DNA of 64,000 nucleotides from an uncultured virus (IMG/VR IMGVR_UViG_3300042866_001241) (lineage: Duplodnaviria; Heunggongvirae; Uroviricota; Caudoviricetes), in IMG/VR virus record IMGVR_UViG_3300042866_001241; one strand, 5' to 3'. The notes beneath the pieces were generated by a model. The model searched no databases and was not told the DNA's origin. It saw nothing but the letters and a program-made list of their open reading frames with translations. The translations under genes were made by a program, and so were the position numbers. This document shows, in pieces, positions 1 to 64,000 of this stretch. Each line of letters begins with the position of its first letter. Within the stretch, counting starts at the first letter, position 1.

Positions 1-1681
1 TCATGCTATCCAGCCCTGCCATGACCCGTTTGACGGCGTGCTGTCCGATGGGGGAAAGCATATCGGGGGCTGACTGCTTGACCAAAGCTACCCATTCGGT
101 CCACTTGTCGGCATCGGAGAGCTTAGCCTTGCGGTCCTCCTCTTCCTTGGCCTTGGCAGCGGCCTCCTCCTCCATCTTCTTGCGCAACGCTTCCTCTGCC
201 TCGGCCTTAATCTTGGCCTGCCGTTCTTCCTCCCGGCGTGCGAGTTCGGCTTGGCCGCGTTGCACGAGAGTGTCAACGTTCTGGTCATTCCAAACTTCCT
301 TGTCACCGAGTAGGCAATAGAAGAAGTCCGCAACCTTGGTGCCTTCTTCAAGAAGATATATGCGACCATCTTTGTCTTCCTTCCACCCGGCATCCTTCAG
401 GCGCTTGACACGGTCTTCGATGACCCGTTGCCGCTCGGCTTGCTTTTCGGCCTTCTGGCGCTTGCGCTCCTGCATCTTCTCGCCAAGGGAAATTAACGTA
501 TCGAACCCATGGTCTGTCACGCCGGTAAGCCCATGCTCACTTTCGAGCATGATAGCAGTGTTGACCAATCCATCCTCGTCATATAGTACCATGCCCGGCT
601 CCGGTTCGCCGTCCTCTGCACGGTACGCCCACCCAGCTTGACCCAGCCTGTGCATGCGGTCGTTCAGCTTGCGCTGCCGCTCAGCCGCCTGGTTCTGCTG
701 CTCTGCCCATACCTGTGCCTCTTCGATGAGCTTCAGGCGCTTCTCCACCATCCTCCATGCCTCGGCCTGAAGTTCTTCCCATCCTTCGGCGCTCATCTCT
801 CCGAGGTCGGACGGCACCACGTTTATCAGTGCCATGTTCCCATGGGTGATGTACAGTTGCCCATCGCTGCCCGTGGTCATGCCGATGGCAAGCAGCCTGT
901 CCGTACGGGACTGCACGCGAAGGGTGATCAGTTCCTGCTTCTCCTTCTCCAGCCGCTGTGCCTCGATACGAAGCCGTTCCTGTTCAGCCTGGATGCGCTC
1001 CTGCTCCTCCCGTGCCGCCCGTTCTTCCGCCTCCTTCTTCTCCCGCTCTTCGGCGGCAACGATCTCTGCTGAACGAACGAGGTTGTTCCACGTATCGTAG
1101 TCGCACGAGTTGATCTGATCCAGCGTGATGGTCACCGAGCCGATGACGTACCGCTCCGGCTCAATGCCACTGGCTGCGCGGCGGATACAGCCGACCGCTT
1201 CGAGGGCTGCGTACCTGGCTTGCAGTTGGCGCTGTGCCTCAGCCTCTTCCTCCTTCTTGATGCGTTCCTGCTCAGCACGGAAGTCATCCTTGTACTTCAC
1301 CAGCGGGTCTTCGATTTGCCGCACCATGCCGGTGTAGGTCTTCTCGTTCGCGATCCAAGCGTTGCGGATCATGTTCGCTTCCTCCCGTCCCTTCTTGCAG
1401 ATGCGCTCGATCTTGGTACGCATCTTCACCAGCGGGGTGATGACGTTCTTCTGGAGTTCATCCAGTTCCTTCTCGGAATGGACGGGCTTCATCCACTGCT
1501 CCGCGTTCTGTCGCAGTTCAGACAGTGCCTCTTCCGTGATGCCAGCCTTGACAAGGCGCTCCTGCACGGTGAGTTCGACGCTCTCGTTGATGTCCTCTTG
1601 GAAGACGGTCGGGATGGGGGTGAGCCGGTCGCCGGTGAAGTTTCCGGGTTCGTATGGCTGCTGTTGGTCGTTGGTGTTCAT
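1..1681 (-). CDS. Long coiled-coil protein (DUF1351-like N-terminus), truncated by window edge
   Basis: ATG at 1681 (MNTNDQQQPYEP...). Frame appears open to the window start and is E/K/R/A-rich. Absent from the ORF track because there is no stop in the window. Confidence 0.75.
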   Translation of the reverse strand, partial: MNTNDQQQPYEPGNFTGDRLTPIPTVFQEDINESVELTVQERLVKAGITEEALSELRQNAEQWMKPVHSEKELDELQKNVITPLVKMRTKIERICKKGREEANMIRNAWIANEKTYTGMVRQIEDPLVKYKDDFRAEQERIKKEEEAEAQRQLQARYAALEAVGCIRRAASGIEPERYVIGSVTITLDQINSCDYDTWNNLVRSAEIVAAEEREKKEAEERAAREEQERIQAEQERLRIEAQRLEKEKQELITLRVQSRTDRLLAIGMTTGSDGQLYITHGNMALINVVPSDLGEMSAEGWEELQAEAWRMVEKRLKLIEEAQVWAEQQNQAAERQRKLNDRMHRLGQAGWAYRAEDGEPEPGMVLYDEDGLVNTAIMLESEHGLTGVTDHGFDTLISLGEKMQERKRQKAEKQAERQRVIEDRVKRLKDAGWKEDKDGRIYLLEEGTKVADFFYCLLGDKEVWNDQNVDTLVQRGQAELARREEERQAKIKAEAEEALRKKMEEEAAAKAKEEEDRKAKLSDADKWTEWVALVKQSAPDMLSPIGQHAVKRVMAGLDSM

Positions 1682-2166
1682 GCTGCTGTCGGTTGGTTCT
1701 TTGCTCGTTCCTGTACTGCCATACGCTCCATGTAGTTCGTATGGTTCTGCTCGTGCCGAAGGTCGGCTATCTCCTGCTGCATGGAGGAGAGTACCTGCTT
1801 GGTGGAGTCGATCATGCTGGAGATCAGTTCGTAGTCGCTCTCGTCCTCTGTCTCCTGCTTACGGCGCTGGAGAACGTGGTCGAGGGATTCGGTCTGAGCT
1901 TCGAGCATGTTCATTGGGCGCTTCTTGGTGGCGGACTTGTCCTCTTCGATGGCCCTGCTTATTTCCCTGGCAATGGCGTACTTCCGGTACACGTAGGACA
2001 GGGACTTCTTGCCGTATGCTTGCTTGATGTGGGCGGTAAGGCGGAAGAGGTGAACAGCGAGGTCACGGCGCAACTCGATCAGTGCCGGTAGGTGGTGATG
2101 CTGGGAGTGGTAGGTGTCTACTACGGCCGTCATGTGGTCGATGATGCGTTGTGCCTCGCTGTTCAT
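1678..2166 (-). CDS. Hypothetical helical protein
   Basis: MNSEAQRII..., ATGA overlap with the next gene. Confidence 0.7.
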   Translation of the reverse strand: MNSEAQRIIDHMTAVVDTYHSQHHHLPALIELRRDLAVHLFRLTAHIKQAYGKKSLSYVYRKYAIAREISRAIEEDKSATKKRPMNMLEAQTESLDHVLQRRKQETEDESDYELISSMIDSTKQVLSSMQQEIADLRHEQNHTNYMERMAVQERAKNQPTAA

Positions 2167-2171
2167 GGCTC

Positions 2172-2579
2172 TTACAGTGAGATTGCGATGCTGTCCTTTC
2201 CGTTCGTCCACTTCGCAGGCTCGATGACCTCTCCGGTCGTCTCGTCCACCACCTGCTCCCCTTTCTGCATCATCACCTGTGCTGCATACTTGTGGACCTC
2301 CTGCTTCGCCTTGACCTGCTTCTCCAGGAGGGCGATGGCGGGGATGTGGGAGTAGCTGTACGTGGTGCGGCCGGGGTACTTCTTGATGGTAGCCCCGTCG
2401 ATGGTCACCTCTTGGCTGGCGTGGCGTTCTTGATGCTCCTGCACTGCGAGTTCCTTGACCGCCTCGTAGTCCTCGGTCAGCTTCTCCAGCATGCGCCGGA
2501 GAAGTACCACTGCCTGCAATGCGCTCCGGTTGCCGTTCTCAGCTTCCTGCCGAATGATCGTGCTGCTGCTGTTGCTCAT
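2172..2579 (-). CDS. Hypothetical phage protein
   Basis: 135 aa ORF in operon, ends with VDETTGEVIEPAK motif common in phage proteins. Confidence 0.7.
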   Translation of the reverse strand: MSNSSSTIIRQEAENGNRSALQAVVLLRRMLEKLTEDYEAVKELAVQEHQERHASQEVTIDGATIKKYPGRTTYSYSHIPAIALLEKQVKAKQEVHKYAAQVMMQKGEQVVDETTGEVIEPAKWTNGKDSIAISL

Positions 2580-2883
2580 GTTGCTGATTGTTGATGTGAT
2601 GGATGATGGACGGGCTGATCTTCACCTTGACCCGCTTGCGGGCAGGTATCTCGATGCTGGTGGTGAACCCGTATCCCGCTCGGCCGACCTTGGCCTTGGA
2701 CATATACGGGGTCATGGACATCAGGCCCCTGATCTCTACCTCATTGCCATGGGCAAGGGCATCGGCCAGGATTTCGGTGATGTGGTCGATGATCTTCTTG
2801 CCCATCTCCTTGGAGATGTCGTTGCGGTACGACAACTGGCGGGCAAGGTAATCTTTGGTGATCGTGGTCTTTACGGTGCTCAT
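2539..2883 (-). CDS. HU/IHF-family DNA-bending protein
   Basis: ITKDYLARQLS...ILADALAHGNEVEIRG...IEIPARKRVKVKIS follows the HU/IHF pattern. Confidence 0.85.
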   Translation of the reverse strand: MSTVKTTITKDYLARQLSYRNDISKEMGKKIIDHITEILADALAHGNEVEIRGLMSMTPYMSKAKVGRAGYGFTTSIEIPARKRVKVKISPSIIHHINNQQHEQQQQHDHSAGS

Positions 2884-2886
2884 GGC

Positions 2887-3705
2887 TCAGAAGGGGAGAT
2901 CGCTTGGGTCTTCTTCCTCCATGCCGGCACCGTCGAACGGGTTGTCGTCTGCGATGGCTGCTGCCGTCTGCAATGCCTGCTGCACGTTTGCCGGAACGGT
3001 GCTTGTCTGATGCACCGGCTGCTGGGTGGGCACCGGGGCGGGCACGGCTGCGTTCGCGGCGTTGATGTTCTTGTACAGCACAGCGATACCGTTCTCGTTC
3101 AGGTAGCGGTCACGGTCGAGGAATGTCCACACATCCTTGCCGTCCACCGGGTTGACCACCTTCTTGCCCGGAGGCAGGCCACCATTGCCGTTCACATCGT
3201 TCTTCCAGTTGTTCTCCTTGGTCCAGTGCCGACCAACGTTCTGCCCACCCTGCACAGGCATCAACAGGTTGTTGATCTTGCCGGTCTTCTCGTCCTTGAT
3301 GGAATAGGGCTTGAGCTTGACGACCTTGGAGGGGTCGATGTTGGGAGCACGCATGGCGAAGTCCACCCAATATCGGTCGCCCTTCTGCACGGTGACGATG
3401 GCGGTGCCGCTCTCGTCCTGGATGGTGATCTCCATCACCTCGTCGATGCGGTTGCCTAGACGCGGATACTCCACGTACTCGATGTTGGTGATGCGACCGG
3501 AAACGTAGTCGTAGTGTGCGTGCCACACCTCGTTGCCGTTCTTGTCCACCACTGGCGCTCCGTCATTGCGGAATGCCTGCACTGCTCCGGGTGTTCCCTT
3601 GGGAACCTTCATGCCGAAGACCGCCTTCTCTCGACCCTGCTGGTCCCGACCCTTGCGGATGGAGAAATAGGTCTTGTAGGTTCTCTCTTCTTGTCCGTAT
3701 GCCAT
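2887..3705 (-). CDS. Putative single-stranded DNA-binding protein
   Basis: 272 aa, beta-rich core, P/Q/A linker, acidic tail ending EEEDPSDLPF. Confidence 0.6.
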   Translation of the reverse strand: MAYGQEERTYKTYFSIRKGRDQQGREKAVFGMKVPKGTPGAVQAFRNDGAPVVDKNGNEVWHAHYDYVSGRITNIEYVEYPRLGNRIDEVMEITIQDESGTAIVTVQKGDRYWVDFAMRAPNIDPSKVVKLKPYSIKDEKTGKINNLLMPVQGGQNVGRHWTKENNWKNDVNGNGGLPPGKKVVNPVDGKDVWTFLDRDRYLNENGIAVLYKNINAANAAVPAPVPTQQPVHQTSTVPANVQQALQTAAAIADDNPFDGAGMEEEDPSDLPF

Positions 3706-3723
3706 CGTTGTTGGGTTGTTGGG

Positions 3724-4125
3724 TTAGTCCTTACGGTTGATGTGTGCTTCCATGGACTTCGCTGCCAGCTTCAGGGTCACGGCGTAGTCCTTCACCGGCT
3801 TGCCTGCCCACTGAGGGTCGCGCTGCATCAGCGTGTCCGCCATCTTCAGTGCCTCGATGCGTACGTAGGCCGTGTCCCTGTCGGTGACAGCATCTGCCGG
3901 GGCGTGGTGGATGCGGGCGATGCCGTTCTTGGTGAAGGTGGCGTAGTAGGCGTACTCCTTGCCGACCTCCCACGGAAGCGGGTCTGCTTCCGGGTGCCAG
4001 ACCATGCCTCGTCCCCCATCGCTGAAGGCAAGCATGTATCCTTGGATCTTCTTGGTCTTGTCCGCTGCCATGAACGGCTCTCCGTCCTTGACCACTTCAG
4101 TACAGGTGCCCTTGTTCGTTGTCAT
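3724..4125 (-). CDS. Hypothetical protein
   Basis: 133 aa ORF in the minus-strand operon. Confidence 0.65.
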   Translation of the reverse strand: MTTNKGTCTEVVKDGEPFMAADKTKKIQGYMLAFSDGGRGMVWHPEADPLPWEVGKEYAYYATFTKNGIARIHHAPADAVTDRDTAYVRIEALKMADTLMQRDPQWAGKPVKDYAVTLKLAAKSMEAHINRKD

Positions 4126-4420
4126 CGTGGTAGTTATTGTTGCTGTTGGGTTCGACGCCTGCTGACAGTAGCAGGCCGGTAAGTTCGAGGTTCGGTCGCT
4201 TGCTGTAAGCGAGTTCGAGCGCGTGGTTGTACTTGTCCAGTAGCTTGATCACCGACCGGAGCAACTGGCTTTCCGCTTCGTCCACCTGGGCCTGCATGAC
4301 CCTTGCGAGGGTAGGAGTGTCGGCACCTTCAAGGATGCTCTCCCTGATCGTTCGGTGAGATGCGTTGATCGCGTCCACCGTCTCCTGCTTGAGCAGGACT
4401 TGCTTGTTGCTGTTGTTCAT
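4097..4420 (-). CDS. Hypothetical protein
   Basis: 107 aa ORF with ACAGCA-type leader. Confidence 0.6.
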   Translation of the reverse strand: MNNSNKQVLLKQETVDAINASHRTIRESILEGADTPTLARVMQAQVDEAESQLLRSVIKLLDKYNHALELAYSKRPNLELTGLLLSAGVEPNSNNNYHDDNEQGHLY

Positions 4421-4562
4421 GGCGTTGCTGTGCTTTGATCATACATGGGGTCTTGCCCTGGAGGTAGGCTTGGCGGAAGAGAGCTTCATTGCGCTCGTCC
4501 ATTGTCTTGTGCCACCTTCGCTCCTCTTGAAGGGCAAGAAAGTACCGTCCTGATGCTGACAT
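4329..4562 (-). CDS. Hypothetical protein
   Basis: ATG just downstream of the promoter at 4582-4589. Overlaps the next gene. Confidence 0.45.
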   Translation of the reverse strand: MSASGRYFLALQEERRWHKTMDERNEALFRQAYLQGKTPCMIKAQQRHEQQQQASPAQAGDGGRDQRISPNDQGEHP

Positions 4563-4581
4563 TGTGCTGCTGTTGTGGCCT

Positions 4582-4589
4582 CAAAAGTA
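4582..4589 (-). promoter_or_regulatory. Bacteroidota -7 promoter box
   Basis: TACTTTTG on minus strand (TAnnTTTG), 20 nt before an ATG. Confidence 0.7.
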
Positions 4590-4624
4590 GTTACTTATGT
4601 GCGTCTCCGAACACCTGTTGAAAA

Positions 4625-4759
4625 CTATTCGTACAGGATGTGGGTGATGTACAGTATGGCTACCACTATCGTGGCTGAAGTGAGAGTTGCGGTCACGTAC
4701 TGGATGACCCACGGGCTGTCGTTGAGCAGCCAGGTGTATGCCCGGTAGATGGTTCTCAT
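4625..4759 (-). CDS. Small membrane protein (44 aa)
   Basis: MRTIYRAYTWLLNDSPWVIQYVTATLTSATIVVAILYITHILYE, one hydrophobic segment. Confidence 0.55.
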   Translation of the reverse strand: MRTIYRAYTWLLNDSPWVIQYVTATLTSATIVVAILYITHILYE

Positions 4760-4760
4760 G

Positions 4761-4874
4761 TTACTGGTATCTGCGCGGGCAAAGGAATGGCCCAAGCGCG
4801 TTGTTGATGCGTTGCTCGACGTGCCTCAGCCATGCACAGGCAGCGCCGAAGAGTATGCGAATGGTGAATGTCAT
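4761..4874 (-). CDS. Small hypothetical protein (37 aa)
   Basis: MTFTIRILFG..., abuts the next gene, ACAGCA leader. Confidence 0.45.
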   Translation of the reverse strand: MTFTIRILFGAACAWLRHVEQRINNALGPFLCPRRYQ

Positions 4875-4911
4875 GCGTTTGCTGTCGTTTGTAACCGTTT
4901 GTTGGACGGTA

Positions 4912-4938
4912 GTTGGGTTTATTTCGTAGTTAAGCCAC
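4912..4938 (+). other. attI-like recombination junction at the start of the cassette array
   Basis: GTTGGGTTTATTTCGTAG^TTAAGCCAC. Core GTT has no hairpin on its left. GTTAAGCCAC matches the rc of cassette 1 inverse core GTGGCCTAAC at 9/10. Confidence 0.6.
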
Positions 4939-5151
4939 ATTCGGAGGACTTGGAATATTCGTCCAGAACACAGGAGGCCAGCCCGTCCATGGATCAAGGT
5001 CGTCGTTGTCGAAGTACATGCCATCTTCATAGTACCCGACCTTGTACCAGTAGCCTCTTCGCTTATCGTTGTATGCGTACCCGGCAAAAAGCACCTCGGT
5101 CTTATCGGGTGGATTGCAGTCCACCATCTCTGTCCATTTTTCAGACTCCAT
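4930..5151 (-). CDS. Cassette 1: DUF551-like phage protein
   Basis: W...NPPDKTEVL...VGYY...FWTNIPSPP pattern. TAA lies in the core site. Confidence 0.7.
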   Translation of the reverse strand: MESEKWTEMVDCNPPDKTEVLFAGYAYNDKRRGYWYKVGYYEDGMYFDNDDLDPWTGWPPVFWTNIPSPPNVA

Positions 5152-5179
5152 GACTTTTGACTTTGAAGATTAAGAGAAC

Positions 5180-5248
5180 GTGGCCTAACTACAGCTTGCC
5201 GCCATGCAAATTGCACCGCACGGCGTCAAGCAATGTCCGTTACCCGCC
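5180..5248 (+). repeat. attC-like site 1
   Basis: GTGGCCTAAC taca GCTTGCCGCC ... GGCGTCAAGC aatgtcc GTTACCCGCC. Confidence 0.9.
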
Positions 5249-5533
5249 ATGTGAAGACTGCCACCGCTTGAACTTACGAACGGCGTTGCGATCGTTGATG
5301 GCGAAGCACTCGAACACCGTCTCTGACTTCAGCATTCGTTCACTGGAAAATTCGCCATTGGCCTTGAACCAATATGTCTTGCATCCGGCAGGTGGCCGCT
5401 CCTCTCGCTTCGGCGGCGGCCATACCTGCCGGGCCTCGTCGCCACGGCCAGTGAACATCATGCTTTCGCCGGGTGCCATGGCCATTGCCAGTGCCGCCAT
5501 CATCATCGCGTTGCCTTTCATCTTCGGGTTCAT
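5240..5533 (-). CDS. Cassette 2: hypothetical protein
   Basis: 97 aa, flanked by GTTACCCGCC / GGCGGGTAAC. Confidence 0.75.
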   Translation of the reverse strand: MNPKMKGNAMMMAALAMAMAPGESMMFTGRGDEARQVWPPPKREERPPAGCKTYWFKANGEFSSERMLKSETVFECFAINDRNAVRKFKRWQSSHGG

Positions 5534-5560
5534 GCTGGTAGCTTTAAGAGTTAAGAAAAC

Positions 5561-5631
5561 GGCGGGTAACTACAGCTTGCCGCAAGGCCAAATTGCACTG
5601 GCCCAGCGTCAAGCAATGTCCGTTATGCGGG
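5561..5631 (+). repeat. attC-like site 2
   Basis: GGCGGGTAAC taca GCTTGCCGC aa GGCCA...TGGCC ca GCGTCAAGC aatgtcc GTTATGCGGG. Confidence 0.9.
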
Positions 5632-5931
5632 ATCGAGAACAATGCCATACTTGTCGGCCACTACCTGAATAGCCAACTCCAAACCCACTTGAGGCGGCCC
5701 TGTTTCTCGTAAGAACGCAGCCTCCTTCTTCATCCACTGAAGCGCCCACTTCAAGTCGTCGTTCTTGTTCTTTTCCATCGCCGTCACTTCGCTCTCAGTG
5801 AATACTCGCTCGTGCTTGTCGTCGTGGATCACCAACGTAGCTGGGATGCCTCCGCTTTCTTCGCTGGTGAAGTTGGGCTTGTTCGAGGCCGTAGGCCAGT
5901 CTGTACTACCGTTGATCTTCGCTTGTGCCAT
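5623..5931 (-). CDS. Cassette 3: hypothetical protein
   Basis: 102 aa, flanked by GTTATGCGGG / CCCGCATAAC. Confidence 0.75.
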   Translation of the reverse strand: MAQAKINGSTDWPTASNKPNFTSEESGGIPATLVIHDDKHERVFTESEVTAMEKNKNDDLKWALQWMKKEAAFLRETGPPQVGLELAIQVVADKYGIVLDPA

Positions 5932-5981
5932 GTTGTGCGCGTTTAACCGTGTAACCTATTGACCTTCTGAAAGAGAACGAC

Positions 5982-6046
5982 CCCGCATAACAGTCGGGTT
6001 GCCGTTATTGAATGCACAACGGCAACCCGCCGAACCGTTGTATGCA
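5982..6046 (+). repeat. attC-like site 3
   Basis: CCCGCATAAC agt CGGGTTGCCGTT ... AACGGCAACCCG ccgaacc GTTGTATGCA. Confidence 0.9.
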
Positions 6047-6061
6047 AGCGAAAAGACAGAC

Positions 6062-6230
6062 GTTCGTGGTGTTGGTGGGGTTACCGTTGCCGGCAACAGG
6101 ATCGCTAAATCCTTCTGGTGCATATTGTCCTATGTCGGGTAGCTGTTCCGCGTCCTCTCGAACGCGGCCCTTTTGTGATTCTGCACCATGCGGCTTCCTC
6201 TTCGGCGTGCCGCCCACCAACACCAAGAAC
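6062..6230 (-). ncRNA. Cassette 4: ORF-less cassette, candidate structured RNA
   Basis: 18 bp terminal inverted repeat (6062-6079 vs 6213-6230, one mismatch) encloses several helices, including CCGCGTTC-GAGA-GGACGCGG on the minus strand. No credible ORF. Confidence 0.55.
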
Positions 6231-6242
6231 TCAAAGAACGCC

Positions 6243-6324
6243 TGCATACAACTACGTGTTGTCGCAACCTTCCCGCCCCGCAAATCTAACGCACGGCAGC
6301 GGCAACACTTGTCCGTTGTGCCCA
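6243..6324 (+). repeat. attC-like site 4
   Basis: TGCATACAAC tac GTGTTGTCGC ... GCGGCAACAC ttgtcc GTTGTGCCCA. Confidence 0.9.
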
Positions 6325-6330
6325 ATGCAA

Positions 6331-6558
6331 TTACAACCACTCCCCCTCGAACACCATCCCGCCACAGACCTGACCGTCCACACGGTGAAGCCTTGGGTAT
6401 CGAAACGAGCCATCGCCCCCGCGTGGAACACGGCCTGTTGAAATCCAGCCGCACACCTTACACCTAATGCGAAGAGGGGCACTGGGCACAACTACAGCTT
6501 GCCGCAACTGGCCTGCGTCTGTGTCCTTTGACAGCTTATTGTTCGGTTTGGTGTTCAT
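6331..6558 (-). CDS. Cassette 5: small Cys/His protein, start codon inside the attC loop
   Basis: MNTKPNNK...QLRQAVVVPS...RCKVCG...H...VCGG, flanked by GTTGTGCCCA / TGGGCACAAC. Confidence 0.65.
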   Translation of the reverse strand: MNTKPNNKLSKDTDAGQLRQAVVVPSAPLRIRCKVCGWISTGRVPRGGDGSFRYPRLHRVDGQVCGGMVFEGEWL

Positions 6559-6617
6559 CGGTTCTATGGGTGTTTGTGAGTAGGGCCAGCAGCGGCAAGC
6601 AATGTCCGTTAGCGGTC
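6483..6617 (+). repeat. attC-like site 5 (long loop)
   Basis: TGGGCACAAC taca GCTTGCCGC aa CTGGCC ... GGCCAG ca GCGGCAAGC aatgtcc GTTAGCGGT. Confidence 0.9.
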
Positions 6618-6620
6618 ATG

Positions 6621-6842
6621 CTAAACAGACTTCCGAGAACAATCATCTTTGCAATACATTTGAATATTTGAACTGCGATATTCTTCAAGTGAAATTGTTT
6701 TAACTTGTAAATCGTATTTCATAACTTCTTTTGCAAATTCATTCTTGCTTTTAGTGTCCATTGTATGTTCAACCGCTACACGAATAGCATTATTACACTC
6801 GGGACAAACACTCATTTTAATTTTTACGTCTTTATCTTCCAT
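6621..6842 (-). CDS. Cassette 6: AT-rich CxxC-containing hypothetical protein
   Basis: 73 aa with CPEC...CKDDC, flanked by GTTAGCGGT / ACCGCTAAC. Confidence 0.75.
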   Translation of the reverse strand: MEDKDVKIKMSVCPECNNAIRVAVEHTMDTKSKNEFAKEVMKYDLQVKTISLEEYRSSNIQMYCKDDCSRKSV

Positions 6843-6866
6843 TTTACTTTGATTTGAGAAGCACGA

Positions 6867-7004
6867 ACCGCTAACAAGTGCTATACAATATGGCGGCTGA
6901 CGTGCTTCGATTAAACATTTGTTTTTAATTCAACTTTGGTGCTTCGTATTGGTCTTTTGTACTGAAAATCCGCCACATCGTATAGCACCGATACGTTCTG
7001 CGCC
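6867..7004 (+). repeat. attC-like site 6 (AT-rich, long)
   Basis: ACCGCTAAC aa GTGCTATACAATATGGCGG ... CCGCCACATCGTATAGCAC cgatac GTTCTGCGCC. Confidence 0.9.
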
Positions 7005-7010
7005 ATGCAA

Positions 7011-7268
7011 TTACAACTCACGAGCGCGGATCATCGCATCGGCCAGCCTGTAAGCATCTACTGCCAAGTGCATTTGCCAGTCTGCGTCCCACTGGTTTTT
7101 CGCGTTGGCCTGATCCGCATATTGCCTGTACACCTCTGGCATCAGCTTCGCGGCCATGTAGTCTCTCAGCGTCATGCCCGGCTCTGCATATTGTGCGCGT
7201 TCGCCGTTGTTCATCGTGCTGCTTTCTTGGACCGGAAAGGCCGATCCTCCTGTGTTCGTTGTGCTCAT
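7011..7268 (-). CDS. Cassette 7: widespread small phage protein (GGxAFP...GMTLRDY family)
   Basis: TGGSAFPV...GMTLRDYMAAK...AYRLADAMIRAR. Confidence 0.8.
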   Translation of the reverse strand: MSTTNTGGSAFPVQESSTMNNGERAQYAEPGMTLRDYMAAKLMPEVYRQYADQANAKNQWDADWQMHLAVDAYRLADAMIRAREL

Positions 7269-7317
7269 CGTTGTTTGTGTTACTTGTTCAACTTACTGAC
7301 CTACCGAAAAAGAGCAC

Positions 7318-7380
7318 GGCGCAGAACAGCGTGGTTGGCGGCATTGAAACGACCGCCAACCGCGCGGATCGTTAGGCCAC
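7318..7380 (+). repeat. attC-like site 7
   Basis: GGCGCAGAAC a GCGTGGTTGGCGG ... CCGCCAACCGCGC ggatc GTTAGGCCAC. Confidence 0.9.
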
Positions 7381-7608
7381 ATTCAATGCCGACTTGTGAC
7401 GCCACGCAGCATCTCGTACATCTCCGGCCCAATGACCACTATCCGCACACCATAGGTTAATTGTCCCGGCATCTCGAATTTCCTTGGTCTGTGCCATTTT
7501 TGCAGCAAAGCACTTGAATCCGCACTCAGGACACATCGGGATCATATCAGCTGCTTTCATTGCGCTTAAAAAGTCTTCCGTCGATTTGCTCAGTTTATAT
7601 TCATCCAT
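7372..7608 (-). CDS. Cassette 8: zinc-ribbon-like hypothetical protein
   Basis: CPECG...WCADSGHW, TAA in core site, flanked by GTTAGGCCAC / GTGGCCTAAC. Confidence 0.75.
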   Translation of the reverse strand: MDEYKLSKSTEDFLSAMKAADMIPMCPECGFKCFAAKMAQTKEIRDAGTINLWCADSGHWAGDVRDAAWRHKSALNVA

Positions 7609-7637
7609 GACCTTTTGATTTGAAAGTTAAAGAGAAC

Positions 7638-7700
7638 GTGGCCTAACTACGTGTATACGCCACCCAGAGCGGCGGCGCATACACTTGTTCGTTATACGCA
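7638..7700 (+). repeat. attC-like site 8
   Basis: GTGGCCTAAC tac GTGTATACGCC ... GGCGCATACAC ttgttc GTTATACGCA. Confidence 0.9.
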
Positions 7701-7703
7701 ACC

Positions 7704-7943
7704 TTAGTAACCCGCATTGACACGAATTGCAGTTGCTTCATAAATTAATCGTTCACGAATAAATCCATCAACGAAATAATCTCTACATTGGTCTAATACC
7801 CATAATTGGTCATCTTCTGACCATTCGGCAGCATCCATAAAAGCAAGAAAGCTATCTACGATTATTTCTGCTTGGTGTTCGTCTTTTGCCCACTCGATTA
7901 ATTTATCAGTAAGCGTTTGTCTTAGTTGTGATAATTGACTCAT
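7704..7943 (-). CDS. Cassette 9: AT-rich acidic hypothetical protein
   Basis: 79 aa, flanked by GTTATACGCA / TGCGTATAAC. Confidence 0.75.
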   Translation of the reverse strand: MSQLSQLRQTLTDKLIEWAKDEHQAEIIVDSFLAFMDAAEWSEDDQLWVLDQCRDYFVDGFIRERLIYEATAIRVNAGY

Positions 7944-7953
7944 AATAAAAGGC

Positions 7954-8055
7954 TGCGTATAACAGCGTGTTTATGCAAGCGGGCGGACAGCTTGCGGTTA
8001 ATATTTAAGTTCGTGTTATGCCCGCCTGACATAAACACGCAAAACGTTCTGCGCC
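7954..8055 (+). repeat. attC-like site 9
   Basis: TGCGTATAAC a GCGTGTTTATGCAAGCGGGC ... GCCCGCCTGACATAAACACGC aaaac GTTCTGCGCC. Confidence 0.9.
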
Positions 8056-8061
8056 ATGCAA

Positions 8062-8295
8062 TTACGACAGAAGCTCTCGGCGGATCTCCACTTCCATCGC
8101 TTCGAGAATTGGTATCAGTTGCCCGACCACTTCAGGCGGGCACTTGAAACACTGGCCCGTGCGGTTTACGCGGGCGGTGTAGTGTTCGGTCCAGTATTTC
8201 TTCGGCTTCCAGAACTCCCACCACTTTCGTGTGTGATCGAGCCTCGTGCAAGTGATGGTCACGAGGTTGTACATGTCTATGATCTTGTTGCTCAT
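8062..8295 (-). CDS. Cassette 10: hypothetical protein
   Basis: 77 aa with KWWEFWK motif, flanked by GTTCTGCGCC / GGCGCAGAAC. Confidence 0.75.
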   Translation of the reverse strand: MSNKIIDMYNLVTITCTRLDHTRKWWEFWKPKKYWTEHYTARVNRTGQCFKCPPEVVGQLIPILEAMEVEIRRELLS

Positions 8296-8348
8296 CTGCT
8301 GGGTTTTACGAGTTTAACCTTGTCACCTACTGACCGAAGAAAAAGCAC

Positions 8349-8427
8349 GGCGCAGAACCACCGCTATACGGCATGCCCGCAGCACGGGCCGACGCTTCGC
8401 ACGCCGCATAGCTCTGTCCGTTACCCC
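8349..8427 (+). repeat. attC-like site 10
   Basis: GGCGCAGAAC cacc GCTATACGGC ... GCCGCATAGC tctgtcc GTTACCCC. Confidence 0.85.
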
Positions 8428-8864
8428 GCCATTTCCTTTTCAGAAGAGAGTGTTGCTACTTCTTCTGCCAGTGTCGTCATGTCGTACACCAGCATCTTGA
8501 TACTGGACTCAAGGCTGCTGATTTTCGCCTCCAGGTCGGTCAGTGTCCCTTCATCCTCCTCGGTCTTTGCTGCCTCCATCTTTGCTATCTGCACCTTGTC
8601 GGCCGGAAGGACGGCTGCGACGAATGCCCGTAGCCCTACTTCTGGAGCCTTGGCGTCAACGGGAACGATACCTACTCCCACCAACTCCAGCATCTTGATG
8701 ACCGATGACAAGGTAACACGGGACTCGGGATCGTAGAAACTGGCGATGACCTTGTTCTGATGGTGGGAAGTGGGTCCGATGCGTCCCGATATGTACGACC
8801 TGGATACCTTCTCTCGGATACGTGCGTCCTCGAAAGTCTTGATAATGGCAAGGCGTGGGTTCAT
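8421..8864 (-). CDS. Putative XRE-like HTH regulator with C-terminal coiled coil
   Basis: MNPRL...ARIREKVSRSYISGRIG...VTLSSVIKMLELVG resembles an HTH. Promoter box upstream. Stop overlaps the last GTT core. Confidence 0.55.
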   Translation of the reverse strand: MNPRLAIIKTFEDARIREKVSRSYISGRIGPTSHHQNKVIASFYDPESRVTLSSVIKMLELVGVGIVPVDAKAPEVGLRAFVAAVLPADKVQIAKMEAAKTEEDEGTLTDLEAKISSLESSIKMLVYDMTTLAEEVATLSSEKEMAG

Positions 8865-8953
8865 GGGTATGTGTTGGTGTAAAGCAGAAACGGCGGGATC
8901 AGTGAAGACCCCGCCGTTCGGACAGCAACAGGCGCACAGCAATACGCCGGGGT

Positions 8954-8961
8954 CAAATGTA
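8954..8961 (-). promoter_or_regulatory. Bacteroidota -7 box upstream of the regulator and cassette array
   Basis: TACATTTG on minus strand. Confidence 0.65.
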
Positions 8962-8974
8962 AGGAAGGAATTGG

Positions 8975-9292
8975 TTACTCGGTGCTCAGCTTGGCGGATT
9001 GTTGAAGGATTGAGCGGATGTGTGGCGGGGCTGCTGTGATGTCCGGCCATGAAAAAGCGATGCTGCGCTTCAGGGTATCTCCTTCGATGAACGCTTTGTT
9101 GGTGCGCGTGAATGTGTCAGTTCCACGGGCGCTGTGCTTCCTGAAGTAGCCCTTCTTTGCAGCCCGTTTCCAGTGATCACGAGCATTGTCGTATCTCCAC
9201 TGCCAGGTCAACGTGTACTGTTCTCCGGGCTTCATGCGGCACATGACCTCAAGATGGTTGGTTCCGTGCTCGTGCTTTCGCTTGTACCTCAT
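8975..9292 (-). CDS. Basic hypothetical protein
   Basis: 105 aa ORF in operon. Confidence 0.55.
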   Translation of the reverse strand: MRYKRKHEHGTNHLEVMCRMKPGEQYTLTWQWRYDNARDHWKRAAKKGYFRKHSARGTDTFTRTNKAFIEGDTLKRSIAFSWPDITAAPPHIRSILQQSAKLSTE

Positions 9293-9295
9293 GGC

Positions 9296-9484
9296 TCAGT
9301 AGTCTCCTGACAGGTATTCGATGACGCACGGCTTCTCGATGTTCACCTCAGTGACCAGGATGTCCTCGGTGTGCTTCACCGTATCCTTGGCTATCTTGGT
9401 AGCTGTGCGCTTGTCCGGCGCTGCAATGACAAGGCAGCATCCGACCGGGAACATAGGCTTGAAATCAACCTTGTAAATCTTCAT
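9296..9484 (-). CDS. Hypothetical protein
   Basis: MKIYKVDF..., ATGA overlap. Confidence 0.65.
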   Translation of the reverse strand: MKIYKVDFKPMFPVGCCLVIAAPDKRTATKIAKDTVKHTEDILVTEVNIEKPCVIEYLSGDY

Positions 9485-9696
9485 GGCTTGGGCTTGTTTG
9501 GTTCTTTGTCGAAGTAGCGATGGAAGGTGTCGCTCGATGACATGACCAGAATGACGAGCGGATACACTATCCAGCACGTCCATGCTGGCACGCTACCCAT
9601 TCCTACCGGGTAAATCCATACCATGCCCACCCCAACTATCGCTAACGACGTGAAGGTGTACAGCATGAACAGTGCGTTGCGTACTATTTCCCTCAT
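9481..9696 (-). CDS. Two-TM membrane protein
   Basis: MREIVRNALF..., two hydrophobic helices, ATGA overlaps. Confidence 0.65.
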   Translation of the reverse strand: MREIVRNALFMLYTFTSLAIVGVGMVWIYPVGMGSVPAWTCWIVYPLVILVMSSSDTFHRYFDKEPNKPKP

Positions 9697-9989
9697 GGCT
9701 TGGGGTATTTGGCTAGGATGGCGCGGGCTTTTGCCGTGCAATCTGTGAGATTGATTACAAGAGTGTCGTTCGGCGATCGCTTTCCGGCGATGTACTCTCT
9801 AGCATCAAGTGCCGCATCGTGCAGTTCTGCAATCGCCTCCCGCAACTCATCACGCTCATCGGCGATGGGCTGGGCTACTTCGCGGATGGCGGCGGCGTAA
9901 GCGTCCTCTATTTCCCAATAATTGCGATACGCGGGGCCGATTGTAAACCGCTTCGCGGCCAACCCATCAGCGTTCAGTTTGGTGCTCAT
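9693..9989 (-). CDS. Hypothetical protein
   Basis: MSTKLNADG..., ATGA overlaps. Confidence 0.65.
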   Translation of the reverse strand: MSTKLNADGLAAKRFTIGPAYRNYWEIEDAYAAAIREVAQPIADERDELREAIAELHDAALDAREYIAGKRSPNDTLVINLTDCTAKARAILAKYPKP

Positions 9990-10273
9990 GCTGCGATATG
10001 GATGGGTTTCTTGCGAAGGACTTTCAGCTTGTATCCCCGGCACGTCAGTTCGTGGTACAAATCTTCGTACTCATGCTCCTCGGCCGGTCGGGTGGCTGCG
10101 ATGGTGCCTGTGTAGTCTGCTTCGCCGTGCTGTCCGACGTGCTGGTAGGACTGAACGAAGCCTCGGTTGGCATCACCGGACTCGTAATTGAGGCCGGGGA
10201 ACAGGGCGATCACGTTTCCTCCGTCCTTGTATACCCGGAAGATGACAAGGGTTTCGTGGGTGTCGGGTGTCAT
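9986..10273 (-). CDS. Conserved small phage protein
   Basis: VIFR...VIALFP...SYQHVGQHGEA...EYEDLYHEL..RGY motif family. Confidence 0.75.
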   Translation of the reverse strand: MTPDTHETLVIFRVYKDGGNVIALFPGLNYESGDANRGFVQSYQHVGQHGEADYTGTIAATRPAEEHEYEDLYHELTCRGYKLKVLRKKPIHIAA

Positions 10274-10485
10274 TGCTGCTGCTGTTTGGTAGTGGTGTAT
10301 GGTAGTCCGAAGATGATGTGCTCTGCCCGGACAAGTCCTGCGTGTATCAAGTCGAGGCATGCGCTGTGGCGCTTCACCCCTTGTCCTGCGCTTCCGTAGA
10401 CGACTACGCCTCGCTGCGCTATCTCAGCCCGGAAGTTTATGAGGCCGTGGATGCCAGTCCCGCATCTGTTGGTGGTGTGTCCCAT
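10270..10485 (-). CDS. Hypothetical protein
   Basis: 71 aa, fills a gap in the operon, ATGA overlap. Confidence 0.5.
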   Translation of the reverse strand: MGHTTNRCGTGIHGLINFRAEIAQRGVVVYGSAGQGVKRHSACLDLIHAGLVRAEHIIFGLPYTTTKQQQQ

Positions 10486-10489
10486 GATG

Positions 10490-10801
10490 TCAGGATTTGA
10501 GTGACTCCATGAGCTTGTGTCCGTTCTTCATGGCCTCCCAGGGCTGTCCGCTTTCGCTCAGGAAAAACTCCTTGTCGCGTTGGATCAGCATAGCCGCCAA
10601 GGTGTCCAGTGCCTTGTGGTACTCCTGCAACTGGTTCACCAGGTCGGGGTATGCGTTCCATCGGCGGACCATTTCTGCGGCGAACTTGCCTTCGTGGTCG
10701 TCTTTAATGATGGCCTTGGTTTCTCCGGTTTCTTCCACGAAAAGAAGCACTTGGCTACGTGGATATATCATGGTCTGTAACTTCAGCTTGCTCGTGTCCA
10801 T
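10490..10801 (-). CDS. Hypothetical phage protein
   Basis: MDTSKLK...AAEMVRRWNAYPDLV. Confidence 0.65.
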   Translation of the reverse strand: MDTSKLKLQTMIYPRSQVLLFVEETGETKAIIKDDHEGKFAAEMVRRWNAYPDLVNQLQEYHKALDTLAAMLIQRDKEFFLSESGQPWEAMKNGHKLMESLKS

Positions 10802-10806
10802 GGTGG

Positions 10807-11016
10807 TCAGGATTTGGTGACTGCTCCGATGTACGGGACGCCTTCGACAACGGTATCGTCCCACATTTCGACTTCCGCCTCTGTGTCTTGGGTGAACTTT
10901 CCGATGCCTGCCAAGTACTCGGCTCCGGCTTTCAGGTTGGATTTGAGTTCATCAACGGATGCTCCGTTGGGCGTGTACTCGACGGTCAAAATGAGCGTCA
11001 ACTTTATGGTGTCCAT
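10807..11016 (-). CDS. Small acidic hypothetical protein
   Basis: 69 aa with ACAGCAGCACC leader. Confidence 0.65.
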   Translation of the reverse strand: MDTIKLTLILTVEYTPNGASVDELKSNLKAGAEYLAGIGKFTQDTEAEVEMWDDTVVEGVPYIGAVTKS

Positions 11017-11110
11017 GGTGCTGCTGTATTGAGTTGCTGTTGTGCCCTTGGCGTCGGATCCGATCCGACCGTCGCGGTGCCTCCCGGCCCGCCAAGGGGG
11101 AATGTGGTGC

Positions 11111-11905
11111 TTACAGTGCCGGTGCTGCCTCCCTGTATGCCTGCGGGACGTGGGATTTGATCCATGCCTTCAGGCGTGCGAAGTGCGCGTTCATGGCCTT
11201 GGTGCGCTCCTTCTGCTCCTTGGCCTTGGCGTGCTCAATGTGTGCATCGACGGCTGAACGTGCCTCCTGCACAACGTACATTTTCTCGGCCGGGTACGTC
11301 TCGGTTTCGATGAACCCCCAACAGGATCCATCTTCGATCTCGTTGCCGTCCTGGTCCTCAATGGTGAACCCGAAGATGTCGTTCCATGCCCATGCACCGT
11401 ACTCCTTGGCGTTGGCCTCCATGGACTCGTACGTGGCGTCCTTTTTCTCAACGCCAGTGGTCTTGGCGAACTCAGGTGTCCACACTACCAACAGGTCCAT
11501 GTAGTCGCCCTGGCTGTATCCTATGCTGCTGGTGTTCAGGCACGGAACGCCAAGGATTTTGCCTACTGCCTCCAACGTATCGTAGTCGTGCTCACGGATA
11601 GCGTCTCCAATGGCTTCGGTTACGGCGTTCTCCGTGTCGTTGGCCGTATCCCCTTCACCCTGGCTCACATTCAGTAGCTCCATCAGGGCCTTCTTGTGGC
11701 GTCGGTACTGGTTCGTGGTGGGATAGAACGCTGCGCTGGCATCAAGGTAGTCGTACCTGTCGTGGCGTCCACCGTCCACCATCATGGGGTACATGCCGTC
11801 ATTGTTCTCATATGGATTGAGCGATCCGCTGTCTTGGTCCTGGTGGATCTTGATGGTGAACCCTTTGTAGTCCTCCTCGTGTACTGGTTGCTGCTGGTAA
11901 CACAT
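11111..11905 (-). CDS. Conserved acidic phage early protein (GYSQGD motif)
   Basis: 264 aa, IGYSQGDY...YGAWAWNDIFGF...SCWGF, own promoter. Confidence 0.75.
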   Translation of the reverse strand: MCYQQQPVHEEDYKGFTIKIHQDQDSGSLNPYENNDGMYPMMVDGGRHDRYDYLDASAAFYPTTNQYRRHKKALMELLNVSQGEGDTANDTENAVTEAIGDAIREHDYDTLEAVGKILGVPCLNTSSIGYSQGDYMDLLVVWTPEFAKTTGVEKKDATYESMEANAKEYGAWAWNDIFGFTIEDQDGNEIEDGSCWGFIETETYPAEKMYVVQEARSAVDAHIEHAKAKEQKERTKAMNAHFARLKAWIKSHVPQAYREAAPAL

Positions 11906-11936
11906 TGTGCTGTGGTTGTTTGTTGCTGTGTTGGTG

Positions 11937-11993
11937 CAAAGGTAAGTAACTGAAACTACATAGTGTAAGTATCAGTAACTAAAGTTATTAACA
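11937..11993 (-). promoter_or_regulatory. Promoter with operator-like palindrome
   Basis: TACCTTTG (11937-11944, minus), GTAACTAAAGTTAT (11975-11988), TTATTAACA (11985-11993). Confidence 0.65.
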
Positions 11994-12175
11994 CCTGCTT
12001 TTTTGTTTCTTGCCAATTTGTAGTCCTTCAGGTACTTCAGCCATTGTGCCAAGGTCAGGTCTTCCGGCCGGTCAATGGTATTGGTCCTGGGTCTGCGTAG
12101 TGGTCCTACCCTTGCCCGGTAGTCCGCTGCCCGTTCTTCCTCCGTTGCGAAGGTGTACCTACCTGTCCTTGTCAT
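11972..12175 (-). CDS. Basic hypothetical protein
   Basis: MTRTGRY..., ACAGCA leader. Confidence 0.55.
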   Translation of the reverse strand: MTRTGRYTFATEEERAADYRARVGPLRRPRTNTIDRPEDLTLAQWLKYLKDYKLARNKKAGVNNFSY

Positions 12176-12258
12176 GTGCGGTTGCTGTTCTTGTGGGCAC
12201 CGGTGCGGGGGCCGATCCCGCTGCCTTTCGGCTGCTCCTGCCGCTCCGGTGCGGTTGC

Positions 12259-12492
12259 TCAGTTGTCCTCTACGTGTGGGGATAGCAAGCTGCAAAGTTC
12301 GCCCACGTCCCATGTGTCGGTGTACCTGTTGCGGTACTTGTCCATGTACGTTACCTGGATGTCGTCCCTGCTGGGTAGGTCGTAAATGGTGGCGATCAGT
12401 TGCTCGTGCCTGGCTGCTTCCTTGGCAAAGTGTTCGGTGTGGTGGTTGTTGCCAAGGTCAAGGGTTCCAAGGTCTATCTGGTGCGTGTTCAT
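12259..12492 (-). CDS. Hypothetical protein
   Basis: 77 aa in operon. Confidence 0.6.
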   Translation of the reverse strand: MNTHQIDLGTLDLGNNHHTEHFAKEAARHEQLIATIYDLPSRDDIQVTYMDKYRNRYTDTWDVGELCSLLSPHVEDN

Positions 12493-12498
12493 GGCTGC

Positions 12499-12699
12499 TC
12501 AGGGTTTTACTTCGGTGACAACTGCCTGTCCGTTGCGTTGGTTCCTGTGTCCTGTTGCCCGTAGGACTGCTGCTGGGTAGCTGGTGAAAGATCCGATGAA
12601 CTCTCCGCACCAACGTAGGACTAACCTTTGCTCAGGGTGTCCACAAAACTCGCGGCTGACGGTGTATCGGATGTCTGAACGGATGGGGTGCTGCTTCAT
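12499..12699 (-). CDS. Small phage protein
   Basis: MKQHP...YTVSREFCGH...VLRWCGEFIG, ATGA overlap. Confidence 0.65.
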   Translation of the reverse strand: MKQHPIRSDIRYTVSREFCGHPEQRLVLRWCGEFIGSFTSYPAAVLRATGHRNQRNGQAVVTEVKP

Positions 12700-13103
12700 G
12701 GCTGGGTTGCTTTGAGGGTCTGTCGTGCTGCGATTACTTGTGGGGGTAGGTTGTTTGGGCTTGCCCCTTCCGGCCACTGTCCGGTGCTCAATACGGCCGT
12801 TACAAGTGCCTCCAAGTTAAATAGGGCAAGGCGTAGGTCCGGGGCTTCTGCGATGAGGGACAATACGTGCGGCCGTTCGTCGTTGCTTGGACCTTTGCTC
12901 CATGTGCCGTGGGTCTGGCATACTATGCGCTCGTCGTCGCTGTATATCGTTGCTCGTTCGCCGTTGGGGTTGTTGTGCGGGTCTACCACTACATGCCATT
13001 GCTGGCACTGCATGGGCGGGTAACGGTGGTCCGCTGGTCCGGTGCTCCGGATGTCGCTGTCGGGGTCGTGGCCCATCCATTCCTGGTCTGCTGCTGCTGG
13101 CAT
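12696..13103 (-). CDS. Hypothetical phage protein
   Basis: ...LIAEAPDLRLAL..., a variant of the common phage ANARLIAAAPDLL motif. Confidence 0.6.
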   Translation of the reverse strand: MPAAADQEWMGHDPDSDIRSTGPADHRYPPMQCQQWHVVVDPHNNPNGERATIYSDDERIVCQTHGTWSKGPSNDERPHVLSLIAEAPDLRLALFNLEALVTAVLSTGQWPEGASPNNLPPQVIAARQTLKATQP

Positions 13104-13113
13104 GGCGTGTTGC

Positions 13114-13515
13114 TTATGGGTTGGTGGCTGCTTGGGCAAGGTCGTATCCTACCTGCTCTGCGATCAGGTCGCGGTGCTCCTTCCTGCCTCCGCTCACCTT
13201 CAGGTGCATGCCGTCGCCCGTGAACGTCGGTGTGACGGTTACTTTGTAGTACTCCCAGCCGTTGTAATAGCCGTTCTCGTCCATGTGGTGGAACGGGCAA
13301 AGGATCACGATCTTGTTGGGTGTGCTGTGCTCCATGTCTACTGTGCATCCGCTGTCGTATCCGGATCCATGGGGTAGGTGCTCGCGTTCGTAGTGCGCGA
13401 TCATCTGCCGTGCGTCCTGCTTGTTGGCTGTGTAGTTGGGGTGGGTGTGGTCCTTCAGGATCCATTCCATCCGCTCTACCTGGGCCGCTATTGCGGCAAT
13501 TACTGTGCTGTCCAT
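13114..13515 (-). CDS. Conserved small phage protein
   Basis: LPHGSGYDSGC...FHHMDENGYYNGW...VTPTF. Confidence 0.75.
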   Translation of the reverse strand: MDSTVIAAIAAQVERMEWILKDHTHPNYTANKQDARQMIAHYEREHLPHGSGYDSGCTVDMEHSTPNKIVILCPFHHMDENGYYNGWEYYKVTVTPTFTGDGMHLKVSGGRKEHRDLIAEQVGYDLAQAATNP

Positions 13516-13534
13516 GTGCTGTTGGTTTGTTGGG

Positions 13535-13849
13535 TTAGTTCTTGAACGGGTGCGCGTTCCCGTGGCGGTCAAATGTGCATAGCTTGTGCGGTTGTGCATC
13601 TTCGCTCCTCAGGTAGTGCGCTATTCCCTCTGCATCGAAGCAACTTTCAAAGCGTCGGATCCATGCCATACGGTCTGTCCCGGCCGCTTTGATCCAGTAT
13701 CCTCCCCTGCCGTCGTTGCATGGCTTGGCGGTGACGGTTACTCCACCAACGGTCCACGTTACGGCCGTCTTCCTGTTGTTGGGCGTGTTCCTGCCCATGG
13801 TAATTGCGTCAATTACCTGTCCCTTGGTCCAGTTGCTTGGTGCCTTCAT
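13535..13849 (-). CDS. Hypothetical protein
   Basis: 104 aa directly after a promoter. Confidence 0.65.
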   Translation of the reverse strand: MKAPSNWTKGQVIDAITMGRNTPNNRKTAVTWTVGGVTVTAKPCNDGRGGYWIKAAGTDRMAWIRRFESCFDAEGIAHYLRSEDAQPHKLCTFDRHGNAHPFKN

Positions 13850-13877
13850 GTCTGCTGCTGTTAAGTTGCTGTACTGG

Positions 13878-13914
13878 CAAATGTAACTATCTGTGTTTCA
13901 CATTTGCAAATGTG
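13878..13914 (-). promoter_or_regulatory. Full Bacteroidota promoter (-33/-7) overlapped by a 16 bp palindrome
   Basis: TTTG (13907-13910), 21 nt spacer, TACATTTG (13878-13885). CACATTTGCAAATGTG at 13899-13914. Confidence 0.75.
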
Positions 13915-13978
13915 GCTCTCGCTGCCCTATCGCTGGGCTTGGCCGGTCGTTCCGGGGCGGGGCTGTGTGCGGTTGCTT

Positions 13979-14182
13979 CTATGGCGTGTCGGGTATTATT
14001 TCAATTTTCAAGATCGACCTGGCTACGGCCGCTGGGTTGGTACCAACGTCTTCGTGTCCGTCAATGGACTGTGTGTTGGTGCGTTCCCATGCTTCTATGA
14101 TGCCCTGGGCGTCGCTGGTGGTACATTCCGCGATCAGCTCTACTTGGTCGCGGACCTGCTCGTAATAGGTGGGCGTGTACAT
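13979..14182 (-). CDS. Small acidic hypothetical protein
   Basis: MYTPTYYEQ... Confidence 0.6.
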   Translation of the reverse strand: MYTPTYYEQVRDQVELIAECTTSDAQGIIEAWERTNTQSIDGHEDVGTNPAAVARSILKIEIIPDTP

Positions 14183-14208
14183 GGTGCGGTTGTTAGTTCT
14201 GCTGCTGC

Positions 14209-14436
14209 TCAGTGTTGCGGGGTATGTGCGTACCTGTGCCACATTTCCCAGGCGCGTTGCTCCGTCAACCTGCAAAGGTCTGCAAGGGTGCTGACGGCTA
14301 TGGGTAGGGTAACTTCCGGCACGTCCCAGGCTCCGGATCTCTCCAGTGCTTCTACGGTGTCCTGGATCGCTTCGGCGGGTTCCATTGCTGCTACGTGTGC
14401 CGGCAATGTGGGGCGGGTGCTGCTGTGCGTGTTCAT
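14209..14436 (-). CDS. Hypothetical protein
   Basis: 75 aa, ACAGCAGCAC leader. Confidence 0.6.
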   Translation of the reverse strand: MNTHSSTRPTLPAHVAAMEPAEAIQDTVEALERSGAWDVPEVTLPIAVSTLADLCRLTEQRAWEMWHRYAHTPQH

Positions 14437-14477
14437 GTGCTGCTGTTCTGTTGGTTAGCTGTTGGTGTGTCTGCTGC

Positions 14478-14798
14478 CTACCTGGTGCGGCTGTGCTCGT
14501 AGTAGTACTTCATCCACGATCTCCCTCCGCTCTTCAGGTAGTGTTCCCTGGCCTTGTTCCGTGCTTCGTGTATCTCCTGTTCCCGTTTCAATAGGTCTGA
14601 ACGGGTTTCTGCGGGCCAATGGGACCATGCCGCCCCTGCAAGGTATCGCGATCCCTCCGGCACGTTGGTCTTTTTCCAGGGCGGTCCTCCTCCATGCCGT
14701 GCTGTTGCTTCGTCGTGCATGGCGTTCCATATGTCGGTCAATGCGTCGGCCTTGCGTGTGTATGCTTCGGCTAACTTGCGGTGGGTGCTTTTGTCCAT
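14478..14798 (-). CDS. Hypothetical protein
   Basis: 106 aa, ACAGCA leader. Confidence 0.6.
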   Translation of the reverse strand: MDKSTHRKLAEAYTRKADALTDIWNAMHDEATARHGGGPPWKKTNVPEGSRYLAGAAWSHWPAETRSDLLKREQEIHEARNKAREHYLKSGGRSWMKYYYEHSRTR

Positions 14799-14876
14799 GG
14801 TTGTGCTGTGTTGCTGTTCTGGGTGGCCGGTAGGGTATCGCTCCCTCTGTGCGGTCTGCTCCGTCCGGCCACTGTG

Positions 14877-15131
14877 TTACAAAGTGGGGTCAATTTCCCG
14901 AACTTCCCACCGGTTATCTGTGGCGTCCGTCGTATCCCATGCACGATCGTACGCTGCCCGTGCTTCGCGTGCGTGGCCTGCCGATGCTCCCGGTTGGTAC
15001 TTCAGGTGCGCGACATGCTCCAACCTTCCGCCCCTTATCGCGTACACTTCGCCCCTCGCCCATGTCGATCCCCTGGCGCGGGTGGTGGTGGTATATAGTA
15101 CGTTGTTCTGGTTCTTGCTGCTGCTGTCCAT
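14877..15131 (-). CDS. Hypothetical protein
   Basis: 84 aa in operon. Confidence 0.6.
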   Translation of the reverse strand: MDSSSKNQNNVLYTTTTRARGSTWARGEVYAIRGGRLEHVAHLKYQPGASAGHAREARAAYDRAWDTTDATDNRWEVREIDPTL

Positions 15132-15143
15132 GTTCTCGCTGTG

Positions 15144-15347
15144 TTACTTGTTCTCGTTGCTGCTGTCGTTCCATCCCTTGCAGGGTCTGCTGCTCAGGTA
15201 GTACCTTCCGGCCCGGTCGCCTAGCTGGTATTCCGCTAACATCTCCCGCGCATATTTCCGTTCCTCCCGTGTTCCTGCTGGGAACTCGTCAACGGTTTCA
15301 AGGGTTGCGCCCTGCTTCCTTTGTACATATGTGCTCCGCGTCTTCAT
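15144..15347 (-). CDS. Small phage protein
   Basis: MKTRSTY...ETVDEF...AREMLAEYQL...YYLSSRPCKGW. Confidence 0.7.
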   Translation of the reverse strand: MKTRSTYVQRKQGATLETVDEFPAGTREERKYAREMLAEYQLGDRAGRYYLSSRPCKGWNDSSNENK

Positions 15348-15439
15348 TGTTGCTGTGTTGGTTAGTAGTTGCTCTGTCCTTGTCTCGTGGCCGGGCGGTG
15401 TATCGCTCACCGTTCGCTCCCTGCTCCCGGCCTGCCGTA

Positions 15440-15910
15440 CTACTTCGACGCTTCAATGGCTGCAACGGTCCGGCGCTTCCGCTCCTCCATCGGTAGCTGT
15501 TCCCATCCTTCCGGCCGTATGATACCAGGTGTTGCAAACATCAGGCGCTCACGGTCCTTCTGTGCTTGCTCCTCGTCCGGGTTCATGCTTGCAATAGCTG
15601 CAAACATCCGCAACGCTCCCAACATCGCCCCTCCTCCGCTGTCCTCCTTGCTCCTCTGCTCCTTCACGATCTCCTGCCGTTGGGCCGCGAACGTGTCCCG
15701 GCTGACCTTCTCGCTCCCGGCCTGCCCTTTGGGGTCCATGGTCACTACATAGCCCAACGAACGGGCGGCCGCGTTCACATGGGCACTTGTTGTGCTGCTC
15801 CATTTCCCGTGCTGCATCACCTGGCGCTGTTCGTGGTCTATCGTGGCTACGTGTGTGCCGTAGCTGTAAACCTTGTTCCCTTCCGTGTGCGTGTTCTTTC
15901 TGCTGTTCAT
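15440..15910 (-). CDS. First early gene (YSYGTHVA...KWSSTTSAH motif family)
   Basis: 156 aa, motif common in phage early proteins. Confidence 0.7.
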   Translation of the reverse strand: MNSRKNTHTEGNKVYSYGTHVATIDHEQRQVMQHGKWSSTTSAHVNAAARSLGYVVTMDPKGQAGSEKVSRDTFAAQRQEIVKEQRSKEDSGGGAMLGALRMFAAIASMNPDEEQAQKDRERLMFATPGIIRPEGWEQLPMEERKRRTVAAIEASK

Positions 15911-15967
15911 GGCTGCTGTGTTGGTTGTTGCTGTTGCTGTTCATAGGGCGTCTGCCCCTATCGGGGG

Positions 15968-16026
15968 CGAATATATAGCGCGATAACTTAAGTTACTACG
16001 CACTGTGCAAAAAATAGTTATGAACA
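15968..16026 (-). promoter_or_regulatory. Early-region promoter with operator-like palindrome
   Basis: TATATTCG (-7 variant, 15968-15975), ATAACTTAAGTTAC (15983-15996), TTATGAACA (16018-16026). Confidence 0.6.
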
Positions 16027-16039
16027 ATAGTCCGTTCAC

Positions 16040-16790
16040 TATCCCGGCCCGCTCTCGTGACAAAACTTCCGCCCCCTGTCAAAATGTCGCCCCTACTTAA
16101 CATAATAATCAGCCGTCCGGCCGGTTAACTCGCTGGTTCTGAAGCGGTTACAAGATTATGGGCCGATATTATGTTAAGCGGCCGGCCGGCTTAGCTTTCC
16201 AACGGTCCGACCGGCTCCGGCCGGTGGCCGGTCGGCACCTGGTCCGGCCTAATGGCCTGACGATCAGCCCGTCCCACTTTCACCCCTTCCGGCCCCTTCC
16301 GGCCGTAGCTGTCCAACCTTGGGCCGGTCGGCGGTGCTGTTGTGCTCCTGGTGCCGTGCTGACCTGCCCACGATCAGCGGTTCACGGCCTGCCCGGTGCC
16401 GTCCTTGCCTGTCCTGTTCTGCTGGTTTCCCTTCCGGCCGGTGAACGGTGGCCGGTTTCCTTTCAAACATGCTCCCGGCCTGCCCGGTGCCGTTGGAAAG
16501 GGGGGCCGGTGGCCTGTGCTATGATGCGCGATCGGTGGCCGTCCGTCCGTGGTCCCCTTTTCCCGTTGGCCGGTCCGTCCGGCCGGCCGGTTCCCTTTGC
16601 GCGGGGGGTGGGGGGTAGCAAATTAGGGTACAGTACCATCCCCGGTCGGTTGGTCGGCTGGATTTTGAGGGCCGGTCGGCCGGTCGGTGTGGTGGTCGGT
16701 TGGTCGGCGGGTCGGTCGGTTGGGTGGTTTTTGAGACTGGTCGGTGGGATGGTTGATTGGTCGGGCTGGCTGGGTGGTTGAAGATAGGTG
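16040..16790. repeat. Non-coding GGCC/CCGG-rich and GGTC/GGTT-rich region at the strand switch
   Basis: Dense CCGGCC/GGCCGG words, inverted repeat CTTAACATAAT (16096-16106) / ATTATGTTAAG (16168-16178), G-run at about 16603-16616. Confidence 0.7.
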
Positions 16791-16847
16791 TAAGACAAAC
16801 GGGTAGAGTGGTTTGCGGGGTGTAGATTTGCGGGAAACGGGACGGTT

Positions 16848-17234
16848 ATGGGTAGCAGCAAGGAGTTAATGGGCGTGATACGGGAGGCTTTGGAAGAGAC
16901 GCGGCGGACTGGCGACGCATTCAAGATGACAGAAGCCCTTTCCGCGCTCGACCAACTGGAGGCACAGCAGCAGCCCAAGCGGTTGACGGATGCTGAGGTT
17001 GATCGAATCGTCAACGGGCAATTCACGCGGGAAATTGCATACGCCATACAACGTGAGGCATGGTCGAGCGCCCTGCGATACGCCCGTGATAATGGCTACT
17101 TCGGCGGCTTGAGCGTGGATGATGCCGTCAAGGTCGCATATGATTGGTTTGAAGGGCCGGTTGATAATGGGCCGGGGTCAGACTATGACAAGCTGCGCGC
17201 CCGCCTAACCGCCAAACTTCGGGGCATGGGTTGA
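16848..17234 (+). CDS. Hypothetical protein
   Basis: 128 aa, TAGATTTG promoter box at 16823-16830. Confidence 0.7.
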   Translation: MGSSKELMGVIREALEETRRTGDAFKMTEALSALDQLEAQQQPKRLTDAEVDRIVNGQFTREIAYAIQREAWSSALRYARDNGYFGGLSVDDAVKVAYDWFEGPVDNGPGSDYDKLRARLTAKLRGMG

Positions 17235-17367
17235 AGGTATTGGTGAGTTCGTGGCCGCACCAAGCGACGGAGCCGGAGGTACCCCGCGCCGTCTTAGCCC
17301 CCGGAACCCAAAGTGGACAGTCGGCAGAGTGAGTGCAGCACGGGACCACGGACCACCAACACACAGC

Positions 17368-17403
17368 GCAAGCCTCGGCAGGAATGTCGGGGCTTGTTGC
17401 TTT
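17368..17403 (+). terminator. Probable intrinsic terminator
   Basis: CAAGCCTCGGCA-ggaa-TGTCGGGGCTTG followed by TTGCTTT. Confidence 0.5.
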
Positions 17404-17456
17404 GGGGCGGAAAGGCTGAGAGGGGGATTATTCTGGCGTCCTTAGGTTTGGGGGCG

Positions 17457-17690
17457 ATGGGAGGCAACAGGGACAGATATGACCGGTATAGGGGGAGGGG
17501 GAGGGGAGGAGGTGTGCGGTGCTGGCATGTGTATCCTATTGGGGATAGGAAGGAACACGAGATGGAGGGAGGGGAGTGTGGGTGCTTCCCCAGGGTGGTG
17601 GTGGATGGGGACGGGGATATACTCGTCTTGCACAACAGCTTCGATGGAAGGGAGTTGAGCGGAGGGGAGTGGAACGAAAGGCTGAATTAG
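17457..17690 (+). CDS. Small His/Cys phage protein
   Basis: HVYPIGDRKEH...CGCFP...HNSFDGRE, TAGGTTTG box at 17443-17450. Confidence 0.65.
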   Translation: MGGNRDRYDRYRGRGRGGGVRCWHVYPIGDRKEHEMEGGECGCFPRVVVDGDGDILVLHNSFDGRELSGGEWNERLN

Positions 17691-19693
17691 GCTACTCGCA
17701 GCATCACGACTGGAGCAGTTGCTCCGTTGAGCGTTGCTGCTGGTGCAGGGTTCGGGAGTCCGGATGCGTATGTCACCGTTGCTCGACGAACCGTGGAGAG
17801 TGTTGCGCCGCCCGCTGCGGGATGTGCGAGTTGGATCAAGCCGCCTACGGCAATACCACGGACGGTGGTGGTGGATGAAAAATGCACAGCAAGCCAGTAC
17901 GGGGTTCCTGCGACGAAGGTGAATGTTGCCGCCTCGAACTTGACTCCGTTTGAAGCGCCATCAATGTTGCCGGTTCCCAGCAAAAGGGCGTTTGGTATTC
18001 CGGCAAGGTCGGAGTAGATGCCGATCTTGAGTTGGCTGGCAGCGATAAGGGTTGTTACCTCAAGAGCAAGACGGTCGATTGTGAAGGTTTTGGCCGGAAC
18101 GAATGGGTAGAAGTCTATTCTCCCTGCCGCGCCTCCGATCGTCGCAAGGGCAAGCGAAACAACGGTCGGAATAACGTAGTTGCCAGACGGAGGTACGTGC
18201 GGTACGTGTATGCCGGTAAAGCCGTAGGACAACCCGCCCGTTGCCCCGCTGTCTGCACGGAGCACTGCTCCATTGGTTCCGGCCTGAAGCCTGAATGGTG
18301 TGTTGTCCGCCGATGCGGTGATCAGGTCGCCCTTGGCGTCCAGCAAGGCAATGGGTACGGATGCCGCCGCCGCAGCGTTCGCCTTGGTGGTTGCATCCGT
18401 TGCTGCCGCCGCAATCGCCGCAGACTGTGCTGCCGCCGCGCTACCTGCCGCGTCGAAGTCTCCAGTGTTGGCCGTTGCTGCCGTTTTAAGTCCCAGCGCA
18501 GTTCGTGCGTTTGCAGGTGTACGATTCTCCCAAACGCTGTCTACTGCGTTCCAATACACTCCACAGGTATTGGTGGCTGGTGTTGTGATGCGAACATCAT
18601 GCAGTTCCTCCAATTCAAATCCGTTCAACGGATCAACGTAGATGATGCCAGCACCTCCAGATTTCTTGATGCAGTAGCCAACCCGTACCATGTGGTCAGG
18701 GGCTACTGGCTTGACGTTGGTGATCTGTCCAGCCACGGTTGGAGACAGATACAAGACGTCCCCCTCGTTAAAGGAGTTGGTATTGATGCTCCTTATTAGA
18801 CCGCGTGTAATGACATAACCACTGGAATTGTTTCCAATTGTTTCGGCCACCAAGCCGATGGTCTCTGCGCTGTTGGGATCTCCATCGGCCTGTGCATATG
18901 CGATCTTCAGTCTTGTTCCGCTTGATCCGTTGACCCTGATCACCTGACCCTTGGTCATCGGGCTACCGGTGTCGTTGTAGCACAACACATGAAGGTCGGT
19001 GCCGATCAAAGCAGCGACATTGCCTCCGGCCAGACCAACTTGAGGTGAACCCTCGGTGCTGTCCCACAGCATACGGCCAGCGGCGGGTGCGCTGGTCGGG
19101 GTGGTGTCAAAGTCTATCGCGTCAACCTGACCCAGCTTGCCGTTGTCGTCCAGCAGAACCGTGCTGTTCTGGATCAGCTTGCCCGTGGTGAGGTTGTACC
19201 TAGTTATGGCGTTGTCTGTTGCCGATGCTGGGCCAACAACGTCTCCTGCGGTCGGGTCTGGCTTCCACAGCTTGTTCCCGGCCGCATCCGTTCCGTATAC
19301 GTGATCAGGGCCGGGGGCAGGATCATCACCTACGAATTGGATCTGCCCTCCGTCGTACTCGATGGAGTTCTTGACGCTCACGGAGCCTGGCGCTACGGGG
19401 AAGGCTCGGATGATGGGCTGGATGTCGGCTACGGCTTGCTTGGCACCCTTGTCATCCGCCGTCCAGGTAGGCTGGTTGTTGATGACATCGAGAGGACCGA
19501 TTTTGAAGGTTCCTCCGAGTGCTTCGCGTGCGTTCCCGGTAAGGGTGAGTTCTACGAAGTACTGCGTAGCGCCTCCGGTGGTGGAGGGCGGGTTGGTGAC
19601 GTATCGCGCTTGGATGATGTCCACCCCTTGAAAGGCGAGGCTGAAGCCGTTCTCTGAGATGACGATACGGGAGGGGTGCAAAGTGACGATCAT
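17687..19693 (-). CDS. Fibre/decoration-like virion protein
   Basis: G/A/T-rich, GDVVGPASATDNAI..., DAKGDLI... modules typical of phage fibres. Probable start MIVTLH after TATCTTCG. Confidence 0.7.
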   Translation of the reverse strand: MIVTLHPSRIVISENGFSLAFQGVDIIQARYVTNPPSTTGGATQYFVELTLTGNAREALGGTFKIGPLDVINNQPTWTADDKGAKQAVADIQPIIRAFPVAPGSVSVKNSIEYDGGQIQFVGDDPAPGPDHVYGTDAAGNKLWKPDPTAGDVVGPASATDNAITRYNLTTGKLIQNSTVLLDDNGKLGQVDAIDFDTTPTSAPAAGRMLWDSTEGSPQVGLAGGNVAALIGTDLHVLCYNDTGSPMTKGQVIRVNGSSGTRLKIAYAQADGDPNSAETIGLVAETIGNNSSGYVITRGLIRSINTNSFNEGDVLYLSPTVAGQITNVKPVAPDHMVRVGYCIKKSGGAGIIYVDPLNGFELEELHDVRITTPATNTCGVYWNAVDSVWENRTPANARTALGLKTAATANTGDFDAAGSAAAAQSAAIAAAATDATTKANAAAAASVPIALLDAKGDLITASADNTPFRLQAGTNGAVLRADSGATGGLSYGFTGIHVPHVPPSGNYVIPTVVSLALATIGGAAGRIDFYPFVPAKTFTIDRLALEVTTLIAASQLKIGIYSDLAGIPNALLLGTGNIDGASNGVKFEAATFTFVAGTPYWLAVHFSSTTTVRGIAVGGLIQLAHPAAGGATLSTVRRATVTYASGLPNPAPAATLNGATAPVVMLRVA

Positions 19694-20236
19694 GGGGACG
19701 AAGATAATTTTTGCAGGAGGGTGTTGGTTGTAACGATTTCGTGTGTATGTTTGCACCGACATAAGGTGATAGCGCACCTCACGAAGCTCGGTCCCTCGGG
19801 ATCATGAAGGCCGGAAAGTTGCGCTATCAACTTCTCCGGCCTTCGCCGTTCTTTGAGGTACTGGTGAGTAGTGACCACGTAACAGGGTTGTGGTTGCAAT
19901 GGTGCGTGTAACGTCTAACGCCAAGAAGCACACATCTACTCACATCAGTACCTGAAAGAAGCGGCTACCCTTCGATGGGAGAAGCGCCACACAGGGAGTA
20001 GAAACTCTGGGCAGCATCGCTGAGGTTCGGCCTCTGGTGATTCTGGCGTGTAGGCACGCGGCTGACCGAGCGACGAAGCGACCGACCGACGGCAGGCTTT
20101 GAAGCGAGGCTTTCTTACATCCCACAGGAGTGCAGAAGCACACAACAAGCCTGGTGGGGGGTAAGGGGGGCTTCCCTTCACTCCTCTCTCCCTCCCTCTG
20201 ACAGTTAAAACTTCAGATTCATCAGTTAGGAGTGAA

Positions 20237-20422
20237 ATGTCTACCAGGATACCGATTCCAAGGTCAGTGACAGAGTTTGAGCGACTCACTCCCGAGCGTG
20301 CGAGGATTGTCCGGCTTAGGGCCATTCACCTCAATAGGCACAAGTCTGTCGGATCATCAGGTTCTCACACTACTGTGTGCAAACAGGAAAAGTGTCAGCA
20401 CCCTGCTTGCATGTGCTTCTGA
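20237..20422 (+). CDS. Small Cys/His hypothetical protein
   Basis: 61 aa ending CKQEKCQHPACMCF. Confidence 0.35.
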   Translation: MSTRIPIPRSVTEFERLTPERARIVRLRAIHLNRHKSVGSSGSHTTVCKQEKCQHPACMCF

Positions 20423-20446
20423 TCACTACCTTCATCGCCACCTACC

Positions 20447-20689
20447 ATGAGCAAACTATACAACCTCCTCCGCTGGCCTTGGACGCCGTGGGTCGATGTG
20501 CAGACCTTCACGCATGGGTACGAGGCCTATGTGCTCCAAGGGCGACGCAACCGCATCACTGGCCGCAGCCAGTTCGCAGTGCGGGCAATGCGCCAGTGGT
20601 ATCGGGCGGTATATCCTGGAAACGTGACCCAAGAGCAACTCCAAAAGGCTGGCCTTTGGATCCAACCACAGCAACAACCTACCACATGA
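20447..20689 (+). CDS. Hypothetical protein
   Basis: 80 aa, ATGA overlap with next gene. Confidence 0.6.
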   Translation: MSKLYNLLRWPWTPWVDVQTFTHGYEAYVLQGRRNRITGRSQFAVRAMRQWYRAVYPGNVTQEQLQKAGLWIQPQQQPTT

Positions 20690-21150
20690 GCAAAGACTCC
20701 CTTCTCCTTCAGAGCCTCAAGCCGGTACCTATCGGCTCAGAGCAGCGCCTTCGTCGCATCAAGAACGCCTGTGAAGAGGCGTTCCGGAACGTTGCAGGCA
20801 GCAGCATCGAGTGCAACGTGTTCTTCTTCGACCAGAACGACCCCGGGGGAACTACGGGCTTCAATTTCATGTGCAGCCACACCGGAGCGGCCTTTAACAT
20901 CAACATGTTGATGGACTGGATGGGATCACCGGACCCCATCAAGGAGAAGGTGCGCGAGTTGATGAACGACAACATGGTGCTGCTGGGGATGCTGAAGATG
21001 AAAGACGCCGCTGCTCAGCAGGGCATCGAGTTCCCCAAGGAGAACCAAGGCATCATCGACGAGATCCAGAAGAAATACGGCATCGGACAGGCGGCTCCCG
21101 AACCAGTGATCCTTGACATTGATGGAAGCGGACCTCAACAAGCCGGATGA
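20686..21150 (+). CDS. Hypothetical protein
   Basis: MSKDSLLL..., genome-typical codon usage. Confidence 0.7.
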   Translation: MSKDSLLLQSLKPVPIGSEQRLRRIKNACEEAFRNVAGSSIECNVFFFDQNDPGGTTGFNFMCSHTGAAFNINMLMDWMGSPDPIKEKVRELMNDNMVLLGMLKMKDAAAQQGIEFPKENQGIIDEIQKKYGIGQAAPEPVILDIDGSGPQQAG

Positions 21151-21859
21151 TGACCAAAGGATAGTAGGGAACAACCCCTACCTTGACTTTGATCACATCA
21201 TCGAGCAGCGAAAAGCTGCCGGCGTCACGCTTGAGTACCTGTCCCGCATTTCCAAAGAGGTTTCTGAGTACGACCCGTACGTCCGGCCGATGGAGCCGGA
21301 CGACTTCAGGGCCATCGAGAAAGATATGACACGCGGGATACACCCGCACACCGTCACCTATGCCAGGCTGATGGGCACCGACATCGCTATCATGGATAGG
21401 GAGGTCAATGTGCCACCGTTGCAGATCAAAGGGGAGCCTGCCCAATCAATTCCCAAGGGCTTCAAGAAGGTCAGCCTGAACGCGATGGACACTACCAAGT
21501 GGGTCATCCGGAGGATCGACGTGTACATGGAGGACTTGGAGCAGTACCGCACCAAGCTGGAGGGTCACAAGCTCAAGATGAGCAGCGACAAGAGCATCAG
21601 GGCTAAAGCCAAGCAGTTGCTCAAGACCATCATCCCTTTCCGTAGGTACACGATGTTCGTCAGGAAGGTGGACGAGCAGACTGAGTTGTTCGATGCGATA
21701 CTCAAGATCGAGGAGCACCGGAAGAAGCTCATGGCAGAGGAGGTGTTCTCCAAAAGGCACATGCTGGCGATATTCAGGGTGCGTAAGTTCAAGAGATTGG
21801 CACGCAAAGCCTTGTCTGCCAAGAGGAAATTGTTTGAACCAACGCTGGGAAACTCGTAG
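21122..21859 (+). CDS. Basic hypothetical protein
   Basis: About 245 aa, K/R-rich C-terminal half. Confidence 0.7.
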   Translation: MEADLNKPDDDQRIVGNNPYLDFDHIIEQRKAAGVTLEYLSRISKEVSEYDPYVRPMEPDDFRAIEKDMTRGIHPHTVTYARLMGTDIAIMDREVNVPPLQIKGEPAQSIPKGFKKVSLNAMDTTKWVIRRIDVYMEDLEQYRTKLEGHKLKMSSDKSIRAKAKQLLKTIIPFRRYTMFVRKVDEQTELFDAILKIEEHRKKLMAEEVFSKRHMLAIFRVRKFKRLARKALSAKRKLFEPTLGNS

Positions 21860-21892
21860 TAGGTTTGCTGCGAACGAAACACACTCGCAGAC

Positions 21893-22225
21893 ATGATCAT
21901 CCAGTTCCAACCCACCGGCGCACTGGTCAACCTCGACCACCTCACGCCCAATGGTGTTAAGGCCGGCGTAACCCCCGCCTTCCCCGTCATCGAACCCAAC
22001 CAGTTCGGCGGAAACCTGACCTCCGGCAACTTCGCGTACTTCAACGCAGCAGCCGGTGTTGCCCGCGTGTACTGGAATACGGTGTCCAACGCCGTGAGCC
22101 AGATCTGGCAGATGGACAACAACGCCGCCATCGACACGCTGATGCAGACCATCAACACGGCGCTCACCGCCAGCGATGCGTTCATCATCGTGGGCAGCGA
22201 CGGTGCCCTCTACACCGGATCGTAA
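21893..22225 (+). CDS. Hypothetical, possibly virion protein
   Basis: 110 aa, TAGGTTTG box at 21860-21867. Confidence 0.7.
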   Translation: MIIQFQPTGALVNLDHLTPNGVKAGVTPAFPVIEPNQFGGNLTSGNFAYFNAAAGVARVYWNTVSNAVSQIWQMDNNAAIDTLMQTINTALTASDAFIIVGSDGALYTGS

Positions 22226-24408
22226 GGCATACAGACCACTACGTGACAGTGGTCGTCCGGGTCCGTGTAGTCACAGATGATGTTGAAGTGCCCTGACAGG
22301 TACTTGTTGAACTCCTCCCTGCTCCATTCACGGTAGTGGTGGATGTTCCTCGGAGGACCGTCCAAGTTGGCACCAGAGACAGAAGAGCGTTCCGGCGTAG
22401 AGATGATCACCATCTCTGGCCGGGCGCTCTTTATCGTTTCGAGCAGTTCGTCAGGGTCTTCGATGTGCTCGATGACATCTGAGCAGATGACCATGCTTGC
22501 CTTGGGAGCAATGTCGGACGGGGTGAGCACCTGGAAGTCGGTGTTCTCTTTCAGCCAGGTAGCTGTTGGCTCTACCTCCATGACCGATACGTCCTTGCCT
22601 CCGAAGTACTTCCTGAGCTTGTAGGCAGAGCCACACCCGATGTCGAGCACCTTGCCGGTCATTCGGCACCTGTGGTACACGTCCAAGGCGTTCTTGTAAA
22701 CGTGGTCCTGGAACTCGTCCTTGTTCGGGGTGTCGTCGTAGTGCGGAACGGTGTCCCGGTGCTGATACCCCTCCTTGATGCAGTACATCGACTGACCGGA
22801 TTGGATACGCATGCGCTTGAGGTCGCGCATCAGTTCCTTCTGCTGCTCTTCGCTGAGCTTCGCTGGCTTCTCTCCGGGCTTGGTGGGGACAAAATCGAAG
22901 TGGTGCTTGTTCTGAGCAACCCATTTCTCGACATCCTCCATGGTGTGCTTGATGCCGTCGAAGCCCGTGAACGACTTCCAGTTCAGGCGCTTGTAGGTGT
23001 ACGGCAGGGACATACGCGCTCTGCCTCGGTAGCGGATGTAATCGGGATGCACAGCACCCGGCCACGGTTTGAGGGAGTTGACATTGGCGGACGGTATGCC
23101 TACAACGTCCCAATTCATCTCCTTCGCATGGAGGTAGATGTCCATGTGGTCACCGCCGATTTTGAACGTTTCATCCCACTTCATCGACCGGATGATCTCG
23201 GTTCGGATGAGGGAGTAGTTCACGGTGAAGTCGCACGGGATGTACTCGATGTTCGTTCCGGCAATGCGGCACACCCTGCCGTTCCTCCATGCCGGTACCG
23301 CAACCACGTCCTTCGGAGTGTTTCCTGAGTGTGGATGCTGGATAAGGATGCCCTCATACGGCTCGTTGTTCATGCGTCCAGAGGCGATGCCTACGTTCGG
23401 GTCGCTGTCCATTACGGAGAACATCCTTCGTATGCCCTCGATAGTGTTGTCGTCCGCGAAGTCGAAGTCATCGGATGCTCGAAGGACGAACTCCCGGTCG
23501 TATTGCAGTGCAGCGAGGTTGTTCTTCGCAGCGTACCCGATGTCGTAGTCACACTCGATGACTACATGGCCTCGGCTCCGCAGGTCTTTGTAGTACGCGG
23601 ACTTCCCCTCATCCATCCAGCCGTCATCGAGCAGGATGATTCGAGCGCCTGGAAGGAAGTGTTCGATCGCCTTGGTGGTGCGGTACATGAAGCCGTCACG
23701 CAGGAACGTCTTCACCAGCACATCCATCCTGCTGAACATCGGGTCGGATGGTCCGACATTGTTCATGGACGGCTTGTTCAGCCATTCGTTGTGAGCAGCC
23801 TGCATCGCAATGATGCCAGGGTGCTCACAGGACAGGATAACGTCGTTGTCCTGACGCGGGCCTTCGTATGCTGAGATGTTCGAGGAGAGGGAGCGGATGA
23901 TGACGAATCGGTCATCGTTTTCAGGTGTGACCAACATGCGCCTCATGGACAGGCCCATGCACACATCCTCTGCGTGGCTGATATGGAACCTTTTGTCCTT
24001 CACGACGTAATCCATGGCCTTTCTGCTGAGCCAATACCCCATTCCTGAGCAATACCACGGGTCGCCCTGCTTCAGGCCGGCGCGTACCCGGCCACGGTAG
24101 TTCTGAGTAGGAAGAGATGACAGCAGGCGTTCGGGACGCAGGTACACATCGTCATCGGTCTTGAACACGTAGTCGTATCCCTGCTCCAATGCCCATTCGA
24201 GCATTGCTTGTACCTTGCGTGGCAGGGCTGCGTAGTTGTCGTCCACATCGAGCAGGACATCTCCCGATGTTCCAAGACTCTCACCGTGGCCGAGGAAGAA
24301 CCGGAGGTCTATGCCATCCGGCATTGGCTCTGATGCCCACGTTTCGAGTTGGGCAAGCATCCTGCTACGATACTTGTGGCAGGTCACAACGGCGATTAGT
24401 ACCTTCAT
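22210..24408 (-). CDS. Tri-domain GT31-like galactosyltransferase / GT2-like glycosyltransferase / SAM methyltransferase
   Basis: DDNYAALPRKV...YVFKTDDDVY...SGMGYWLS; VLVKTFLR...ILLDDG...SDDFDF; VLDIGCGS...CSDVIEHIEDP...ISTP. Confidence 0.85.
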   Translation of the reverse strand: MKVLIAVVTCHKYRSRMLAQLETWASEPMPDGIDLRFFLGHGESLGTSGDVLLDVDDNYAALPRKVQAMLEWALEQGYDYVFKTDDDVYLRPERLLSSLPTQNYRGRVRAGLKQGDPWYCSGMGYWLSRKAMDYVVKDKRFHISHAEDVCMGLSMRRMLVTPENDDRFVIIRSLSSNISAYEGPRQDNDVILSCEHPGIIAMQAAHNEWLNKPSMNNVGPSDPMFSRMDVLVKTFLRDGFMYRTTKAIEHFLPGARIILLDDGWMDEGKSAYYKDLRSRGHVVIECDYDIGYAAKNNLAALQYDREFVLRASDDFDFADDNTIEGIRRMFSVMDSDPNVGIASGRMNNEPYEGILIQHPHSGNTPKDVVAVPAWRNGRVCRIAGTNIEYIPCDFTVNYSLIRTEIIRSMKWDETFKIGGDHMDIYLHAKEMNWDVVGIPSANVNSLKPWPGAVHPDYIRYRGRARMSLPYTYKRLNWKSFTGFDGIKHTMEDVEKWVAQNKHHFDFVPTKPGEKPAKLSEEQQKELMRDLKRMRIQSGQSMYCIKEGYQHRDTVPHYDDTPNKDEFQDHVYKNALDVYHRCRMTGKVLDIGCGSAYKLRKYFGGKDVSVMEVEPTATWLKENTDFQVLTPSDIAPKASMVICSDVIEHIEDPDELLETIKSARPEMVIISTPERSSVSGANLDGPPRNIHHYREWSREEFNKYLSGHFNIICDYTDPDDHCHVVVCMPYDPV

Positions 24409-24449
24409 GTCCGCGAAGGTATCTACCTTAGGCGACACAACACAGCAAC

Positions 24450-24908
24450 ATGGCAACCAAGCAGGAGTTCATCAATGCCCTTGACGAAGCGTTCAAGGAT
24501 GACCGGGAGTTATATGAAAGCCAAGGCGGTGATCCATCCACATCGGCCCATTACTTCTTGGCCGAGAATGTATTCAACTTCACCCTGTACGATACGGCCA
24601 AGGATGTGCAGTGGTGTATGGAAATGCTATCGGTGATTCGGGCCATTTTGAATGGCACCACGTTCGACATGTTCCTCGACACGGCCAGCGGAGAAGTATA
24701 CCTGAAGATGGTGAATATGCCGTTCATGGATGGCCTGTTGGAATGGGGAGGCTCTATTCGCGGAGCATGGTTCGACACCCATGGCAACAAGCGTTTCTTC
24801 GAGTTCGGGAACGCCATCACCGTAGAACGATGCGACATCAAGGTGTTCATGGAAGCTCTCTTAGAATGGGCGGACATGAATCTTTGTAAGGCCCAACTTC
24901 TACCTTAG
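24450..24908 (+). CDS. Hypothetical phage protein
   Basis: 152 aa with LEWGGSIRGAWFD motif. Confidence 0.7.
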   Translation: MATKQEFINALDEAFKDDRELYESQGGDPSTSAHYFLAENVFNFTLYDTAKDVQWCMEMLSVIRAILNGTTFDMFLDTASGEVYLKMVNMPFMDGLLEWGGSIRGAWFDTHGNKRFFEFGNAITVERCDIKVFMEALLEWADMNLCKAQLLP

Positions 24909-24912
24909 CGAC

Positions 24913-25584
24913 ATGGATCTGATTCTCCTGCTCACAGCGCCCAAGAAGCACCGCGATGCCACGCTGGTAGCTTGCATCAAATCCCACATCGACAACATGC
25001 CCGACCTCGACATCAACGAGGTCGTTACCGTTGGGCCTGGAGGCGACTTCGAGGCAGACCTATCAACGCCGCGCCTCATCAACCGGGCGATGTGGTCGGT
25101 AGTGAATGACCCCGACATCTCCGAGCACTTCGTCCTTTCCAGCGATAACACCTTCCTCACCGGGCGGCACGATGCAAAGAGCATTACGTGCCTTCAGAAG
25201 AGCGACTACCTACGCAGGAAGGGCCTGTGGACGGACGCCATGGCAGCGACCATTGGCTACCTGTCCATGGACAACCGGCCGACCTACGACTACGAGACAA
25301 ACCGGCCGGTGGTGATGGACAAGGCGTTCCTGACGGCAGCGATGTCTCAGATGATCGGAGGCGCATACATGCTCAGGACGATGTACTTCAACACCTACTA
25401 CTCCGACCCGTCAAGGGTTCCGTCCAATGTGGTGGACAGGTGGCTGTACGGAATGGAGGTGAAGGACACGGTAAGCTGCTTCGCTGAGACGTGCTTCTAC
25501 CACCCCGAGTTCATGGAATGGATAAAGAAGACCTATGGCATTCTACCGCCCAGAGCAGTCCGAAAAAAGGGCTACGGTAAATAG
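24913..25584 (+). CDS. Degenerate GT-A/Stealth-like protein
   Basis: EVVTVG...HFVLSSDNTFL...YDYETNRPVVMDK...LRTMYFN resembles phage FxxMNDDFF...YExHxP family with altered catalytic motifs. Confidence 0.45.
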   Translation: MDLILLLTAPKKHRDATLVACIKSHIDNMPDLDINEVVTVGPGGDFEADLSTPRLINRAMWSVVNDPDISEHFVLSSDNTFLTGRHDAKSITCLQKSDYLRRKGLWTDAMAATIGYLSMDNRPTYDYETNRPVVMDKAFLTAAMSQMIGGAYMLRTMYFNTYYSDPSRVPSNVVDRWLYGMEVKDTVSCFAETCFYHPEFMEWIKKTYGILPPRAVRKKGYGK

Positions 25585-25795
25585 CTCGAACATCACCTCA
25601 GAAGACCTTGTGCGCGAACTCGTCCCGATCTGTGAGCGGGCAAGTGAGTACGACAGGGCTGCTGACATGATGGCCCTGAAAGCCATGGCCGGACTCTTGC
25701 GCCGGTACGGGCGTTACGTAGATGCCCTTGAGAAAAGGGTGCTGAAGGAGATCGACGATGTGAACCGAAGGGCTACGCAGGAAGCGCAGCAATGA
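25535..25795 (+). CDS. Hypothetical protein (start uncertain)
   Basis: Helical ORF overlapping the upstream gene. Confidence 0.4.
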   Translation: MAFYRPEQSEKRATVNSSNITSEDLVRELVPICERASEYDRAADMMALKAMAGLLRRYGRYVDALEKRVLKEIDDVNRRATQEAQQ

Positions 25796-26138
25796 TTTCG
25801 TCGTGGCAGGCGATGGCACCCGTCTGGTCGTTCGTCCAGCTTACCTGGTTGGTGATGTTGCCCATTGGGATGTCCATGAAATCGCACTCTTCGCGCTGGA
25901 TACGGACGAACCACACCGTGTTCCCGGTAGCAGGCAGGAAGTCCGGCTGACCGGTGGCTGGAGGTGCTGGGTTGCCCCACATATCCTGCTTGGTGAAGTC
26001 GAACTGGTCTTGGTTGCGGCGGCGGCTGTACACGAACACAACCGTGGCCTGTGTCAGGCCAAAGGTCACCGGGGTTCCACCGGTCGGCGTGTAGGTTACT
26101 GCTGTTCCTGCAATGACGACTTCGGCTGGGGTGACCAT
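25773..26138 (-). CDS. Hypothetical, possibly virion protein
   Basis: MVTPAEV..., TACATTTG box at 26168-26175 on minus strand. Shares a motif with the N-terminus of 17687-19693. Confidence 0.7.
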   Translation of the reverse strand: MVTPAEVVIAGTAVTYTPTGGTPVTFGLTQATVVFVYSRRRNQDQFDFTKQDMWGNPAPPATGQPDFLPATGNTVWFVRIQREECDFMDIPMGNITNQVSWTNDQTGAIACHDEIIAALPA

Positions 26139-26167
26139 GGCTTGCTTGGATTGTTGACGATCAGGCA

Positions 26168-26208
26168 CAAATGTAAGCGTCTAACAAACGGTTGGTGCGT
26201 TACATTTG
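26168..26208. promoter_or_regulatory. Divergent promoter pair flanking a conserved motif
   Basis: TACATTTG on both strands (26168-26175 minus, 26201-26208 plus) with CGTCTAACAAACGG at 26178-26191. Confidence 0.7.
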
Positions 26209-26214
26209 GCCCTC

Positions 26215-28563
26215 ATGGATAGGGAGTTGGCAATTCTCGATATGCACGACATGGGCCTCCCTGTCCCGGATGACCTCATCCGTGACCTCAGGGAGATGCT
26301 CAAGTCCGAGGAGCAGTCCAGCATCTTCGTTCCAACAGACGACCAGCAGGATGAGAACGGCCCGATGTACGACGGCCGCAGGCACCTATGGCTGTACGAA
26401 ACTCCGAAGGGGGTAAAGGACAACAAGGAGGTCGAGAAAGACCCGTTCTACTACGATAGGATCCCAAAGCAGTGGGTTAAGAAGTGGAAAGACAGGGAGA
26501 TAAAGCCGGAGGACTGGAAGCCGAAAGGGTGCCCCGAGGAACTCCCGACCGACATGGTGAACTTCATCCTGTCCGGCAACCCCCGCTTCGACCAACTTGC
26601 TCCATACGAGCCGTTCTACCTGTACTGCGAGTACGCACGCCGGCAGAATGAAAGCACCGTCACCGTTGAAGACTTCGCTCCAGGCGGTGACGAATGGGTT
26701 GACTACGCCATCGGGGAGGCGCACAAGGCCCGCGTCAACCACCTGTACGCCTGTGACCGGTATGGGTACATCAAGGACGACTCTCAGCCGTCCGGTTGGC
26801 GCAAGTACAAGGCGTCAACACCTCAGGCCCTGCTGTGCTGGCTGAAAAACATCGGAGTGAACTACGTCCTTGCCAAAGGGCGACAGGCGGCTATCACCTC
26901 CACCGAGATGCTCTGCGCCTCCATGCGGGTGCGCGTCATCCCGTCATACAAGGGCATTCTGCTCACGGATGACAAGGAGGAAACTGGTAAGTCCATCTTC
27001 GCGGAGAAGTTCATGGCTACCGGGCGGATGCTTCCGTACTGGATGCAGCCAAAGGATGTCATCCACGACAGCACCATGAAGGTGATGTTCGGCTTCAGCC
27101 CTGGCAAGAAGAAGGGCGAGAAGAAGCTGTTCACTACGGAGATGTCGCTGTTCGGCTCCAAGGACACACAGGCGGTCAACGGTACCTCTCCGACCGACCT
27201 ATACATCGACGAGGCTCAGAACGTAGCCACCCTTCAGAAGATCCTGATGGAGCGCCGTCCTACCTCGTGGGCTACGGTGGACGGAAAGCTCAGGCTCATT
27301 CGTCAGTCCTTCGTATGGGGAACGGCGGCAAGCAGCGATGCAGGTAAGGGGGCTTTCGAGGACAGGTTCAAGCAGGTGAAGCAGCAGATGCAGCAGGGCA
27401 AGCCGACTGGTGGTTGGGTAGCCGTGTTCTTCGATGCCTTCTGCCGACCGTATATGTCCAAGGAGATCTACTTCAAGGAGTACTACGAGGAATACATGAG
27501 CGACGACGGTGCCTTCAAAGGCATGTCCGTCGAAGAGCGCAAGGCGATGTTCTCCTCGCACTACCCGATGTCGGACGAAGACTCATTCCGTGGGTCGGCG
27601 AACACCGTCATTGGCACAGCCATCATCAACAAGCACATCCACCGTATCACCAAGCACTACCCTGGCGGACCCATGCGGGGGCGCTTCGTGCCGGTGTACG
27701 ATGAGACGAAGCCGATGCCGGAAGGCTCGTACTTCAAGTACTTCGTGAAGGACGTGCGCTTCGAGAAAGCGCCGGACAGCGACAGCTTCGCGCCCGTGTT
27801 CATGTTCAAGAACCGGGAGGAAGGGTGCATCAACAACTACTGGCAGGGAACCGACCCTATCCAAAGCTACACCGGCCTATCTCGGATGGCCTCGGTGGTC
27901 ATGGCATCTTCTGCAAAGTTCCACAAGGACGGCTCCAAGGTGTTCCACATCCCTGCCCCGGTGTGCTGGGTGAACGGTATCCGCAGCGACAACCCAAAGG
28001 ACAGCTTCGCCCAGGTGAAGCTGATGGGTATGTACTACAAGAACAAGGGGCAACGAGCGTGTCCTGAACTTGTGGAGGTAGAGCAGGGACACAACTACAT
28101 CGACTTCTGCCAGTCCCCCGCCCTGCTGTTGGAAGACAGCCTCATCGACCGCACCAGTCTGAACCCCAGCTTCCAGATCGGCAACCACCCTAAGGGGATG
28201 GCGATGAAGGAAAGTACCAAGAGCCGTGGTCACAGCCTGCTGTTGGAGATGATCGAGTACATGGGACACAACATCTGGTCCTATGACTTCTACTCGCAAC
28301 TCAAGAACATCGAGCAGGACGAAGGCAAGAACGGGTCTATCAAGTGGGGAAGCTCTGATGTCCGTCGCTTCAACGATGACCTTGTGGTAGCGATGCTCCT
28401 TGCCTACATCGCCATGACGCAGGTAGGCTCTACGCTTCCCGTGATGCGCGACGGTGTAGATGACAAGGTGTTCGAGACGGTAATGGTCCCGGTGTTCGAC
28501 GCTCCGGGATCTCTGACATTCCATTACGAAGAACGACAAGTAGAACTCTATGCCGATCAATGA
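26215..28563 (+). CDS. terL: Terminase large subunit
   Basis: LAKGRQAAITS (Walker A region), LYIDEAQ (Walker B), WGTA, GTDPI and NDDLV nuclease motifs, position before portal. Confidence 0.9.
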   Translation: MDRELAILDMHDMGLPVPDDLIRDLREMLKSEEQSSIFVPTDDQQDENGPMYDGRRHLWLYETPKGVKDNKEVEKDPFYYDRIPKQWVKKWKDREIKPEDWKPKGCPEELPTDMVNFILSGNPRFDQLAPYEPFYLYCEYARRQNESTVTVEDFAPGGDEWVDYAIGEAHKARVNHLYACDRYGYIKDDSQPSGWRKYKASTPQALLCWLKNIGVNYVLAKGRQAAITSTEMLCASMRVRVIPSYKGILLTDDKEETGKSIFAEKFMATGRMLPYWMQPKDVIHDSTMKVMFGFSPGKKKGEKKLFTTEMSLFGSKDTQAVNGTSPTDLYIDEAQNVATLQKILMERRPTSWATVDGKLRLIRQSFVWGTAASSDAGKGAFEDRFKQVKQQMQQGKPTGGWVAVFFDAFCRPYMSKEIYFKEYYEEYMSDDGAFKGMSVEERKAMFSSHYPMSDEDSFRGSANTVIGTAIINKHIHRITKHYPGGPMRGRFVPVYDETKPMPEGSYFKYFVKDVRFEKAPDSDSFAPVFMFKNREEGCINNYWQGTDPIQSYTGLSRMASVVMASSAKFHKDGSKVFHIPAPVCWVNGIRSDNPKDSFAQVKLMGMYYKNKGQRACPELVEVEQGHNYIDFCQSPALLLEDSLIDRTSLNPSFQIGNHPKGMAMKESTKSRGHSLLLEMIEYMGHNIWSYDFYSQLKNIEQDEGKNGSIKWGSSDVRRFNDDLVVAMLLAYIAMTQVGSTLPVMRDGVDDKVFETVMVPVFDAPGSLTFHYEERQVELYADQ

Positions 28564-29143
28564 CCTGCAACCGGAGGTGATGCTTGCCTTGGTCGAGAAG
28601 GACTACGTTCTTTTCGCGCCCAAAAGCGACCGTGGCCTGAAGAACGACTACCCCGAGCTTGAGAAAGCCGAGGAGTTCAAGGGCATCAGCAAGAACGACA
28701 TGAAGTTCGTGTGGGCGTGGGCGTGTCAGTCCTCCCCGTTCCACAGCATCGAGCAGAGGGAGATGAAGCTCGGAGTGTGCGTGGACTACGCATACCCCAA
28801 GGAGCAGCGTGAGCGCAAGTTCAACGAGTGGGAGAAGCGGTTCGATAGTAACATCAACCGGGCGATCGAGAAGATGGGCCGGTACAGCCTTGCTGCCAGG
28901 GTGATGGAGTACGTAGCGACCAAGATCGCCCGCGACAACTACACATCCATCCTGATGCAGGACATCAAGAGCGCAGGCCCCGACGAAAAGGAGGCGTGGC
29001 TCAAGCAGAGCATCATTGCTCAGAAGGGGTTGTCAGAGCAACGCAGCCGTGTTGAAGGCTACGACCTCGGCATTTCAGAGAAGGACGAAACACAGATGGC
29101 TGACGCGATAGATGTATTAGCCATGTACCACCAGCAAGCATAA
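28550..29143 (+). CDS. Hypothetical head-module protein
   Basis: 197 aa between terminase and portal. Confidence 0.75.
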   Translation: MPINDLQPEVMLALVEKDYVLFAPKSDRGLKNDYPELEKAEEFKGISKNDMKFVWAWACQSSPFHSIEQREMKLGVCVDYAYPKEQRERKFNEWEKRFDSNINRAIEKMGRYSLAARVMEYVATKIARDNYTSILMQDIKSAGPDEKEAWLKQSIIAQKGLSEQRSRVEGYDLGISEKDETQMADAIDVLAMYHQQA

Positions 29144-29148
29144 CGACA

Positions 29149-31413
29149 ATGATCCAAGAAGCAGACATCAGTTCGATCTCGTGGTGGCAGTGGAACAGGC
29201 TGACCTCCACCGAGAAGCCTGATATGTCCAAGCCGGAAAGCGAGAAAGGTGAGCAGTACGACCTGGACAACACTCGTCACTACTTCGCTCGGGACATTGG
29301 AACCTATGTGAACTGGATGCGCTACTGCGCTGCCGTCAACAACGGCTTCGTGTCCGGCAGGATATGGGGCCTTGGCCCTGACCGCAACAGCTTCCTGATG
29401 GACGGCATGGGTCCGACCACCCGCCAGCCATTCCTGTTCCCGCTGATGCAGCCCATGCACACCCGCTTGGTCGCACAGGGTTCACGCCTTCAGATCACAG
29501 CGAAGGCAGTCGCCCTGACCCAGCGGGCAAAGAGCCGCAGGGAAGCCGCCATCCTCAAGGCCAAGGCCATGGCCCAAGCTGCCAAGACCGGTCCTGACAT
29601 GGCTCAGGTGTACGGCGCGATGGGCGTGACGCCGGACGAGAACGAGTCCATGAAGTTCGTCGAGGACAACTTCCAAGACCCGATCGTGAAGGGCATGAAC
29701 AGCGCCCTGACCATGATGACGCGCATACAGGGGTTGGACAGCATGAAGAAGCAGCTTGCTTCCAACGTTGCCACCAGCGGTATCGGCGTGATGCACATGG
29801 TGAAGAACGGCTCCAATCTGTATTGGGAGTTGGTGGACACCGACGACTTCGTATGGGACACCAATGCACGCCGGCAGGACTTGGCGGACGGGGAGTTCAT
29901 GGGCATCGCCAAGATGCGACCCATCTCTCAGTTGTGCGAGATGTACCATGTCAAGCGCGACATCCTCAAGAAGCTCGAAGAGGCGGTGCGCGTGTACAAC
30001 CAGAACAATAGCGCGACCCCCTTCGCATCCTGGCCGACCGGTATGCCCCGCGTGTACACCTGCTACTACCGGGACGGCAAGTACATGAAGCGCGGCTTCA
30101 TTGAAGGACCGAACGGACCCGAAATGGTGACCGTCGATGAGATCAACCCGGACACCGGCAAGCCGCGCTACACCGAAGCGGACCTGATCGACCCGCCAAA
30201 GAACCAGTACACGATGAACTGGAACGGCAGGACCGACACCAAGTTCATCGAGGTGCTGAGGTACTGTACGTTCATCCCACGCGAGTACCTGCCCGGTTTC
30301 TCCAAAGACCCGAAAGAACCCGGACAGCCAAGCGACATCGTGCTTGAGCACGGTGTCTTCCACCTCCAAGAAGCCGATCCCGACCGGGAGAACGGGGTGC
30401 GCTTCCCCATCAAGGCATCCACATGGATGAACGTGGGCGGTTTCGTAGTAGCCCCGCTGACGGCCGCGCAAAGCCCTCAGCGGGTGGTGAACCAGATCAC
30501 CACCGACATCATTTGGAGGATGAGCAAGGCCCCGGTTCCTGCCCTCGTGGTGGACCGGAAGGCTATCTCTCAGGGAGGACAGAACGTGATGCAGACCCTC
30601 GCAAAGCTCAAGCGAGGAGAACCCATCGTTGCGGACAGTTCGCACGCGGGCGGCATTCCTCAGATCGTGACCACCACCAACGTGGGCATCGACCCCAACA
30701 TCTTCAGACAGTTCGAGGTGTTGGAGTCCTTGGTGAAGGCGGCAGAGGATGCCGTTGGCCTGTACAAGGACAACTTCGGAGCGCCTGGTAGCGCGAACCA
30801 ACTCGTAGGCGTGAAGCAGCTTCAGCTTCAGCAGGCCAACATCATGCAGCAGCCGTTCTTGGACGCTATCCAGTCCGTGTACGAGCAGGTTCACCAGTGC
30901 AACGCCTCTTCCGGCCGTCAGTTCTACATCCGCCATCCGTGGATCCTTCAGGACATGGTGGGAGAGGAGTCCTTCGGCTACATCATGGCTACCAAGGACT
31001 ACGAACTGGAGCAGTTCCGCGTATCCACCGACCTGACCATCGACCCCGAAGAGATCAAGCGCATAAACACCGAGGTCGTGCTGACACAACTCATGCCTGC
31101 TGGCCTGTTGGCTGGCTCTGCTGCTGCCGAAATGCTTGGACAGTCGTACCCCGAGGACAGCTACAAGAAGGCTGTGGAGTACACCAAGACCATGGAGCAG
31201 GCTCAGCAGCAAGCCGCCGAGCAACAAGCCAAGGCTGCTGAGGTTCAGATGCTGATGCAGGAAGAGGCCGGCCTTGCTCAGCAGGAGGCAGAGATGTACG
31301 ACAAGGCGATGCAGATGGCAGTGGACAGCGACAAGACCAATGCCAAGACCGCCCTGCCCGTCATCTCCAATGCCGCAAAAGCGATGTCGGAAGTCCCTGA
31401 ACCACAAGTTTGA
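29149..31413 (+). CDS. Portal protein
   Basis: 754 aa, synteny, Q/A-rich coiled C-terminus typical of podovirus portals. Confidence 0.8.
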   Translation: MIQEADISSISWWQWNRLTSTEKPDMSKPESEKGEQYDLDNTRHYFARDIGTYVNWMRYCAAVNNGFVSGRIWGLGPDRNSFLMDGMGPTTRQPFLFPLMQPMHTRLVAQGSRLQITAKAVALTQRAKSRREAAILKAKAMAQAAKTGPDMAQVYGAMGVTPDENESMKFVEDNFQDPIVKGMNSALTMMTRIQGLDSMKKQLASNVATSGIGVMHMVKNGSNLYWELVDTDDFVWDTNARRQDLADGEFMGIAKMRPISQLCEMYHVKRDILKKLEEAVRVYNQNNSATPFASWPTGMPRVYTCYYRDGKYMKRGFIEGPNGPEMVTVDEINPDTGKPRYTEADLIDPPKNQYTMNWNGRTDTKFIEVLRYCTFIPREYLPGFSKDPKEPGQPSDIVLEHGVFHLQEADPDRENGVRFPIKASTWMNVGGFVVAPLTAAQSPQRVVNQITTDIIWRMSKAPVPALVVDRKAISQGGQNVMQTLAKLKRGEPIVADSSHAGGIPQIVTTTNVGIDPNIFRQFEVLESLVKAAEDAVGLYKDNFGAPGSANQLVGVKQLQLQQANIMQQPFLDAIQSVYEQVHQCNASSGRQFYIRHPWILQDMVGEESFGYIMATKDYELEQFRVSTDLTIDPEEIKRINTEVVLTQLMPAGLLAGSAAAEMLGQSYPEDSYKKAVEYTKTMEQAQQQAAEQQAKAAEVQMLMQEEAGLAQQEAEMYDKAMQMAVDSDKTNAKTALPVISNAAKAMSEVPEPQV

Positions 31414-31416
31414 AAA

Positions 31417-31453
31417 CGTTTGTTGGACGGCTAACAAACCGACTCTATATTTG
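31417..31453 (+). promoter_or_regulatory. Promoter for scaffold/capsid genes with inverted motif pair
   Basis: CGTTTGTTGGACGGCTAACAAACC followed by TATATTTG (31446-31453). Confidence 0.7.
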
Positions 31454-31458
31454 CCACC

Positions 31459-32610
31459 ATGAGTACCACGACTCAAGATCCCACCCCGCAGACACCCCCT
31501 ACCGGGCCGTCTGCACAGCAGCTTGTAGCTGCCGCCATTTCGGGCGGTGACCCGAACTCCAACTTCATCACGACCATCGTAGAGGACAAGGAATCCGAGC
31601 GCAACCCTGTCGCCGATCCCGCTCCGACCGATACGCCGTCAGCCGACACGCCGCCTGCTGACAAGCCGGCAGATACCCCGGCCGCACAGCCTGCTGCCGT
31701 GGACCCGCTGGATGAACTGCTGTTCGGAGACAAGGCCGAAGAGCAGAAGCCGGTAGCCATCACCGAGGATGTGAAGTCCTTCGTGAAGGAGAAGTTCGGC
31801 TTCGATGACCCGGAACAGTTCACCTCCGAGTTCGCCACCGTCAAGGAGCAACTCAACCAGTTCAAGGATAAGGCGGACCAGTTCGATAAGGTGTTCGAGC
31901 GCATCTCGAACATGCCCTACGAACTGAGCAAAGCGGTGGAGGCGGCTGCGAAAGGGGAGGACTACAAGGAACTCCTGACCAAGTTGACCACCGGTGTGAC
32001 CCTGAGCAAGGAGGCCAAGGACATCGACAAGTTCGCCCTGGTGAACGAGCACTTCCCCGGCAAGTTCAACGAGGAAGAGATCGAGGCCATTAAGGACGGT
32101 GACAAGACCCTCGAAGATGCCTTCGGCAAGTACCACGACCTTGCTGCCATGAAGCACAACGACCTTCGCCAAGCGGAGGTGCAGCGGCAGCAGGGATACG
32201 TCAAGCAGCAGAACGAACTGAAGGAGGCCCACCAAAAGGCCGATGCCGCAGCCGTGGCGACCTTCAAACAGAACAAGGTGTTGGCTCAAATCTCTGACCC
32301 CGACATCATCGACAAGTTCCTCAGTGGCAAGCTCGAAGAGCAGACACTCTACAACGCGGATGGTACCAAGAGTCCTGAGTATCTCACCCTCGTGGCAAAG
32401 GGGCTGGCCTTCGACAAGATGGTCGCCCGTGTCCGCGAAGGAGCGAAGAAGCAGGGTGGTGACGAGCGCGAACTGGAGTTGCGCGGACGGCTACCCGAAC
32501 GACCCAACACCCCTCCAAGTGACCGAGGCCAGGCACCGCAGAAGGGTTCAGGGGAGGCGGATCATGTGAAGCGTGCTACGCTTGCCATCGCGGAAGCCCT
32601 GTCAATGTAA
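31459..32610 (+). CDS. Putative capsid scaffolding protein
   Basis: Acidic disordered N-terminus, coiled coil, directly before the capsid gene. Confidence 0.7.
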   Translation: MSTTTQDPTPQTPPTGPSAQQLVAAAISGGDPNSNFITTIVEDKESERNPVADPAPTDTPSADTPPADKPADTPAAQPAAVDPLDELLFGDKAEEQKPVAITEDVKSFVKEKFGFDDPEQFTSEFATVKEQLNQFKDKADQFDKVFERISNMPYELSKAVEAAAKGEDYKELLTKLTTGVTLSKEAKDIDKFALVNEHFPGKFNEEEIEAIKDGDKTLEDAFGKYHDLAAMKHNDLRQAEVQRQQGYVKQQNELKEAHQKADAAAVATFKQNKVLAQISDPDIIDKFLSGKLEEQTLYNADGTKSPEYLTLVAKGLAFDKMVARVREGAKKQGGDERELELRGRLPERPNTPPSDRGQAPQKGSGEADHVKRATLAIAEALSM

Positions 32611-32634
32611 CAACAACCCTAACATCGAACGACG

Positions 32635-33945
32635 ATGCAGACCTCGAACGTGCTGGACCTCACACAGAACTTCCAGCCCAACAACAACTACAACCTGACC
32701 TTCCCCGGCAGTCCTTACGCTGCCAACACTCCGGGGGTCAGCACCACCCTCCTGCTCGGTCCCGACGTGGACCCGAAGATCGTGGACTCCTACAACAAGC
32801 AGTTCGTGAGCACCATGTTCATGATGAGCCTCCCGAAAGTGGAGCGTGCTGGCAAGGAGGACATCTGGTTCGAGCAGCCGTACCTGATCGCCCCCACTGT
32901 GGTGCGCTCCCCCGGCGTGGTGGAAACCGCCAACCCCGGCACCGGCACGGTGACCCAGGTCATCCCGGTTACGGATGCCTGCTTCACCACGGTGGAGATC
33001 GACCACAAGCTGCTCTACCCGGACGGCAAGACGCACGGTATCGTGATCGCCAAGGGCGGCACTGCCGGCTCGTACACCGTGACCACCCGCAGCTATGAGG
33101 GCGTTGCTCTCCCTGCGCTGGTCGCCGGTGACGAACTCGGCAACAGCGGTCCCCGCAACTCCGACAGCCAGGCCATGCCGACCAGCACTTTCCGCGACAG
33201 CGTGGTGCAGTACAGCAACCTGATGGAGGACATGGGCTATTTCGCCTGTGGCTGGGATCCCCGCGACAGCGTGGAGTGGGACAACAAGGGCACGACCGAC
33301 TACAAGGGTCGTCAGATCAAGAACGTGACCAAGCGTTTCTTCAGTTCCGTCATGCAGACCATCCTGACCGGTGCTGGTGGCCGCACGACCACGACCCAGG
33401 GCAAGTTCAGCCTGTCCACCAAGGGTCTGCTGAAGCAGCAGGAGGACGCCGGCGTGAGCGTTACCCCGGTGACGACCGCCAACTGCATCGCTGCCCTGCG
33501 CGAGGCCATCTACGACAACCAACTGGACGGCCAGGAGGAGTGGGTGTTGGCTGGTCCTTCCCGCCTGCTGGACAAGTTCAGCCTCGGTGAGAAGAGCGAG
33601 CGCCTGCGCTACAAGGTAGGTGACAACACCTACAACACCACCCTGACCCGCTACGAGTTCTTCAGCGGCATCTCGGTGACCCCTCTCGCCATCGACCAGA
33701 TGGAAGACCGTGGCCTGTATGGTCAGACGCTGAAGGACGACCTCATCCTGTTCCGCAAGCAGGACGTGAAGCTGACCTACATGCGCAACTGGCCGATGTT
33801 CTCGAACATGATCAAGTTCGGCAACAACCAGAACACGACCAACCCGAGCGGCTTCGCCAACATCGACCTGGTGGCGTTCTACGCCTTCTTCGGCGTCCGC
33901 TACGAGCGTGCGTGGGCCGGTGCTCGGTTCCGCATGGCAGCATAA
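32635..33945 (+). CDS. Major capsid protein
   Basis: 436 aa, strongest codon bias in the window, synteny, hairpin immediately downstream. Confidence 0.8.
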   Translation: MQTSNVLDLTQNFQPNNNYNLTFPGSPYAANTPGVSTTLLLGPDVDPKIVDSYNKQFVSTMFMMSLPKVERAGKEDIWFEQPYLIAPTVVRSPGVVETANPGTGTVTQVIPVTDACFTTVEIDHKLLYPDGKTHGIVIAKGGTAGSYTVTTRSYEGVALPALVAGDELGNSGPRNSDSQAMPTSTFRDSVVQYSNLMEDMGYFACGWDPRDSVEWDNKGTTDYKGRQIKNVTKRFFSSVMQTILTGAGGRTTTTQGKFSLSTKGLLKQQEDAGVSVTPVTTANCIAALREAIYDNQLDGQEEWVLAGPSRLLDKFSLGEKSERLRYKVGDNTYNTTLTRYEFFSGISVTPLAIDQMEDRGLYGQTLKDDLILFRKQDVKLTYMRNWPMFSNMIKFGNNQNTTNPSGFANIDLVAFYAFFGVRYERAWAGARFRMAA

Positions 33946-33966
33946 GCTGCTGAACCCTACATGCAA

Positions 33967-33992
33967 CGCCCCCGGAAATTGTCCGGGGGCAT
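33967..33992 (+). terminator. Hairpin after the capsid gene
   Basis: GCCCCCGGA-aattg-TCCGGGGGC, weak U tract. Confidence 0.5.
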
Positions 33993-34034
33993 TGCTATAC
34001 AAGAAAGAAACCCTCACCACCACGACCAACTACC

Positions 34035-35039
34035 ATGAGCGACATTTTCCAAGCACGAATCGAGAAGGCGGAAGCCGACATCCGCGAACTCGGAGGCACC
34101 CCTCCCACCGTAGTGGCTACCATGGCCCCGGAGGACAAGCTGAAGACCTACGAGAAGCACCTGAAGGAGCTTCGCAAGGCCAAGAAGGACGAAGCAGAAC
34201 TCGGAGAAGCCGCCGCTACCAGCCTGCCGTCCGACAAGGCCATCGCCTTGATGCAGAAGCAGATGCAAGACCTGCATAAGCAGCTTCAGGATGAGCGTGA
34301 GCAGCGGCAGAAGGACAACAAGGTGCTCGACGACATCGCTGCCAAGCTGGGAGCACAGAGCCTCGTTCAGACCGGTGCCGGAACGGAGTCCATCCTCCAA
34401 AACCCCGAGTTCATCGCGGCGATGGACCGCATCATCCACGGCAAGCGCAACGAAAGCACTGGACTGATCAGTGAGCGGTACGTGAACCCAAGCGACCGCA
34501 TCGCTCCGGTGACGTTCTTCGCCACCAAGAAGTTCGGCATGCTGCGTTTCCGCGTGGAAGGTGGCGTGCGTATCGAGCCGCCCAACGGCTCTGAAGGCGT
34601 GAAGTTCACCTACAACTTCCGCAACATCGACCCGCAGACCCTGCGCATCACCACTCGCGGCCACTTCACCACCGAGAGCAAGTCGATGTACGAGTGGATC
34701 AAGAAGCACGAGAAGTACGGGGTGGAGATTTTCGAGAACCCCAATGAGGCGGACAAGATGAGCGCCAACTCCGATTGGGCCGACGCTCGTGACCGCCACA
34801 TGACCATCCTTCGCCAACGCACCGATGACCACACTATCTCAGCCGCCCTTCAGTTGGGAATCAAGTTCAACGGAGACACCCACATTCTCGAATTGCAGCG
34901 CCTCGTAGCTGAGCGCCTGGCGAACAAGGAGTTCGAGCAGCGCACCAGCGAACGCGCCGAGTTCCTCAAGGAGCGTCAGGCCGATGCCCTGCTGATGGAC
35001 CGTGTGGCCGGCGTGAAAGCGATGTCCCCAACCGCGTAA
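34035..35039 (+). CDS. Hypothetical protein after capsid gene
   Basis: 334 aa, coiled-coil N-terminus. Confidence 0.75.
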   Translation: MSDIFQARIEKAEADIRELGGTPPTVVATMAPEDKLKTYEKHLKELRKAKKDEAELGEAAATSLPSDKAIALMQKQMQDLHKQLQDEREQRQKDNKVLDDIAAKLGAQSLVQTGAGTESILQNPEFIAAMDRIIHGKRNESTGLISERYVNPSDRIAPVTFFATKKFGMLRFRVEGGVRIEPPNGSEGVKFTYNFRNIDPQTLRITTRGHFTTESKSMYEWIKKHEKYGVEIFENPNEADKMSANSDWADARDRHMTILRQRTDDHTISAALQLGIKFNGDTHILELQRLVAERLANKEFEQRTSERAEFLKERQADALLMDRVAGVKAMSPTA

Positions 35040-35045
35040 CGAACG

Positions 35046-35819
35046 ATGCCAATCCTTGCTGCTGACCTGAAGGAAGCGATGCGTGCCCAACTTGGTGTTG
35101 CTGGCACGCAACGCTACCTTGACCAGCAGCACTACGTCCCCGCCATCCGGGGAGCACAGCGTCAGTTCGTAGCCTTCATCAACGCACTCCTTGCCGACCG
35201 AAAGGGAAGCGAGGAGTTGTTGCGAGAGGTGACCTTCACCCGGATGTTTCAGACCAACTCCTACGGAGGGGTGACGCTGACACAGGCGCAACTCGGCCAT
35301 AAGGTGTGGGCGATCCTTGGTGTGTTCCCCGAGTGCCTCACCGAGCCTACTGCTCCGCCTATTCTGCCATCAGACACCGATCAAAGCCTTGTGCGCAATG
35401 ACGTGACGATGCGCCGACCGGGGAAGTACCGCTGTACTCGGGTAAGCATCGAGCAGGTTCCGGATACCGTCCGTAACCGCTTCATGCCGGGTGCCGAAAA
35501 GATGGCGAACTCACCGATGCGGACCTATGCCTACTACATCGTGGGCGACAGGTCGGCATCAGTGGCTCAGTTCGAGCCGGGAGACGTGGAGTTGTGCGTG
35601 CTGCCTGAGAGCATCACAGGCAAGGTCGTGTTGGCGGTGAGCTACCTCCGGGACATCGAGGACATCGCCACCATCAACGACACCATCCCGTTCCCGGCAA
35701 GCGCCTTCCAGATCATGCGCGACTTGGCGCTGAACGAACTGAGCGTTCGTCAGGGTGCCAAGCCGTTGTACCAGGTCACCATTGAAAACGTACAGGCCCT
35801 GATGAGGGCACAAAGCTGA
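35046..35819 (+). CDS. Putative head-tail adaptor / tail ring protein
   Basis: 257 aa, synteny, ends SYLRD...DTIPFP typical of ring proteins. Confidence 0.6.
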   Translation: MPILAADLKEAMRAQLGVAGTQRYLDQQHYVPAIRGAQRQFVAFINALLADRKGSEELLREVTFTRMFQTNSYGGVTLTQAQLGHKVWAILGVFPECLTEPTAPPILPSDTDQSLVRNDVTMRRPGKYRCTRVSIEQVPDTVRNRFMPGAEKMANSPMRTYAYYIVGDRSASVAQFEPGDVELCVLPESITGKVVLAVSYLRDIEDIATINDTIPFPASAFQIMRDLALNELSVRQGAKPLYQVTIENVQALMRAQS

Positions 35820-36571
35820 TGCCTACTTGGGGAGACATAGCAGAGGACGTGCTGGTGACGCTGGGGTACACCCATGACGATGCCGTGCGCAACGTTCCCA
35901 ACGTGATGTTCAACATCGCCCTTGTCGTTGACCGCCTCAAGCGGCTCCGGCTGGAGAAGGAGTTGAACTCAGGGATGGGTAGCCGTGGTGCCACGGACAT
36001 GATGACCACGTTCATCGTGCCTGTGGAGCAGGAGAACTACCTTAACGGCCGGAACTATTTCAACCTGCCGGGGGATGTGTACGACCTTCAGGGGAATGGC
36101 GGTATCGAGTACATCGCGTACCACCGGGAGAGCGGATGCCAGGACAACCTGTTCGGCACCCGGTTCACTCTGTCCACCCCCGGAGAGATCGACATCCTTG
36201 CAGGCTCCGAGATGCAGCGTCCGACGCCGTACACCCCGTACTACTTCCGGGCGCGGCTGAACAACGGGCTGACCACCTTCGTCAACAGGGTGTGGCTTAT
36301 CGGCATCAGCCCGAACCTTCAGAGCGTGGAGGTGGGCTTGTACCTGACGGTCGGCGACCTTCAGGACATCGACCCCGATCAGGAGGCTGACCTCCCGGCA
36401 GATATGGTGTACTTGGTGAAGCGTCACCTGCTCGACCTTGAGCGGTGGGTGCTGCTCACCCCTCAGCAGCGACTGAAGAACGATGGGCGCGACTTCCAAG
36501 AGCAGCAGCAGCCCATGCAGCCTCCTCCTGCTGTATCGGTGAACGACCCTTCACTCAACATTGAGATGTAA
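35819..36571 (+). CDS. Putative tail ring protein
   Basis: 250 aa, overlapping stop/start, DLPADMV near C-terminus. Confidence 0.6.
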   Translation: MPTWGDIAEDVLVTLGYTHDDAVRNVPNVMFNIALVVDRLKRLRLEKELNSGMGSRGATDMMTTFIVPVEQENYLNGRNYFNLPGDVYDLQGNGGIEYIAYHRESGCQDNLFGTRFTLSTPGEIDILAGSEMQRPTPYTPYYFRARLNNGLTTFVNRVWLIGISPNLQSVEVGLYLTVGDLQDIDPDQEADLPADMVYLVKRHLLDLERWVLLTPQQRLKNDGRDFQEQQQPMQPPPAVSVNDPSLNIEM

Positions 36572-37341
36572 TGGCACATCTGGCAGGAACCGTACCGGCA
36601 AGTGAGATCATCATCGACGCTGCTCAGTCGATCGGTGATCCCGGCTGCGAAAAAGTCGGCCGTCCGAGGTACAAGTCGTTCGTGCAGAAGGCGCTTGCCG
36701 AGATGTGCTTCGATGCGAAGTACGACCATCGGTACTTCGACGCTGCCATTGACGAGACGCGCATCATCAAGGTTCCCAAGTACGTGGCCGGGGTGAACGC
36801 GGTGTACGCCTACAACGGAGAGAACTGCAATGTCAGCAGCCGGGTGAACATCTACCTGAAGCGCAACTATTTCCACAACGGGGTAGGCAACAAGGGGTTC
36901 GCCCGCAACAACTGGTCGAACATCGACGACAACATGCAGACCAGCAGCGGCATCCTCAACGAGCCGACCAACCTGTACTACTACGGGTGGGACGAAACGG
37001 CCGGGGAGATGCACCTGTCACCCACTTGCAGCCGTTGGCAGCGTGTCCGCATCGAGTATGTAGGCATCGGCATGACCGAGATGTGCCAGGAAGAGCAGAT
37101 CCGGGTGCCGATGTGGTGCCGGGAGGCCATTGAGCACTATGTAGCGATGCGTGCTGCTCAGCACCTCATTCACCTTGAGGGCAAGACGCGCATCGCCACG
37201 GACCAGTACCGAGACTTCAAGGAGGAGTACAAGGGTATCAACGGCTCATGGGCGAACGCCCGCGCTCGGTGGGCGGACATGGACGACAAGGAAAGGGACG
37301 ACATTGCCCTGTACATCAGTCAGCTTGGCTGGCCGCAATGA
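36571..37341 (+). CDS. Putative tail ring (tubular) protein
   Basis: 256 aa, IEYVG...VPMWCREAIEHYV, ring-protein-like. Confidence 0.6.
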   Translation: MAHLAGTVPASEIIIDAAQSIGDPGCEKVGRPRYKSFVQKALAEMCFDAKYDHRYFDAAIDETRIIKVPKYVAGVNAVYAYNGENCNVSSRVNIYLKRNYFHNGVGNKGFARNNWSNIDDNMQTSSGILNEPTNLYYYGWDETAGEMHLSPTCSRWQRVRIEYVGIGMTEMCQEEQIRVPMWCREAIEHYVAMRAAQHLIHLEGKTRIATDQYRDFKEEYKGINGSWANARARWADMDDKERDDIALYISQLGWPQ

Positions 37342-37349
37342 CCTGAAAG

Positions 37350-40300
37350 ATGCTGAGGGAAGAGATTGGTCAATGGTTCAAAAGGCTCTTCTCAAGGGGA
37401 GCAAGACCTGACGTTGAGAAGGAACTTCTTCAGGATGGGTTCTACACCCATGCCGTGAACATGCGTCCTACCGCTGTTGACGGCACGGCAGGCTCCATGA
37501 CCAAGATCGGTGGAGAGCAGTCCCACTTCCGCCCAACATCAGCACAGTTACCATCCGCTGACGGGTACATCTGCATCGGAGCATCCGAAGCATCGGGAGA
37601 CGAAGTGACGTTCTGGGCGCATGAGGACGCGGTGAACAACCCGCCGCTCATCCTGATCAACGGGCTGGAGTGCGCCCGCTCCTTCCTCATCCCGTACCGC
37701 TTCGACCGGCCCCTTCAGTTCGGCGATGTCAGCAGGGCAGCAGGCGGTATCCTGTTCCCGGCCGACCATGCCAGCGACCCGCTGTTCTGGGACATCAAGG
37801 AGATGCAGCAGGCGCTGACGGACGGTACCGGAGCGTACTTCCAGAACTTCGACCCCGCTGCCGTGAGCGTGGTGACGGCCGGACCTGACGAATGGTTCGA
37901 GCACGTAGAGAACGTGAACGTAGGTGTTGGCCTGCCTCCGGGACAGTACGTGTACCGTATGCGCTACCGCACGGCGGCGGGTGATGCAACCAACTCCGGA
38001 CCCGAAACCCCGCACATCACCATCCCCCGTATTCAGGCCCCCATCTACGACCCTCAGGTAGCGAGGCAGTACCCTGGTGGACAGACCACGGGCGGAACGC
38101 CGGTTCCTGACCAGCAGACGCCAACCCCGTACGGTATCAAGCTGCGCTGCCAGATCAACAACCGTTTGGATTTCGCGTTCCTTGAGGTCGTTCGCCGCCG
38201 CTTCAACGATGCTTCCGGACAGAGCGGAGCGGGCATCGACGAGGTAATCGCACGCATTGCCCTTGAGCCGGGACAGTTCGACAACGAGTTCTACTTCACC
38301 GACCCCGTTGACCAGAACTTCCTTGAGACAATCCCCATCCTTGAGACGCAGGTAGAGCAGGTGAACTTCACCGCCCCCAAGACGGTGGAGCACATCGACA
38401 ATCGGATTGTCTACGCCAACTTCCTGAAGAAGGACCGCAGGGCCGACCTGACCTTCCGGGAGGTGAACGGGCTGCGCTCGGTGCCTATCACGCAGAAGGT
38501 ATCCACGCGCTACGGCGGGCAGGAGTACAACGACGGGTACTCCGACCCGGTGAACAACACCTACCTGAAGAGTGCTCAGCACTTGGAGCGGTACGGATTG
38601 GGCATGATGCTGTGGGATGGCAACAGTGCGAAGTCCCCCGTTGCCGAGATCGAGCAGAACTTCGAGTTCCCGGCACGCAGGCTACGCAAGCAGGGCGACA
38701 GCCTTACGTGGTCATCCGACCCCATCTTCGCCGCCAACACCGAGTGCCAGGGTCCGGACCCGGTATCGCCCACCTTCGATGCCATTGTCCAAGGACAGGT
38801 CAGGAAGGAGACGGACAACGCCGGTGGCATCGGGTTCGTGAACGTCATTCAAGGCTCCGGAGCATACAACCCATGGAGGCCGACCGGACCAGCAGACCCC
38901 GATGCCAGCCGGTACAGGACCGCTCCGTTCAAGAGGTGGAACGTCACCAGCCTGCTCGACTTCCGGGAGAACACCGGCTACGTGTTCAACCCTCAGCAGC
39001 ACGCCTTGGGAGCCTTGGTGTACGGCCCGACCAACCTTCAGGAAGTTGCTCCGTGGGCGCGGGTGATTACCATGATGCGTACCCAGCGGGCCGGCCGGGT
39101 GGTAGCAGAGGGCGTGTCCGCTTACTTCCTCAGGACGGATGTTCCAGGTCAGAAGAAGTACATGAACCAGGTGTGGGCGCACTTCCCTGACATCGACTCC
39201 GGCGCTGTGTCGCAGAGCATCGTTCAGGACATCCGGGTAAACCCTCAGAACTACGTGCTCCGGATGACCCCGATGGGCTTCCACTCGGAGATATACGGGT
39301 ACCACACGAACACCGCCATCGGACCCAATGCCGTTGCTGGCGTGGACATCATCAGCTATGCCGATGTCCAGTACGACCACGGGGAGGATGTGTACTCGGT
39401 GAACGTAGGTGAGCAGCCCGGAACGCAAGGGGTGCAGCCGTCCTTCTCAGCACCTGCCGTACCGACGAACTACGTGGGCTACGGACTGTACCGCCGCCTG
39501 AACTCCGATGCTCCGGTAGACCCGGACGACCCGAACAGTCAGGACTACGTTCCGTTCCTTGACCCGAACAACCCCGAGCAGGGCGCGATCGAGTACCCGC
39601 TTGATGCCTTCATCCCGGTGGACGAAGGGCGCGGCAGCCTGTGGGCTATCCGCACGAACGACAACTTCTACATGCGCTCCGGCCTTGTGGACGGACAGTT
39701 CTTTGACGAACAGAACACCCGACGTTTCCACGAGCCGTTCTACATCGTGAGCATCATGCGCCGGGACGCCGTTGTTCCGGACCTGAACATCCAGCAGTAC
39801 GTCAACACCGGCAACCACATCGCCGTAGAGCGCATCATCGGCATCGCCCCGGACACCACCGACCCGTTCAACATTGAACTGTTCCATGCCCGCCGCGACG
39901 ACTGCGTAGGCTTCCTGCCGACCGACTACCGGTACTGCTACGTGAGGGAAGAGGGACAGCCAGAGCGCCGGTACCTGTGCATGACCAACAACGTGCAGGC
40001 TCAGGCTCAGCAGGCACAGATCATCTCGGACATCCAGGCCAACGGCTTCTGGATCGCTCCGGACGGCGGGCAGGTGCATGGCCTGTACCAGTTGGAGGTG
40101 AACACTTCCGGCCCCCGCGATGTGGACTTCCTGAGGTTCGGGCTGTACCCCAATACCCCGGCACCTCCGGCTGGTTCGCGTATCGTGGTGAAGTACGACA
40201 GCAACGCGCCCATCCGGATGTTCGGGTTCGACTGCGTAGTAAGCCCCACCATTTTCTGTCCCATCGACCGGACATACAACGGAGCATCGCCGGAGTCAAC

Positions 40301-41864
40301 GAACTCTTGGCCCAACCCGCCGATGCTGCCGTACGAATCCGGACAGCGCAACCCTGGATACAACCTTCCGAGGAACCCGGTGGCCGGAGGGTCGGAGAAC
40401 ATCGAGCCAGGTATCATCACCAGCATCCACTCCATCCGCCAATGGGTCATCATGGCGCATGTCGTCTCGCGCACGCAGACGTTGATGAACACGGGCACTG
40501 GTGACCCGACGAACGAGAAGTTCGCCTTCCCGCGTACCCACTACGTCATCCGTCCGAGCGTCATCAGCAGCTACGGAGACGGCAACGGCAACAACGGAGG
40601 GTTGGCGAACAACTTCTTCCCTCAGTACGACATCGACTACCCCGGAGAGGGAGCGTTCTTCGGCTTCGGAGGCTTCCGCTTCAACAACGGGTACAACGTG
40701 GACTACCTCCGTCAGCCGCTCGTCACCGGCCTCGGAGCGCCTCAGGACGGCAGCGGACTGAGGACCGACTACCGCAACAGCCACATCGCATCGCTGAGGT
40801 TCGACCCCCTTCAGGACACGACCCCCGGACTGAGGACATTCCTTGAAGACAACATCTTCCCCATCTCGGAGGAGACGGGTGAGATCAAGAGGATCATCGC
40901 CATCGACCAGGGCGGAATGCAGCAACTCTATGGATGGACAGAAGCGGGTGTGTACCGCGTGCCGTACAACAAGAACATCTTGGTGGGGGCAAGCGGAGAG
41001 GATGTGGCAACTCAGTCTATCGAGAACTTCTGGCCGAGGGAGGAGCAGTGGATCATCCGTGGGAACCGGGGTATGCCCGGTCAGTTTTGGAGGATGGCTA
41101 CGAAGGTCCGGGTCAACGACTTTGAGACGGCGGTATGGGTGGACAGGATGGGAGTGTACATGCTGCTCGGAGGCAAGGCTGACAACATCAGCGTTCGCAA
41201 GTTCGACTCCTTCATCCAACCCCTGCTGATGGACACCCCCGGAGACTACCGGCCGGGGTACAATGCGGTGTTCAATGAACAGAAAGGGGAGTGGTGGTTC
41301 ACGCTGCTCGAAGGCACTGCCGGCGACCTGAGCAATAAGCCGCGCCTTATCTGCTACTCCTTGACCAACAACGAGTTGGTGGGTGAGTATACCTACGGGT
41401 ATGACCAGTTATTGCGCAAGGACTCCGGGGTGTACGGCTTCCGGAGGCTGTTGGGCAACAAGCTGGATGTGGGCCTTGCGTTCCTCGACTCTTCCGACCA
41501 AGAGGTGCCGTTCGAGTGCTGGGTAGAAACCCCGTTCGTCCCGTACCCGTTCATGCAGACCGAACTGGTGGCGTGGAGGGTATCGCCCGACAAGCCGGAC
41601 GAGATGAGGATCTACGACCGCAACCACGTTCAGATGGTGCGTGCCAACCGCGACCTTCAAGAAGCCTTCGAGCCGGGAACCGGTGACCTGTGGGTGATGA
41701 AGATCGACTCTTGGCAGAACATGATGAACACGGTGGACGCTTCCTACGATCCCGACCGGTCGGAACCTCCTCAGGACACGATGTTCTACAAGCGGATATA
41801 CCAAAGGTCCATTGCACCTTTCCGCCTTACCTTCGCTTCGCTCCAAGCACGTCAACTCGCATAG
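37350..41864 (+). CDS. Tail stabilisation / muzzle protein
   Basis: 1504 aa beta-rich, begins YTHAVNMR, NRIVYANF motif, follows ring proteins as in crAss-like phages. Confidence 0.7.
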   Translation: MLREEIGQWFKRLFSRGARPDVEKELLQDGFYTHAVNMRPTAVDGTAGSMTKIGGEQSHFRPTSAQLPSADGYICIGASEASGDEVTFWAHEDAVNNPPLILINGLECARSFLIPYRFDRPLQFGDVSRAAGGILFPADHASDPLFWDIKEMQQALTDGTGAYFQNFDPAAVSVVTAGPDEWFEHVENVNVGVGLPPGQYVYRMRYRTAAGDATNSGPETPHITIPRIQAPIYDPQVARQYPGGQTTGGTPVPDQQTPTPYGIKLRCQINNRLDFAFLEVVRRRFNDASGQSGAGIDEVIARIALEPGQFDNEFYFTDPVDQNFLETIPILETQVEQVNFTAPKTVEHIDNRIVYANFLKKDRRADLTFREVNGLRSVPITQKVSTRYGGQEYNDGYSDPVNNTYLKSAQHLERYGLGMMLWDGNSAKSPVAEIEQNFEFPARRLRKQGDSLTWSSDPIFAANTECQGPDPVSPTFDAIVQGQVRKETDNAGGIGFVNVIQGSGAYNPWRPTGPADPDASRYRTAPFKRWNVTSLLDFRENTGYVFNPQQHALGALVYGPTNLQEVAPWARVITMMRTQRAGRVVAEGVSAYFLRTDVPGQKKYMNQVWAHFPDIDSGAVSQSIVQDIRVNPQNYVLRMTPMGFHSEIYGYHTNTAIGPNAVAGVDIISYADVQYDHGEDVYSVNVGEQPGTQGVQPSFSAPAVPTNYVGYGLYRRLNSDAPVDPDDPNSQDYVPFLDPNNPEQGAIEYPLDAFIPVDEGRGSLWAIRTNDNFYMRSGLVDGQFFDEQNTRRFHEPFYIVSIMRRDAVVPDLNIQQYVNTGNHIAVERIIGIAPDTTDPFNIELFHARRDDCVGFLPTDYRYCYVREEGQPERRYLCMTNNVQAQAQQAQIISDIQANGFWIAPDGGQVHGLYQLEVNTSGPRDVDFLRFGLYPNTPAPPAGSRIVVKYDSNAPIRMFGFDCVVSPTIFCPIDRTYNGASPESTNSWPNPPMLPYESGQRNPGYNLPRNPVAGGSENIEPGIITSIHSIRQWVIMAHVVSRTQTLMNTGTGDPTNEKFAFPRTHYVIRPSVISSYGDGNGNNGGLANNFFPQYDIDYPGEGAFFGFGGFRFNNGYNVDYLRQPLVTGLGAPQDGSGLRTDYRNSHIASLRFDPLQDTTPGLRTFLEDNIFPISEETGEIKRIIAIDQGGMQQLYGWTEAGVYRVPYNKNILVGASGEDVATQSIENFWPREEQWIIRGNRGMPGQFWRMATKVRVNDFETAVWVDRMGVYMLLGGKADNISVRKFDSFIQPLLMDTPGDYRPGYNAVFNEQKGEWWFTLLEGTAGDLSNKPRLICYSLTNNELVGEYTYGYDQLLRKDSGVYGFRRLLGNKLDVGLAFLDSSDQEVPFECWVETPFVPYPFMQTELVAWRVSPDKPDEMRIYDRNHVQMVRANRDLQEAFEPGTGDLWVMKIDSWQNMMNTVDASYDPDRSEPPQDTMFYKRIYQRSIAPFRLTFASLQARQLA

Positions 41865-41866
41865 CC

Positions 41867-42625
41867 ATGGTAGACCCCTTCACGATCGCCTCTCTTGCTC
41901 TTGCCGGAACCGAGGCTGTGCGCGGTATTGCTGGCAACTCCAAGGCCAACAAGATGCGCAAGGAGTACGACTCCTACGAGCAAAGTATTCCCATGCAAGA
42001 CCCGGCGCAGATCACGGCGCTCGGAGATACCCGCCGCCGCATGGACGCCCTTCGCCGTGGTGCCGACCCCATGACTGCATTGGGCATGCAGCAGGCACGG
42101 GAGAACCTCGTGAACACGCAGGGCAACATCGTGAAGTCCGGACGCGGCAATATGAGCGACCTGCTGAAAAGCCAGCGCAATGCCGACCTCGGCATGTCGT
42201 CCATTGCTGCTCGTGGCAACGCTGCTGCTGACGCGCTGATGCCGCTGGAAGGAAGCCTTGTGAACTCCATGGCATCGCGGGCCTACAACCGGCAAATGGC
42301 TCGTGCCCGCTTCATGTTCAACGAGTACAGCAACCAGCGTCAGATGGCGGACTCCCGCATCCAAGCTGGCCTTGGTATGCTGCCGAATATCGCCGGAGGC
42401 TTCGGCAAGCGTGCCGCTCCGACCGGGCCGGTTGGTTCGGCAACCATGACCGACCAGATCAACAAGTCCTTGCCTGCTGGCAGGGCGATGTCGGATGGCG
42501 GCCTTGCTCCGGTTGGTTCCGGAATGGGCATGTTCCCGTACATGGCAAATCAGCCCATGGCACAGCCGGCAGGACAACCCGCACCGGTTTGGTGGTCTGG
42601 AGAGAAGCCATCGTGGTGGCGGTAA
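41867..42625 (+). CDS. Putative ejected (internal virion) protein
   Basis: MVDPFTIASLALAG..., A/G/Q/M-rich. Confidence 0.65.
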   Translation: MVDPFTIASLALAGTEAVRGIAGNSKANKMRKEYDSYEQSIPMQDPAQITALGDTRRRMDALRRGADPMTALGMQQARENLVNTQGNIVKSGRGNMSDLLKSQRNADLGMSSIAARGNAAADALMPLEGSLVNSMASRAYNRQMARARFMFNEYSNQRQMADSRIQAGLGMLPNIAGGFGKRAAPTGPVGSATMTDQINKSLPAGRAMSDGGLAPVGSGMGMFPYMANQPMAQPAGQPAPVWWSGEKPSWWR

Positions 42626-42677
42626 TTATTGAAGACCAGCAACCGGGACGCCGAACATCAAATACTGATAACGCACC

Positions 42678-44606
42678 ATGGACGAGGAGGAGTTGAAGCA
42701 ACTCATGCTGAATGTAGGGTCTGGCGGAAATCAAGCCGCTACACAGCAGGAGCTTTCTTCTGCAATGTCTGGCATGCGTTCAGGCGGAACGCCTATGGCG
42801 GACCCGTTTGCCATGGTACAGCCTGTTCGGTATATCACCCCAGAAGAAGAGGTGACGCTCCTCGACGACATGAGCAATATGCCCCCTGAGTTGCAGGGTG
42901 CGGAGGCTTATGGCCCTGAGCCTATTGACACTACTGCTCCTGCTATTCCAGAAGAAGTCATTCAGCCTGGTATGGAGCAGCAGCCGGTTGACCCGGTTCA
43001 ACAACCGGCCAATCAGCCCCGTGGACGCCGGCCCTTCAAGATGGATGTCAGCGCCCCGGAGTTCAATCAGAACTACCGGTACACGCAGCAGGACTTCTAC
43101 GGACAGCAGCGCCCCATCTCCACCACCGATGCGGTAGGTGGCGCATTGCACTTCCCGCAGGCCGGACAGCTTCCGATGGCTATTTGGGCCAGCCGGATGC
43201 AGCAGCATCAGAAGCGCAAGGCAGAGGTGCAGGAGCGCATCAAGCAACTGCGTGACCTTGAGGTAGAGCCGACCGCCGACCCCTACCAGCAGTCCTTCGC
43301 CAAGACCGTAGGTTCTGCCAAGGACAGCTTCGTGAAGGCGCTTGCTGAGTCGTATGACGGTGACGAGAGCAAGGCGTGGATGGAGATCGGAACGGACGGC
43401 ACCGATGCGAACCGGAAGTGGCTTCAGCTACACCGGGACATGGAGGCGCTTGGGCAGTACGGCAAGTTCCTATGGGCGGATGCGAAGGACTACCGCAACC
43501 AAGCCAAGAACAACGAGATCTACTATACCCCCGAGACGCTCAAGCTGGCAGAGGACTTCTACTACGGCCTCGGAAACTTCAGGGGCGATGAGGGTATCGG
43601 CGACATCCACCAACTGACCAAGAACGCCGAGCGCCTGAGCCAGCGTATCAGCATCGAGCAGTTCGCCCAGAAGCAGTTGCTCCCCGGCATCAAGGACCGC
43701 TACGCCCGCTTCCAGGAGGCGAAGTTCTACATCGACCCGAATACCGGGCTGCGTGTGGAGCAGACCAACAAGAAGTACGATGCGAATACCTTCCTTGAGC
43801 AGGAGGCAAGGAACTACGCCCGCATGAACCCCATGGTGAGCGAGGCAGAGGCGCTGGACATCTTCAAGAAGATCATCCCGCCCGAACACTTCGAGATCAA
43901 CCTCGACAGCAAGATGCCGTCCGGCTCGGGCGGTGATGGTGGAGGCGGAACGGCAGGGGGCGGCATCTCGCTCGGCTTCGACTACCGGAAGACCGGACTG
44001 TATGACAAGGCAACCGGGAAGACCGTTGCTGGTGCTCAATCATTGCACTTCACTCCGTTCCAAGAAACGGGTGGCAAGCAGTATCCTGTGAAGGAGATGC
44101 AGGTATCGACAGGCGGAACGACTACCACGAGGCCAATGAGGGATGTCCAGCTTGTCTACGCTCCCGAGCAGGGCAAGTGGAGGCTTGTCGGGAAGATGCT
44201 CGATGAAGGAAGTGTAGAGAAACTGAACAACCTCATAAGCACTACGCAGTTTGACGTTTCCTCCAAGTCAGGTGCTGATGCGCTTGGCGTTCAGAAAGAG
44301 GTGGATCGCGTAGTAGACGAGTTCTGGAGGAAGAACGCGAAGTACAGTGCTGCTGATGCCGATGCGAACACCTCCGTTCTTGAGATGTACTGGAGGAGTG
44401 GCAACCCCGACCAGATGGTTGTCAACGAACTACGGCGCAAGGGTAGCAGGATGACGGTGGAGGATGTGCAGCAGAAGTTGCGCACCAAGGGAGGACGTGA
44501 CGAAATTGCCCGTATCCTTGGGGCGAACATCGAGTCCGGCCAGCCGGCACAGGGAGCACCCGCTCCGGCCACCAATGCAAGCGACCCACTCGGAATACTT
44601 GACTGA
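42678..44606 (+). CDS. Putative ejected (internal virion) protein
   Basis: 642 aa, P/Q-rich N-terminus, ends DPLGILD. Confidence 0.65.
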   Translation: MDEEELKQLMLNVGSGGNQAATQQELSSAMSGMRSGGTPMADPFAMVQPVRYITPEEEVTLLDDMSNMPPELQGAEAYGPEPIDTTAPAIPEEVIQPGMEQQPVDPVQQPANQPRGRRPFKMDVSAPEFNQNYRYTQQDFYGQQRPISTTDAVGGALHFPQAGQLPMAIWASRMQQHQKRKAEVQERIKQLRDLEVEPTADPYQQSFAKTVGSAKDSFVKALAESYDGDESKAWMEIGTDGTDANRKWLQLHRDMEALGQYGKFLWADAKDYRNQAKNNEIYYTPETLKLAEDFYYGLGNFRGDEGIGDIHQLTKNAERLSQRISIEQFAQKQLLPGIKDRYARFQEAKFYIDPNTGLRVEQTNKKYDANTFLEQEARNYARMNPMVSEAEALDIFKKIIPPEHFEINLDSKMPSGSGGDGGGGTAGGGISLGFDYRKTGLYDKATGKTVAGAQSLHFTPFQETGGKQYPVKEMQVSTGGTTTTRPMRDVQLVYAPEQGKWRLVGKMLDEGSVEKLNNLISTTQFDVSSKSGADALGVQKEVDRVVDEFWRKNAKYSAADADANTSVLEMYWRSGNPDQMVVNELRRKGSRMTVEDVQQKLRTKGGRDEIARILGANIESGQPAQGAPAPATNASDPLGILD

Positions 44607-47600
44607 TGAAAAAGCAGCCAGAGCAGCAGCCTCTTGGTACGGTTTCGGATCTCGGGAAAAAGGTCAAGGCCAAGTACCCCGGCGTCTACGACAGCCTGCC
44701 CGACGAAGAGGTAGGAAGGAAGGTCAAGCAGAAATACCCTGGAGCCTATGATGGCTTCGTGGATGACGTTCAGCCTACCCAACCGGCACCCATGGGAAAG
44801 CCGGAAGCCCCTTCACCCCAAGCGCCTTCCTTGGAAGGTGGTGGAGGGGCTGCGCCTATGCCGTGGGATACGCAGTTGCTTACACCTCAGCAGCCTACCG
44901 AGCAGGATACCGTGCAGGCTCCGATGGCGAAGTACCAACTCGCCCCTGAAGAAACCGTTGCTCCACCCGCAAAAGCAACCGTATCCAAGTCAGTTCATAG
45001 TGAGCTGGTTGATGTTTCGCGTGAAAGAACCCAGCAGGCAGAGGAACGCCGCACATTCAACACGCTGTATGGCGACAAGACGCTTGATGAAATCAAGCGC
45101 GTGAAAGAGGAGTACATCCCTCAGCAGATGAAATTGCTCCGTGGTTCCGAGCAGGTTTTCCTGGTTGATCAGAAGCAACTCGACGAGGCTGTTGCAAAGT
45201 TGGAGCAGCGCAAAATCGGGATGGAACAGCAGATTGCTGAGAACCCATCGCTTGCCCCGCAGCTTCAGGCAGAGTACGAGCAGGAGTTCAACATGCTCAA
45301 GGGCATGGATGATGAACTCAAGAAGCAGTACGCTCAAATCGAGGCGCTCAGGAAGAAGGTCGAACTCGACTCCAAGCTGTCAGGCATCCGAGAGTACGAA
45401 CTCAAAAGCAAGCAGGGTAACTTCGTTGGGGCTACATGGAACAACATGCTCAGCGGGGTAGGCTCAGCCGTGACGGGGTTCAATATGCCACTCATCAATG
45501 CGGTGATTGCGTTAGACCCTCCCAAGCCAAGGGAGGGAGAGACGCAGGACCAAGCCAACAACCGTCTGCGCAATAGCTTCAGGCAGGCGATGCGTGCTGT
45601 CCCCGAGCAGATTGCTGGTGACGAAGGCACCACTAAGGAGTACACGTCTGAGATGAAGGAGAGCTTCCTCGGCGGTGCATGGCTTTCAGCTACTGAAAGT
45701 CTGCCCCTGATGCTCCTTGGACCTGGTGGCCTTGGTCAGATGACAAAAGCCGCTGACAACGTGATGCAGGAGATGGAGGGCGAGGAGTTCGCCAACATTC
45801 CTGAGTGGAAGAAGGCGTTGTTCGCTTCGTCGGTCGGCGTGGTCGTTGGTCAGCTTGAGCGGGTTGGTCTTCAGCAGGCTGTTGGAGGAGGCACCATGGC
45901 ACGTACCATCCTCGGCAACGTGTTCAAGAAGCTGCCTCAGAACGCCACCAATGCTCAGTTCCAGCGGTTGCTGGCAGCAGAAACGAGCAGCGCACTGGCA
46001 AACGCTGGATCGCGGCTTGGAGGCGCTATGCTGTCCGAGGCAGCAACCGAACTCCAGCAGGGCATCGCAGAGCCAACAATGAAGGAACTGTTCAATAGGG
46101 CAGAGGAGAAGAACCTCCTCGACGTGAACAAGGACTACAAGAAGGGATTCGACACACCGGCCAGCCTATCCGACCTCGTTGGAGAGGCTGTGTATCAGGC
46201 TGGTCAGGGTGCTATTGGTGGTGCGATATTCGGAAGCTACAACGCCGTAGGCTCATTGTTCAAGACAGCATCGGTAGGCAAGACGGCGAACAATGTGCAG
46301 TACGAGGTGACGGAGGAGTTGCTTCGTGACCCGGAGTTCGAGCGTGCCATGATCGAAGACCTGAAGATGCAGGTCGAGTCCGGCAAGCTGACAGAGGCGA
46401 AGGTCGCTGACATCACGGCTACCTGGAAGGAGGCGCAGAAGGTCGTTGAGCAAATCCCCGAAGACCTCAAGGTTGAAACGAGGAAGCAAGCGTTCGACCT
46501 GCTCACAGAGAAGGCCCAACTGAAGAAGAAAGACCCGGCATTGGTAGGCGACAGGATCGCAGCCATTGACGCCAAGCTCGCTGAACTCTCAGGACAGAAG
46601 CCGGAAGAGGTTTCTGAAGAAGCCGCCCCGGAGGTTGAAGTTATCGAAGAGGCTCCGGCTACCGGGCGCGACACTGAACTCGACACCGAAATCGCCGCAG
46701 TTCAGCAGAAGGAACAGCAGCCAAAGGGCACCCCTGAACCCGACCCCGTTACGATGGAGTGGGAAGGGGATGCCGTCCAGCCGAAGCAACCTACCACCAC
46801 AGCAGATGAAGGAAGTACAACGGACATTCAAGAACCGATTGTTGGTTCTCAGCAAGAAGGAAGTAATGCTCAGGGTGCAGCAATCGTATCCGAGCCTGTT
46901 TCACCTACCACAACAACAGATGCAGAACGGACAACACAGCAGCAACCAGCCGAAGGGACAACCGATCGGCCCGCCGCAGCACAAGCGCCCCAGGATACAG
47001 GCAGTCCGGCCGGTGTTCCGGTGGAAGAACGACCAGCGGTAAGCGACTACTACGTACAGCCCAAACTGACCAAGGACGTATCCGACGACCCCGTTGCCCT
47101 CGCTTCCGCCTACATGGAGGAGGACATCATGGCAAAGGATGGTTCATCCCTTGACGACCAAATAGGGACGCTGGTGCGTAACAACATCAGCGAGGCTTCT
47201 TTCAGGCAGTTCGGGGATGTGAACAAGATCTCCAAGGACATGAAGCGTGCATACCTCCGGAAGGATGGTGGGCGCGAACTTGACGACCTTGCTGAAGAGG
47301 CTTCGAGCATGTCCGGAACGGAGGTGACCCCGGACGACATCGTTGAATACGTGTACCGCAACCCGTGGGGACGCCAAACATCGGATCGGTCCAAGGAGCT
47401 TGCTGACAGGTACTACGGCATCACGGGCAAGCGCATGAACAGCCTTGTTGCCAAGAGCATTCTTGGCGGCAAGAACACGAAGTGGAAGCCGGATGAAAAG
47501 GCAATCGTTGACGCTGCTCAAGCAGCACAGGTTGACCTGTCTGAAATCAGCGATGACGACATCAATGAGTTCGATAGCATGTCGGACGACGACATCGACA

Positions 47601-50600
47601 TGCTGTTCGGCCCATCACAGAAGAAGACACTCTCACAGCAAAAGAAGGAGCGCGATGAAAAAGCAGAGCAAGTACAGCAAGCAGGAGAAGGACGAGCTAC
47701 GGGCAAAGTACGTGGTGATGAAGGCGCTGGAACGGCGCAAGCAGCAGGAACCAAAGGAGAAAGTCCCGAAGGCCCCGTAAGGCCGGAGGGCACCCCTCCT
47801 TCCTCGGGCGACACCGACCTCGATGCTGAGTTATGGAACCTGTCGAACAACGACGGACCCGATGTTGCATTCAGCCGAAAGGCCGACGAAGCCTTCAATG
47901 GCACCGAAGAGCCAAAGACCCCCATCGGCGACACCAAGACAGTCATGGTCGATGGCAAGGAGCGCACGGTGTTCAACTCCGAAGGCCGACCCATCCATCC
48001 GACAGTAGAAGGCGTACGCAACTTCTGGAGGTGGTTCAAGCCTCAGTATCGCATCAATACAGACTTGGATGGGAGGCCGATTGAGTTCTACCATGGTGGT
48101 GTATCCAGCGCCGATAGCTTCAGTAGTCCTTTGTGGGTTACACCAAACGCAAAAGATGCTGCTGGGTATGCTGATAGAACCGCATGGCACGAGTCTATTC
48201 TTGAGGACGAAGACTATGGGATGGATTACAGAACCTCGGACGACTATTCGCCAAAGTATGATGTAGCTCCGGCCGGTGGGCAGCAAGTATACCCACTATA
48301 TGCAAGCTCAGAGAAGGCTCTTGACCTGACTGGCTATGGCAATTCGTCCGACATAAATACCATGCACCGTCTCCTTGTAAGGGATGGAGTTATCGACCAA
48401 ATCGATCAAGATGTTATTGATGAGATTGGCTCAGAATTAGGAACTGCCGATAAGTTCTCAGATGCCGATACCGTCCATCCAAATTGGCGAATTTTCGAGG
48501 CGCTTGATGTTTATGAACAGGCAAAAAAGCGCGGATACGATACAGTACGCATAACAGACGCATCAGTTACTGGAAATTCGTCCCCTGGATTGCTGGTATT
48601 AAGCCCGTCCACACAGGTCAAATCCGCAACCAGCAACTACGGACGCTTCGACCCATCCAACCCTGACATCCGGGAGCAAAAACCATCCTCCACCACCAAG
48701 CCACCAAAGACCGGCCGGTTGAGAACCGACAGAGTGCTGAAGGCGCTGAGCGGACTGGTGCCGGACCTGACCATTGTAGCCCCTAAGACAGAGGCTGAAT
48801 ACGCTGCTGCCGTAGAGCAGGTAGTGGACGGAGCGGGTTCGTCATGGGGGATGTACGACTTCAAGAGCAAGACGCTGTTCATCAACCCTGCCGCCCCGGA
48901 CCTGAGGCAGACCTTCTTCCACGAAACAGCGCACCCTGTCATTGCTGCCTTGATAGACGGCAATCCGGAGATGTTCCTGAAGTTCTACGACGAAGTGATC
49001 GTAGAGCAGGGAGGGAAGTACGAGAAGTACTCGGAGGAACAGTACGCTGACAAAGACCCGCTTGCCCGTGCTGAAGAGGCGCTGGCAGAGTTCATGGGGG
49101 ATATTGCTTCGGGGAATGTGAAGGTGAGCCTTGACCCCAAGAGCGCCTGGCAGAAGTTCAAGGAGTTCATCCAAGATCTGTTGGCGAAGCTGGGATGGGA
49201 CATGAGGGAGGTAGACCTCTCGAAGCCTCAGAACGTTCGACAGTTCGCTGCCGAGTTCGCCCGAGCCGTCAACAAGGGCATCAAGATCACCGGCTTAAAT
49301 CCGACCAAGAGGAGCGCGGAAACGATGCTCCAGGATGATGCACAGCGCCTTGTGGACGGCTGGTACTCCCGATTGCGTGAGACGGTCATCGCCAAGGGTA
49401 AGACACAGCCTGCAAGCGAGTGGCTGAACTGGATGCAGAGCCGCGCCAAGGAAGGTGCGTTCTCGATGGAGGAGGTGAAGTGGACGGGCTTGCAGGACTG
49501 GCTGACTGGTAAGGGCAAGGAGAAGGTGACGCCTGATCAGGTGCGCGAGTTCCTAAACGAGAACAGGGTGCGGGTTGAGGTGAATGAGTTGGGTGGTGTT
49601 TCCGATAACGTTCGAGTGCAGGCAGAGGACGATGGAACATTTTCCATATACGATGGTGACGAGTTTGTAGAAGTGTACGATACAAGGGAGGATGCGGAGA
49701 ACAATATCTCCAACTACAACACGGTGTCGAGCGACACCAAGTTCTCCCAATACCAACTCCCCGGAGGAACAAACTACCGGGAGGTGCTGGTGACGCTGCC
49801 GAAGACTGATCCATATGCCGCATCTCAAGCAGAGGTTGACGCTATCTCTAAAAAGATGATAGACCTCATGGAGATGCCAGACACCATTGAGCTGTTTCGC
49901 AGAGCTCAAGATGGCGATGCAGTAGCCAAGGCCGAGTACGACAAGAGGTCAGAAGAGTACAAGAGCCTTCGTGACCGGCGCGATGAACTTGTGCGAAAGG
50001 CTCAGTCCGGAGAAACAGGAGAGGTCTTCAAGACGGGCCACTTCCCTGACCAAGACAACATCCTCTTCCACCTCCGCCTTAACGACCGCACCGATGCCGA
50101 TGGCAAGAAGGTGCTGTTCATCGAGGAAATCCAGAGCGACTGGGCGCAAAAGGGAAGGAAGGAGGGGTTTGGCGGACTGGACACTTGGGAAAAAGCCAAG
50201 AGAGAGGGGTATAAAACCAAGGAGCGTGACGGGGAGTGGGGTGTCTACGACTTTAATGGTGATCAGGTTTCAGAAGGGCGAACAGAGCAAGAGGCCATTG
50301 ATAGTTTCAGATCAATGGAAACTACGCGCAGTGAAGAGGCTCCACCATCCGCCCCATTTGTCACCGACACATCCGCATGGGTAGAGCTTGCTATGAAGCA
50401 GGCTGTACGCATGGCCGTTGATGGCGGATACGACCGTGTGGCATGGACGAAAGCGCAACATCACACAGACAGGTGGGGGACGGAGCGCATCGAATGGGCC
50501 AAGCAGCCGGACGGTAGCTTCCTTGTCAATGCCAAGTCACAGCACGGAGGAAACGCCGGAGGCGTGGACTTGGAAGGAGAGGCCAACGCTCGCAACCTTA

Positions 50601-53600
50601 ATCCGCAGAACAGCAAAGCCGTTTCGAGCCGAGAGCAACTTGAGGAAACCATTCGCCCTTCGCTAACGGAAGGCCAGGACGCCAAGAAGCTGTCCGAGAA
50701 GCTGTGGCAGCGTATGCAGTCCGAGGAAAGCGGTGTGAGCATGCCGCGCAAGGAGGGCTTCGAGGGTTTCTACGACAAGATCGTGCCAACGGTAGCCGCC
50801 AAGGTCATCAAGAAGATGGGCGGCGGGAAGGTTGGGCAAGTTGACGTTGAGGTAGCCAAGCCCGGAGACACCAATAAGGTGCCAGAGAATACCAAGTGGA
50901 AAAGCGGGTATTTGTTCACAGAGCAACCCTCCTTCGACATCACTCCTGAGATGCGCAACCAGGTCGGCATCGGCTTGGCGATGATGCAGGCTCCCGATGT
51001 CACCAAGATCGTGAACCTGTTCAAGTCGAAAGGGTACACGGCTGCTCAGGCGAAGGAGTACATGGAGAACACCACTCCTCCCGTGAGCAAGGCGGTAATC
51101 TCTGCCGTAGTGAAGGGGATGGGAGGGGTGAAGTCAGCCCCCAAGAAGGTGCAGTCCAACACCAACAAGGCTACCGGTGTAACGAAGCCCAAGACCAAGG
51201 TTACGGTGAACGTAGCCACGGCGCTCAAGGACCAGATCCGCCTTGAGGCCAGGGCTGCTCGTGAGGCGAAGAAGGACGTATCCGCCAAGCGCAAGGACTT
51301 CGCCGAGCGTATCTCGGAGATGATCAAGAACGACCTGTTCGGACGCATCGCTCCAAGGCAGACCAACGCCCTGATCACCGCCGCCGCCAAGACCAATCCT
51401 GACAGCCCCAAGGCCGTAGACCGGTTCTTCGCCTACGCCAAGCGCGTCATCTCTGACGCGAACTACGCAGAGAACCTTGGCAACGCACGGGACGCACGCA
51501 ACAAGGCGCGTTCCTTGAAGGGCAAGAAGACCATCCCGGCGAACCTGAAGTACGTCCTTGCTCGCATGGCAGCAGTGGACGTACGCCTGCTCGAAGACCC
51601 GGCCGAGTTCGCTGCCATGGCGGAAGAGTTCTTGGCATCGTTCAAGAAGCCGGGAACCGACCAGTACAACATGGCTTCAGCGGATGCCATGAACAAGTAC
51701 ATGGACAAGCTGGAAAAGCAGCTTGACAAGGCGGCAGCAGATGAGGCAATGGAGCGTGGTGCTGAGGACATCTCAGGCATCGACGGACTGGACCCGGACG
51801 ATGTGATGAAGGCGATGATGTCCGAAGACCCCGAGGCAGAACTCACCAAGCTGCTGAAGGACTTGGACAGGAGGAAGGAGGATGAGTTGCACGACAAGAT
51901 GGTTGCAGCCGCCAACGCCTCGCGCATCGACCTGAAGGACATGGATACCTCTGCCATGACCCCCAAGGAGAAGCGGGCATACAAGGCGCTCGTAGAGGCG
52001 GACCTTCAGGCTATGTCCATCAAGGACTTGGCATCGTACATCTTCGGGGTGGACAACCTGGTGGTGAACGAGTCCTTCGACGGTATCCACTCCATTGCTG
52101 TTGCGGCTGCGGCTACCAAGATCGTCCCCGAAATCGGCAGGCTGAACGAAGCGGCCGGCTTCCGGACCAAGTGGCCGATCGGCCGGTGGGACGAAGGGGT
52201 GCGCAACGCCTTTCGGCAGATGTTCTACGGCCTGCCGAACATCGTCACCCGTATCGCTGGCTTCACCAAGGCTGCTGCGAAGCTGTCCGAACTTGTTGGT
52301 ATTGCCGACATCCAAAAGGGTCGGGCGATGGCCGAGAAGATCAAGCACGAAGAGGATGTCGCCTTCGCCAAGGTGCTGAACGAGCAGATCAAGAAGGGTC
52401 GCAGGAATGGTCGGAATGTGAGCGGACCCAAGGCGGTTGCTGCCGAAGGTGTCATCGCATACCTCGTTCAGCGGTTCGATGGCGTGAGCGATGAGGAGTC
52501 CTTCAAGCGCAGGAAGGACATCCTGGAAGAGGACATCAACAAGAACGCGAAGGACTCCCCGAAGACCTACAAGTATATCCAGCAGGCGTTCGATGAGTTC
52601 GTGAAGGACGCCAAGACAGCGAAGGAAGCTCGTGACAAGTTCAAGGCAGCAATGCCGGAGAATGATGTCATCCTTCAGCACATGATCGACATGCAGGCGA
52701 AGTACGCCGATGTCATCATGGAGCACAATGCAATGTACCGCAACCAGATCGACTCGAAGTTGCAGGACTACCTTCCCATCTCCTATGTCATGTCGCGCTC
52801 AGCCAGCGATGACGCGAAGGCTCAGGCAAAGCAGAAGGGAGACGGCGGGTACAAGCAGGACTACTCGGCGTTCACCCGTGGACTCGTGAACCCGCGTCAA
52901 GCAGGACACATGAAGTCCCGTGGTCAGAACAAGAGGCTACCGGAGAACAGGCGCATCGACTACAACATCCGCAGGAACTCCCTCACTACGCTGGCAGAGA
53001 ACCTGTACGATGTGTACACGACCGAGCACTGGATGCGGGCAAGGGCTGTGCTCCGGGCAAACGGAATCGACGAGGCGCTTGGAAGCAAGGACAACACCAC
53101 GGCGCTCGATAACGCACTGGCAGATGTGTACAACAGCCACACCTCCGACATCGTGGATGACAAGATGGGCGGTAGGTATGCAGACTACGTAGCGAAGAAG
53201 GTGAAGTCGGCGGCATCGTTCTGGGGCCTTGCTGGTGCCGGACAGGTGCTTCAGCAGGCATCGGATCAGATGACCAACGCCCTGCTTATGTCCATGACCA
53301 AGGACGGAGGCAAGTCGTATGGTTTGTCCTTCATGGATGTGGTTCAGATGGCGGCTGGCAAGAACCAAGACCTGAAGGAACTGCTGTCCATGGGTGCCAT
53401 CGGAAGGAGGGCGGATACGCTGTCCGGTACCCGGTGGACAAAGGACATGGAGAGCCAGATGGGTGTGCTGCAAAGCCAGATCCAGCGGTCGGCACCGTTG
53501 CATGCGCTGGCGGACATTCACCGTAGCATGGTGCGTATCTTCTTCACCCCGCTGAAGGAGACGGATAACGCCATGGCTACCTCGGCATGGGTGATGTTCT

Positions 53601-54985
53601 ACCGTCAGTACCTGGCAGACAATGGCATCAAGCGCATTGGCAACTGGAAGGACGAGGTTGATTTGTTGAAGGCGGATGACAAGCTGCGCCGTGAGGCGTT
53701 CGCGCACGCTGAGCAGCAGACCAACATGACGCAGGGACCAAGCGACCCAGCCCTGTTCGGCGCTTGGGCAAGGAGGGATAGGAGCGGCTGGCTGAACTTC
53801 GTTCGTGCCGTACTTAATCCGTTCGGCGGTTTCCCGTCCACTGTGAGGGGTAGGTTCGCAAACGCAGCTTCCGAGATCGGCGCGTACACCATCCCGGCTA
53901 TCAGCGACAAGAAGGCCCGTGAACGCCTTGCTGGTGCTGCTCGGGTGTTCGCCTCCACCGTAGTATCTCAGGGAGCGTTCCAGTACATGCGCTACAAGAT
54001 GGCAGTCGCGCTGTTCCCGACACTTGGTGCCGGACTTGCGAACATGGTGAGGTACTTCTTCGACGACGAAGAGGATGAGGTAGTTGCCATGTCCAAGCTA
54101 TACGTTGCCATGGAGATCGCGAACACCATCGGCATGATGGACCGTGACTTCACCCGCGTTGTGCGAGAGGCGAACAAGCAGGTGCGTGAGCGCAACCTTC
54201 TCACTCCTGCCTTGTACGATGAGGACGCTATCATGCGCAAGAAGGCGGCAGAGAACTGGAAGTTCTCCTTCACTCAGTTCGGCATTGACATGACCGTAGG
54301 CGGCTTCAGTCAGTACATGGACAAGGAGGCGGTGAACGGCGTGAACAAGGCGTACTGGTTCATGATGGGTCCGGTCCTTCAGCAGCCGGAGATGATGCAG
54401 ACGGACGGCACGGTAATCCCGTACGCGAAGTGGAAGCGCGACATCGTGAACATGCCGTTCGCCCTGCCAGGGTATTGGGATGAGAGCACCAGCTACGGCC
54501 TGTTCAGCATACCCGGCTCCAGGATGTCTCGACTGATGGATGCTGCATCCCGTACTGGAATGCCATCCGATGATGAGCGCAGGGATACGCAGAAGCGGTT
54601 CAAGTATCAGCAGAGGGCCGATGACGCCCGTTCAATGCGTACTCAGATTCAGATGCGCCGAGCAGCCAAGACCGACCAAGAGATAGAGGCCGCTGACAAG
54701 GCATTTGAGGACTGGATGCGTACCCAAGACCCAAGCAGGTTCGAGCGTCTCAGCCGTACATACCTTGAGCAGGTCATCATGCCATACGACAACAGCCTCG
54801 GAAACATCTTGCAGGCTGAGAATGATCCGATCGTGAGGGCGCGGACATATCACTCCGCTACGAGGAACATGAGCAAGGAGGAGAAGAAAAAGATTGATCA
54901 GTCTGTTCAGGCCGTAGGCGTTTTCGATGACGCTTTCATGCAGGAACTCAATAGGTTACAGAAGGAGGAAGCTGCCAAAAAATAG
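44606..54985 (+). CDS. Giant polyvalent ejected protein with ART-PolyVal-like and zincin metallopeptidase-like domains
   Basis: 3459 aa. NFWRWF...DGRPIEFYHG...GYDTV...QVKSATSNYGRFDPSNPDIR; FFHETAH...EEALAE; GGTNYRE...LFIEEIQSDW. Confidence 0.85.
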   Translation: MKKQPEQQPLGTVSDLGKKVKAKYPGVYDSLPDEEVGRKVKQKYPGAYDGFVDDVQPTQPAPMGKPEAPSPQAPSLEGGGGAAPMPWDTQLLTPQQPTEQDTVQAPMAKYQLAPEETVAPPAKATVSKSVHSELVDVSRERTQQAEERRTFNTLYGDKTLDEIKRVKEEYIPQQMKLLRGSEQVFLVDQKQLDEAVAKLEQRKIGMEQQIAENPSLAPQLQAEYEQEFNMLKGMDDELKKQYAQIEALRKKVELDSKLSGIREYELKSKQGNFVGATWNNMLSGVGSAVTGFNMPLINAVIALDPPKPREGETQDQANNRLRNSFRQAMRAVPEQIAGDEGTTKEYTSEMKESFLGGAWLSATESLPLMLLGPGGLGQMTKAADNVMQEMEGEEFANIPEWKKALFASSVGVVVGQLERVGLQQAVGGGTMARTILGNVFKKLPQNATNAQFQRLLAAETSSALANAGSRLGGAMLSEAATELQQGIAEPTMKELFNRAEEKNLLDVNKDYKKGFDTPASLSDLVGEAVYQAGQGAIGGAIFGSYNAVGSLFKTASVGKTANNVQYEVTEELLRDPEFERAMIEDLKMQVESGKLTEAKVADITATWKEAQKVVEQIPEDLKVETRKQAFDLLTEKAQLKKKDPALVGDRIAAIDAKLAELSGQKPEEVSEEAAPEVEVIEEAPATGRDTELDTEIAAVQQKEQQPKGTPEPDPVTMEWEGDAVQPKQPTTTADEGSTTDIQEPIVGSQQEGSNAQGAAIVSEPVSPTTTTDAERTTQQQPAEGTTDRPAAAQAPQDTGSPAGVPVEERPAVSDYYVQPKLTKDVSDDPVALASAYMEEDIMAKDGSSLDDQIGTLVRNNISEASFRQFGDVNKISKDMKRAYLRKDGGRELDDLAEEASSMSGTEVTPDDIVEYVYRNPWGRQTSDRSKELADRYYGITGKRMNSLVAKSILGGKNTKWKPDEKAIVDAAQAAQVDLSEISDDDINEFDSMSDDDIDMLFGPSQKKTLSQQKKERDEKAEQVQQAGEGRATGKVRGDEGAGTAQAAGTKGESPEGPVRPEGTPPSSGDTDLDAELWNLSNNDGPDVAFSRKADEAFNGTEEPKTPIGDTKTVMVDGKERTVFNSEGRPIHPTVEGVRNFWRWFKPQYRINTDLDGRPIEFYHGGVSSADSFSSPLWVTPNAKDAAGYADRTAWHESILEDEDYGMDYRTSDDYSPKYDVAPAGGQQVYPLYASSEKALDLTGYGNSSDINTMHRLLVRDGVIDQIDQDVIDEIGSELGTADKFSDADTVHPNWRIFEALDVYEQAKKRGYDTVRITDASVTGNSSPGLLVLSPSTQVKSATSNYGRFDPSNPDIREQKPSSTTKPPKTGRLRTDRVLKALSGLVPDLTIVAPKTEAEYAAAVEQVVDGAGSSWGMYDFKSKTLFINPAAPDLRQTFFHETAHPVIAALIDGNPEMFLKFYDEVIVEQGGKYEKYSEEQYADKDPLARAEEALAEFMGDIASGNVKVSLDPKSAWQKFKEFIQDLLAKLGWDMREVDLSKPQNVRQFAAEFARAVNKGIKITGLNPTKRSAETMLQDDAQRLVDGWYSRLRETVIAKGKTQPASEWLNWMQSRAKEGAFSMEEVKWTGLQDWLTGKGKEKVTPDQVREFLNENRVRVEVNELGGVSDNVRVQAEDDGTFSIYDGDEFVEVYDTREDAENNISNYNTVSSDTKFSQYQLPGGTNYREVLVTLPKTDPYAASQAEVDAISKKMIDLMEMPDTIELFRRAQDGDAVAKAEYDKRSEEYKSLRDRRDELVRKAQSGETGEVFKTGHFPDQDNILFHLRLNDRTDADGKKVLFIEEIQSDWAQKGRKEGFGGLDTWEKAKREGYKTKERDGEWGVYDFNGDQVSEGRTEQEAIDSFRSMETTRSEEAPPSAPFVTDTSAWVELAMKQAVRMAVDGGYDRVAWTKAQHHTDRWGTERIEWAKQPDGSFLVNAKSQHGGNAGGVDLEGEANARNLNPQNSKAVSSREQLEETIRPSLTEGQDAKKLSEKLWQRMQSEESGVSMPRKEGFEGFYDKIVPTVAAKVIKKMGGGKVGQVDVEVAKPGDTNKVPENTKWKSGYLFTEQPSFDITPEMRNQVGIGLAMMQAPDVTKIVNLFKSKGYTAAQAKEYMENTTPPVSKAVISAVVKGMGGVKSAPKKVQSNTNKATGVTKPKTKVTVNVATALKDQIRLEARAAREAKKDVSAKRKDFAERISEMIKNDLFGRIAPRQTNALITAAAKTNPDSPKAVDRFFAYAKRVISDANYAENLGNARDARNKARSLKGKKTIPANLKYVLARMAAVDVRLLEDPAEFAAMAEEFLASFKKPGTDQYNMASADAMNKYMDKLEKQLDKAAADEAMERGAEDISGIDGLDPDDVMKAMMSEDPEAELTKLLKDLDRRKEDELHDKMVAAANASRIDLKDMDTSAMTPKEKRAYKALVEADLQAMSIKDLASYIFGVDNLVVNESFDGIHSIAVAAAATKIVPEIGRLNEAAGFRTKWPIGRWDEGVRNAFRQMFYGLPNIVTRIAGFTKAAAKLSELVGIADIQKGRAMAEKIKHEEDVAFAKVLNEQIKKGRRNGRNVSGPKAVAAEGVIAYLVQRFDGVSDEESFKRRKDILEEDINKNAKDSPKTYKYIQQAFDEFVKDAKTAKEARDKFKAAMPENDVILQHMIDMQAKYADVIMEHNAMYRNQIDSKLQDYLPISYVMSRSASDDAKAQAKQKGDGGYKQDYSAFTRGLVNPRQAGHMKSRGQNKRLPENRRIDYNIRRNSLTTLAENLYDVYTTEHWMRARAVLRANGIDEALGSKDNTTALDNALADVYNSHTSDIVDDKMGGRYADYVAKKVKSAASFWGLAGAGQVLQQASDQMTNALLMSMTKDGGKSYGLSFMDVVQMAAGKNQDLKELLSMGAIGRRADTLSGTRWTKDMESQMGVLQSQIQRSAPLHALADIHRSMVRIFFTPLKETDNAMATSAWVMFYRQYLADNGIKRIGNWKDEVDLLKADDKLRREAFAHAEQQTNMTQGPSDPALFGAWARRDRSGWLNFVRAVLNPFGGFPSTVRGRFANAASEIGAYTIPAISDKKARERLAGAARVFASTVVSQGAFQYMRYKMAVALFPTLGAGLANMVRYFFDDEEDEVVAMSKLYVAMEIANTIGMMDRDFTRVVREANKQVRERNLLTPALYDEDAIMRKKAAENWKFSFTQFGIDMTVGGFSQYMDKEAVNGVNKAYWFMMGPVLQQPEMMQTDGTVIPYAKWKRDIVNMPFALPGYWDESTSYGLFSIPGSRMSRLMDAASRTGMPSDDERRDTQKRFKYQQRADDARSMRTQIQMRRAAKTDQEIEAADKAFEDWMRTQDPSRFERLSRTYLEQVIMPYDNSLGNILQAENDPIVRARTYHSATRNMSKEEKKKIDQSVQAVGVFDDAFMQELNRLQKEEAAKK

Positions 54986-54997
54986 GTAGCACCAAGT

Positions 54998-55020
54998 CGT
55001 CTGACAAACGGGTAGTTTTG
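54998..55020 (+). promoter_or_regulatory. Promoter with conserved motif
   Basis: CGTCTGACAAACGG followed by TAGTTTTG (55013-55020). Confidence 0.7.
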
Positions 55021-55025
55021 TCGGC

Positions 55026-55592
55026 ATGGCTCTCGAACTGAAAGCATGCGCAAAGCAGGGGTGCGAGGCCCTCACATACCTCGACACAACCGGCACGTAT
55101 TCAGAGGCTAACCTCACTGGATACGGAACAGAGAACGGGGTGGAGTCCCCGTCCGACTTTGACACCTACACCCTGAGCGTATGGGCACCAGGTGTTGACC
55201 CCGAGACACAAGACCCGACCGCCGTCATCAACCTGTTGCAGAACCTGCCGACCCCGGACTCCAACGGGTATTACTCATGGGTTCTGGACCCTGCTACGCT
55301 TGGCGTATCGACCATTGAGGACGGTGTGTGGTACATGGAGGCTCGTGGCAACACGACCGTCGATGAGTATACCGTTGCCATTGACGTGATCGTGACCGCT
55401 ACGCTTGCTGCTGAGATCAAAGCGAAGATGCTCAAGTGGAAGCCGGGGTGTACCGGCTGCAACAAGGGCTGCGAGGATCCGAGCAAGCTGTTCATCGCCT
55501 TGACCATCCTGTGTGATGGTGGTGCATGCTCTTCTGCCAAGGCTTCTGAAATCATCAAGTGGCTGAAGGCCGCTGTAAAATCCTGCTGCTGA
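55026..55592 (+). CDS. Virion structural protein with Cys-rich C-terminus
   Basis: 188 aa, YLDTTGTYSEANLTGYG, ends KSCC. Confidence 0.7.
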   Translation: MALELKACAKQGCEALTYLDTTGTYSEANLTGYGTENGVESPSDFDTYTLSVWAPGVDPETQDPTAVINLLQNLPTPDSNGYYSWVLDPATLGVSTIEDGVWYMEARGNTTVDEYTVAIDVIVTATLAAEIKAKMLKWKPGCTGCNKGCEDPSKLFIALTILCDGGACSSAKASEIIKWLKAAVKSCC

Positions 55593-56869
55593 TGTGCGCT
55601 GGTAACTGCCAAGGATGCAACGATTGCACCCCCGTGGTGCTGAAAGGGAACCCTGGGCGCACCGGACCTCCCGGCCCTACGCCGACATTCACCGTGACAG
55701 CAACACCGCTTGCTGCCGGCGAAGACCCGACCATTGTTCAGGGCGGAACCGCCTTGAACCCTACGCTGAACTTCGGCATCCCGGCCGGAGCAACGGGTGC
55801 TACCGGATCCAACGGAACTGACGGTGATGATGCGACCGAACTGTTCACGACCCTTACGGCGTCGTTCACGCAGCCGAGCCTGAACACCTCCGTCACCATT
55901 CAGGTGGGGGACAGTTCATGGATGCAACCTGGAGCATGGCTGTACATCCGTGGTGGCGGATACTACCTCATCGCCTCGGTACCGAGCGCGACATCGGTAC
56001 AGATCGCCAACCCTGGAAGCAACACCATTTCTACCGGCGTTGGCTGGCCTACCGGCGTTCCTGGCAACGCTACGGCGGGGTCTACCGTGAACGTGGTGGT
56101 CGGATCACTGGCTGCGGTGCAGGTCATCCACGCTGCCGTTCCTGGCCTTGCTCCTGAGCAGGGTGATCCGGGTCCGGAGGGTCCGGTCGGCTTGTCCCCG
56201 GACATGCGGGTAGTGTACACGGTGCCGAGCACGGCTCCGGTCAGCGATGACCTGAGGTTCGTGTTCTTTGCTAATGCAGCCCCTCCGACTCCAGCTACCT
56301 CGTTCGTTCCGTACGCATGGAACGGGTCTTCGTGGGTTGCTGGACCGAACATCGCGGGACAGGGAGGCACCAAGACCTTCAGCGGAAGCGCAGACCCCGA
56401 TGTCACGCCTCCTTCGGGCAGCAACATCAACGACTACTACTGGCGCAACCAGGGTAGTTCGGTGGTGCTGTACGAGCGTACCGGAACTACGACATGGACG
56501 GTGCGTGCAACGCTTGCCTTGGGCGCTGTGACACAGACCATCAGCCACACCAGTCCCGGCACTGTTGCCCTTGACCTTGCCAACTTCTCGCAGAGCATTG
56601 GCGCTGACAAGGACATCACCCTGAATTGGGACGACACCAACAACAGCGAACAGGGGGAGTGGACCGTGGTGCTGGAGAACGTGGACGGAGGCTCGAACAT
56701 CGACCTCGACTTCACGGCTGCTCGGTGGGAGTATGACCCGGCCTTGACCGCCTTTGCCTCGCTGCCGATCTCGCTGGCACCTGCCGATGTGGTGGTCATC
56801 GAGTTCAAGAAGAACGTACGCTCCGGCTTGTACGTCATCACCAACTACTTCGCACCTACCGCTTTGTAA
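55592..56869 (+). CDS. Tail fibre-like protein with short collagen-like repeats
   Basis: MCAGNCQGCNDC, GxP triplets, LNFGIPAGATGATG. Confidence 0.75.
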   Translation: MCAGNCQGCNDCTPVVLKGNPGRTGPPGPTPTFTVTATPLAAGEDPTIVQGGTALNPTLNFGIPAGATGATGSNGTDGDDATELFTTLTASFTQPSLNTSVTIQVGDSSWMQPGAWLYIRGGGYYLIASVPSATSVQIANPGSNTISTGVGWPTGVPGNATAGSTVNVVVGSLAAVQVIHAAVPGLAPEQGDPGPEGPVGLSPDMRVVYTVPSTAPVSDDLRFVFFANAAPPTPATSFVPYAWNGSSWVAGPNIAGQGGTKTFSGSADPDVTPPSGSNINDYYWRNQGSSVVLYERTGTTTWTVRATLALGAVTQTISHTSPGTVALDLANFSQSIGADKDITLNWDDTNNSEQGEWTVVLENVDGGSNIDLDFTAARWEYDPALTAFASLPISLAPADVVVIEFKKNVRSGLYVITNYFAPTAL

Positions 56870-56872
56870 TCC

Positions 56873-59800
56873 ATGCTGACCACCCAGCAAGTAGTAAACC
56901 GGAGGAGCACCTACGCATGCTGTGCGTTGGACTACCTCCATAAGTACACCGTGGCGAACACCTATGGCGATGCCAAGTGTGCCAAGGAAAGCTGGGAAAA
57001 GGCGGTCTACATGAAGTGGGCTGCGGACATGATGTGCCAGACGCCGGTTCTCGATGGGGAGGACGGCTGCAACAGCATCGAGTTCGCCACCAAGGTTGCG
57101 GACAAGGCGGACTGCTACTGCAAGCAGTGTGGCTGTGAGCCTATCAGCCCGACGCTGCCCCCGGTTCCGAACGATTGCACCATCACGCCGGACTACACCG
57201 TGCTTGATACGGTGGACGTGGATGAGCGCCTGGTCATTGAGGCCGATACCCCGACCGTAGGTGACAGCTACTATGTGGTGACGGACTCCGGAGGGTCGGG
57301 ATGGACGGTGAACACCATCGTGACGTGGAATGGAGGCGGATGGGATGAGGTGGCCGTTCTTCAGGGACAGGTCGTGTTCTCTTCGGGAACCAACCTGTAC
57401 TGGACACCCGGAGCCAACGACGAGCCGGGTCCGCTGTTCCCGACCCTGACGGGATTCTTGGTGTCCTTCGACAACCAGTACGTCATTCAAAGCGCAGCCC
57501 CTCAGATAGCCATTCAGAGCACCCGGACGGTGCTGGTGCGCGGGTACGTCAACGGGGTGTGGCAGATCATCTTCTCCGGCCCCGAGACAGCCCTTGCCGT
57601 CCCCACGACCTACGACTTCAACACGCTCCCCATCACTGCTTTGCAGGTGGTGTACTTCGTGAGCAACGGATGCTCGTACACGGCCGGGGCTACGGTGGTG
57701 CCTCCGTTCGGAGAGTGCGGAACCATCAACGCTGTGATCACCCCCGTGAGCGATTGTTCTCAGAGCGAGTTCTCCGTGAACGTTGACATCCAGGATGTGA
57801 GCGGCTACCCGCTTGGCAGCTTGATACACAGCATCAACGGTGTGTTGCAGCCTGCCGAGCCAGCCGTCCTCGGAACCACGGTCCTCGGTCCATTCGACAC
57901 CGGAGATGTGGTGACCATCCGCATCACCAACGCACAGGACAGCGAGTGCGACTTCGATGCCGGGTCATACACCGACCCGAGCTACCCCATTTCCGATCGG
58001 ACGGTGACGGCTGCTGTGGACGTATCCTTCGAGGGAAGCCAAGTCCTTGGTGACAGCTACTTGGTGGTGAGCAACACGGGCAACATCACGAATGCGTGGT
58101 CGCCGTACGTTGGTCAGTTCTTCAACGGAGCCATCTTCATCCCGCTGAACGACGGCGAGATCGTGGAGAGCGCAGCAGTTCCTGGCTTTGACCGGTACTG
58201 GCAGCGCGTGAACAACGTGACGGTACAGATGTACCCGCCCATCATCCTCCAGAACGTACAGTCGTTCCCGTACCCGTGGCAGGTCGTCTCAGCGAACCCG
58301 ACCTCTGCCGCTACTCGCTTCCGGCCAACGGTCATTGAGGCGATGTTCGACGGCGACTGGCTCCCGATTTGGGTGGGACTGGAGGCTAATCTCGCTACGG
58401 GTCAGCAGGTGGACTTCACAAGCATCGGACTTGTGGAGCCTCAGGAAGTGCGTGTGACGTACTTCGGCACAGCCTGCCCCATCACCATCGAAAGCACCAT
58501 CGTCAGCGACCCCGTAGAACTGGAGTTCGAGTGCGGAGGCCCTGAGCAAATCCTTGGCAGCGGTGACCTGTACGACATCTACTACGACTGGAACGATGGG
58601 TTGTACCTGATTACCAGCGATGACGACGACCTGATCAACTCAGGCGACCCGGTATTTGCCGGCCTTGCCATCGGCGACATCATCGACGTGGATGCTACGT
58701 ACGTCAGCACCCCTCCTCCCGGAACGGTCCTATATCTGAGCAACGGGGGTGGTGCCTACTACATCGTTGGCACTCAGCCCGGAGAACTCATCCTGTCCCC
58801 GTATCAGGGAGTTGGACAGGTGTATATGTTCACCCAGCAACCTTCTTCGTTGCAGACGTGGACTTTCATTACCGATAGCCTTGGAGCAACCGTAACCATC
58901 TACTTCGTTCAGGGGACGATGGGGGCTGGAAATGTAATCCGCTTGTATGACGGAACGAATGATGGCGACCCATCAATCATTTCCGGGAACTTCCCCAACC
59001 TGTCTGGCGCGTCGTATTCGTCTACTGGACAGAATATGTACATGGAGGCAGAAAGTGATGCTGACCCAACGGACGCTCAGACCCCGTGGATATTCATTGT
59101 CAACTGCACTTCTGGATCAACACAGCCGGGGGCATCAGCAAGTCCTGCCGACAACTGCACGGACTACAACTTCTCTATTGACATCGACATCATCGACGTG
59201 GGCGATAGCGCCGGAGGCGTGGTGAACATCCAGTACGTTGTGGATGGAGTAGTGACAACCGTTGCCGGAGTAGGCACCGGCATCACCACCATTGGTCCGT
59301 TCGACTACGATGACACCGTTCAGGTGTACGTCCGCAACCTGACTGACCCATCCGCCGACCTGTGGCTTGGCTCGTTCCAAAGCAGTGGCACTTGCCCTGC
59401 CCCTCCGGACCCGTGCCTGCCTGAAAGCACTTTCAAGATCGACATCATGGGCGATCTGTCGGAACTTCCCGACCCGCCGCCCAATCCTCTGATCAGCCAG
59501 TTCTTCTATGTGCTGTCTGACAACACCAACATAGGAACCTTTGAGGTGGCTTCCATCCTCGCATGGGATCTTATGTCTCAGTCGTGGGAGCTATTGTTCG
59601 TTGCGCCGGACGGGTCATTCATCTATGGACCTCAGACCATTGTTGCAGGAACGCTTGAAGAGGTGACCATCTTCGGAAACGGACCTGGTGGGCCGTACCT
59701 CGCATTCGCGCCTATCCTGGTAGGCATCAACCCCGACGTAACCGGCATCACCGACAACTTCCGCATCAAGATAGATGTCGTTGAGAACGGACAGGTGACC

Positions 59801-60004
59801 ACCGACCGGCCGGTGAAGTTGCAGGTGTTCAGCGAGGGGGTATGGGTGGATGTGTGGTTCGGAACAGAACAAATGCTCAATCAGTGGACGCCCATCGGAG
59901 TGACCATCCCGTTCACGCTCACCCGCAGCGTGTACAACTACAACACCTGCGCGGTGGAGGCAGCGTACATCATCGACATCCAACAAGGACTTCAGACGCC
60001 ATGA
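56873..60004 (+). CDS. Large acidic fibre/adhesin-like protein with CUB-like domain and internal repeats
   Basis: 1043 aa, Cys-rich N-terminus, VTIYF...IRLYDG...YSSTG..MYMEAESD. Confidence 0.75.
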   Translation: MLTTQQVVNRRSTYACCALDYLHKYTVANTYGDAKCAKESWEKAVYMKWAADMMCQTPVLDGEDGCNSIEFATKVADKADCYCKQCGCEPISPTLPPVPNDCTITPDYTVLDTVDVDERLVIEADTPTVGDSYYVVTDSGGSGWTVNTIVTWNGGGWDEVAVLQGQVVFSSGTNLYWTPGANDEPGPLFPTLTGFLVSFDNQYVIQSAAPQIAIQSTRTVLVRGYVNGVWQIIFSGPETALAVPTTYDFNTLPITALQVVYFVSNGCSYTAGATVVPPFGECGTINAVITPVSDCSQSEFSVNVDIQDVSGYPLGSLIHSINGVLQPAEPAVLGTTVLGPFDTGDVVTIRITNAQDSECDFDAGSYTDPSYPISDRTVTAAVDVSFEGSQVLGDSYLVVSNTGNITNAWSPYVGQFFNGAIFIPLNDGEIVESAAVPGFDRYWQRVNNVTVQMYPPIILQNVQSFPYPWQVVSANPTSAATRFRPTVIEAMFDGDWLPIWVGLEANLATGQQVDFTSIGLVEPQEVRVTYFGTACPITIESTIVSDPVELEFECGGPEQILGSGDLYDIYYDWNDGLYLITSDDDDLINSGDPVFAGLAIGDIIDVDATYVSTPPPGTVLYLSNGGGAYYIVGTQPGELILSPYQGVGQVYMFTQQPSSLQTWTFITDSLGATVTIYFVQGTMGAGNVIRLYDGTNDGDPSIISGNFPNLSGASYSSTGQNMYMEAESDADPTDAQTPWIFIVNCTSGSTQPGASASPADNCTDYNFSIDIDIIDVGDSAGGVVNIQYVVDGVVTTVAGVGTGITTIGPFDYDDTVQVYVRNLTDPSADLWLGSFQSSGTCPAPPDPCLPESTFKIDIMGDLSELPDPPPNPLISQFFYVLSDNTNIGTFEVASILAWDLMSQSWELLFVAPDGSFIYGPQTIVAGTLEEVTIFGNGPGGPYLAFAPILVGINPDVTGITDNFRIKIDVVENGQVTTDRPVKLQVFSEGVWVDVWFGTEQMLNQWTPIGVTIPFTLTRSVYNYNTCAVEAAYIIDIQQGLQTP

Positions 60005-60237
60005 CAACACCGAGCGATCAGGCCAAAGATGCCGCCCTCCTCGCCTCCGGCATTATCAATGCAGCCCTTCCTACGTGGGTGTCGCTACTTCCTGATGCTA
60101 CGGAGGCGCTTGAGGCTGCGCTGAGGATCATGGTTGCCATGGCGACTCTGGTGTTCCTTGTGAGCAGGATCATCTACTACCGCAAGAAGACCAAGTTGCT
60201 GACCCGTAAGAACGCAAAAGAGGACAACGATGAGTGA
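60001..60237 (+). CDS. Putative holin
   Basis: 78 aa, hydrophobic helices, basic then acidic tail, upstream of amidase. Confidence 0.6.
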   Translation: MTTPSDQAKDAALLASGIINAALPTWVSLLPDATEALEAALRIMVAMATLVFLVSRIIYYRKKTKLLTRKNAKEDNDE

Positions 60238-60331
60238 GCTATTCGCACTGCTGCTGGGATACGCAGCCGGGTACTTGTGGGCTACCAAGAGGGGAACCCT
60301 CACTGACATCATCAACCGCTTCATCAAATGA
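60230..60331 (+). CDS. Small membrane protein (33 aa)
   Basis: MSELFALLLGYAAGYLWATKRG..., overlapping start/stop. Confidence 0.5.
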   Translation: MSELFALLLGYAAGYLWATKRGTLTDIINRFIK

Positions 60332-60498
60332 CAGAGCTGATCACCATATACAGCGATGCTGAGTTCTGGCACTTCAACAAGCAGAACATCGCCCTTGCCA
60401 TCGTGGTCGCTTCGGCCACTGGCATGGTGTTCGGCCTGACCCATGAGCTTGGAAAGACCCTGTGGTTCTTCATCAAGAAGCTGTTCGCCAACAAGTAA
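60328..60498 (+). CDS. Small membrane protein (56 aa)
   Basis: MTELITI...IALAIVVASATGMVFGL..., ATGA and TAATG overlaps. Confidence 0.55.
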   Translation: MTELITIYSDAEFWHFNKQNIALAIVVASATGMVFGLTHELGKTLWFFIKKLFANK

Positions 60499-61067
60499 TG
60501 AACGTCAAGAGGGTAGCCGGAAGGTGGGTCACGAAGTTGGCCTTGCGCGGGGCGGTCACCATGACCGCTGCCGGCTCTGCCGTGGGTTACTCCTCGAACA
60601 TCATCGACCTGCGCGACCAGCTTCCCCGCCGCCCGGACGTAGAGTACCGGCACCGGGTAGAGAACGAGGTGGACGGTATCGTATGGCACCACTCAGCCAC
60701 ACGCGCTCAGACCATCCGCTCCATTGCGGACTACCATACACGGGTGAAGGGCTGGCCGGAGATAGGCTACCACTACGCAGTGGGACATGACGGTAGGATC
60801 TACCAGTTGCTCGACGTGAAGAAGTGGAGCAACCATGCACAGGGCTACAACCGTAGGACCATCGGAGTAGTGCTGATCGGCAACTATCACGAGAGGGAGA
60901 TGCCGGAAGCCATGAAATCCTCTGTGCTGTACCTGCAAGAGTATCTCTGCGATACCTACAACATCGACTACGTGTGGCTGCACCGGGACACTAAGCCGAC
61001 CGCTTGCCCTGGCAACTACGCATCTGAGTTCCTGAAGAACATCCAATTCGGACCACGACCCCAATAA
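60498..61067 (+). CDS. Endolysin, N-acetylmuramoyl-L-alanine amidase (Amidase_2)
   Basis: IVWHHSAT...GWPEIGYHY...HAQGYN..TIGVVLIGNY...HRD..PTACPG. Confidence 0.92.
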   Translation: MNVKRVAGRWVTKLALRGAVTMTAAGSAVGYSSNIIDLRDQLPRRPDVEYRHRVENEVDGIVWHHSATRAQTIRSIADYHTRVKGWPEIGYHYAVGHDGRIYQLLDVKKWSNHAQGYNRRTIGVVLIGNYHEREMPEAMKSSVLYLQEYLCDTYNIDYVWLHRDTKPTACPGNYASEFLKNIQFGPRPQ

Positions 61068-61077
61068 CCAACCTGCC

Positions 61078-63465
61078 ATGCCACGAGCTACCATCGACCT
61101 ACAAGCAGCCTACGGCCTCGACTACACCAAAGGCGTACGCACCATCGGACAGGACATGAACCTTGCCGCAGCGCAAGCCCTGTTCCCGACCTTCTACACG
61201 CGGATGACCACCCGTGGTCCCATGTTCCGCAACCAGCCCTTGACCAGTTCCCAATTCCTGCAACTCAGTTGGTTCGATGCCTGCTGGGGTGAGGCGGTGT
61301 GGTCCGGCTTGGGCGGTGGACAGAACATCACCAACGGGTTCCTGAACAGCCAGAACGGGGTGATCGTACCAAAGGGGTACTACTACCAGACCATCCCGGC
61401 TGAGTTCTCTGCCGGCCGGTACAAGGCCAATGGAACCGGGTTCGTCAGCCCTATTGTAGGCAGCGGCAACGACTCCAACAACACCCGCTTCGCCCCGTGG
61501 CATGAGCAGTGGCTGGGCAGTCCGACCGAGCGACACCTGTTCGTATCCGGTAGCTGGGGCCTTTCGGGCAACCAAGGATATGTAGAGGGTACTTGGTTCG
61601 AGGGAGGCTGGCGCTTCGACGGTCGTCAGGACGCATCGACCGCTATCATCAACGATGCCTTCTTCTCCACGGCCATCCGTCAGTGGAAGCCCGGTGAGGT
61701 GACCGGCATTGACGCTGCATGGGCCGAGAACATGCGGACTCGTGGCTATGAGTACTTCGGAGCCACTCCATCCTATATGGGCAACATCAGCGCCTTCCAG
61801 TGCGTACAGGCTGGCATTGGACTGGCAGGAAGCTGGGGCGCTACCATGAACATCGACATTCTGAGCAGCGACGCCTGCGGAGCGATGTTCGATATGTACC
61901 CACTCGCTGGTTCTGAGCAGGGCGGTACCATCAACATCGGGGCGATCAAGAACGAGACGATGGTAGCCTCTGCCGGCCGGTCCTTCCGTGGTCAGGTGGT
62001 GGGTGTGCTGCGTGGTCAGTTCGCCGTGAACATCGGAGTGGTATCCGGAGCGGTGGGTGGCGGGTTGCTGCCAGCCCTGTTCATTGCTGACAGCCGCCTG
62101 AGCAACGGCAACGTACAGCGCGGGCACCTGCGCATCGGAAGCATGAAGGGCTTCAACTTCACGCACATCCTCCACGACATCCGCCTGGGTCGTGCCTTCC
62201 CGAAGATCGGGGACTACCAATCGCACAGCTTCGAGTTCGACAGCGCCGGAACCACCGGCAGCAACAGTTCCGCTTGGTGGACGGGTAGCCAGCCTATCAC
62301 CCCGGTAACCGGCTTGGCTCAGTACCGCGTGAACCACCAGGTAGGCTCGTTGACCCCCATCAACATGGCGGCATCGGCGAACCCGCAGATCTACCGGGAG
62401 ATCATCGTTGCTCCCCCGGCGTTCACCAACATCGTGTACCTCGACGGCTCTACGCCCCCGCCTCCCGCCCCTCCTGTTCCGACCTTCATCTCGGTGTCCC
62501 TCGCTGAGACGACCATCACCGGACCAGGAACGGTACAGGCTACGGCCGTGGTGACCGACCAGTACGGCAACGTGGTGACCAACGCCGGAACCTGGAGCAT
62601 CGTGAGCGGACCCGGAACCATCAACGGCTCCGGCTTGGTGACGGCGAACGGAACGGCAGGCAACATCGTGGTGCGCTACTCTCAGGGCAGCGTAGTAGGC
62701 GATGCCACCCTGACCGTCACCACCCAGCAGGTCAGCGTACCCACCACCGTCACAGTCAGCCTGAGCAACGGCACTATCACCGTTCCTGCTACGGCACAGG
62801 CAACGGCCGTGGTGCGTGACCAGTTCAACAACATCATGCCCCTGACGGGTACGTGGAGCATCGTGAGCGGACCCGCCGCCGTCTCTCAGTCCGGCCTCGT
62901 AACCCCGACCGGCACAGCAGGTACCGCCGTGGTGCGCTACACCCAAGGCACGGTGAACGGAACGGCCTCGCTGACCATCCAAGCCGCCGTGGTGCCGCCT
63001 CAGCCTCAGACCCCGCTGTACTCGGTGACCTTCGCCGGCCAGAACATCCTTGCCCTTCCGGGGTGCCAAGCCATCCCTGCCAACCGTCCGTGGCAGGCCG
63101 GGTCTATCAGCGGGGCTACGTACAGCACGTACTTCCAGCCGTCACAGACCGCCATCAACACCAAGCACACCTTCACCACTCCGATCGCCGGGGTGAAGCG
63201 GGTGGTGCTGAAGCAGGCGGTGATCAAGGAAGCGATCGCATCGCGGTTCCTGAACAGCGACATCCGCACCAACGGGAACCGTCAGTTCTTCCTGGCATCC
63301 AGCAGTTCGACCATCCTTGGGTCGTTCGTACCGAATGCTCCGAAGGCGGACATCACCATCATCTTCCCCACGGTACAGACCATCGAGACGCTCTTTGGAG
63401 CCTCCGGCAGCACGAACAACACGTTGTGGCTGGAGTGCGAAGGACTGGAGTTGTGGGCGAACTAA
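61078..63465 (+). CDS. Virion surface protein with possible beta-helix and two Ig-like (Big_2-type) repeats
   Basis: Duplicated QATAVVxDQ...GTWSIVSGP..(I/V)..SGLVT..GTAG..VVRY.QG.V.G.A.LT. Confidence 0.8.
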   Translation: MPRATIDLQAAYGLDYTKGVRTIGQDMNLAAAQALFPTFYTRMTTRGPMFRNQPLTSSQFLQLSWFDACWGEAVWSGLGGGQNITNGFLNSQNGVIVPKGYYYQTIPAEFSAGRYKANGTGFVSPIVGSGNDSNNTRFAPWHEQWLGSPTERHLFVSGSWGLSGNQGYVEGTWFEGGWRFDGRQDASTAIINDAFFSTAIRQWKPGEVTGIDAAWAENMRTRGYEYFGATPSYMGNISAFQCVQAGIGLAGSWGATMNIDILSSDACGAMFDMYPLAGSEQGGTINIGAIKNETMVASAGRSFRGQVVGVLRGQFAVNIGVVSGAVGGGLLPALFIADSRLSNGNVQRGHLRIGSMKGFNFTHILHDIRLGRAFPKIGDYQSHSFEFDSAGTTGSNSSAWWTGSQPITPVTGLAQYRVNHQVGSLTPINMAASANPQIYREIIVAPPAFTNIVYLDGSTPPPPAPPVPTFISVSLAETTITGPGTVQATAVVTDQYGNVVTNAGTWSIVSGPGTINGSGLVTANGTAGNIVVRYSQGSVVGDATLTVTTQQVSVPTTVTVSLSNGTITVPATAQATAVVRDQFNNIMPLTGTWSIVSGPAAVSQSGLVTPTGTAGTAVVRYTQGTVNGTASLTIQAAVVPPQPQTPLYSVTFAGQNILALPGCQAIPANRPWQAGSISGATYSTYFQPSQTAINTKHTFTTPIAGVKRVVLKQAVIKEAIASRFLNSDIRTNGNRQFFLASSSSTILGSFVPNAPKADITIIFPTVQTIETLFGASGSTNNTLWLECEGLELWAN

Positions 63466-63506
63466 GCGTGGTCCCTCCGGCTGGTAGGTCCGGGAGGTGA
63501 GGGGCG

Positions 63507-63575
63507 GGCCTCGGAGAAATCCGGGGCCTTGCTCTTTGGTAGAAACAACAAGCCCCCGGAATTATCCGAGGGCCT
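63507..63575. terminator. Pair of hairpins between convergent genes
   Basis: GGCCTCGGA-gaaa-TCCGGGGCC then T-rich; GCCCCCGGA-atta-TCCGAGGGC preceded by an A-rich tract. Confidence 0.7.
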
Positions 63576-63598
63576 GCTGCCTTGTCGGGTAGTGGGGC

Positions 63599-63865
63599 CT
63601 ACTTCTTCTTGATGCCTGCCTTGGCGTACTTGCGTGCCTTCTTCGGAGCCTTGTTCGACAGCGGCATGATGTCAACTCCGAGGGCTGCGTTCAGCTTGGC
63701 GATGAGTTCGAGGTCCACCTTGGCGGATCCGAGTTCAAAGAGCCGGTTGGCGATGCGCTGAGCCATGTGGCCGAGGATTTTGTTTGCCTCGTGCTCGTGG
63801 TGCCACTCGGACAGCACGCTCACCTTGCGCTCAAGCTCCTGTACCCGCTTCTCAAGGTCGGTCAT
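63599..63865 (-). CDS. Hypothetical protein with basic tail
   Basis: 88 aa ORF. Confidence 0.7.
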   Translation of the reverse strand: MTDLEKRVQELERKVSVLSEWHHEHEANKILGHMAQRIANRLFELGSAKVDLELIAKLNAALGVDIMPLSNKAPKKARKYAKAGIKKK

Positions 63866-63868
63866 GGC

Positions 63869-64000
63869 CTACTTCTTCTTGGGAGCCGCCTTTTTGGGCT
63901 TCATGCTCGGGTGCTCGACGGTCAGGAACTTTCCAGCCTCGCCCATCACCCACGCATCGCCAAGTGCATTGTACAACGCAAGCAGGCCCTTCGTGGCGTT
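63869..64000 (-). CDS. Hypothetical protein, partial (starts beyond window)
   Basis: Open minus frame ending ...PKKAAPKKK followed by TAG at 63869. Confidence 0.55.
   Translation of the reverse strand, partial: NATKGLLALYNALGDAWVMGEAGKFLTVEHPSMKPKKAAPKKK

Follow-up and report, generated by a model that had tools for sequence, protein, structure and literature searches.

A probable attI-type docking site at the end of a reversed-polarity cassette array in an uncultured phage

The DNA analyzed (“the window”) is a stretch of 64,000 nucleotides from an uncultured virus of the Caudoviricetes (IMG/VR record IMGVR_UViG_3300042866_001241). Genes for a P22-type portal, an amidase endolysin, an HU-like protein and a 3459-aa polyvalent protein mark it as phage DNA. 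Coding is on the minus strand for the first ∼20 kb and switches to the plus strand after that, and no tRNA genes were found in the window. The 3459-aa ORF (44606-54985) looks like a polyvalent protein of the type that is injected or packaged by large phages, its match to ART-PolyVal (ADP-ribosyltransferase) being sub-threshold (E 1.5e-5, 26.2 bits versus a cut-off of 31.2). The features of the locus are given below, where a caret marks a crossover point.

4761..4874, minus: first gene downstream of the array, a 37-aa ORF (the “4874 gene”) with no family match
4875..4916, minus: leader of that gene, with box 1 (GTCGTTTG at 4884-4891 and TTGGACGG at 4902-4909)
4917..4931, plus: proposed docking-site core (box 2), GTTTATTTCGTAG^TT, crossover between G4929 and T4930
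4930..5239, minus: unit 1, ORF 4930-5151, hairpin 5187-5241
5240..5622, minus: unit 2, ORF 5240-5533, hairpin 5568-5624
5623..6037, minus: unit 3, ORF 5623-5931, hairpin 5989-6039
6038..6315, minus: unit 4, short and of doubtful coding capacity, hairpin 6250-6317
6316..6608, minus: unit 5, ORF 6331-6558, which starts inside its own hairpin, 6490-6610
6609..6995, minus: unit 6, ORF 6621-6842, long-loop hairpin 6873-6997
6996..7371, minus: unit 7, ORF 7011-7268 (phrog_2201), hairpin 7325-7373
7372..7691 and 7692..8046, minus: units 8 and 9, missing as one block in two lake runs
8047..8420, minus: unit 10, ORF 8062-8295, hairpin 8356-8422, last G^TT
8421..8867, minus: upstream gene (148 aa), whose TAA stop at 8421-8423 holds the TT of the last crossover point

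The array occupies 4930-8420 and consists of 10 units, each with a small minus-strand ORF and, to the right of it, an imperfect AAC...GTT hairpin. Read along the plus strand, a unit begins with TT and a 7-nt core, continues through the minus-strand ORF to the inverted core and AAC, and ends with the G of the imperfect hairpin. In every unit the inverted core (9-10 nt) would complete the hairpin stem if the unit were circular. A parser demanding a 10-nt inverted core plus a hairpin recovered exactly 10 units between 4930 and 8420, the same bounds as those assigned in a preliminary description made from the letters alone; it also found no partner for the last core (GTTACCCC at 8420), as that description had reported. 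When the 10-nt inverted cores had to be perfect, this unit signature had nine plus-strand matches in the 64 kb, eight of them inside the array. Imperfect hairpins closed by AAC/GTT are present in 10 of 10 window units, and 34 distinct hairpins of this kind were collected across all loci.

For units 1, 2, 3 and 8 and for the upstream gene, the TAA stop codon of the ORF is the TTA at the crossover. The preliminary description had removal of 4930-8420 joining the stop codon of a regulator to the leader of the 4874 gene. The TTA at 8421-8423 is a stop codon, but “regulator” has no family support, as ORF 8421-8867 gave no match in Pfam, PHROGs or PDB. PDB sequence searches with this ORF and with ORFs 2887-3705 and 11111-11905 returned nothing below E 0.1. 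At the ends of window units, motifs are kept beyond the 7-nt cores: left ends often read CAT(T/G)CAATTAC, which holds the ORF stop in units 7 and 10, and right ends read AAGAGAACG ahead of the core. These conserved ends are common to unrelated ORFs; two different methylases, in loci L126 and L137, have the same ends and the same hairpin. Against Rfam, 3500-9500 gave a single match, to SECIS and sub-threshold, and locus L111 matched no family.

Relatives were sought with several probes. A blastn search of 4400-9000 against 50,697 phage records gave no match, and the flank proteins ORF 8421-8867 and ORF 2887-3705 led to no IMG/VR locus. A 15-nt arm pattern matched 107 loci, one of which had a true hairpin. 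A pattern derived from one hairpin type gave four IMG/VR contigs, an ascertainment that is independent of the docking site, and all four carry arrays built like that of the window. Among these is G001, whose 54-kb genome is complete and has terminal repeats. Comparison of its proteins with those of the window gave just three weak matches, and the three proteins belong to no informative family. Metagenome contigs were then scanned with a pattern for the site, yielding 23 loci. Cassette-type cores come next to the site in 15 of these, and at least one complete unit was parsed in 12 of the 15. The remaining eight look like chance and were set aside: six represent a single AT-rich sequence that lacks units and has the same right flank each time, and L121 and L132 are singletons. 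Finally, the window's stretch 2500-10500 is present in 24 lake-water runs, and Logan contigs of four lake runs were aligned to it; note that contigs hide rare variants and the strand that is cut.

When GTDB representative genomes were searched with the hairpin pattern, one match was obtained (L115), a 2.6-kb contig in a 0.9-Mb MAG labelled as an archaeon. It carries an array fragment with three hairpins and larger ORFs. The best recombinase in this MAG is Xer-like and falls below the IntI cut-off, and L115 is probably a phage contig misbinned into the MAG.

Several further observations concern the arrays of relatives. The ORF of unit 10 (8062-8295) has an 80.5% identical homologue in IMG/VR contig L109 (4699-4929), where it lies in an ordinary operon with no hairpins around it. 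In this contig (19.6 kb) the site-proximal first cassette occurs twice, at 1-130 and 6740-6960, as inverted copies, and the remainder of the array is inverted relative to the site with the break within the 5′ leader of the cassette; the cause is an assembly fold-back or else a genuine inversion. Locus L111 contains a ∼250-nt repeat with two internal hairpins (8300-8560 and 10555-10800), which flanks the far end of the array, recurs 2 kb away and has no Rfam family match. In the four lake runs, the bin 6772-7038, which holds the hairpin of unit 6 (E6), has a summed contig depth of 12-72 versus ∼3-12 in neighbouring bins, and many contigs continue from it into unlike sequence; the E6 hairpin type is widespread in those lake communities.

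The left end of the array, 4917-4931, is without a hairpin. The minimum free energy of 4870-4938 as DNA is −6.3 kcal/mol on the plus strand and −4.0 kcal/mol on the minus strand, and 21 and 86 of 200 shuffles, respectively, fold as well, so that the leftmost core, G4929^TT4930, lacks a hairpin as first described. Box 2 has no second exact copy in the 64-kb window and is present as a single copy in the complete genome G001, at the array end only. In four of the four IMG/VR contigs found through their hairpins, GTTTATYYCSTAG^TT stands at the hairpin-less array end. Box 2 is likewise found at the array end in the 15 metagenome loci, which represent ∼8 backbone types with unrelated flanking genes, although conservation in these loci is partly by construction because the search pattern fixes the box. 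The genes that follow the site vary by backbone and encode NinG, a zinc-finger protein, a beta-helix protein, an HTH protein or glycosyltransferases. Upstream of box 2, relatives have no conserved AAC. A conserved non-hairpin box that occurs once per phage and has no upstream AAC is not what a decayed attC would leave, and it supports the reading of this sequence as an attI-type site proposed in the preliminary description. Of the motif proposed there for array starts, GTTG-N-CGTAGTT, the box itself does recur at array ends, but CCTAG is as frequent as CGTAG and the initial GTTG is not kept.

The same description had based its reading in part on a likeness between the left flank of the site and attC left arms, as would be expected if a folded attC mimics a double-stranded attI. 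The arms that it quoted are indeed the reverse complements of 6250-6268 and 6490-6508. We compared the 20-mer ending at 4931 with the 34 reverse-complemented left arms, using the other window 20-mers that end in GTT as controls. The mean likeness was 5.44/17, versus 4.36 ± 0.96 for the controls, 13.9% of which scored as well, and a best match as good (9/17) was obtained for 27% of controls; only 9 of 34 hairpins continue from AAC into TAC. The likeness is therefore at chance level, and the mimicry argument rests on a similarity that is not significant.

Box 1 (GTCGTTTG...TGGAYGG) is looser than box 2 and forms a stem of only 4-5 bp; it also recurs in relatives. There it is found 5-25 nt before the ATG of the next gene and at a variable distance from box 2, and for this reason it is probably the leader of that gene; it may also be an accessory part of the docking site. 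In contigs of two lake runs (X9 and X24) the match to the window's left flank ends at 4901, just before TTGGACGG, and the sequence is unlike beyond. The module of site plus array may itself be exchanged between backbones at 4901/4902.

Comparisons between loci assign each hairpin to the ORF on its left (plus-strand coordinates). L120 and L138 differ over unit 1 including its hairpin and are 100% identical over 127 nt from CG^TT onward. Unit 4 of the window has a homologous unit in G001 with the same right-hand hairpin and a different left-hand one, and unit 3 of L111 and unit 1 of L137 have body and right-hand hairpin in common at different positions in their arrays. In addition, several ORFs begin in the loop of the right-hand hairpin (for example, 6331-6558 in 6490-6610). 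The converse arrangement, in which the minus strand is taken as the top strand and a hairpin goes with the ORF on its right, is ruled out by the L120/L138 break and by the ORFs that start within the right-hand hairpin. In the direction of the genes, a cassette therefore reads hairpin-leader-ORF and points at the docking site. All cassette ORFs read towards the site with the hairpin 5′ of the ORF, which is not the orientation of integron cassettes.

Of the 34 hairpins, 32 fold better as the minus strand than as the plus strand (mean −3.9 kcal/mol; Wilcoxon 6e-7), as would be expected if the minus strand is exchanged at AA^C. In 31 of 34, this better-folding strand has its surplus unpaired bases on the AAC arm. 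The bottom strand of a classical attC has extrahelical bases on the arm opposite the cleaved AAC, according to the available text of PMC5027507. Because the unpaired bases of the phage hairpins occupy the other arm, the chemistry of recombination may differ from that of IntI.

Natural variants of the site carry different cassettes. Between L130 and L138, the 294 nt that end with GTT show 100% identity, and the sequences differ from there on. The same flank followed by a different first unit, with the break after GTT, was also found for L119/L125, L137 and L141, and for L112, L127, L136 and L140. Where L137 reads site-A-B-C, L141 reads site-D-C; beyond the differing units they have 1729 nt in common with two mismatches, both within the 56-nt hairpin before C. 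In L112, L127 and L140, both flanks are common (88-95% identity) and the units between them, 6, 2 and 2 in number, are different. In such alignments the junctions are fixed, and the array between them behaves like an insert that can be replaced.

Contigs of two of the lake runs record changes in the window's own array. A contig of run X21 matches 4242-4931 and then enters 158 nt of another cassette start. In both X21 and X24 a contig contains a joint from 7369 to 8045, by which 675 nt, exactly units 8 and 9, are lost; the position of this joint is ambiguous by four letters, although the two hairpins involved (E7 and E9) are unlike. A further run, X6, keeps the window's arrangement over 2714-6897. 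In these sequence comparisons, the turnover that is seen is concentrated at the docking-site end. The preliminary description had named addition of new cassettes at the other end as an observation that would speak against an attI at 4929; L137/L141, L120/L138 and X21 all place the turnover at the site.

The breaks at GTT in L120/L138, L130/L138, L112/L127/L140 and the lake runs put the point of cassette exchange, as reconstructed from these alignments, at G^TT on the plus strand (AA^C on the minus strand), in the docking site as well as where each hairpin ends on the right. This is the exchange point of integrons, and a non-hairpin primary site at the end where cassettes enter is likewise an integron feature; note that what is seen here are the products of exchange and not insertion itself. 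The empty junction that had been expected in related phages did not appear: it is absent among the 15 genuine sites, and no joint from 4929 to 8421 occurs in contigs of the four lake runs. No circular cassette junction was seen in the contig data.

No match to PF00589 was obtained in 72 + 104 ORFs of the window, which may be a partial genome, even when every frame of at least 110 aa was included. A six-frame search of the complete G001 gave no match to PF00589 or TIGR02249, 28 ORFs located downstream of the site in nine loci include no tyrosine recombinase, and two Xer/integrase queries had no phmmer match in 1749 frames. Nor does any remnant of a recombinase lie beside the site in the window or the related loci. 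Since neither the window nor G001 yielded a tyrosine recombinase, the cassette enzyme probably acts in trans. A contig classed as a provirus (G002) does encode a generic recombinase/integrase ∼88 kb from its array (39 bits versus a cut-off of 265). G001 encodes RecT, a YqaJ-type exonuclease and DnaB.

The host is presumed to belong to the Bacteroidota. Leaders are without Shine-Dalgarno motifs. In L112 (∼1880-1915, reverse strand) and in the right flank of L140, the gene strand carries TTTG-N20-TAGGTTTG, which we take to fit the Bacteroidota promoter consensus; it comes after a terminator-like hairpin, close upstream of the array's far end, and points into the array. A protein of 795-858 aa is among the few that are common to otherwise unrelated phages of this set (window 61078-63465; L112 4939-7431; L126 4909-7482; L140 378-2870; L144 4488-6983), and in three of them its gene is downstream of the docking site by a few hundred bases. 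It gives beta-helix and Ig hints (795 and 831 aa in the window/G001 pair), is probably a tail spike, and points to a common host group.

Cassette ORFs of relatives were scanned against Pfam on the gene-direction strand only, and 6 of 25 had a match above the curated cut-off: three N6/N4 DNA methylases, one C5 DNA methylase, one PAPS-reductase-like protein and one SpoU methylase. A seventh has a sub-threshold match to DUF551. The window's own ten cassette ORFs have no assignable function in Pfam or PHROGs, one of them matching phrog_2201.

Integrons are the textbook gene-capture device of bacteria; from phages, to our knowledge, only integrase-less attC clusters have been reported so far. The phage array resembles classical integrons in its one-gene cassettes, imperfect AAC...GTT hairpins and G^TT crossover, in cassette ends that would complete a stem in the circle, in a hairpin-less primary site at the end of highest turnover, and in the recombined strand being the better-folding one. 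It is unlike them in having no IntI in the window or in the complete relative, in genes that face the primary site, are preceded by the hairpin and in some cases start inside it, and in unpaired bases that are on the AAC arm. Moreover, no promoter is expected at the phage site, because expression comes from the far end.

Two phage systems are closer in setting. Qi et al. 2023 (PMC9892861), in the part available, describe 17 CALINs in phages with methyltransferase cargo, the attC sites of which were recombined by IntI1. Those clusters of attC-like sites in virulent phages are, like the present array, without an integrase and carry DNA methyltransferases; their main examples have the usual bacterial orientation, and the available text describes neither a conserved primary site nor a reversed design. 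The present array fits the CALIN layout (at least two attC-like sites in a row with no integrase nearby), the class being defined by the IntegronFinder model and the hairpins here being called by our parser. The nearest phage-specific idea, going by the available parts of PMC2839356 and PMC4122927, is that of the PeSL modules of T4-type phages, promoter-terminator repeats that are thought to act through homology. Common to both are small accessory genes in phage hyperplastic regions, bounded by stem-loops and shuffled between relatives. Unlike PeSL modules as described in those parts, the phage array has junctions fixed at G^TT that share 3-4 nt, and units with inverted cores. A PeSL junction may fall anywhere in the repeat, whereas the joint between E7 and E9 shares four letters. 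A full-text literature search found no description of a conserved phage docking site or of mirror-image cassettes.

We consider it likely that 4917-4931 is the primary double-stranded attI-type docking site of an integron-like, reversed-polarity cassette platform of phages. Box 2 might instead be a chance secondary target with a plain GTT, the fossil edge of an array in which all later changes are between hairpins. Integron integrases can insert cassettes outside att sites (10.1101/2022.09.11.507474, in the part available), and there is no enzyme beside the site; set against this are the recurrence of one 13-15 nt box where the array ends, in ∼8 types of backbone whose neighbouring genes are unrelated, and the different first units that meet identical flanks exactly at GTT. 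The latter means that the box itself takes part in exchange, and we regard a chance target as improbable. The position of box 2 within the 5′ leader of the next gene, together with the resemblance of box 1 to C/A-rich leaders before other window genes, would suit an expression signal (a leader, coupling or termination element of the post-array gene) that binds no recombinase. This is quite improbable in our estimation, given that the window and G001 each have a single box 2, at the array end only, whereas leaders are many, and that every comparison has shared sequence giving way to differing sequence at the last three bases of the box.

Units could also be shuffled with no site-specific enzyme, by homologous recombination between promoter-like or terminator-like stem-loops as envisaged for PeSL modules. 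Hairpins and unit ends do form sequence families that are common to several arrays, and the RecT and YqaJ-type exonuclease of G001 also speak for it. The 675-nt deletion, however, joins unlike hairpins that share four letters, the site and the hairpins have only GTT in common, and every unit has the inverted core that is a mark of site-specific excision. Shuffling of this kind appears highly improbable.

The comparisons show a cassette to be the segment [TT-core ... minus-strand ORF ... core′-AAC-hairpin-G]. Under the docking-site reading, a tyrosine recombinase supplied in trans, most likely of the Xer type and from the presumed Bacteroidota host or from co-resident phages, would bring together the docking site and a circular cassette, the latter as its folded minus strand, and exchange strands within AAC. 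The incoming cassette would lie as hairpin-leader-ORF directed towards the site, become the last gene of the array, and be transcribed from the upstream phage promoters. The empty state would read ...TTTCGTAG^TTACCCC..., with the TAA stop of the upstream gene retained.

If this reading is correct, it adds to phage cassette clusters a defined primary site that is conserved across unrelated backbones, natural variants showing cassette exchange at that site, and a reversed architecture at odds with two rules that are held to set the orientation of integron cassettes. The 15-nt box would be a concrete substrate for finding the enzyme. We suggest, only tentatively, that unrelated lytic-type phages carry an enzyme-less landing pad, borrow a recombinase from their Bacteroidota host or from co-infecting phages, and swap counter-defence genes such as DNA methyltransferases; the mirror-image design might then be an independent solution in which cassettes are read from phage early promoters. 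Such a platform suggests how phages may quickly renew their anti-restriction genes.

Follow-up and report, generated by a model that had tools for sequence, protein, structure and literature searches.

An integron-like gene-cassette array in a lake-water phage, with cassette differences at G|TT among its relatives

Positions 4929-8422 of an uncultured virus genome (IMG/VR record IMGVR_UViG_3300042866_001241) probably represent an integron-type gene-cassette array, located in a leftward operon of a lake-water phage and moved by a tyrosine recombinase at G|TT. The stretch of 64 000 nt that was analysed is called here the window; loci used for comparison carry numbers with the prefix L. The array works like an integron; membership in the strict sense is weaker, since the recombinases linked to such arrays elsewhere lack the domain that defines integron integrases.

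Organization of the array

We found ten cassettes in the region 4929-8422, each flanked by GTT plus 7 nt and by its own inverse core of 7 nt plus AAC. The parts are as follows (all ORFs named within cassettes are on the minus strand).

4872..4931, + strand: candidate attI-like docking site and left boundary, crossover G4929|T4930, hairpin absent; it is at the same time the leader of the minus-strand gene that follows downstream (small ORF 4761..4871)
4930..5239, + strand: cassette 1, cores GTTAAGCCAC/GTGGCCTAAC, attC 5187-5241, ORF 4930..5151 (73 aa) with its stop codon TAA within the core
5240..5622, + strand: cassette 2, cores GTTACCCGCC/GGCGGGTAAC, attC 5568-5624, ORF 5240..5533 (97 aa)
5623..6037, + strand: cassette 3, cores GTTATGCGGG/CCCGCATAAC, attC 5989-6039, ORF 5623..5931 (102 aa)
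6038..6315, + strand: cassette 4, cores GTTGTATGCA/TGCATACAAC, attC 6250-6317, no inside ORF of at least 45 aa; a 45-aa ORF 6130..6267 begins within the hairpin
6316..6608, + strand: cassette 5, cores GTTGTGCCCA/TGGGCACAAC, long attC 6490-6610 (121 nt), ORF 6331..6558 (75 aa)
6609..6995, + strand: cassette 6, cores GTTAGCGGT/ACCGCTAAC, attC 6873-6997 (125 nt), ORF 6621..6842 (73 aa)
6996..7371, + strand: cassette 7, cores GTTCTGCGCC/GGCGCAGAAC, attC 7325-7373, ORF 7011..7268 (85 aa)
7372..7691, + strand: cassette 8, cores GTTAGGCCAC/GTGGCCTAAC, attC 7645-7693, ORF 7372..7608 (78 aa)
7692..8046, + strand: cassette 9, cores GTTATACGCA/TGCGTATAAC, attC 7961-8048, ORF 7704..7943 (79 aa)
8047..8420, + strand: cassette 10, cores GTTCTGCGCC/GGCGCAGAAC, attC 8356-8422, ORF 8062..8295 (77 aa)
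8420..9050, - strand: right boundary G|TTACCCCGCC and resident phage gene 8421..9050; the TTA of GTTA is, on the complementary strand, the TAA stop codon of this gene

The core-to-core units are 178-370 nt long, and the cassette periods, measured between successive G|TT points, are 278-415 nt. The 10-nt inverted ends are perfect in 8 of the 10 units; the ends of cassette 1 have one mismatch and those of cassette 6 are perfect over 9 nt. Perfect pairs of GTT+7 and 7+AAC with a spacing of 120-500 nt occur eight times in the window, all within 4901-8450 and none elsewhere, against a chance level of 0.32 on average and 2 at most in 200 dinucleotide shuffles. End complementarity extends to 14-15 nt in nine of the ten cassettes, position 11 of the extended pairing being an A.C mismatch on the plus strand and a G.T wobble on the minus strand.

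Each of the ten intervals bounded by AAC...GTT, 49-125 nt in length, folds into a DNA hairpin, with calculated dG of -8.2 to -21.1 kcal/mol on the plus strand; as in attC sites, the fold is conserved although the stem sequences differ. Within one hairpin the two cores match each other only over GTTA/TAAC, and each pairs with the far end of its own unit. In 10 of 10 units the sequence that follows G|TT pairs with the unit's own inverse core.

The sequence-only reading had described ten such hairpins separating ten units of 280-420 bp, with each core complementary to the far end of its own unit and not to the core of the abutting hairpin. The periods agree with this description and so, beyond GTTA/TAAC, does the pairing; every core pair listed there was found at its given position. 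The end of the array, placed at 8427, has to be moved, as the last GTT occupies 8420-8422. It had also been said that several cores deviate from GTTRRRY; they do deviate, to a larger extent than was stated, with only 2 of the 11 GTT boxes fitting this consensus.

Site family and linked recombinases

One hairpin type is common to 21 metagenome loci; a search of 185 579 species genomes gave no instance of it. It is present in the array of L029, a bacterial contig with Bacteroidota-type genes, its 57 nt being identical to those in L013, L021, L027 and L030. In L029 a tyrosine recombinase is followed by attI and then by cassettes. A Flavobacteriales MAG (L031) has a recombinase 100% identical to that of L029 and an identical attI, with a different first cassette. 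Arrays were observed in 41 of 80 IMG/VR loci encoding a Xer-like relative; in nine such loci that were examined the array ends about 30-80 nt before the recombinase gene.

In L029 and L085 the array-linked enzymes fall short of the TIGR02249 cut-off. At the place where VchIntIA has 65 residues the array-linked enzymes have 22, so that ~43 residues of the insert are missing; their alignment with the XerC-like chain 4a8e covers the full length, XerA 5hxy also matches, and the best profile score is with NF040815 (NCBIfam). The linked recombinases, bacterial and phage-encoded, form a Xer-like family without the IntI-specific insert. In the cited part of Ghaly 2022 (PMC9668308) an IntI-specific additional domain marks integron integrases. 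The insert missing in the candidate family is the one described as necessary for integron recombination.

The array is an orphan in the window, as none of the 169 window ORFs matched a recombinase family in Pfam and tblastn of the window with 10 recombinases found none (best E 0.018); no intI with the additional domain stands beside the array in these 64 kb. With its ten sites and without a recombinase in the 64 kb, the array corresponds to a CALIN, defined by at least two attC sites with no integrase nearby. Naming a recombinase for the window's phage is conjecture, because the window has none and five IMG/VR records with such arrays show none either, two of them (at least 90% complete) having no PF00589 match.

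We consider it unlikely that the phage has a recombinase of its own, encoded beyond the window or in an unrecognisable ORF, in which case the array would be no orphan but a complete integron-like platform of the phage. There is room for such a gene, with a full contig of ~76.7 kb (~12.7 kb beyond the window) and a majority of window ORFs without family assignment, and 41 of the 80 loci with a Xer-like recombinase do have adjoining arrays. Still, in the nine loci examined the gene lies next to the attI end of the array, a place occupied in the window by unrelated genes and an ORF of 36 aa; the negative tblastn result and the two array-bearing records without a PF00589 match also speak against it. 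The array of the window, its polarity and its boundary fit the recombinase-linked layout of Bacteroidota phages, in which array, attI-like spacer and recombinase gene share one strand and the cassette genes occupy the attC bottom strand; the recombinase gene is missing at the expected place.

Left boundary and cassette turnover

Boundaries homologous to that of the window directly precede the first cassette in L009, L005, L018, L024, L030 and L014. The motif CGTATATC was found 4-5 nt before GTT at seven phage boundaries (L005, L014, L018, L024, L030, L125 and L126); L085 has it too, and the bacterial attI of L029 and L031 has the near-identical CGTATACC. The boundaries of the window and L009 are without CGTATATC, the variant there being GGGTTTATT(T/C)CGTA-GTT. 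In a contig of run X14 the left flank of the window continues up to GTT and is followed by a different cassette, the start of which matches the methyltransferase cassette of L114 in 27 of 30 letters. At the right boundary the layout of L005 is the same as in the window (read in gene sense, the upstream gene ends in TAA|C and the first hairpin follows immediately); the right end of L023 has neither a hairpin nor an inverse core.

Comparison of related phage contigs for cassette content, as proposed in the sequence-only reading, revealed different cassettes between the same flanks of the window and of L005, L009, L018, L024 and L030, with breakpoints at G|TT, which supports the integron-like interpretation. 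The IMG/VR phages L125 and L126, with flanks 99% identical, each carry a different single cassette with its own hairpin, and their flanks diverge at G|TT.

Turnover was also observed in lake populations, where contigs of the window's own phage without whole cassettes, cut at GTT, agree with the earlier claim of an integron-cassette signature. A contig of 2994 nt from run X14 joins 7369 to 8045, cassettes 8 and 9 (675 nt) being missing; its shorter side is 255 nt and the joint is strong. A second lake metagenome contig joins 6035 to 6994, cassettes 4-6 being missing; with a shorter side of 29 nt this joint is weaker. Cassette presence varies among lake samples from 2020-2025, with breakpoints at GTT. 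This evidence was drawn from assemblies rather than from raw reads; only one joint is strong, and no circular cassette junction was seen. Breakpoints at G|TT are found in the L125/L126 pair, in the two contig joints and at the end of the left flank, common to seven contigs; they show that cassettes are gained, lost and replaced exactly at the predicted cut point in related natural phages.

The mobile unit is likely to be a unit together with its right-hand hairpin, because L125 and L126 each have one cassette with its own hairpin, the one cassette of L005 has one hairpin on its right-hand side, the ORF of cassette 5 starts in the loop of its own hairpin, and all three homologous units with differing right neighbours kept the right hairpin (the left hairpin differs in 2 of 2). 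The counterpart of cassette 1 in L025 is a 97% identical unit with the same right-hand hairpin and a different right neighbour. The core and hairpin of cassette 5 form the sole cassette at the L005 site, again beside a different right neighbour; identity is 91% over 145 nt (hairpin and adjoining unit end), the remaining unit having no match. The core of cassette 2 occurs in seven other loci, there with different hairpins and genes.

A site cluster once acquired from a host integron and now inert, to which one could attribute the missing integrase in the window, the lack in cassette 4 of an inside ORF of at least 45 aa and the start of the 75-aa ORF of cassette 5 in a hairpin loop, is improbable in view of the perfect core pairs in 8 of 10 cassettes, the one-cassette difference between near-identical phages and the variation among the 2020-2025 lake samples. 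We give next to no weight to the hairpins being intergenic transcription or RNA elements (terminators, processing sites) with end complementarity as a by-product: they do lie between genes of one operon, and attC sites may act as weak terminators (work cited in Qi 2023, PMC9892861, in the part used here), but terminator-like sites are not enriched (21 observed versus 18.4 expected), Rfam gave 0 matches, and both the matching of cores to the far end of their own unit and the G|TT breaks in relatives would be left unexplained.

Strand polarity

ORFs in 8 of the 10 units are on the attC bottom strand; the other two units have no inside ORF of at least 45 aa. Integron genes are on the top strand, read away from attI, and the genes of the window are not. 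This opposite gene strand in comparison with bacterial cassettes was missed by the sequence-only reading. The ORF is antisense in 40 of 46 phage-type units; it is sense in 29 of 30 units of recombinase-linked bacterial arrays.

Of 22 bacterial attC sites adjoining a recombinase, 21 have a 3′ spacer that exceeds the 5′ spacer in length on the ORF-sense strand. The same geometry is seen on the plus strand of the window (10 of 10 hairpins), and on the gene strand of phage arrays the spacer relation is reversed (67 of 71 hairpins). For 8 of the 10 window hairpins the minus-strand fold is the more stable one, and G.T wobbles are present on the minus strand only; in the cited part of Nivina 2016 (PMC5027507) bottom strands are described as more stable and bearing G.T pairs.

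Phage context and cargo

The window is phage-like, in line with the phage-borne location claimed earlier: it encodes a polyvalent protein of 3459 aa, a portal and a lysin of the Amidase_2 family; the placement in an 'early operon' is plausible, as it fits the layout. The host is probably a member of Flavobacteriales or another Bacteroidota bacterium. GC content is reduced in the region of cassette 6 (0.48 over 6001-8000).

The cassette 7 protein matches phrog_2201 (E 3e-20), and nine metagenomic relatives of the cassette 3 protein, with the window's own copy, were among 25 candidates. PADLOC gave no matches in the window. The cargo would consist of small phage accessory proteins; a counter-defence role is suggested because cassettes of relatives include DNA methyltransferases.

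DISCUSSION

Along the plus strand the array consists of the attI-like site (4872-4931) and then ten cassettes, each made of TT plus a 7-nt core, cargo, its own inverse core plus AAC, a hairpin and G. In the mechanism that we propose, a tyrosine recombinase cutting at G|TT would excise cassettes as circles and insert them, reading the folded single-stranded hairpin and not its sequence. The enzyme most likely belongs to the Xer-like family, resembling integron integrases, that is found beside arrays in Bacteroidota chromosomes and many phages. We infer that it is supplied in trans by the host or by a co-infecting phage, or is encoded in the ~12.7 kb beyond the window. The cassette genes are on the attC bottom strand, so transcription of the phage operon would read them in the direction of the attI-like end.

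The array resembles integrons in its imperfect hairpins closed by AAC/GTT, with variable stems and a kept fold, in cassette starts complementary to their own inverse core with crossover at G|TT, in new cassettes that would appear at the attI-like end and in a bottom strand that G.T pairs would favour. It differs from integrons, sedentary chromosomal ones with IntI included, in that the window has no intI and the linked enzymes elsewhere are Xer-like, its genes are on the bottom strand facing attI, its cores reach 14-15 nt and are mostly off GTTRRRY, and its stems are often without visible bulged bases. Xer recombinases (XerA/XerC/XerD; NF040815) act on a single conserved double-stranded dif-type site. 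The array-linked enzymes align with Xer and score best on NF040815; however, the array sites are many, sequence-diverse and hairpin-shaped.

Phage CALINs are already in print. The cited parts of Qi et al. 2023 (Front Microbiol, PMC9892861), a survey of isolated phages by IntegronFinder, report 17 CALINs with two or more sites apiece; these integrase-less attC clusters of virulent phages, including a phage of Polaribacter (Bacteroidota), contain methyltransferase cassettes. They are similar to our array in the lack of integrase and, in their methyltransferase cassettes, to its relatives, but no attI-like site, population turnover, antisense polarity or Xer-like partner is reported in those parts. 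Bottom-strand gene polarity and a Xer-like enzyme without the insert were not found in the literature searched.

The array may be one orphan representative of an extensive integron-like system, common to Bacteroidota phages and their hosts and undescribed in print, with a Xer-like enzyme lacking the IntI insert, bottom-strand genes, a borrowed enzyme and a shared cassette market; we put this forward tentatively, as a reading that falls somewhat short of an even chance.

Integrons are seen as bacterial gene-capture devices, and reports of their carriage by phages are limited to a few short clusters of sites without an integrase. The present ten-cassette array turns over in wild phages, and its site family is common to many phage contigs and a Bacteroidota-type bacterial chromosome. 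If our interpretation is true, surveys requiring the IntI domain miss a whole branch of integron-like systems, and phages own a modular swap route for accessory, possibly counter-defence, genes. The mirrored gene polarity would offer a handle on the coupling of strand choice and expression in cassette recombination. In the tentative reading above, phage transcription would read the cargo and expose the recombining bottom strand as the non-template strand, and phage cassettes captured by a host array would be silent. Phages without the enzyme, such as that of the window, would borrow it, and hosts and many unrelated phages would share one cassette market.

Core pairs and hairpins of the array

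The core pairs listed in the sequence-only reading were all found at their positions, and, as had been claimed there, they join the ends of one unit, not of one hairpin: the two cores of a hairpin are mismatched, and each of them pairs with the opposite end of the unit to which it belongs. Perfect inverted pairs (GTT followed by seven nucleotides, seven nucleotides followed by AAC, 120–500 nt apart) numbered eight, all within 4901–8450; the chance level determined in 200 dinucleotide shuffles was 0.32 on average, with a maximum of 2. As to the imperfect pairs, that of cassette c1 has one mismatch and that of c6 is matched over 9 nt (c1–c10 are numbered left to right on the plus strand). Complementarity extends to 14–15 nt in nine of the ten cassettes; position 11 of the extended match pairs as A.C when read on the plus strand and as G.T when read on the minus strand. 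The ten proposed hairpins were confirmed as well: these AAC...GTT intervals of 49–125 nt fold in 10/10 cases and have unrelated stem sequences. Excision of a cassette as a circle and its reinsertion at G|TT would produce exactly the core signature observed.

A simple stem finder missed four of the ten hairpins and was set aside. An alignment of 28 bacterial sites, made by MAFFT and meant for a covariance model, had columns inconsistent with structure, and no model was derived from it. There were no Rfam matches in the window at the gathering threshold, and terminator-like sites showed no enrichment.

The leaders that follow the core (in gene sense) are alike among unrelated cassettes, with one set in c1, c2 and c8 and another in c3, c7 and c10; a trailer, TAATTGCAT, ahead of the core is common to c5, c7 and c10. 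These common leaders and trailers could be expression signals or a trace of cassette making.

Assignment of hairpins to units

As the pattern inside the array is symmetric, we used array ends and relatives to assign hairpins. Against IMG/VR, a 16-mer of hairpin 1 gave eight matches, six by chance, and two contigs were retained; a two-part pattern search yielded 21 metagenome loci. The boundary pattern gave 21 matches in IMG/VR, four of them (L114, L122, L125 and L126) with cassettes at the site; 12 of the 21 were discounted, being from an unrelated phage group without GTT or array. A scan of contigs from 185,579 species genomes for one hairpin type gave no matches.

The left array end adjoins a related leader without hairpin in the window and in six phage-type loci (L005, L009, L014, L018, L024 and L030). 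The right end, in the window and in L005, is a full hairpin located after the stop codon of the resident gene; L005 has one cassette only and one hairpin, on the right side. Relatives with the same flanks and other cassettes, expected for a plug-in gene system, do exist: the flanks of L125 and L126 are 99% identical and enclose a single cassette in either contig; the two cassettes differ, and each comes with a hairpin of its own. Homology stops at ...CGTATATCCAACGTTA and restarts at ...TGTCCGTTGGTGGCC. Eight pairs of homologous units, the members of each pair lying on separate contigs, were compared: the right hairpin was retained in all three cases with a differing right neighbour (two of the three from near-identical contigs), and the left hairpin was different in 2/2. 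Taken together, the array ends, L005, the L125/L126 comparison and the unit pairs define the mobile unit on the plus strand as TT-core...core-AAC-hairpin-G.

In L024, a 5-kb metagenome contig, the boundary motif and the same two cassettes occur twice (2088–2867 and 3770–4549), owing either to duplication or to the assembly.

Cassette turnover in lake populations

All 24 public runs containing the array are lake-water metagenomes. Evidence on turnover comes from assembled contigs, not reads, of four lake runs placed on 3500–10000. A contig of run X14 (2994 nt, depth 11.7) covers 6994–7369 and then 8045–10000; the jump of 675 nt between GTT 7371 and GTT 8046, its exact point ambiguous within the 4 nt CGTT, means that cassettes 8 and 9 are absent. 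In a second contig of this run, 6035 is followed directly by 6994 and cassettes 4–6 are missing; this joint is weaker because it has only 29 nt on one side. Hairpin 4 precedes unit 2 in a contig in both X14 and X23. One X14 contig follows the left flank up to GTT 4929–4931 and then diverges; 27 of the 30 letters after the divergence are as in the start of the first cassette of L114, which codes for a 351-aa N6_N4 methyltransferase. Stretches without cover, and joints within units where the intervening sequence is missing, were taken to show no more than that unit ends are shared with other cassettes. We conclude that the phage carries an integron-like array of cassettes that is both real and active.

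Recombinases linked to related arrays

A bacterial contig, L029, with genes for a histidine kinase, PaaA and a T9SS-sorted protein, codes for a 471-aa tyrosine recombinase (PF13495 and PF00589), followed by attI (...CGTATACCCAACG|TT), a cassette with a sense ORF and a cassette with an antisense ORF. The hairpin of this second cassette is of the searched type common to phage-type contigs; the same 57 nt occur in L013, L021, L027 and L030. A Flavobacteriales MAG (L031) has the L029 enzyme at 100% identity and the same attI, with a different first cassette. That lone cassette (11525–14505) is 2.9 kb long, has matched cores and its own hairpin and, judged by eye, seems to hold phage-like genes.

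The motif CGTATATC is located 4–5 nt ahead of GTT in the attI of bacterial locus L085 and at seven phage boundaries; the attI of L029 and L031 has the near-identical CGTATACC in its place, and a variant stands at the boundary in the window and in L009.

Xer-like recombinases with Bacteroidota chromosomal cassette arrays downstream were seen at L029 5051–6466, L085 10010–11152 and L048 10052–11728. Such bacterial enzymes, some with 100–280 additional N-terminal residues, are below the integron-integrase cut-off and have no IntI-specific insert. The L029 enzyme scores 214.9 bits with TIGR02249 (cut-off 265) and 218.2 bits with NF040815 (cut-off 220); its alignment with VchIntIA (2a3v) consists of two blocks, with 22 residues opposite the integrase's 65. 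The L085 enzyme is above the NF040815 cut-off, and its alignment with a XerC-like protein runs from one end to the other. The IntI-specific domain is described as the defining trait by Ghaly et al. (2022, PMC9668308); the array-linked enzymes seem to be a family without it.

A relative of the L029 enzyme was encoded in 197 of 202 candidate IMG/VR stretches, and 41 of the best 80 such loci contained arrays. In nine loci examined, the last cassette, read on the gene strand, is followed after ∼30–80 nt by the start of a gene for a 265–275-aa recombinase; 4/4 enzymes tested from IMG/VR array loci were below the cut-offs.

No recombinase family was found among the 169 ORFs of the window, and tblastn of ten recombinases against it had a best E-value of 0.018; this search spans 64 kb of a ∼76.7-kb contig, with ∼12.7 kb lying outside. 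PF00589 was also absent from five other IMG/VR records with arrays of the same hairpin family, two of them at least 90% complete.

Strand polarity

The longer 3′ spacer of the hairpins had suggested a mirrored integron, with the plus strand as bottom strand and a mirrored crossover at the wrong box; this reading was rejected, as bacterial arrays show the same asymmetry on the top strand. Among 30 sites in eight bacterial loci with the array next to the recombinase (L029, L031, L048, L069, L079, L081, L085 and L095), 22 fold as one hairpin, and on the gene-sense strand the 3′ spacer is longer in 21 of these; on the plus strand of the window it is longer in 10/10. As the plus strand shares the asymmetry of the bacterial gene-sense strand, it is the top strand, with a canonical crossover. 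Eight of the ten window hairpins have the more stable fold on the minus strand, which also carries the G.T pairs, both properties being reported for bottom strands by Nivina et al. (2016, PMC5027507).

The ORF is on the bottom strand in eight of the ten window units, the other two having no ORF of at least 45 aa inside the unit; the c5 ORF starts within its own hairpin loop. Distinct perfect units in 16 other phage-type loci were antisense in 40 of 46 cases (three sense, three without ORF), versus 29/30 sense in the bacterial loci (7 of 80 loci, those with clear arrays). In the arrays of the IMG/VR recombinase loci the ORF was on the recombinase strand in 109 units and on the opposite strand in 5, with no ORF in 25, and the spacer asymmetry was reversed relative to the bacterial one in 67 of 71 hairpins. 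These counts, along with the reversed asymmetry, show that antisense gene polarity is general for phage arrays.

Surroundings of the array and its cargo

The window looks like phage DNA, though the majority of its ORFs have no family match. Recognizable features are as follows.

2539–2883, minus strand: HU/IHF-type DNA-binding protein (PF00216, E-value 4.9e-12; phrog_379)
22210–24456, minus strand: 748-aa protein with galactosyltransferase and methyltransferase domains
29149–31413: portal protein (PHROG 6547 and a weak P22_portal match)
60462–61067: Amidase_2 lysin
Elsewhere in the window: 3459-aa protein with ART-PolyVal domain

The array is situated within a leftward run of small minus-strand genes headed by a ∼900-nt non-coding region (15950–16850); its position in a predicted early operon fits this layout. 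The non-coding region is rich in CCGGCC / GGTCGG-type repeats and could have a role in regulation or replication. The HU/IHF-type gene is in the same operon, ∼2 kb downstream of the array. No relatives of the protein encoded at 11111–11905 were found in IMG/VR. Two stretches, 17114–17216 (103 nt) and 17366–17410 (45 nt), recur at 100% identity as 8271–8373 and 8585–8629 of IMG/VR contig L006, which beyond them has only hairpin regions and the array boundary in common with the window.

One cassette protein matched phrog_2201 (E-value 3e-20); the remaining ones had nothing above threshold in Pfam, PHROGs and PADLOC (no PADLOC matches among 9 proteins, no Pfam matches above cut-off among 20 ORFs in or beside the array). 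Cassettes with N6_N4 methyltransferase genes are present in relatives L009, L114 and L016.

Relation to known integrons

A survey of sequenced phages by Qi et al. (2023, PMC9892861) gives 17 CALINs and shows recombination by IntI1 at five of six tested sites; by that account, phage carriage of attC clusters is already known. Among the papers listed in literature searches, none dealt with antisense phage cassettes or with array-linked recombinases without the IntI insert. Compared with textbook integrons, the variant differs in gene polarity and partner enzyme, and the array of the window is probably an orphan member of this variant.
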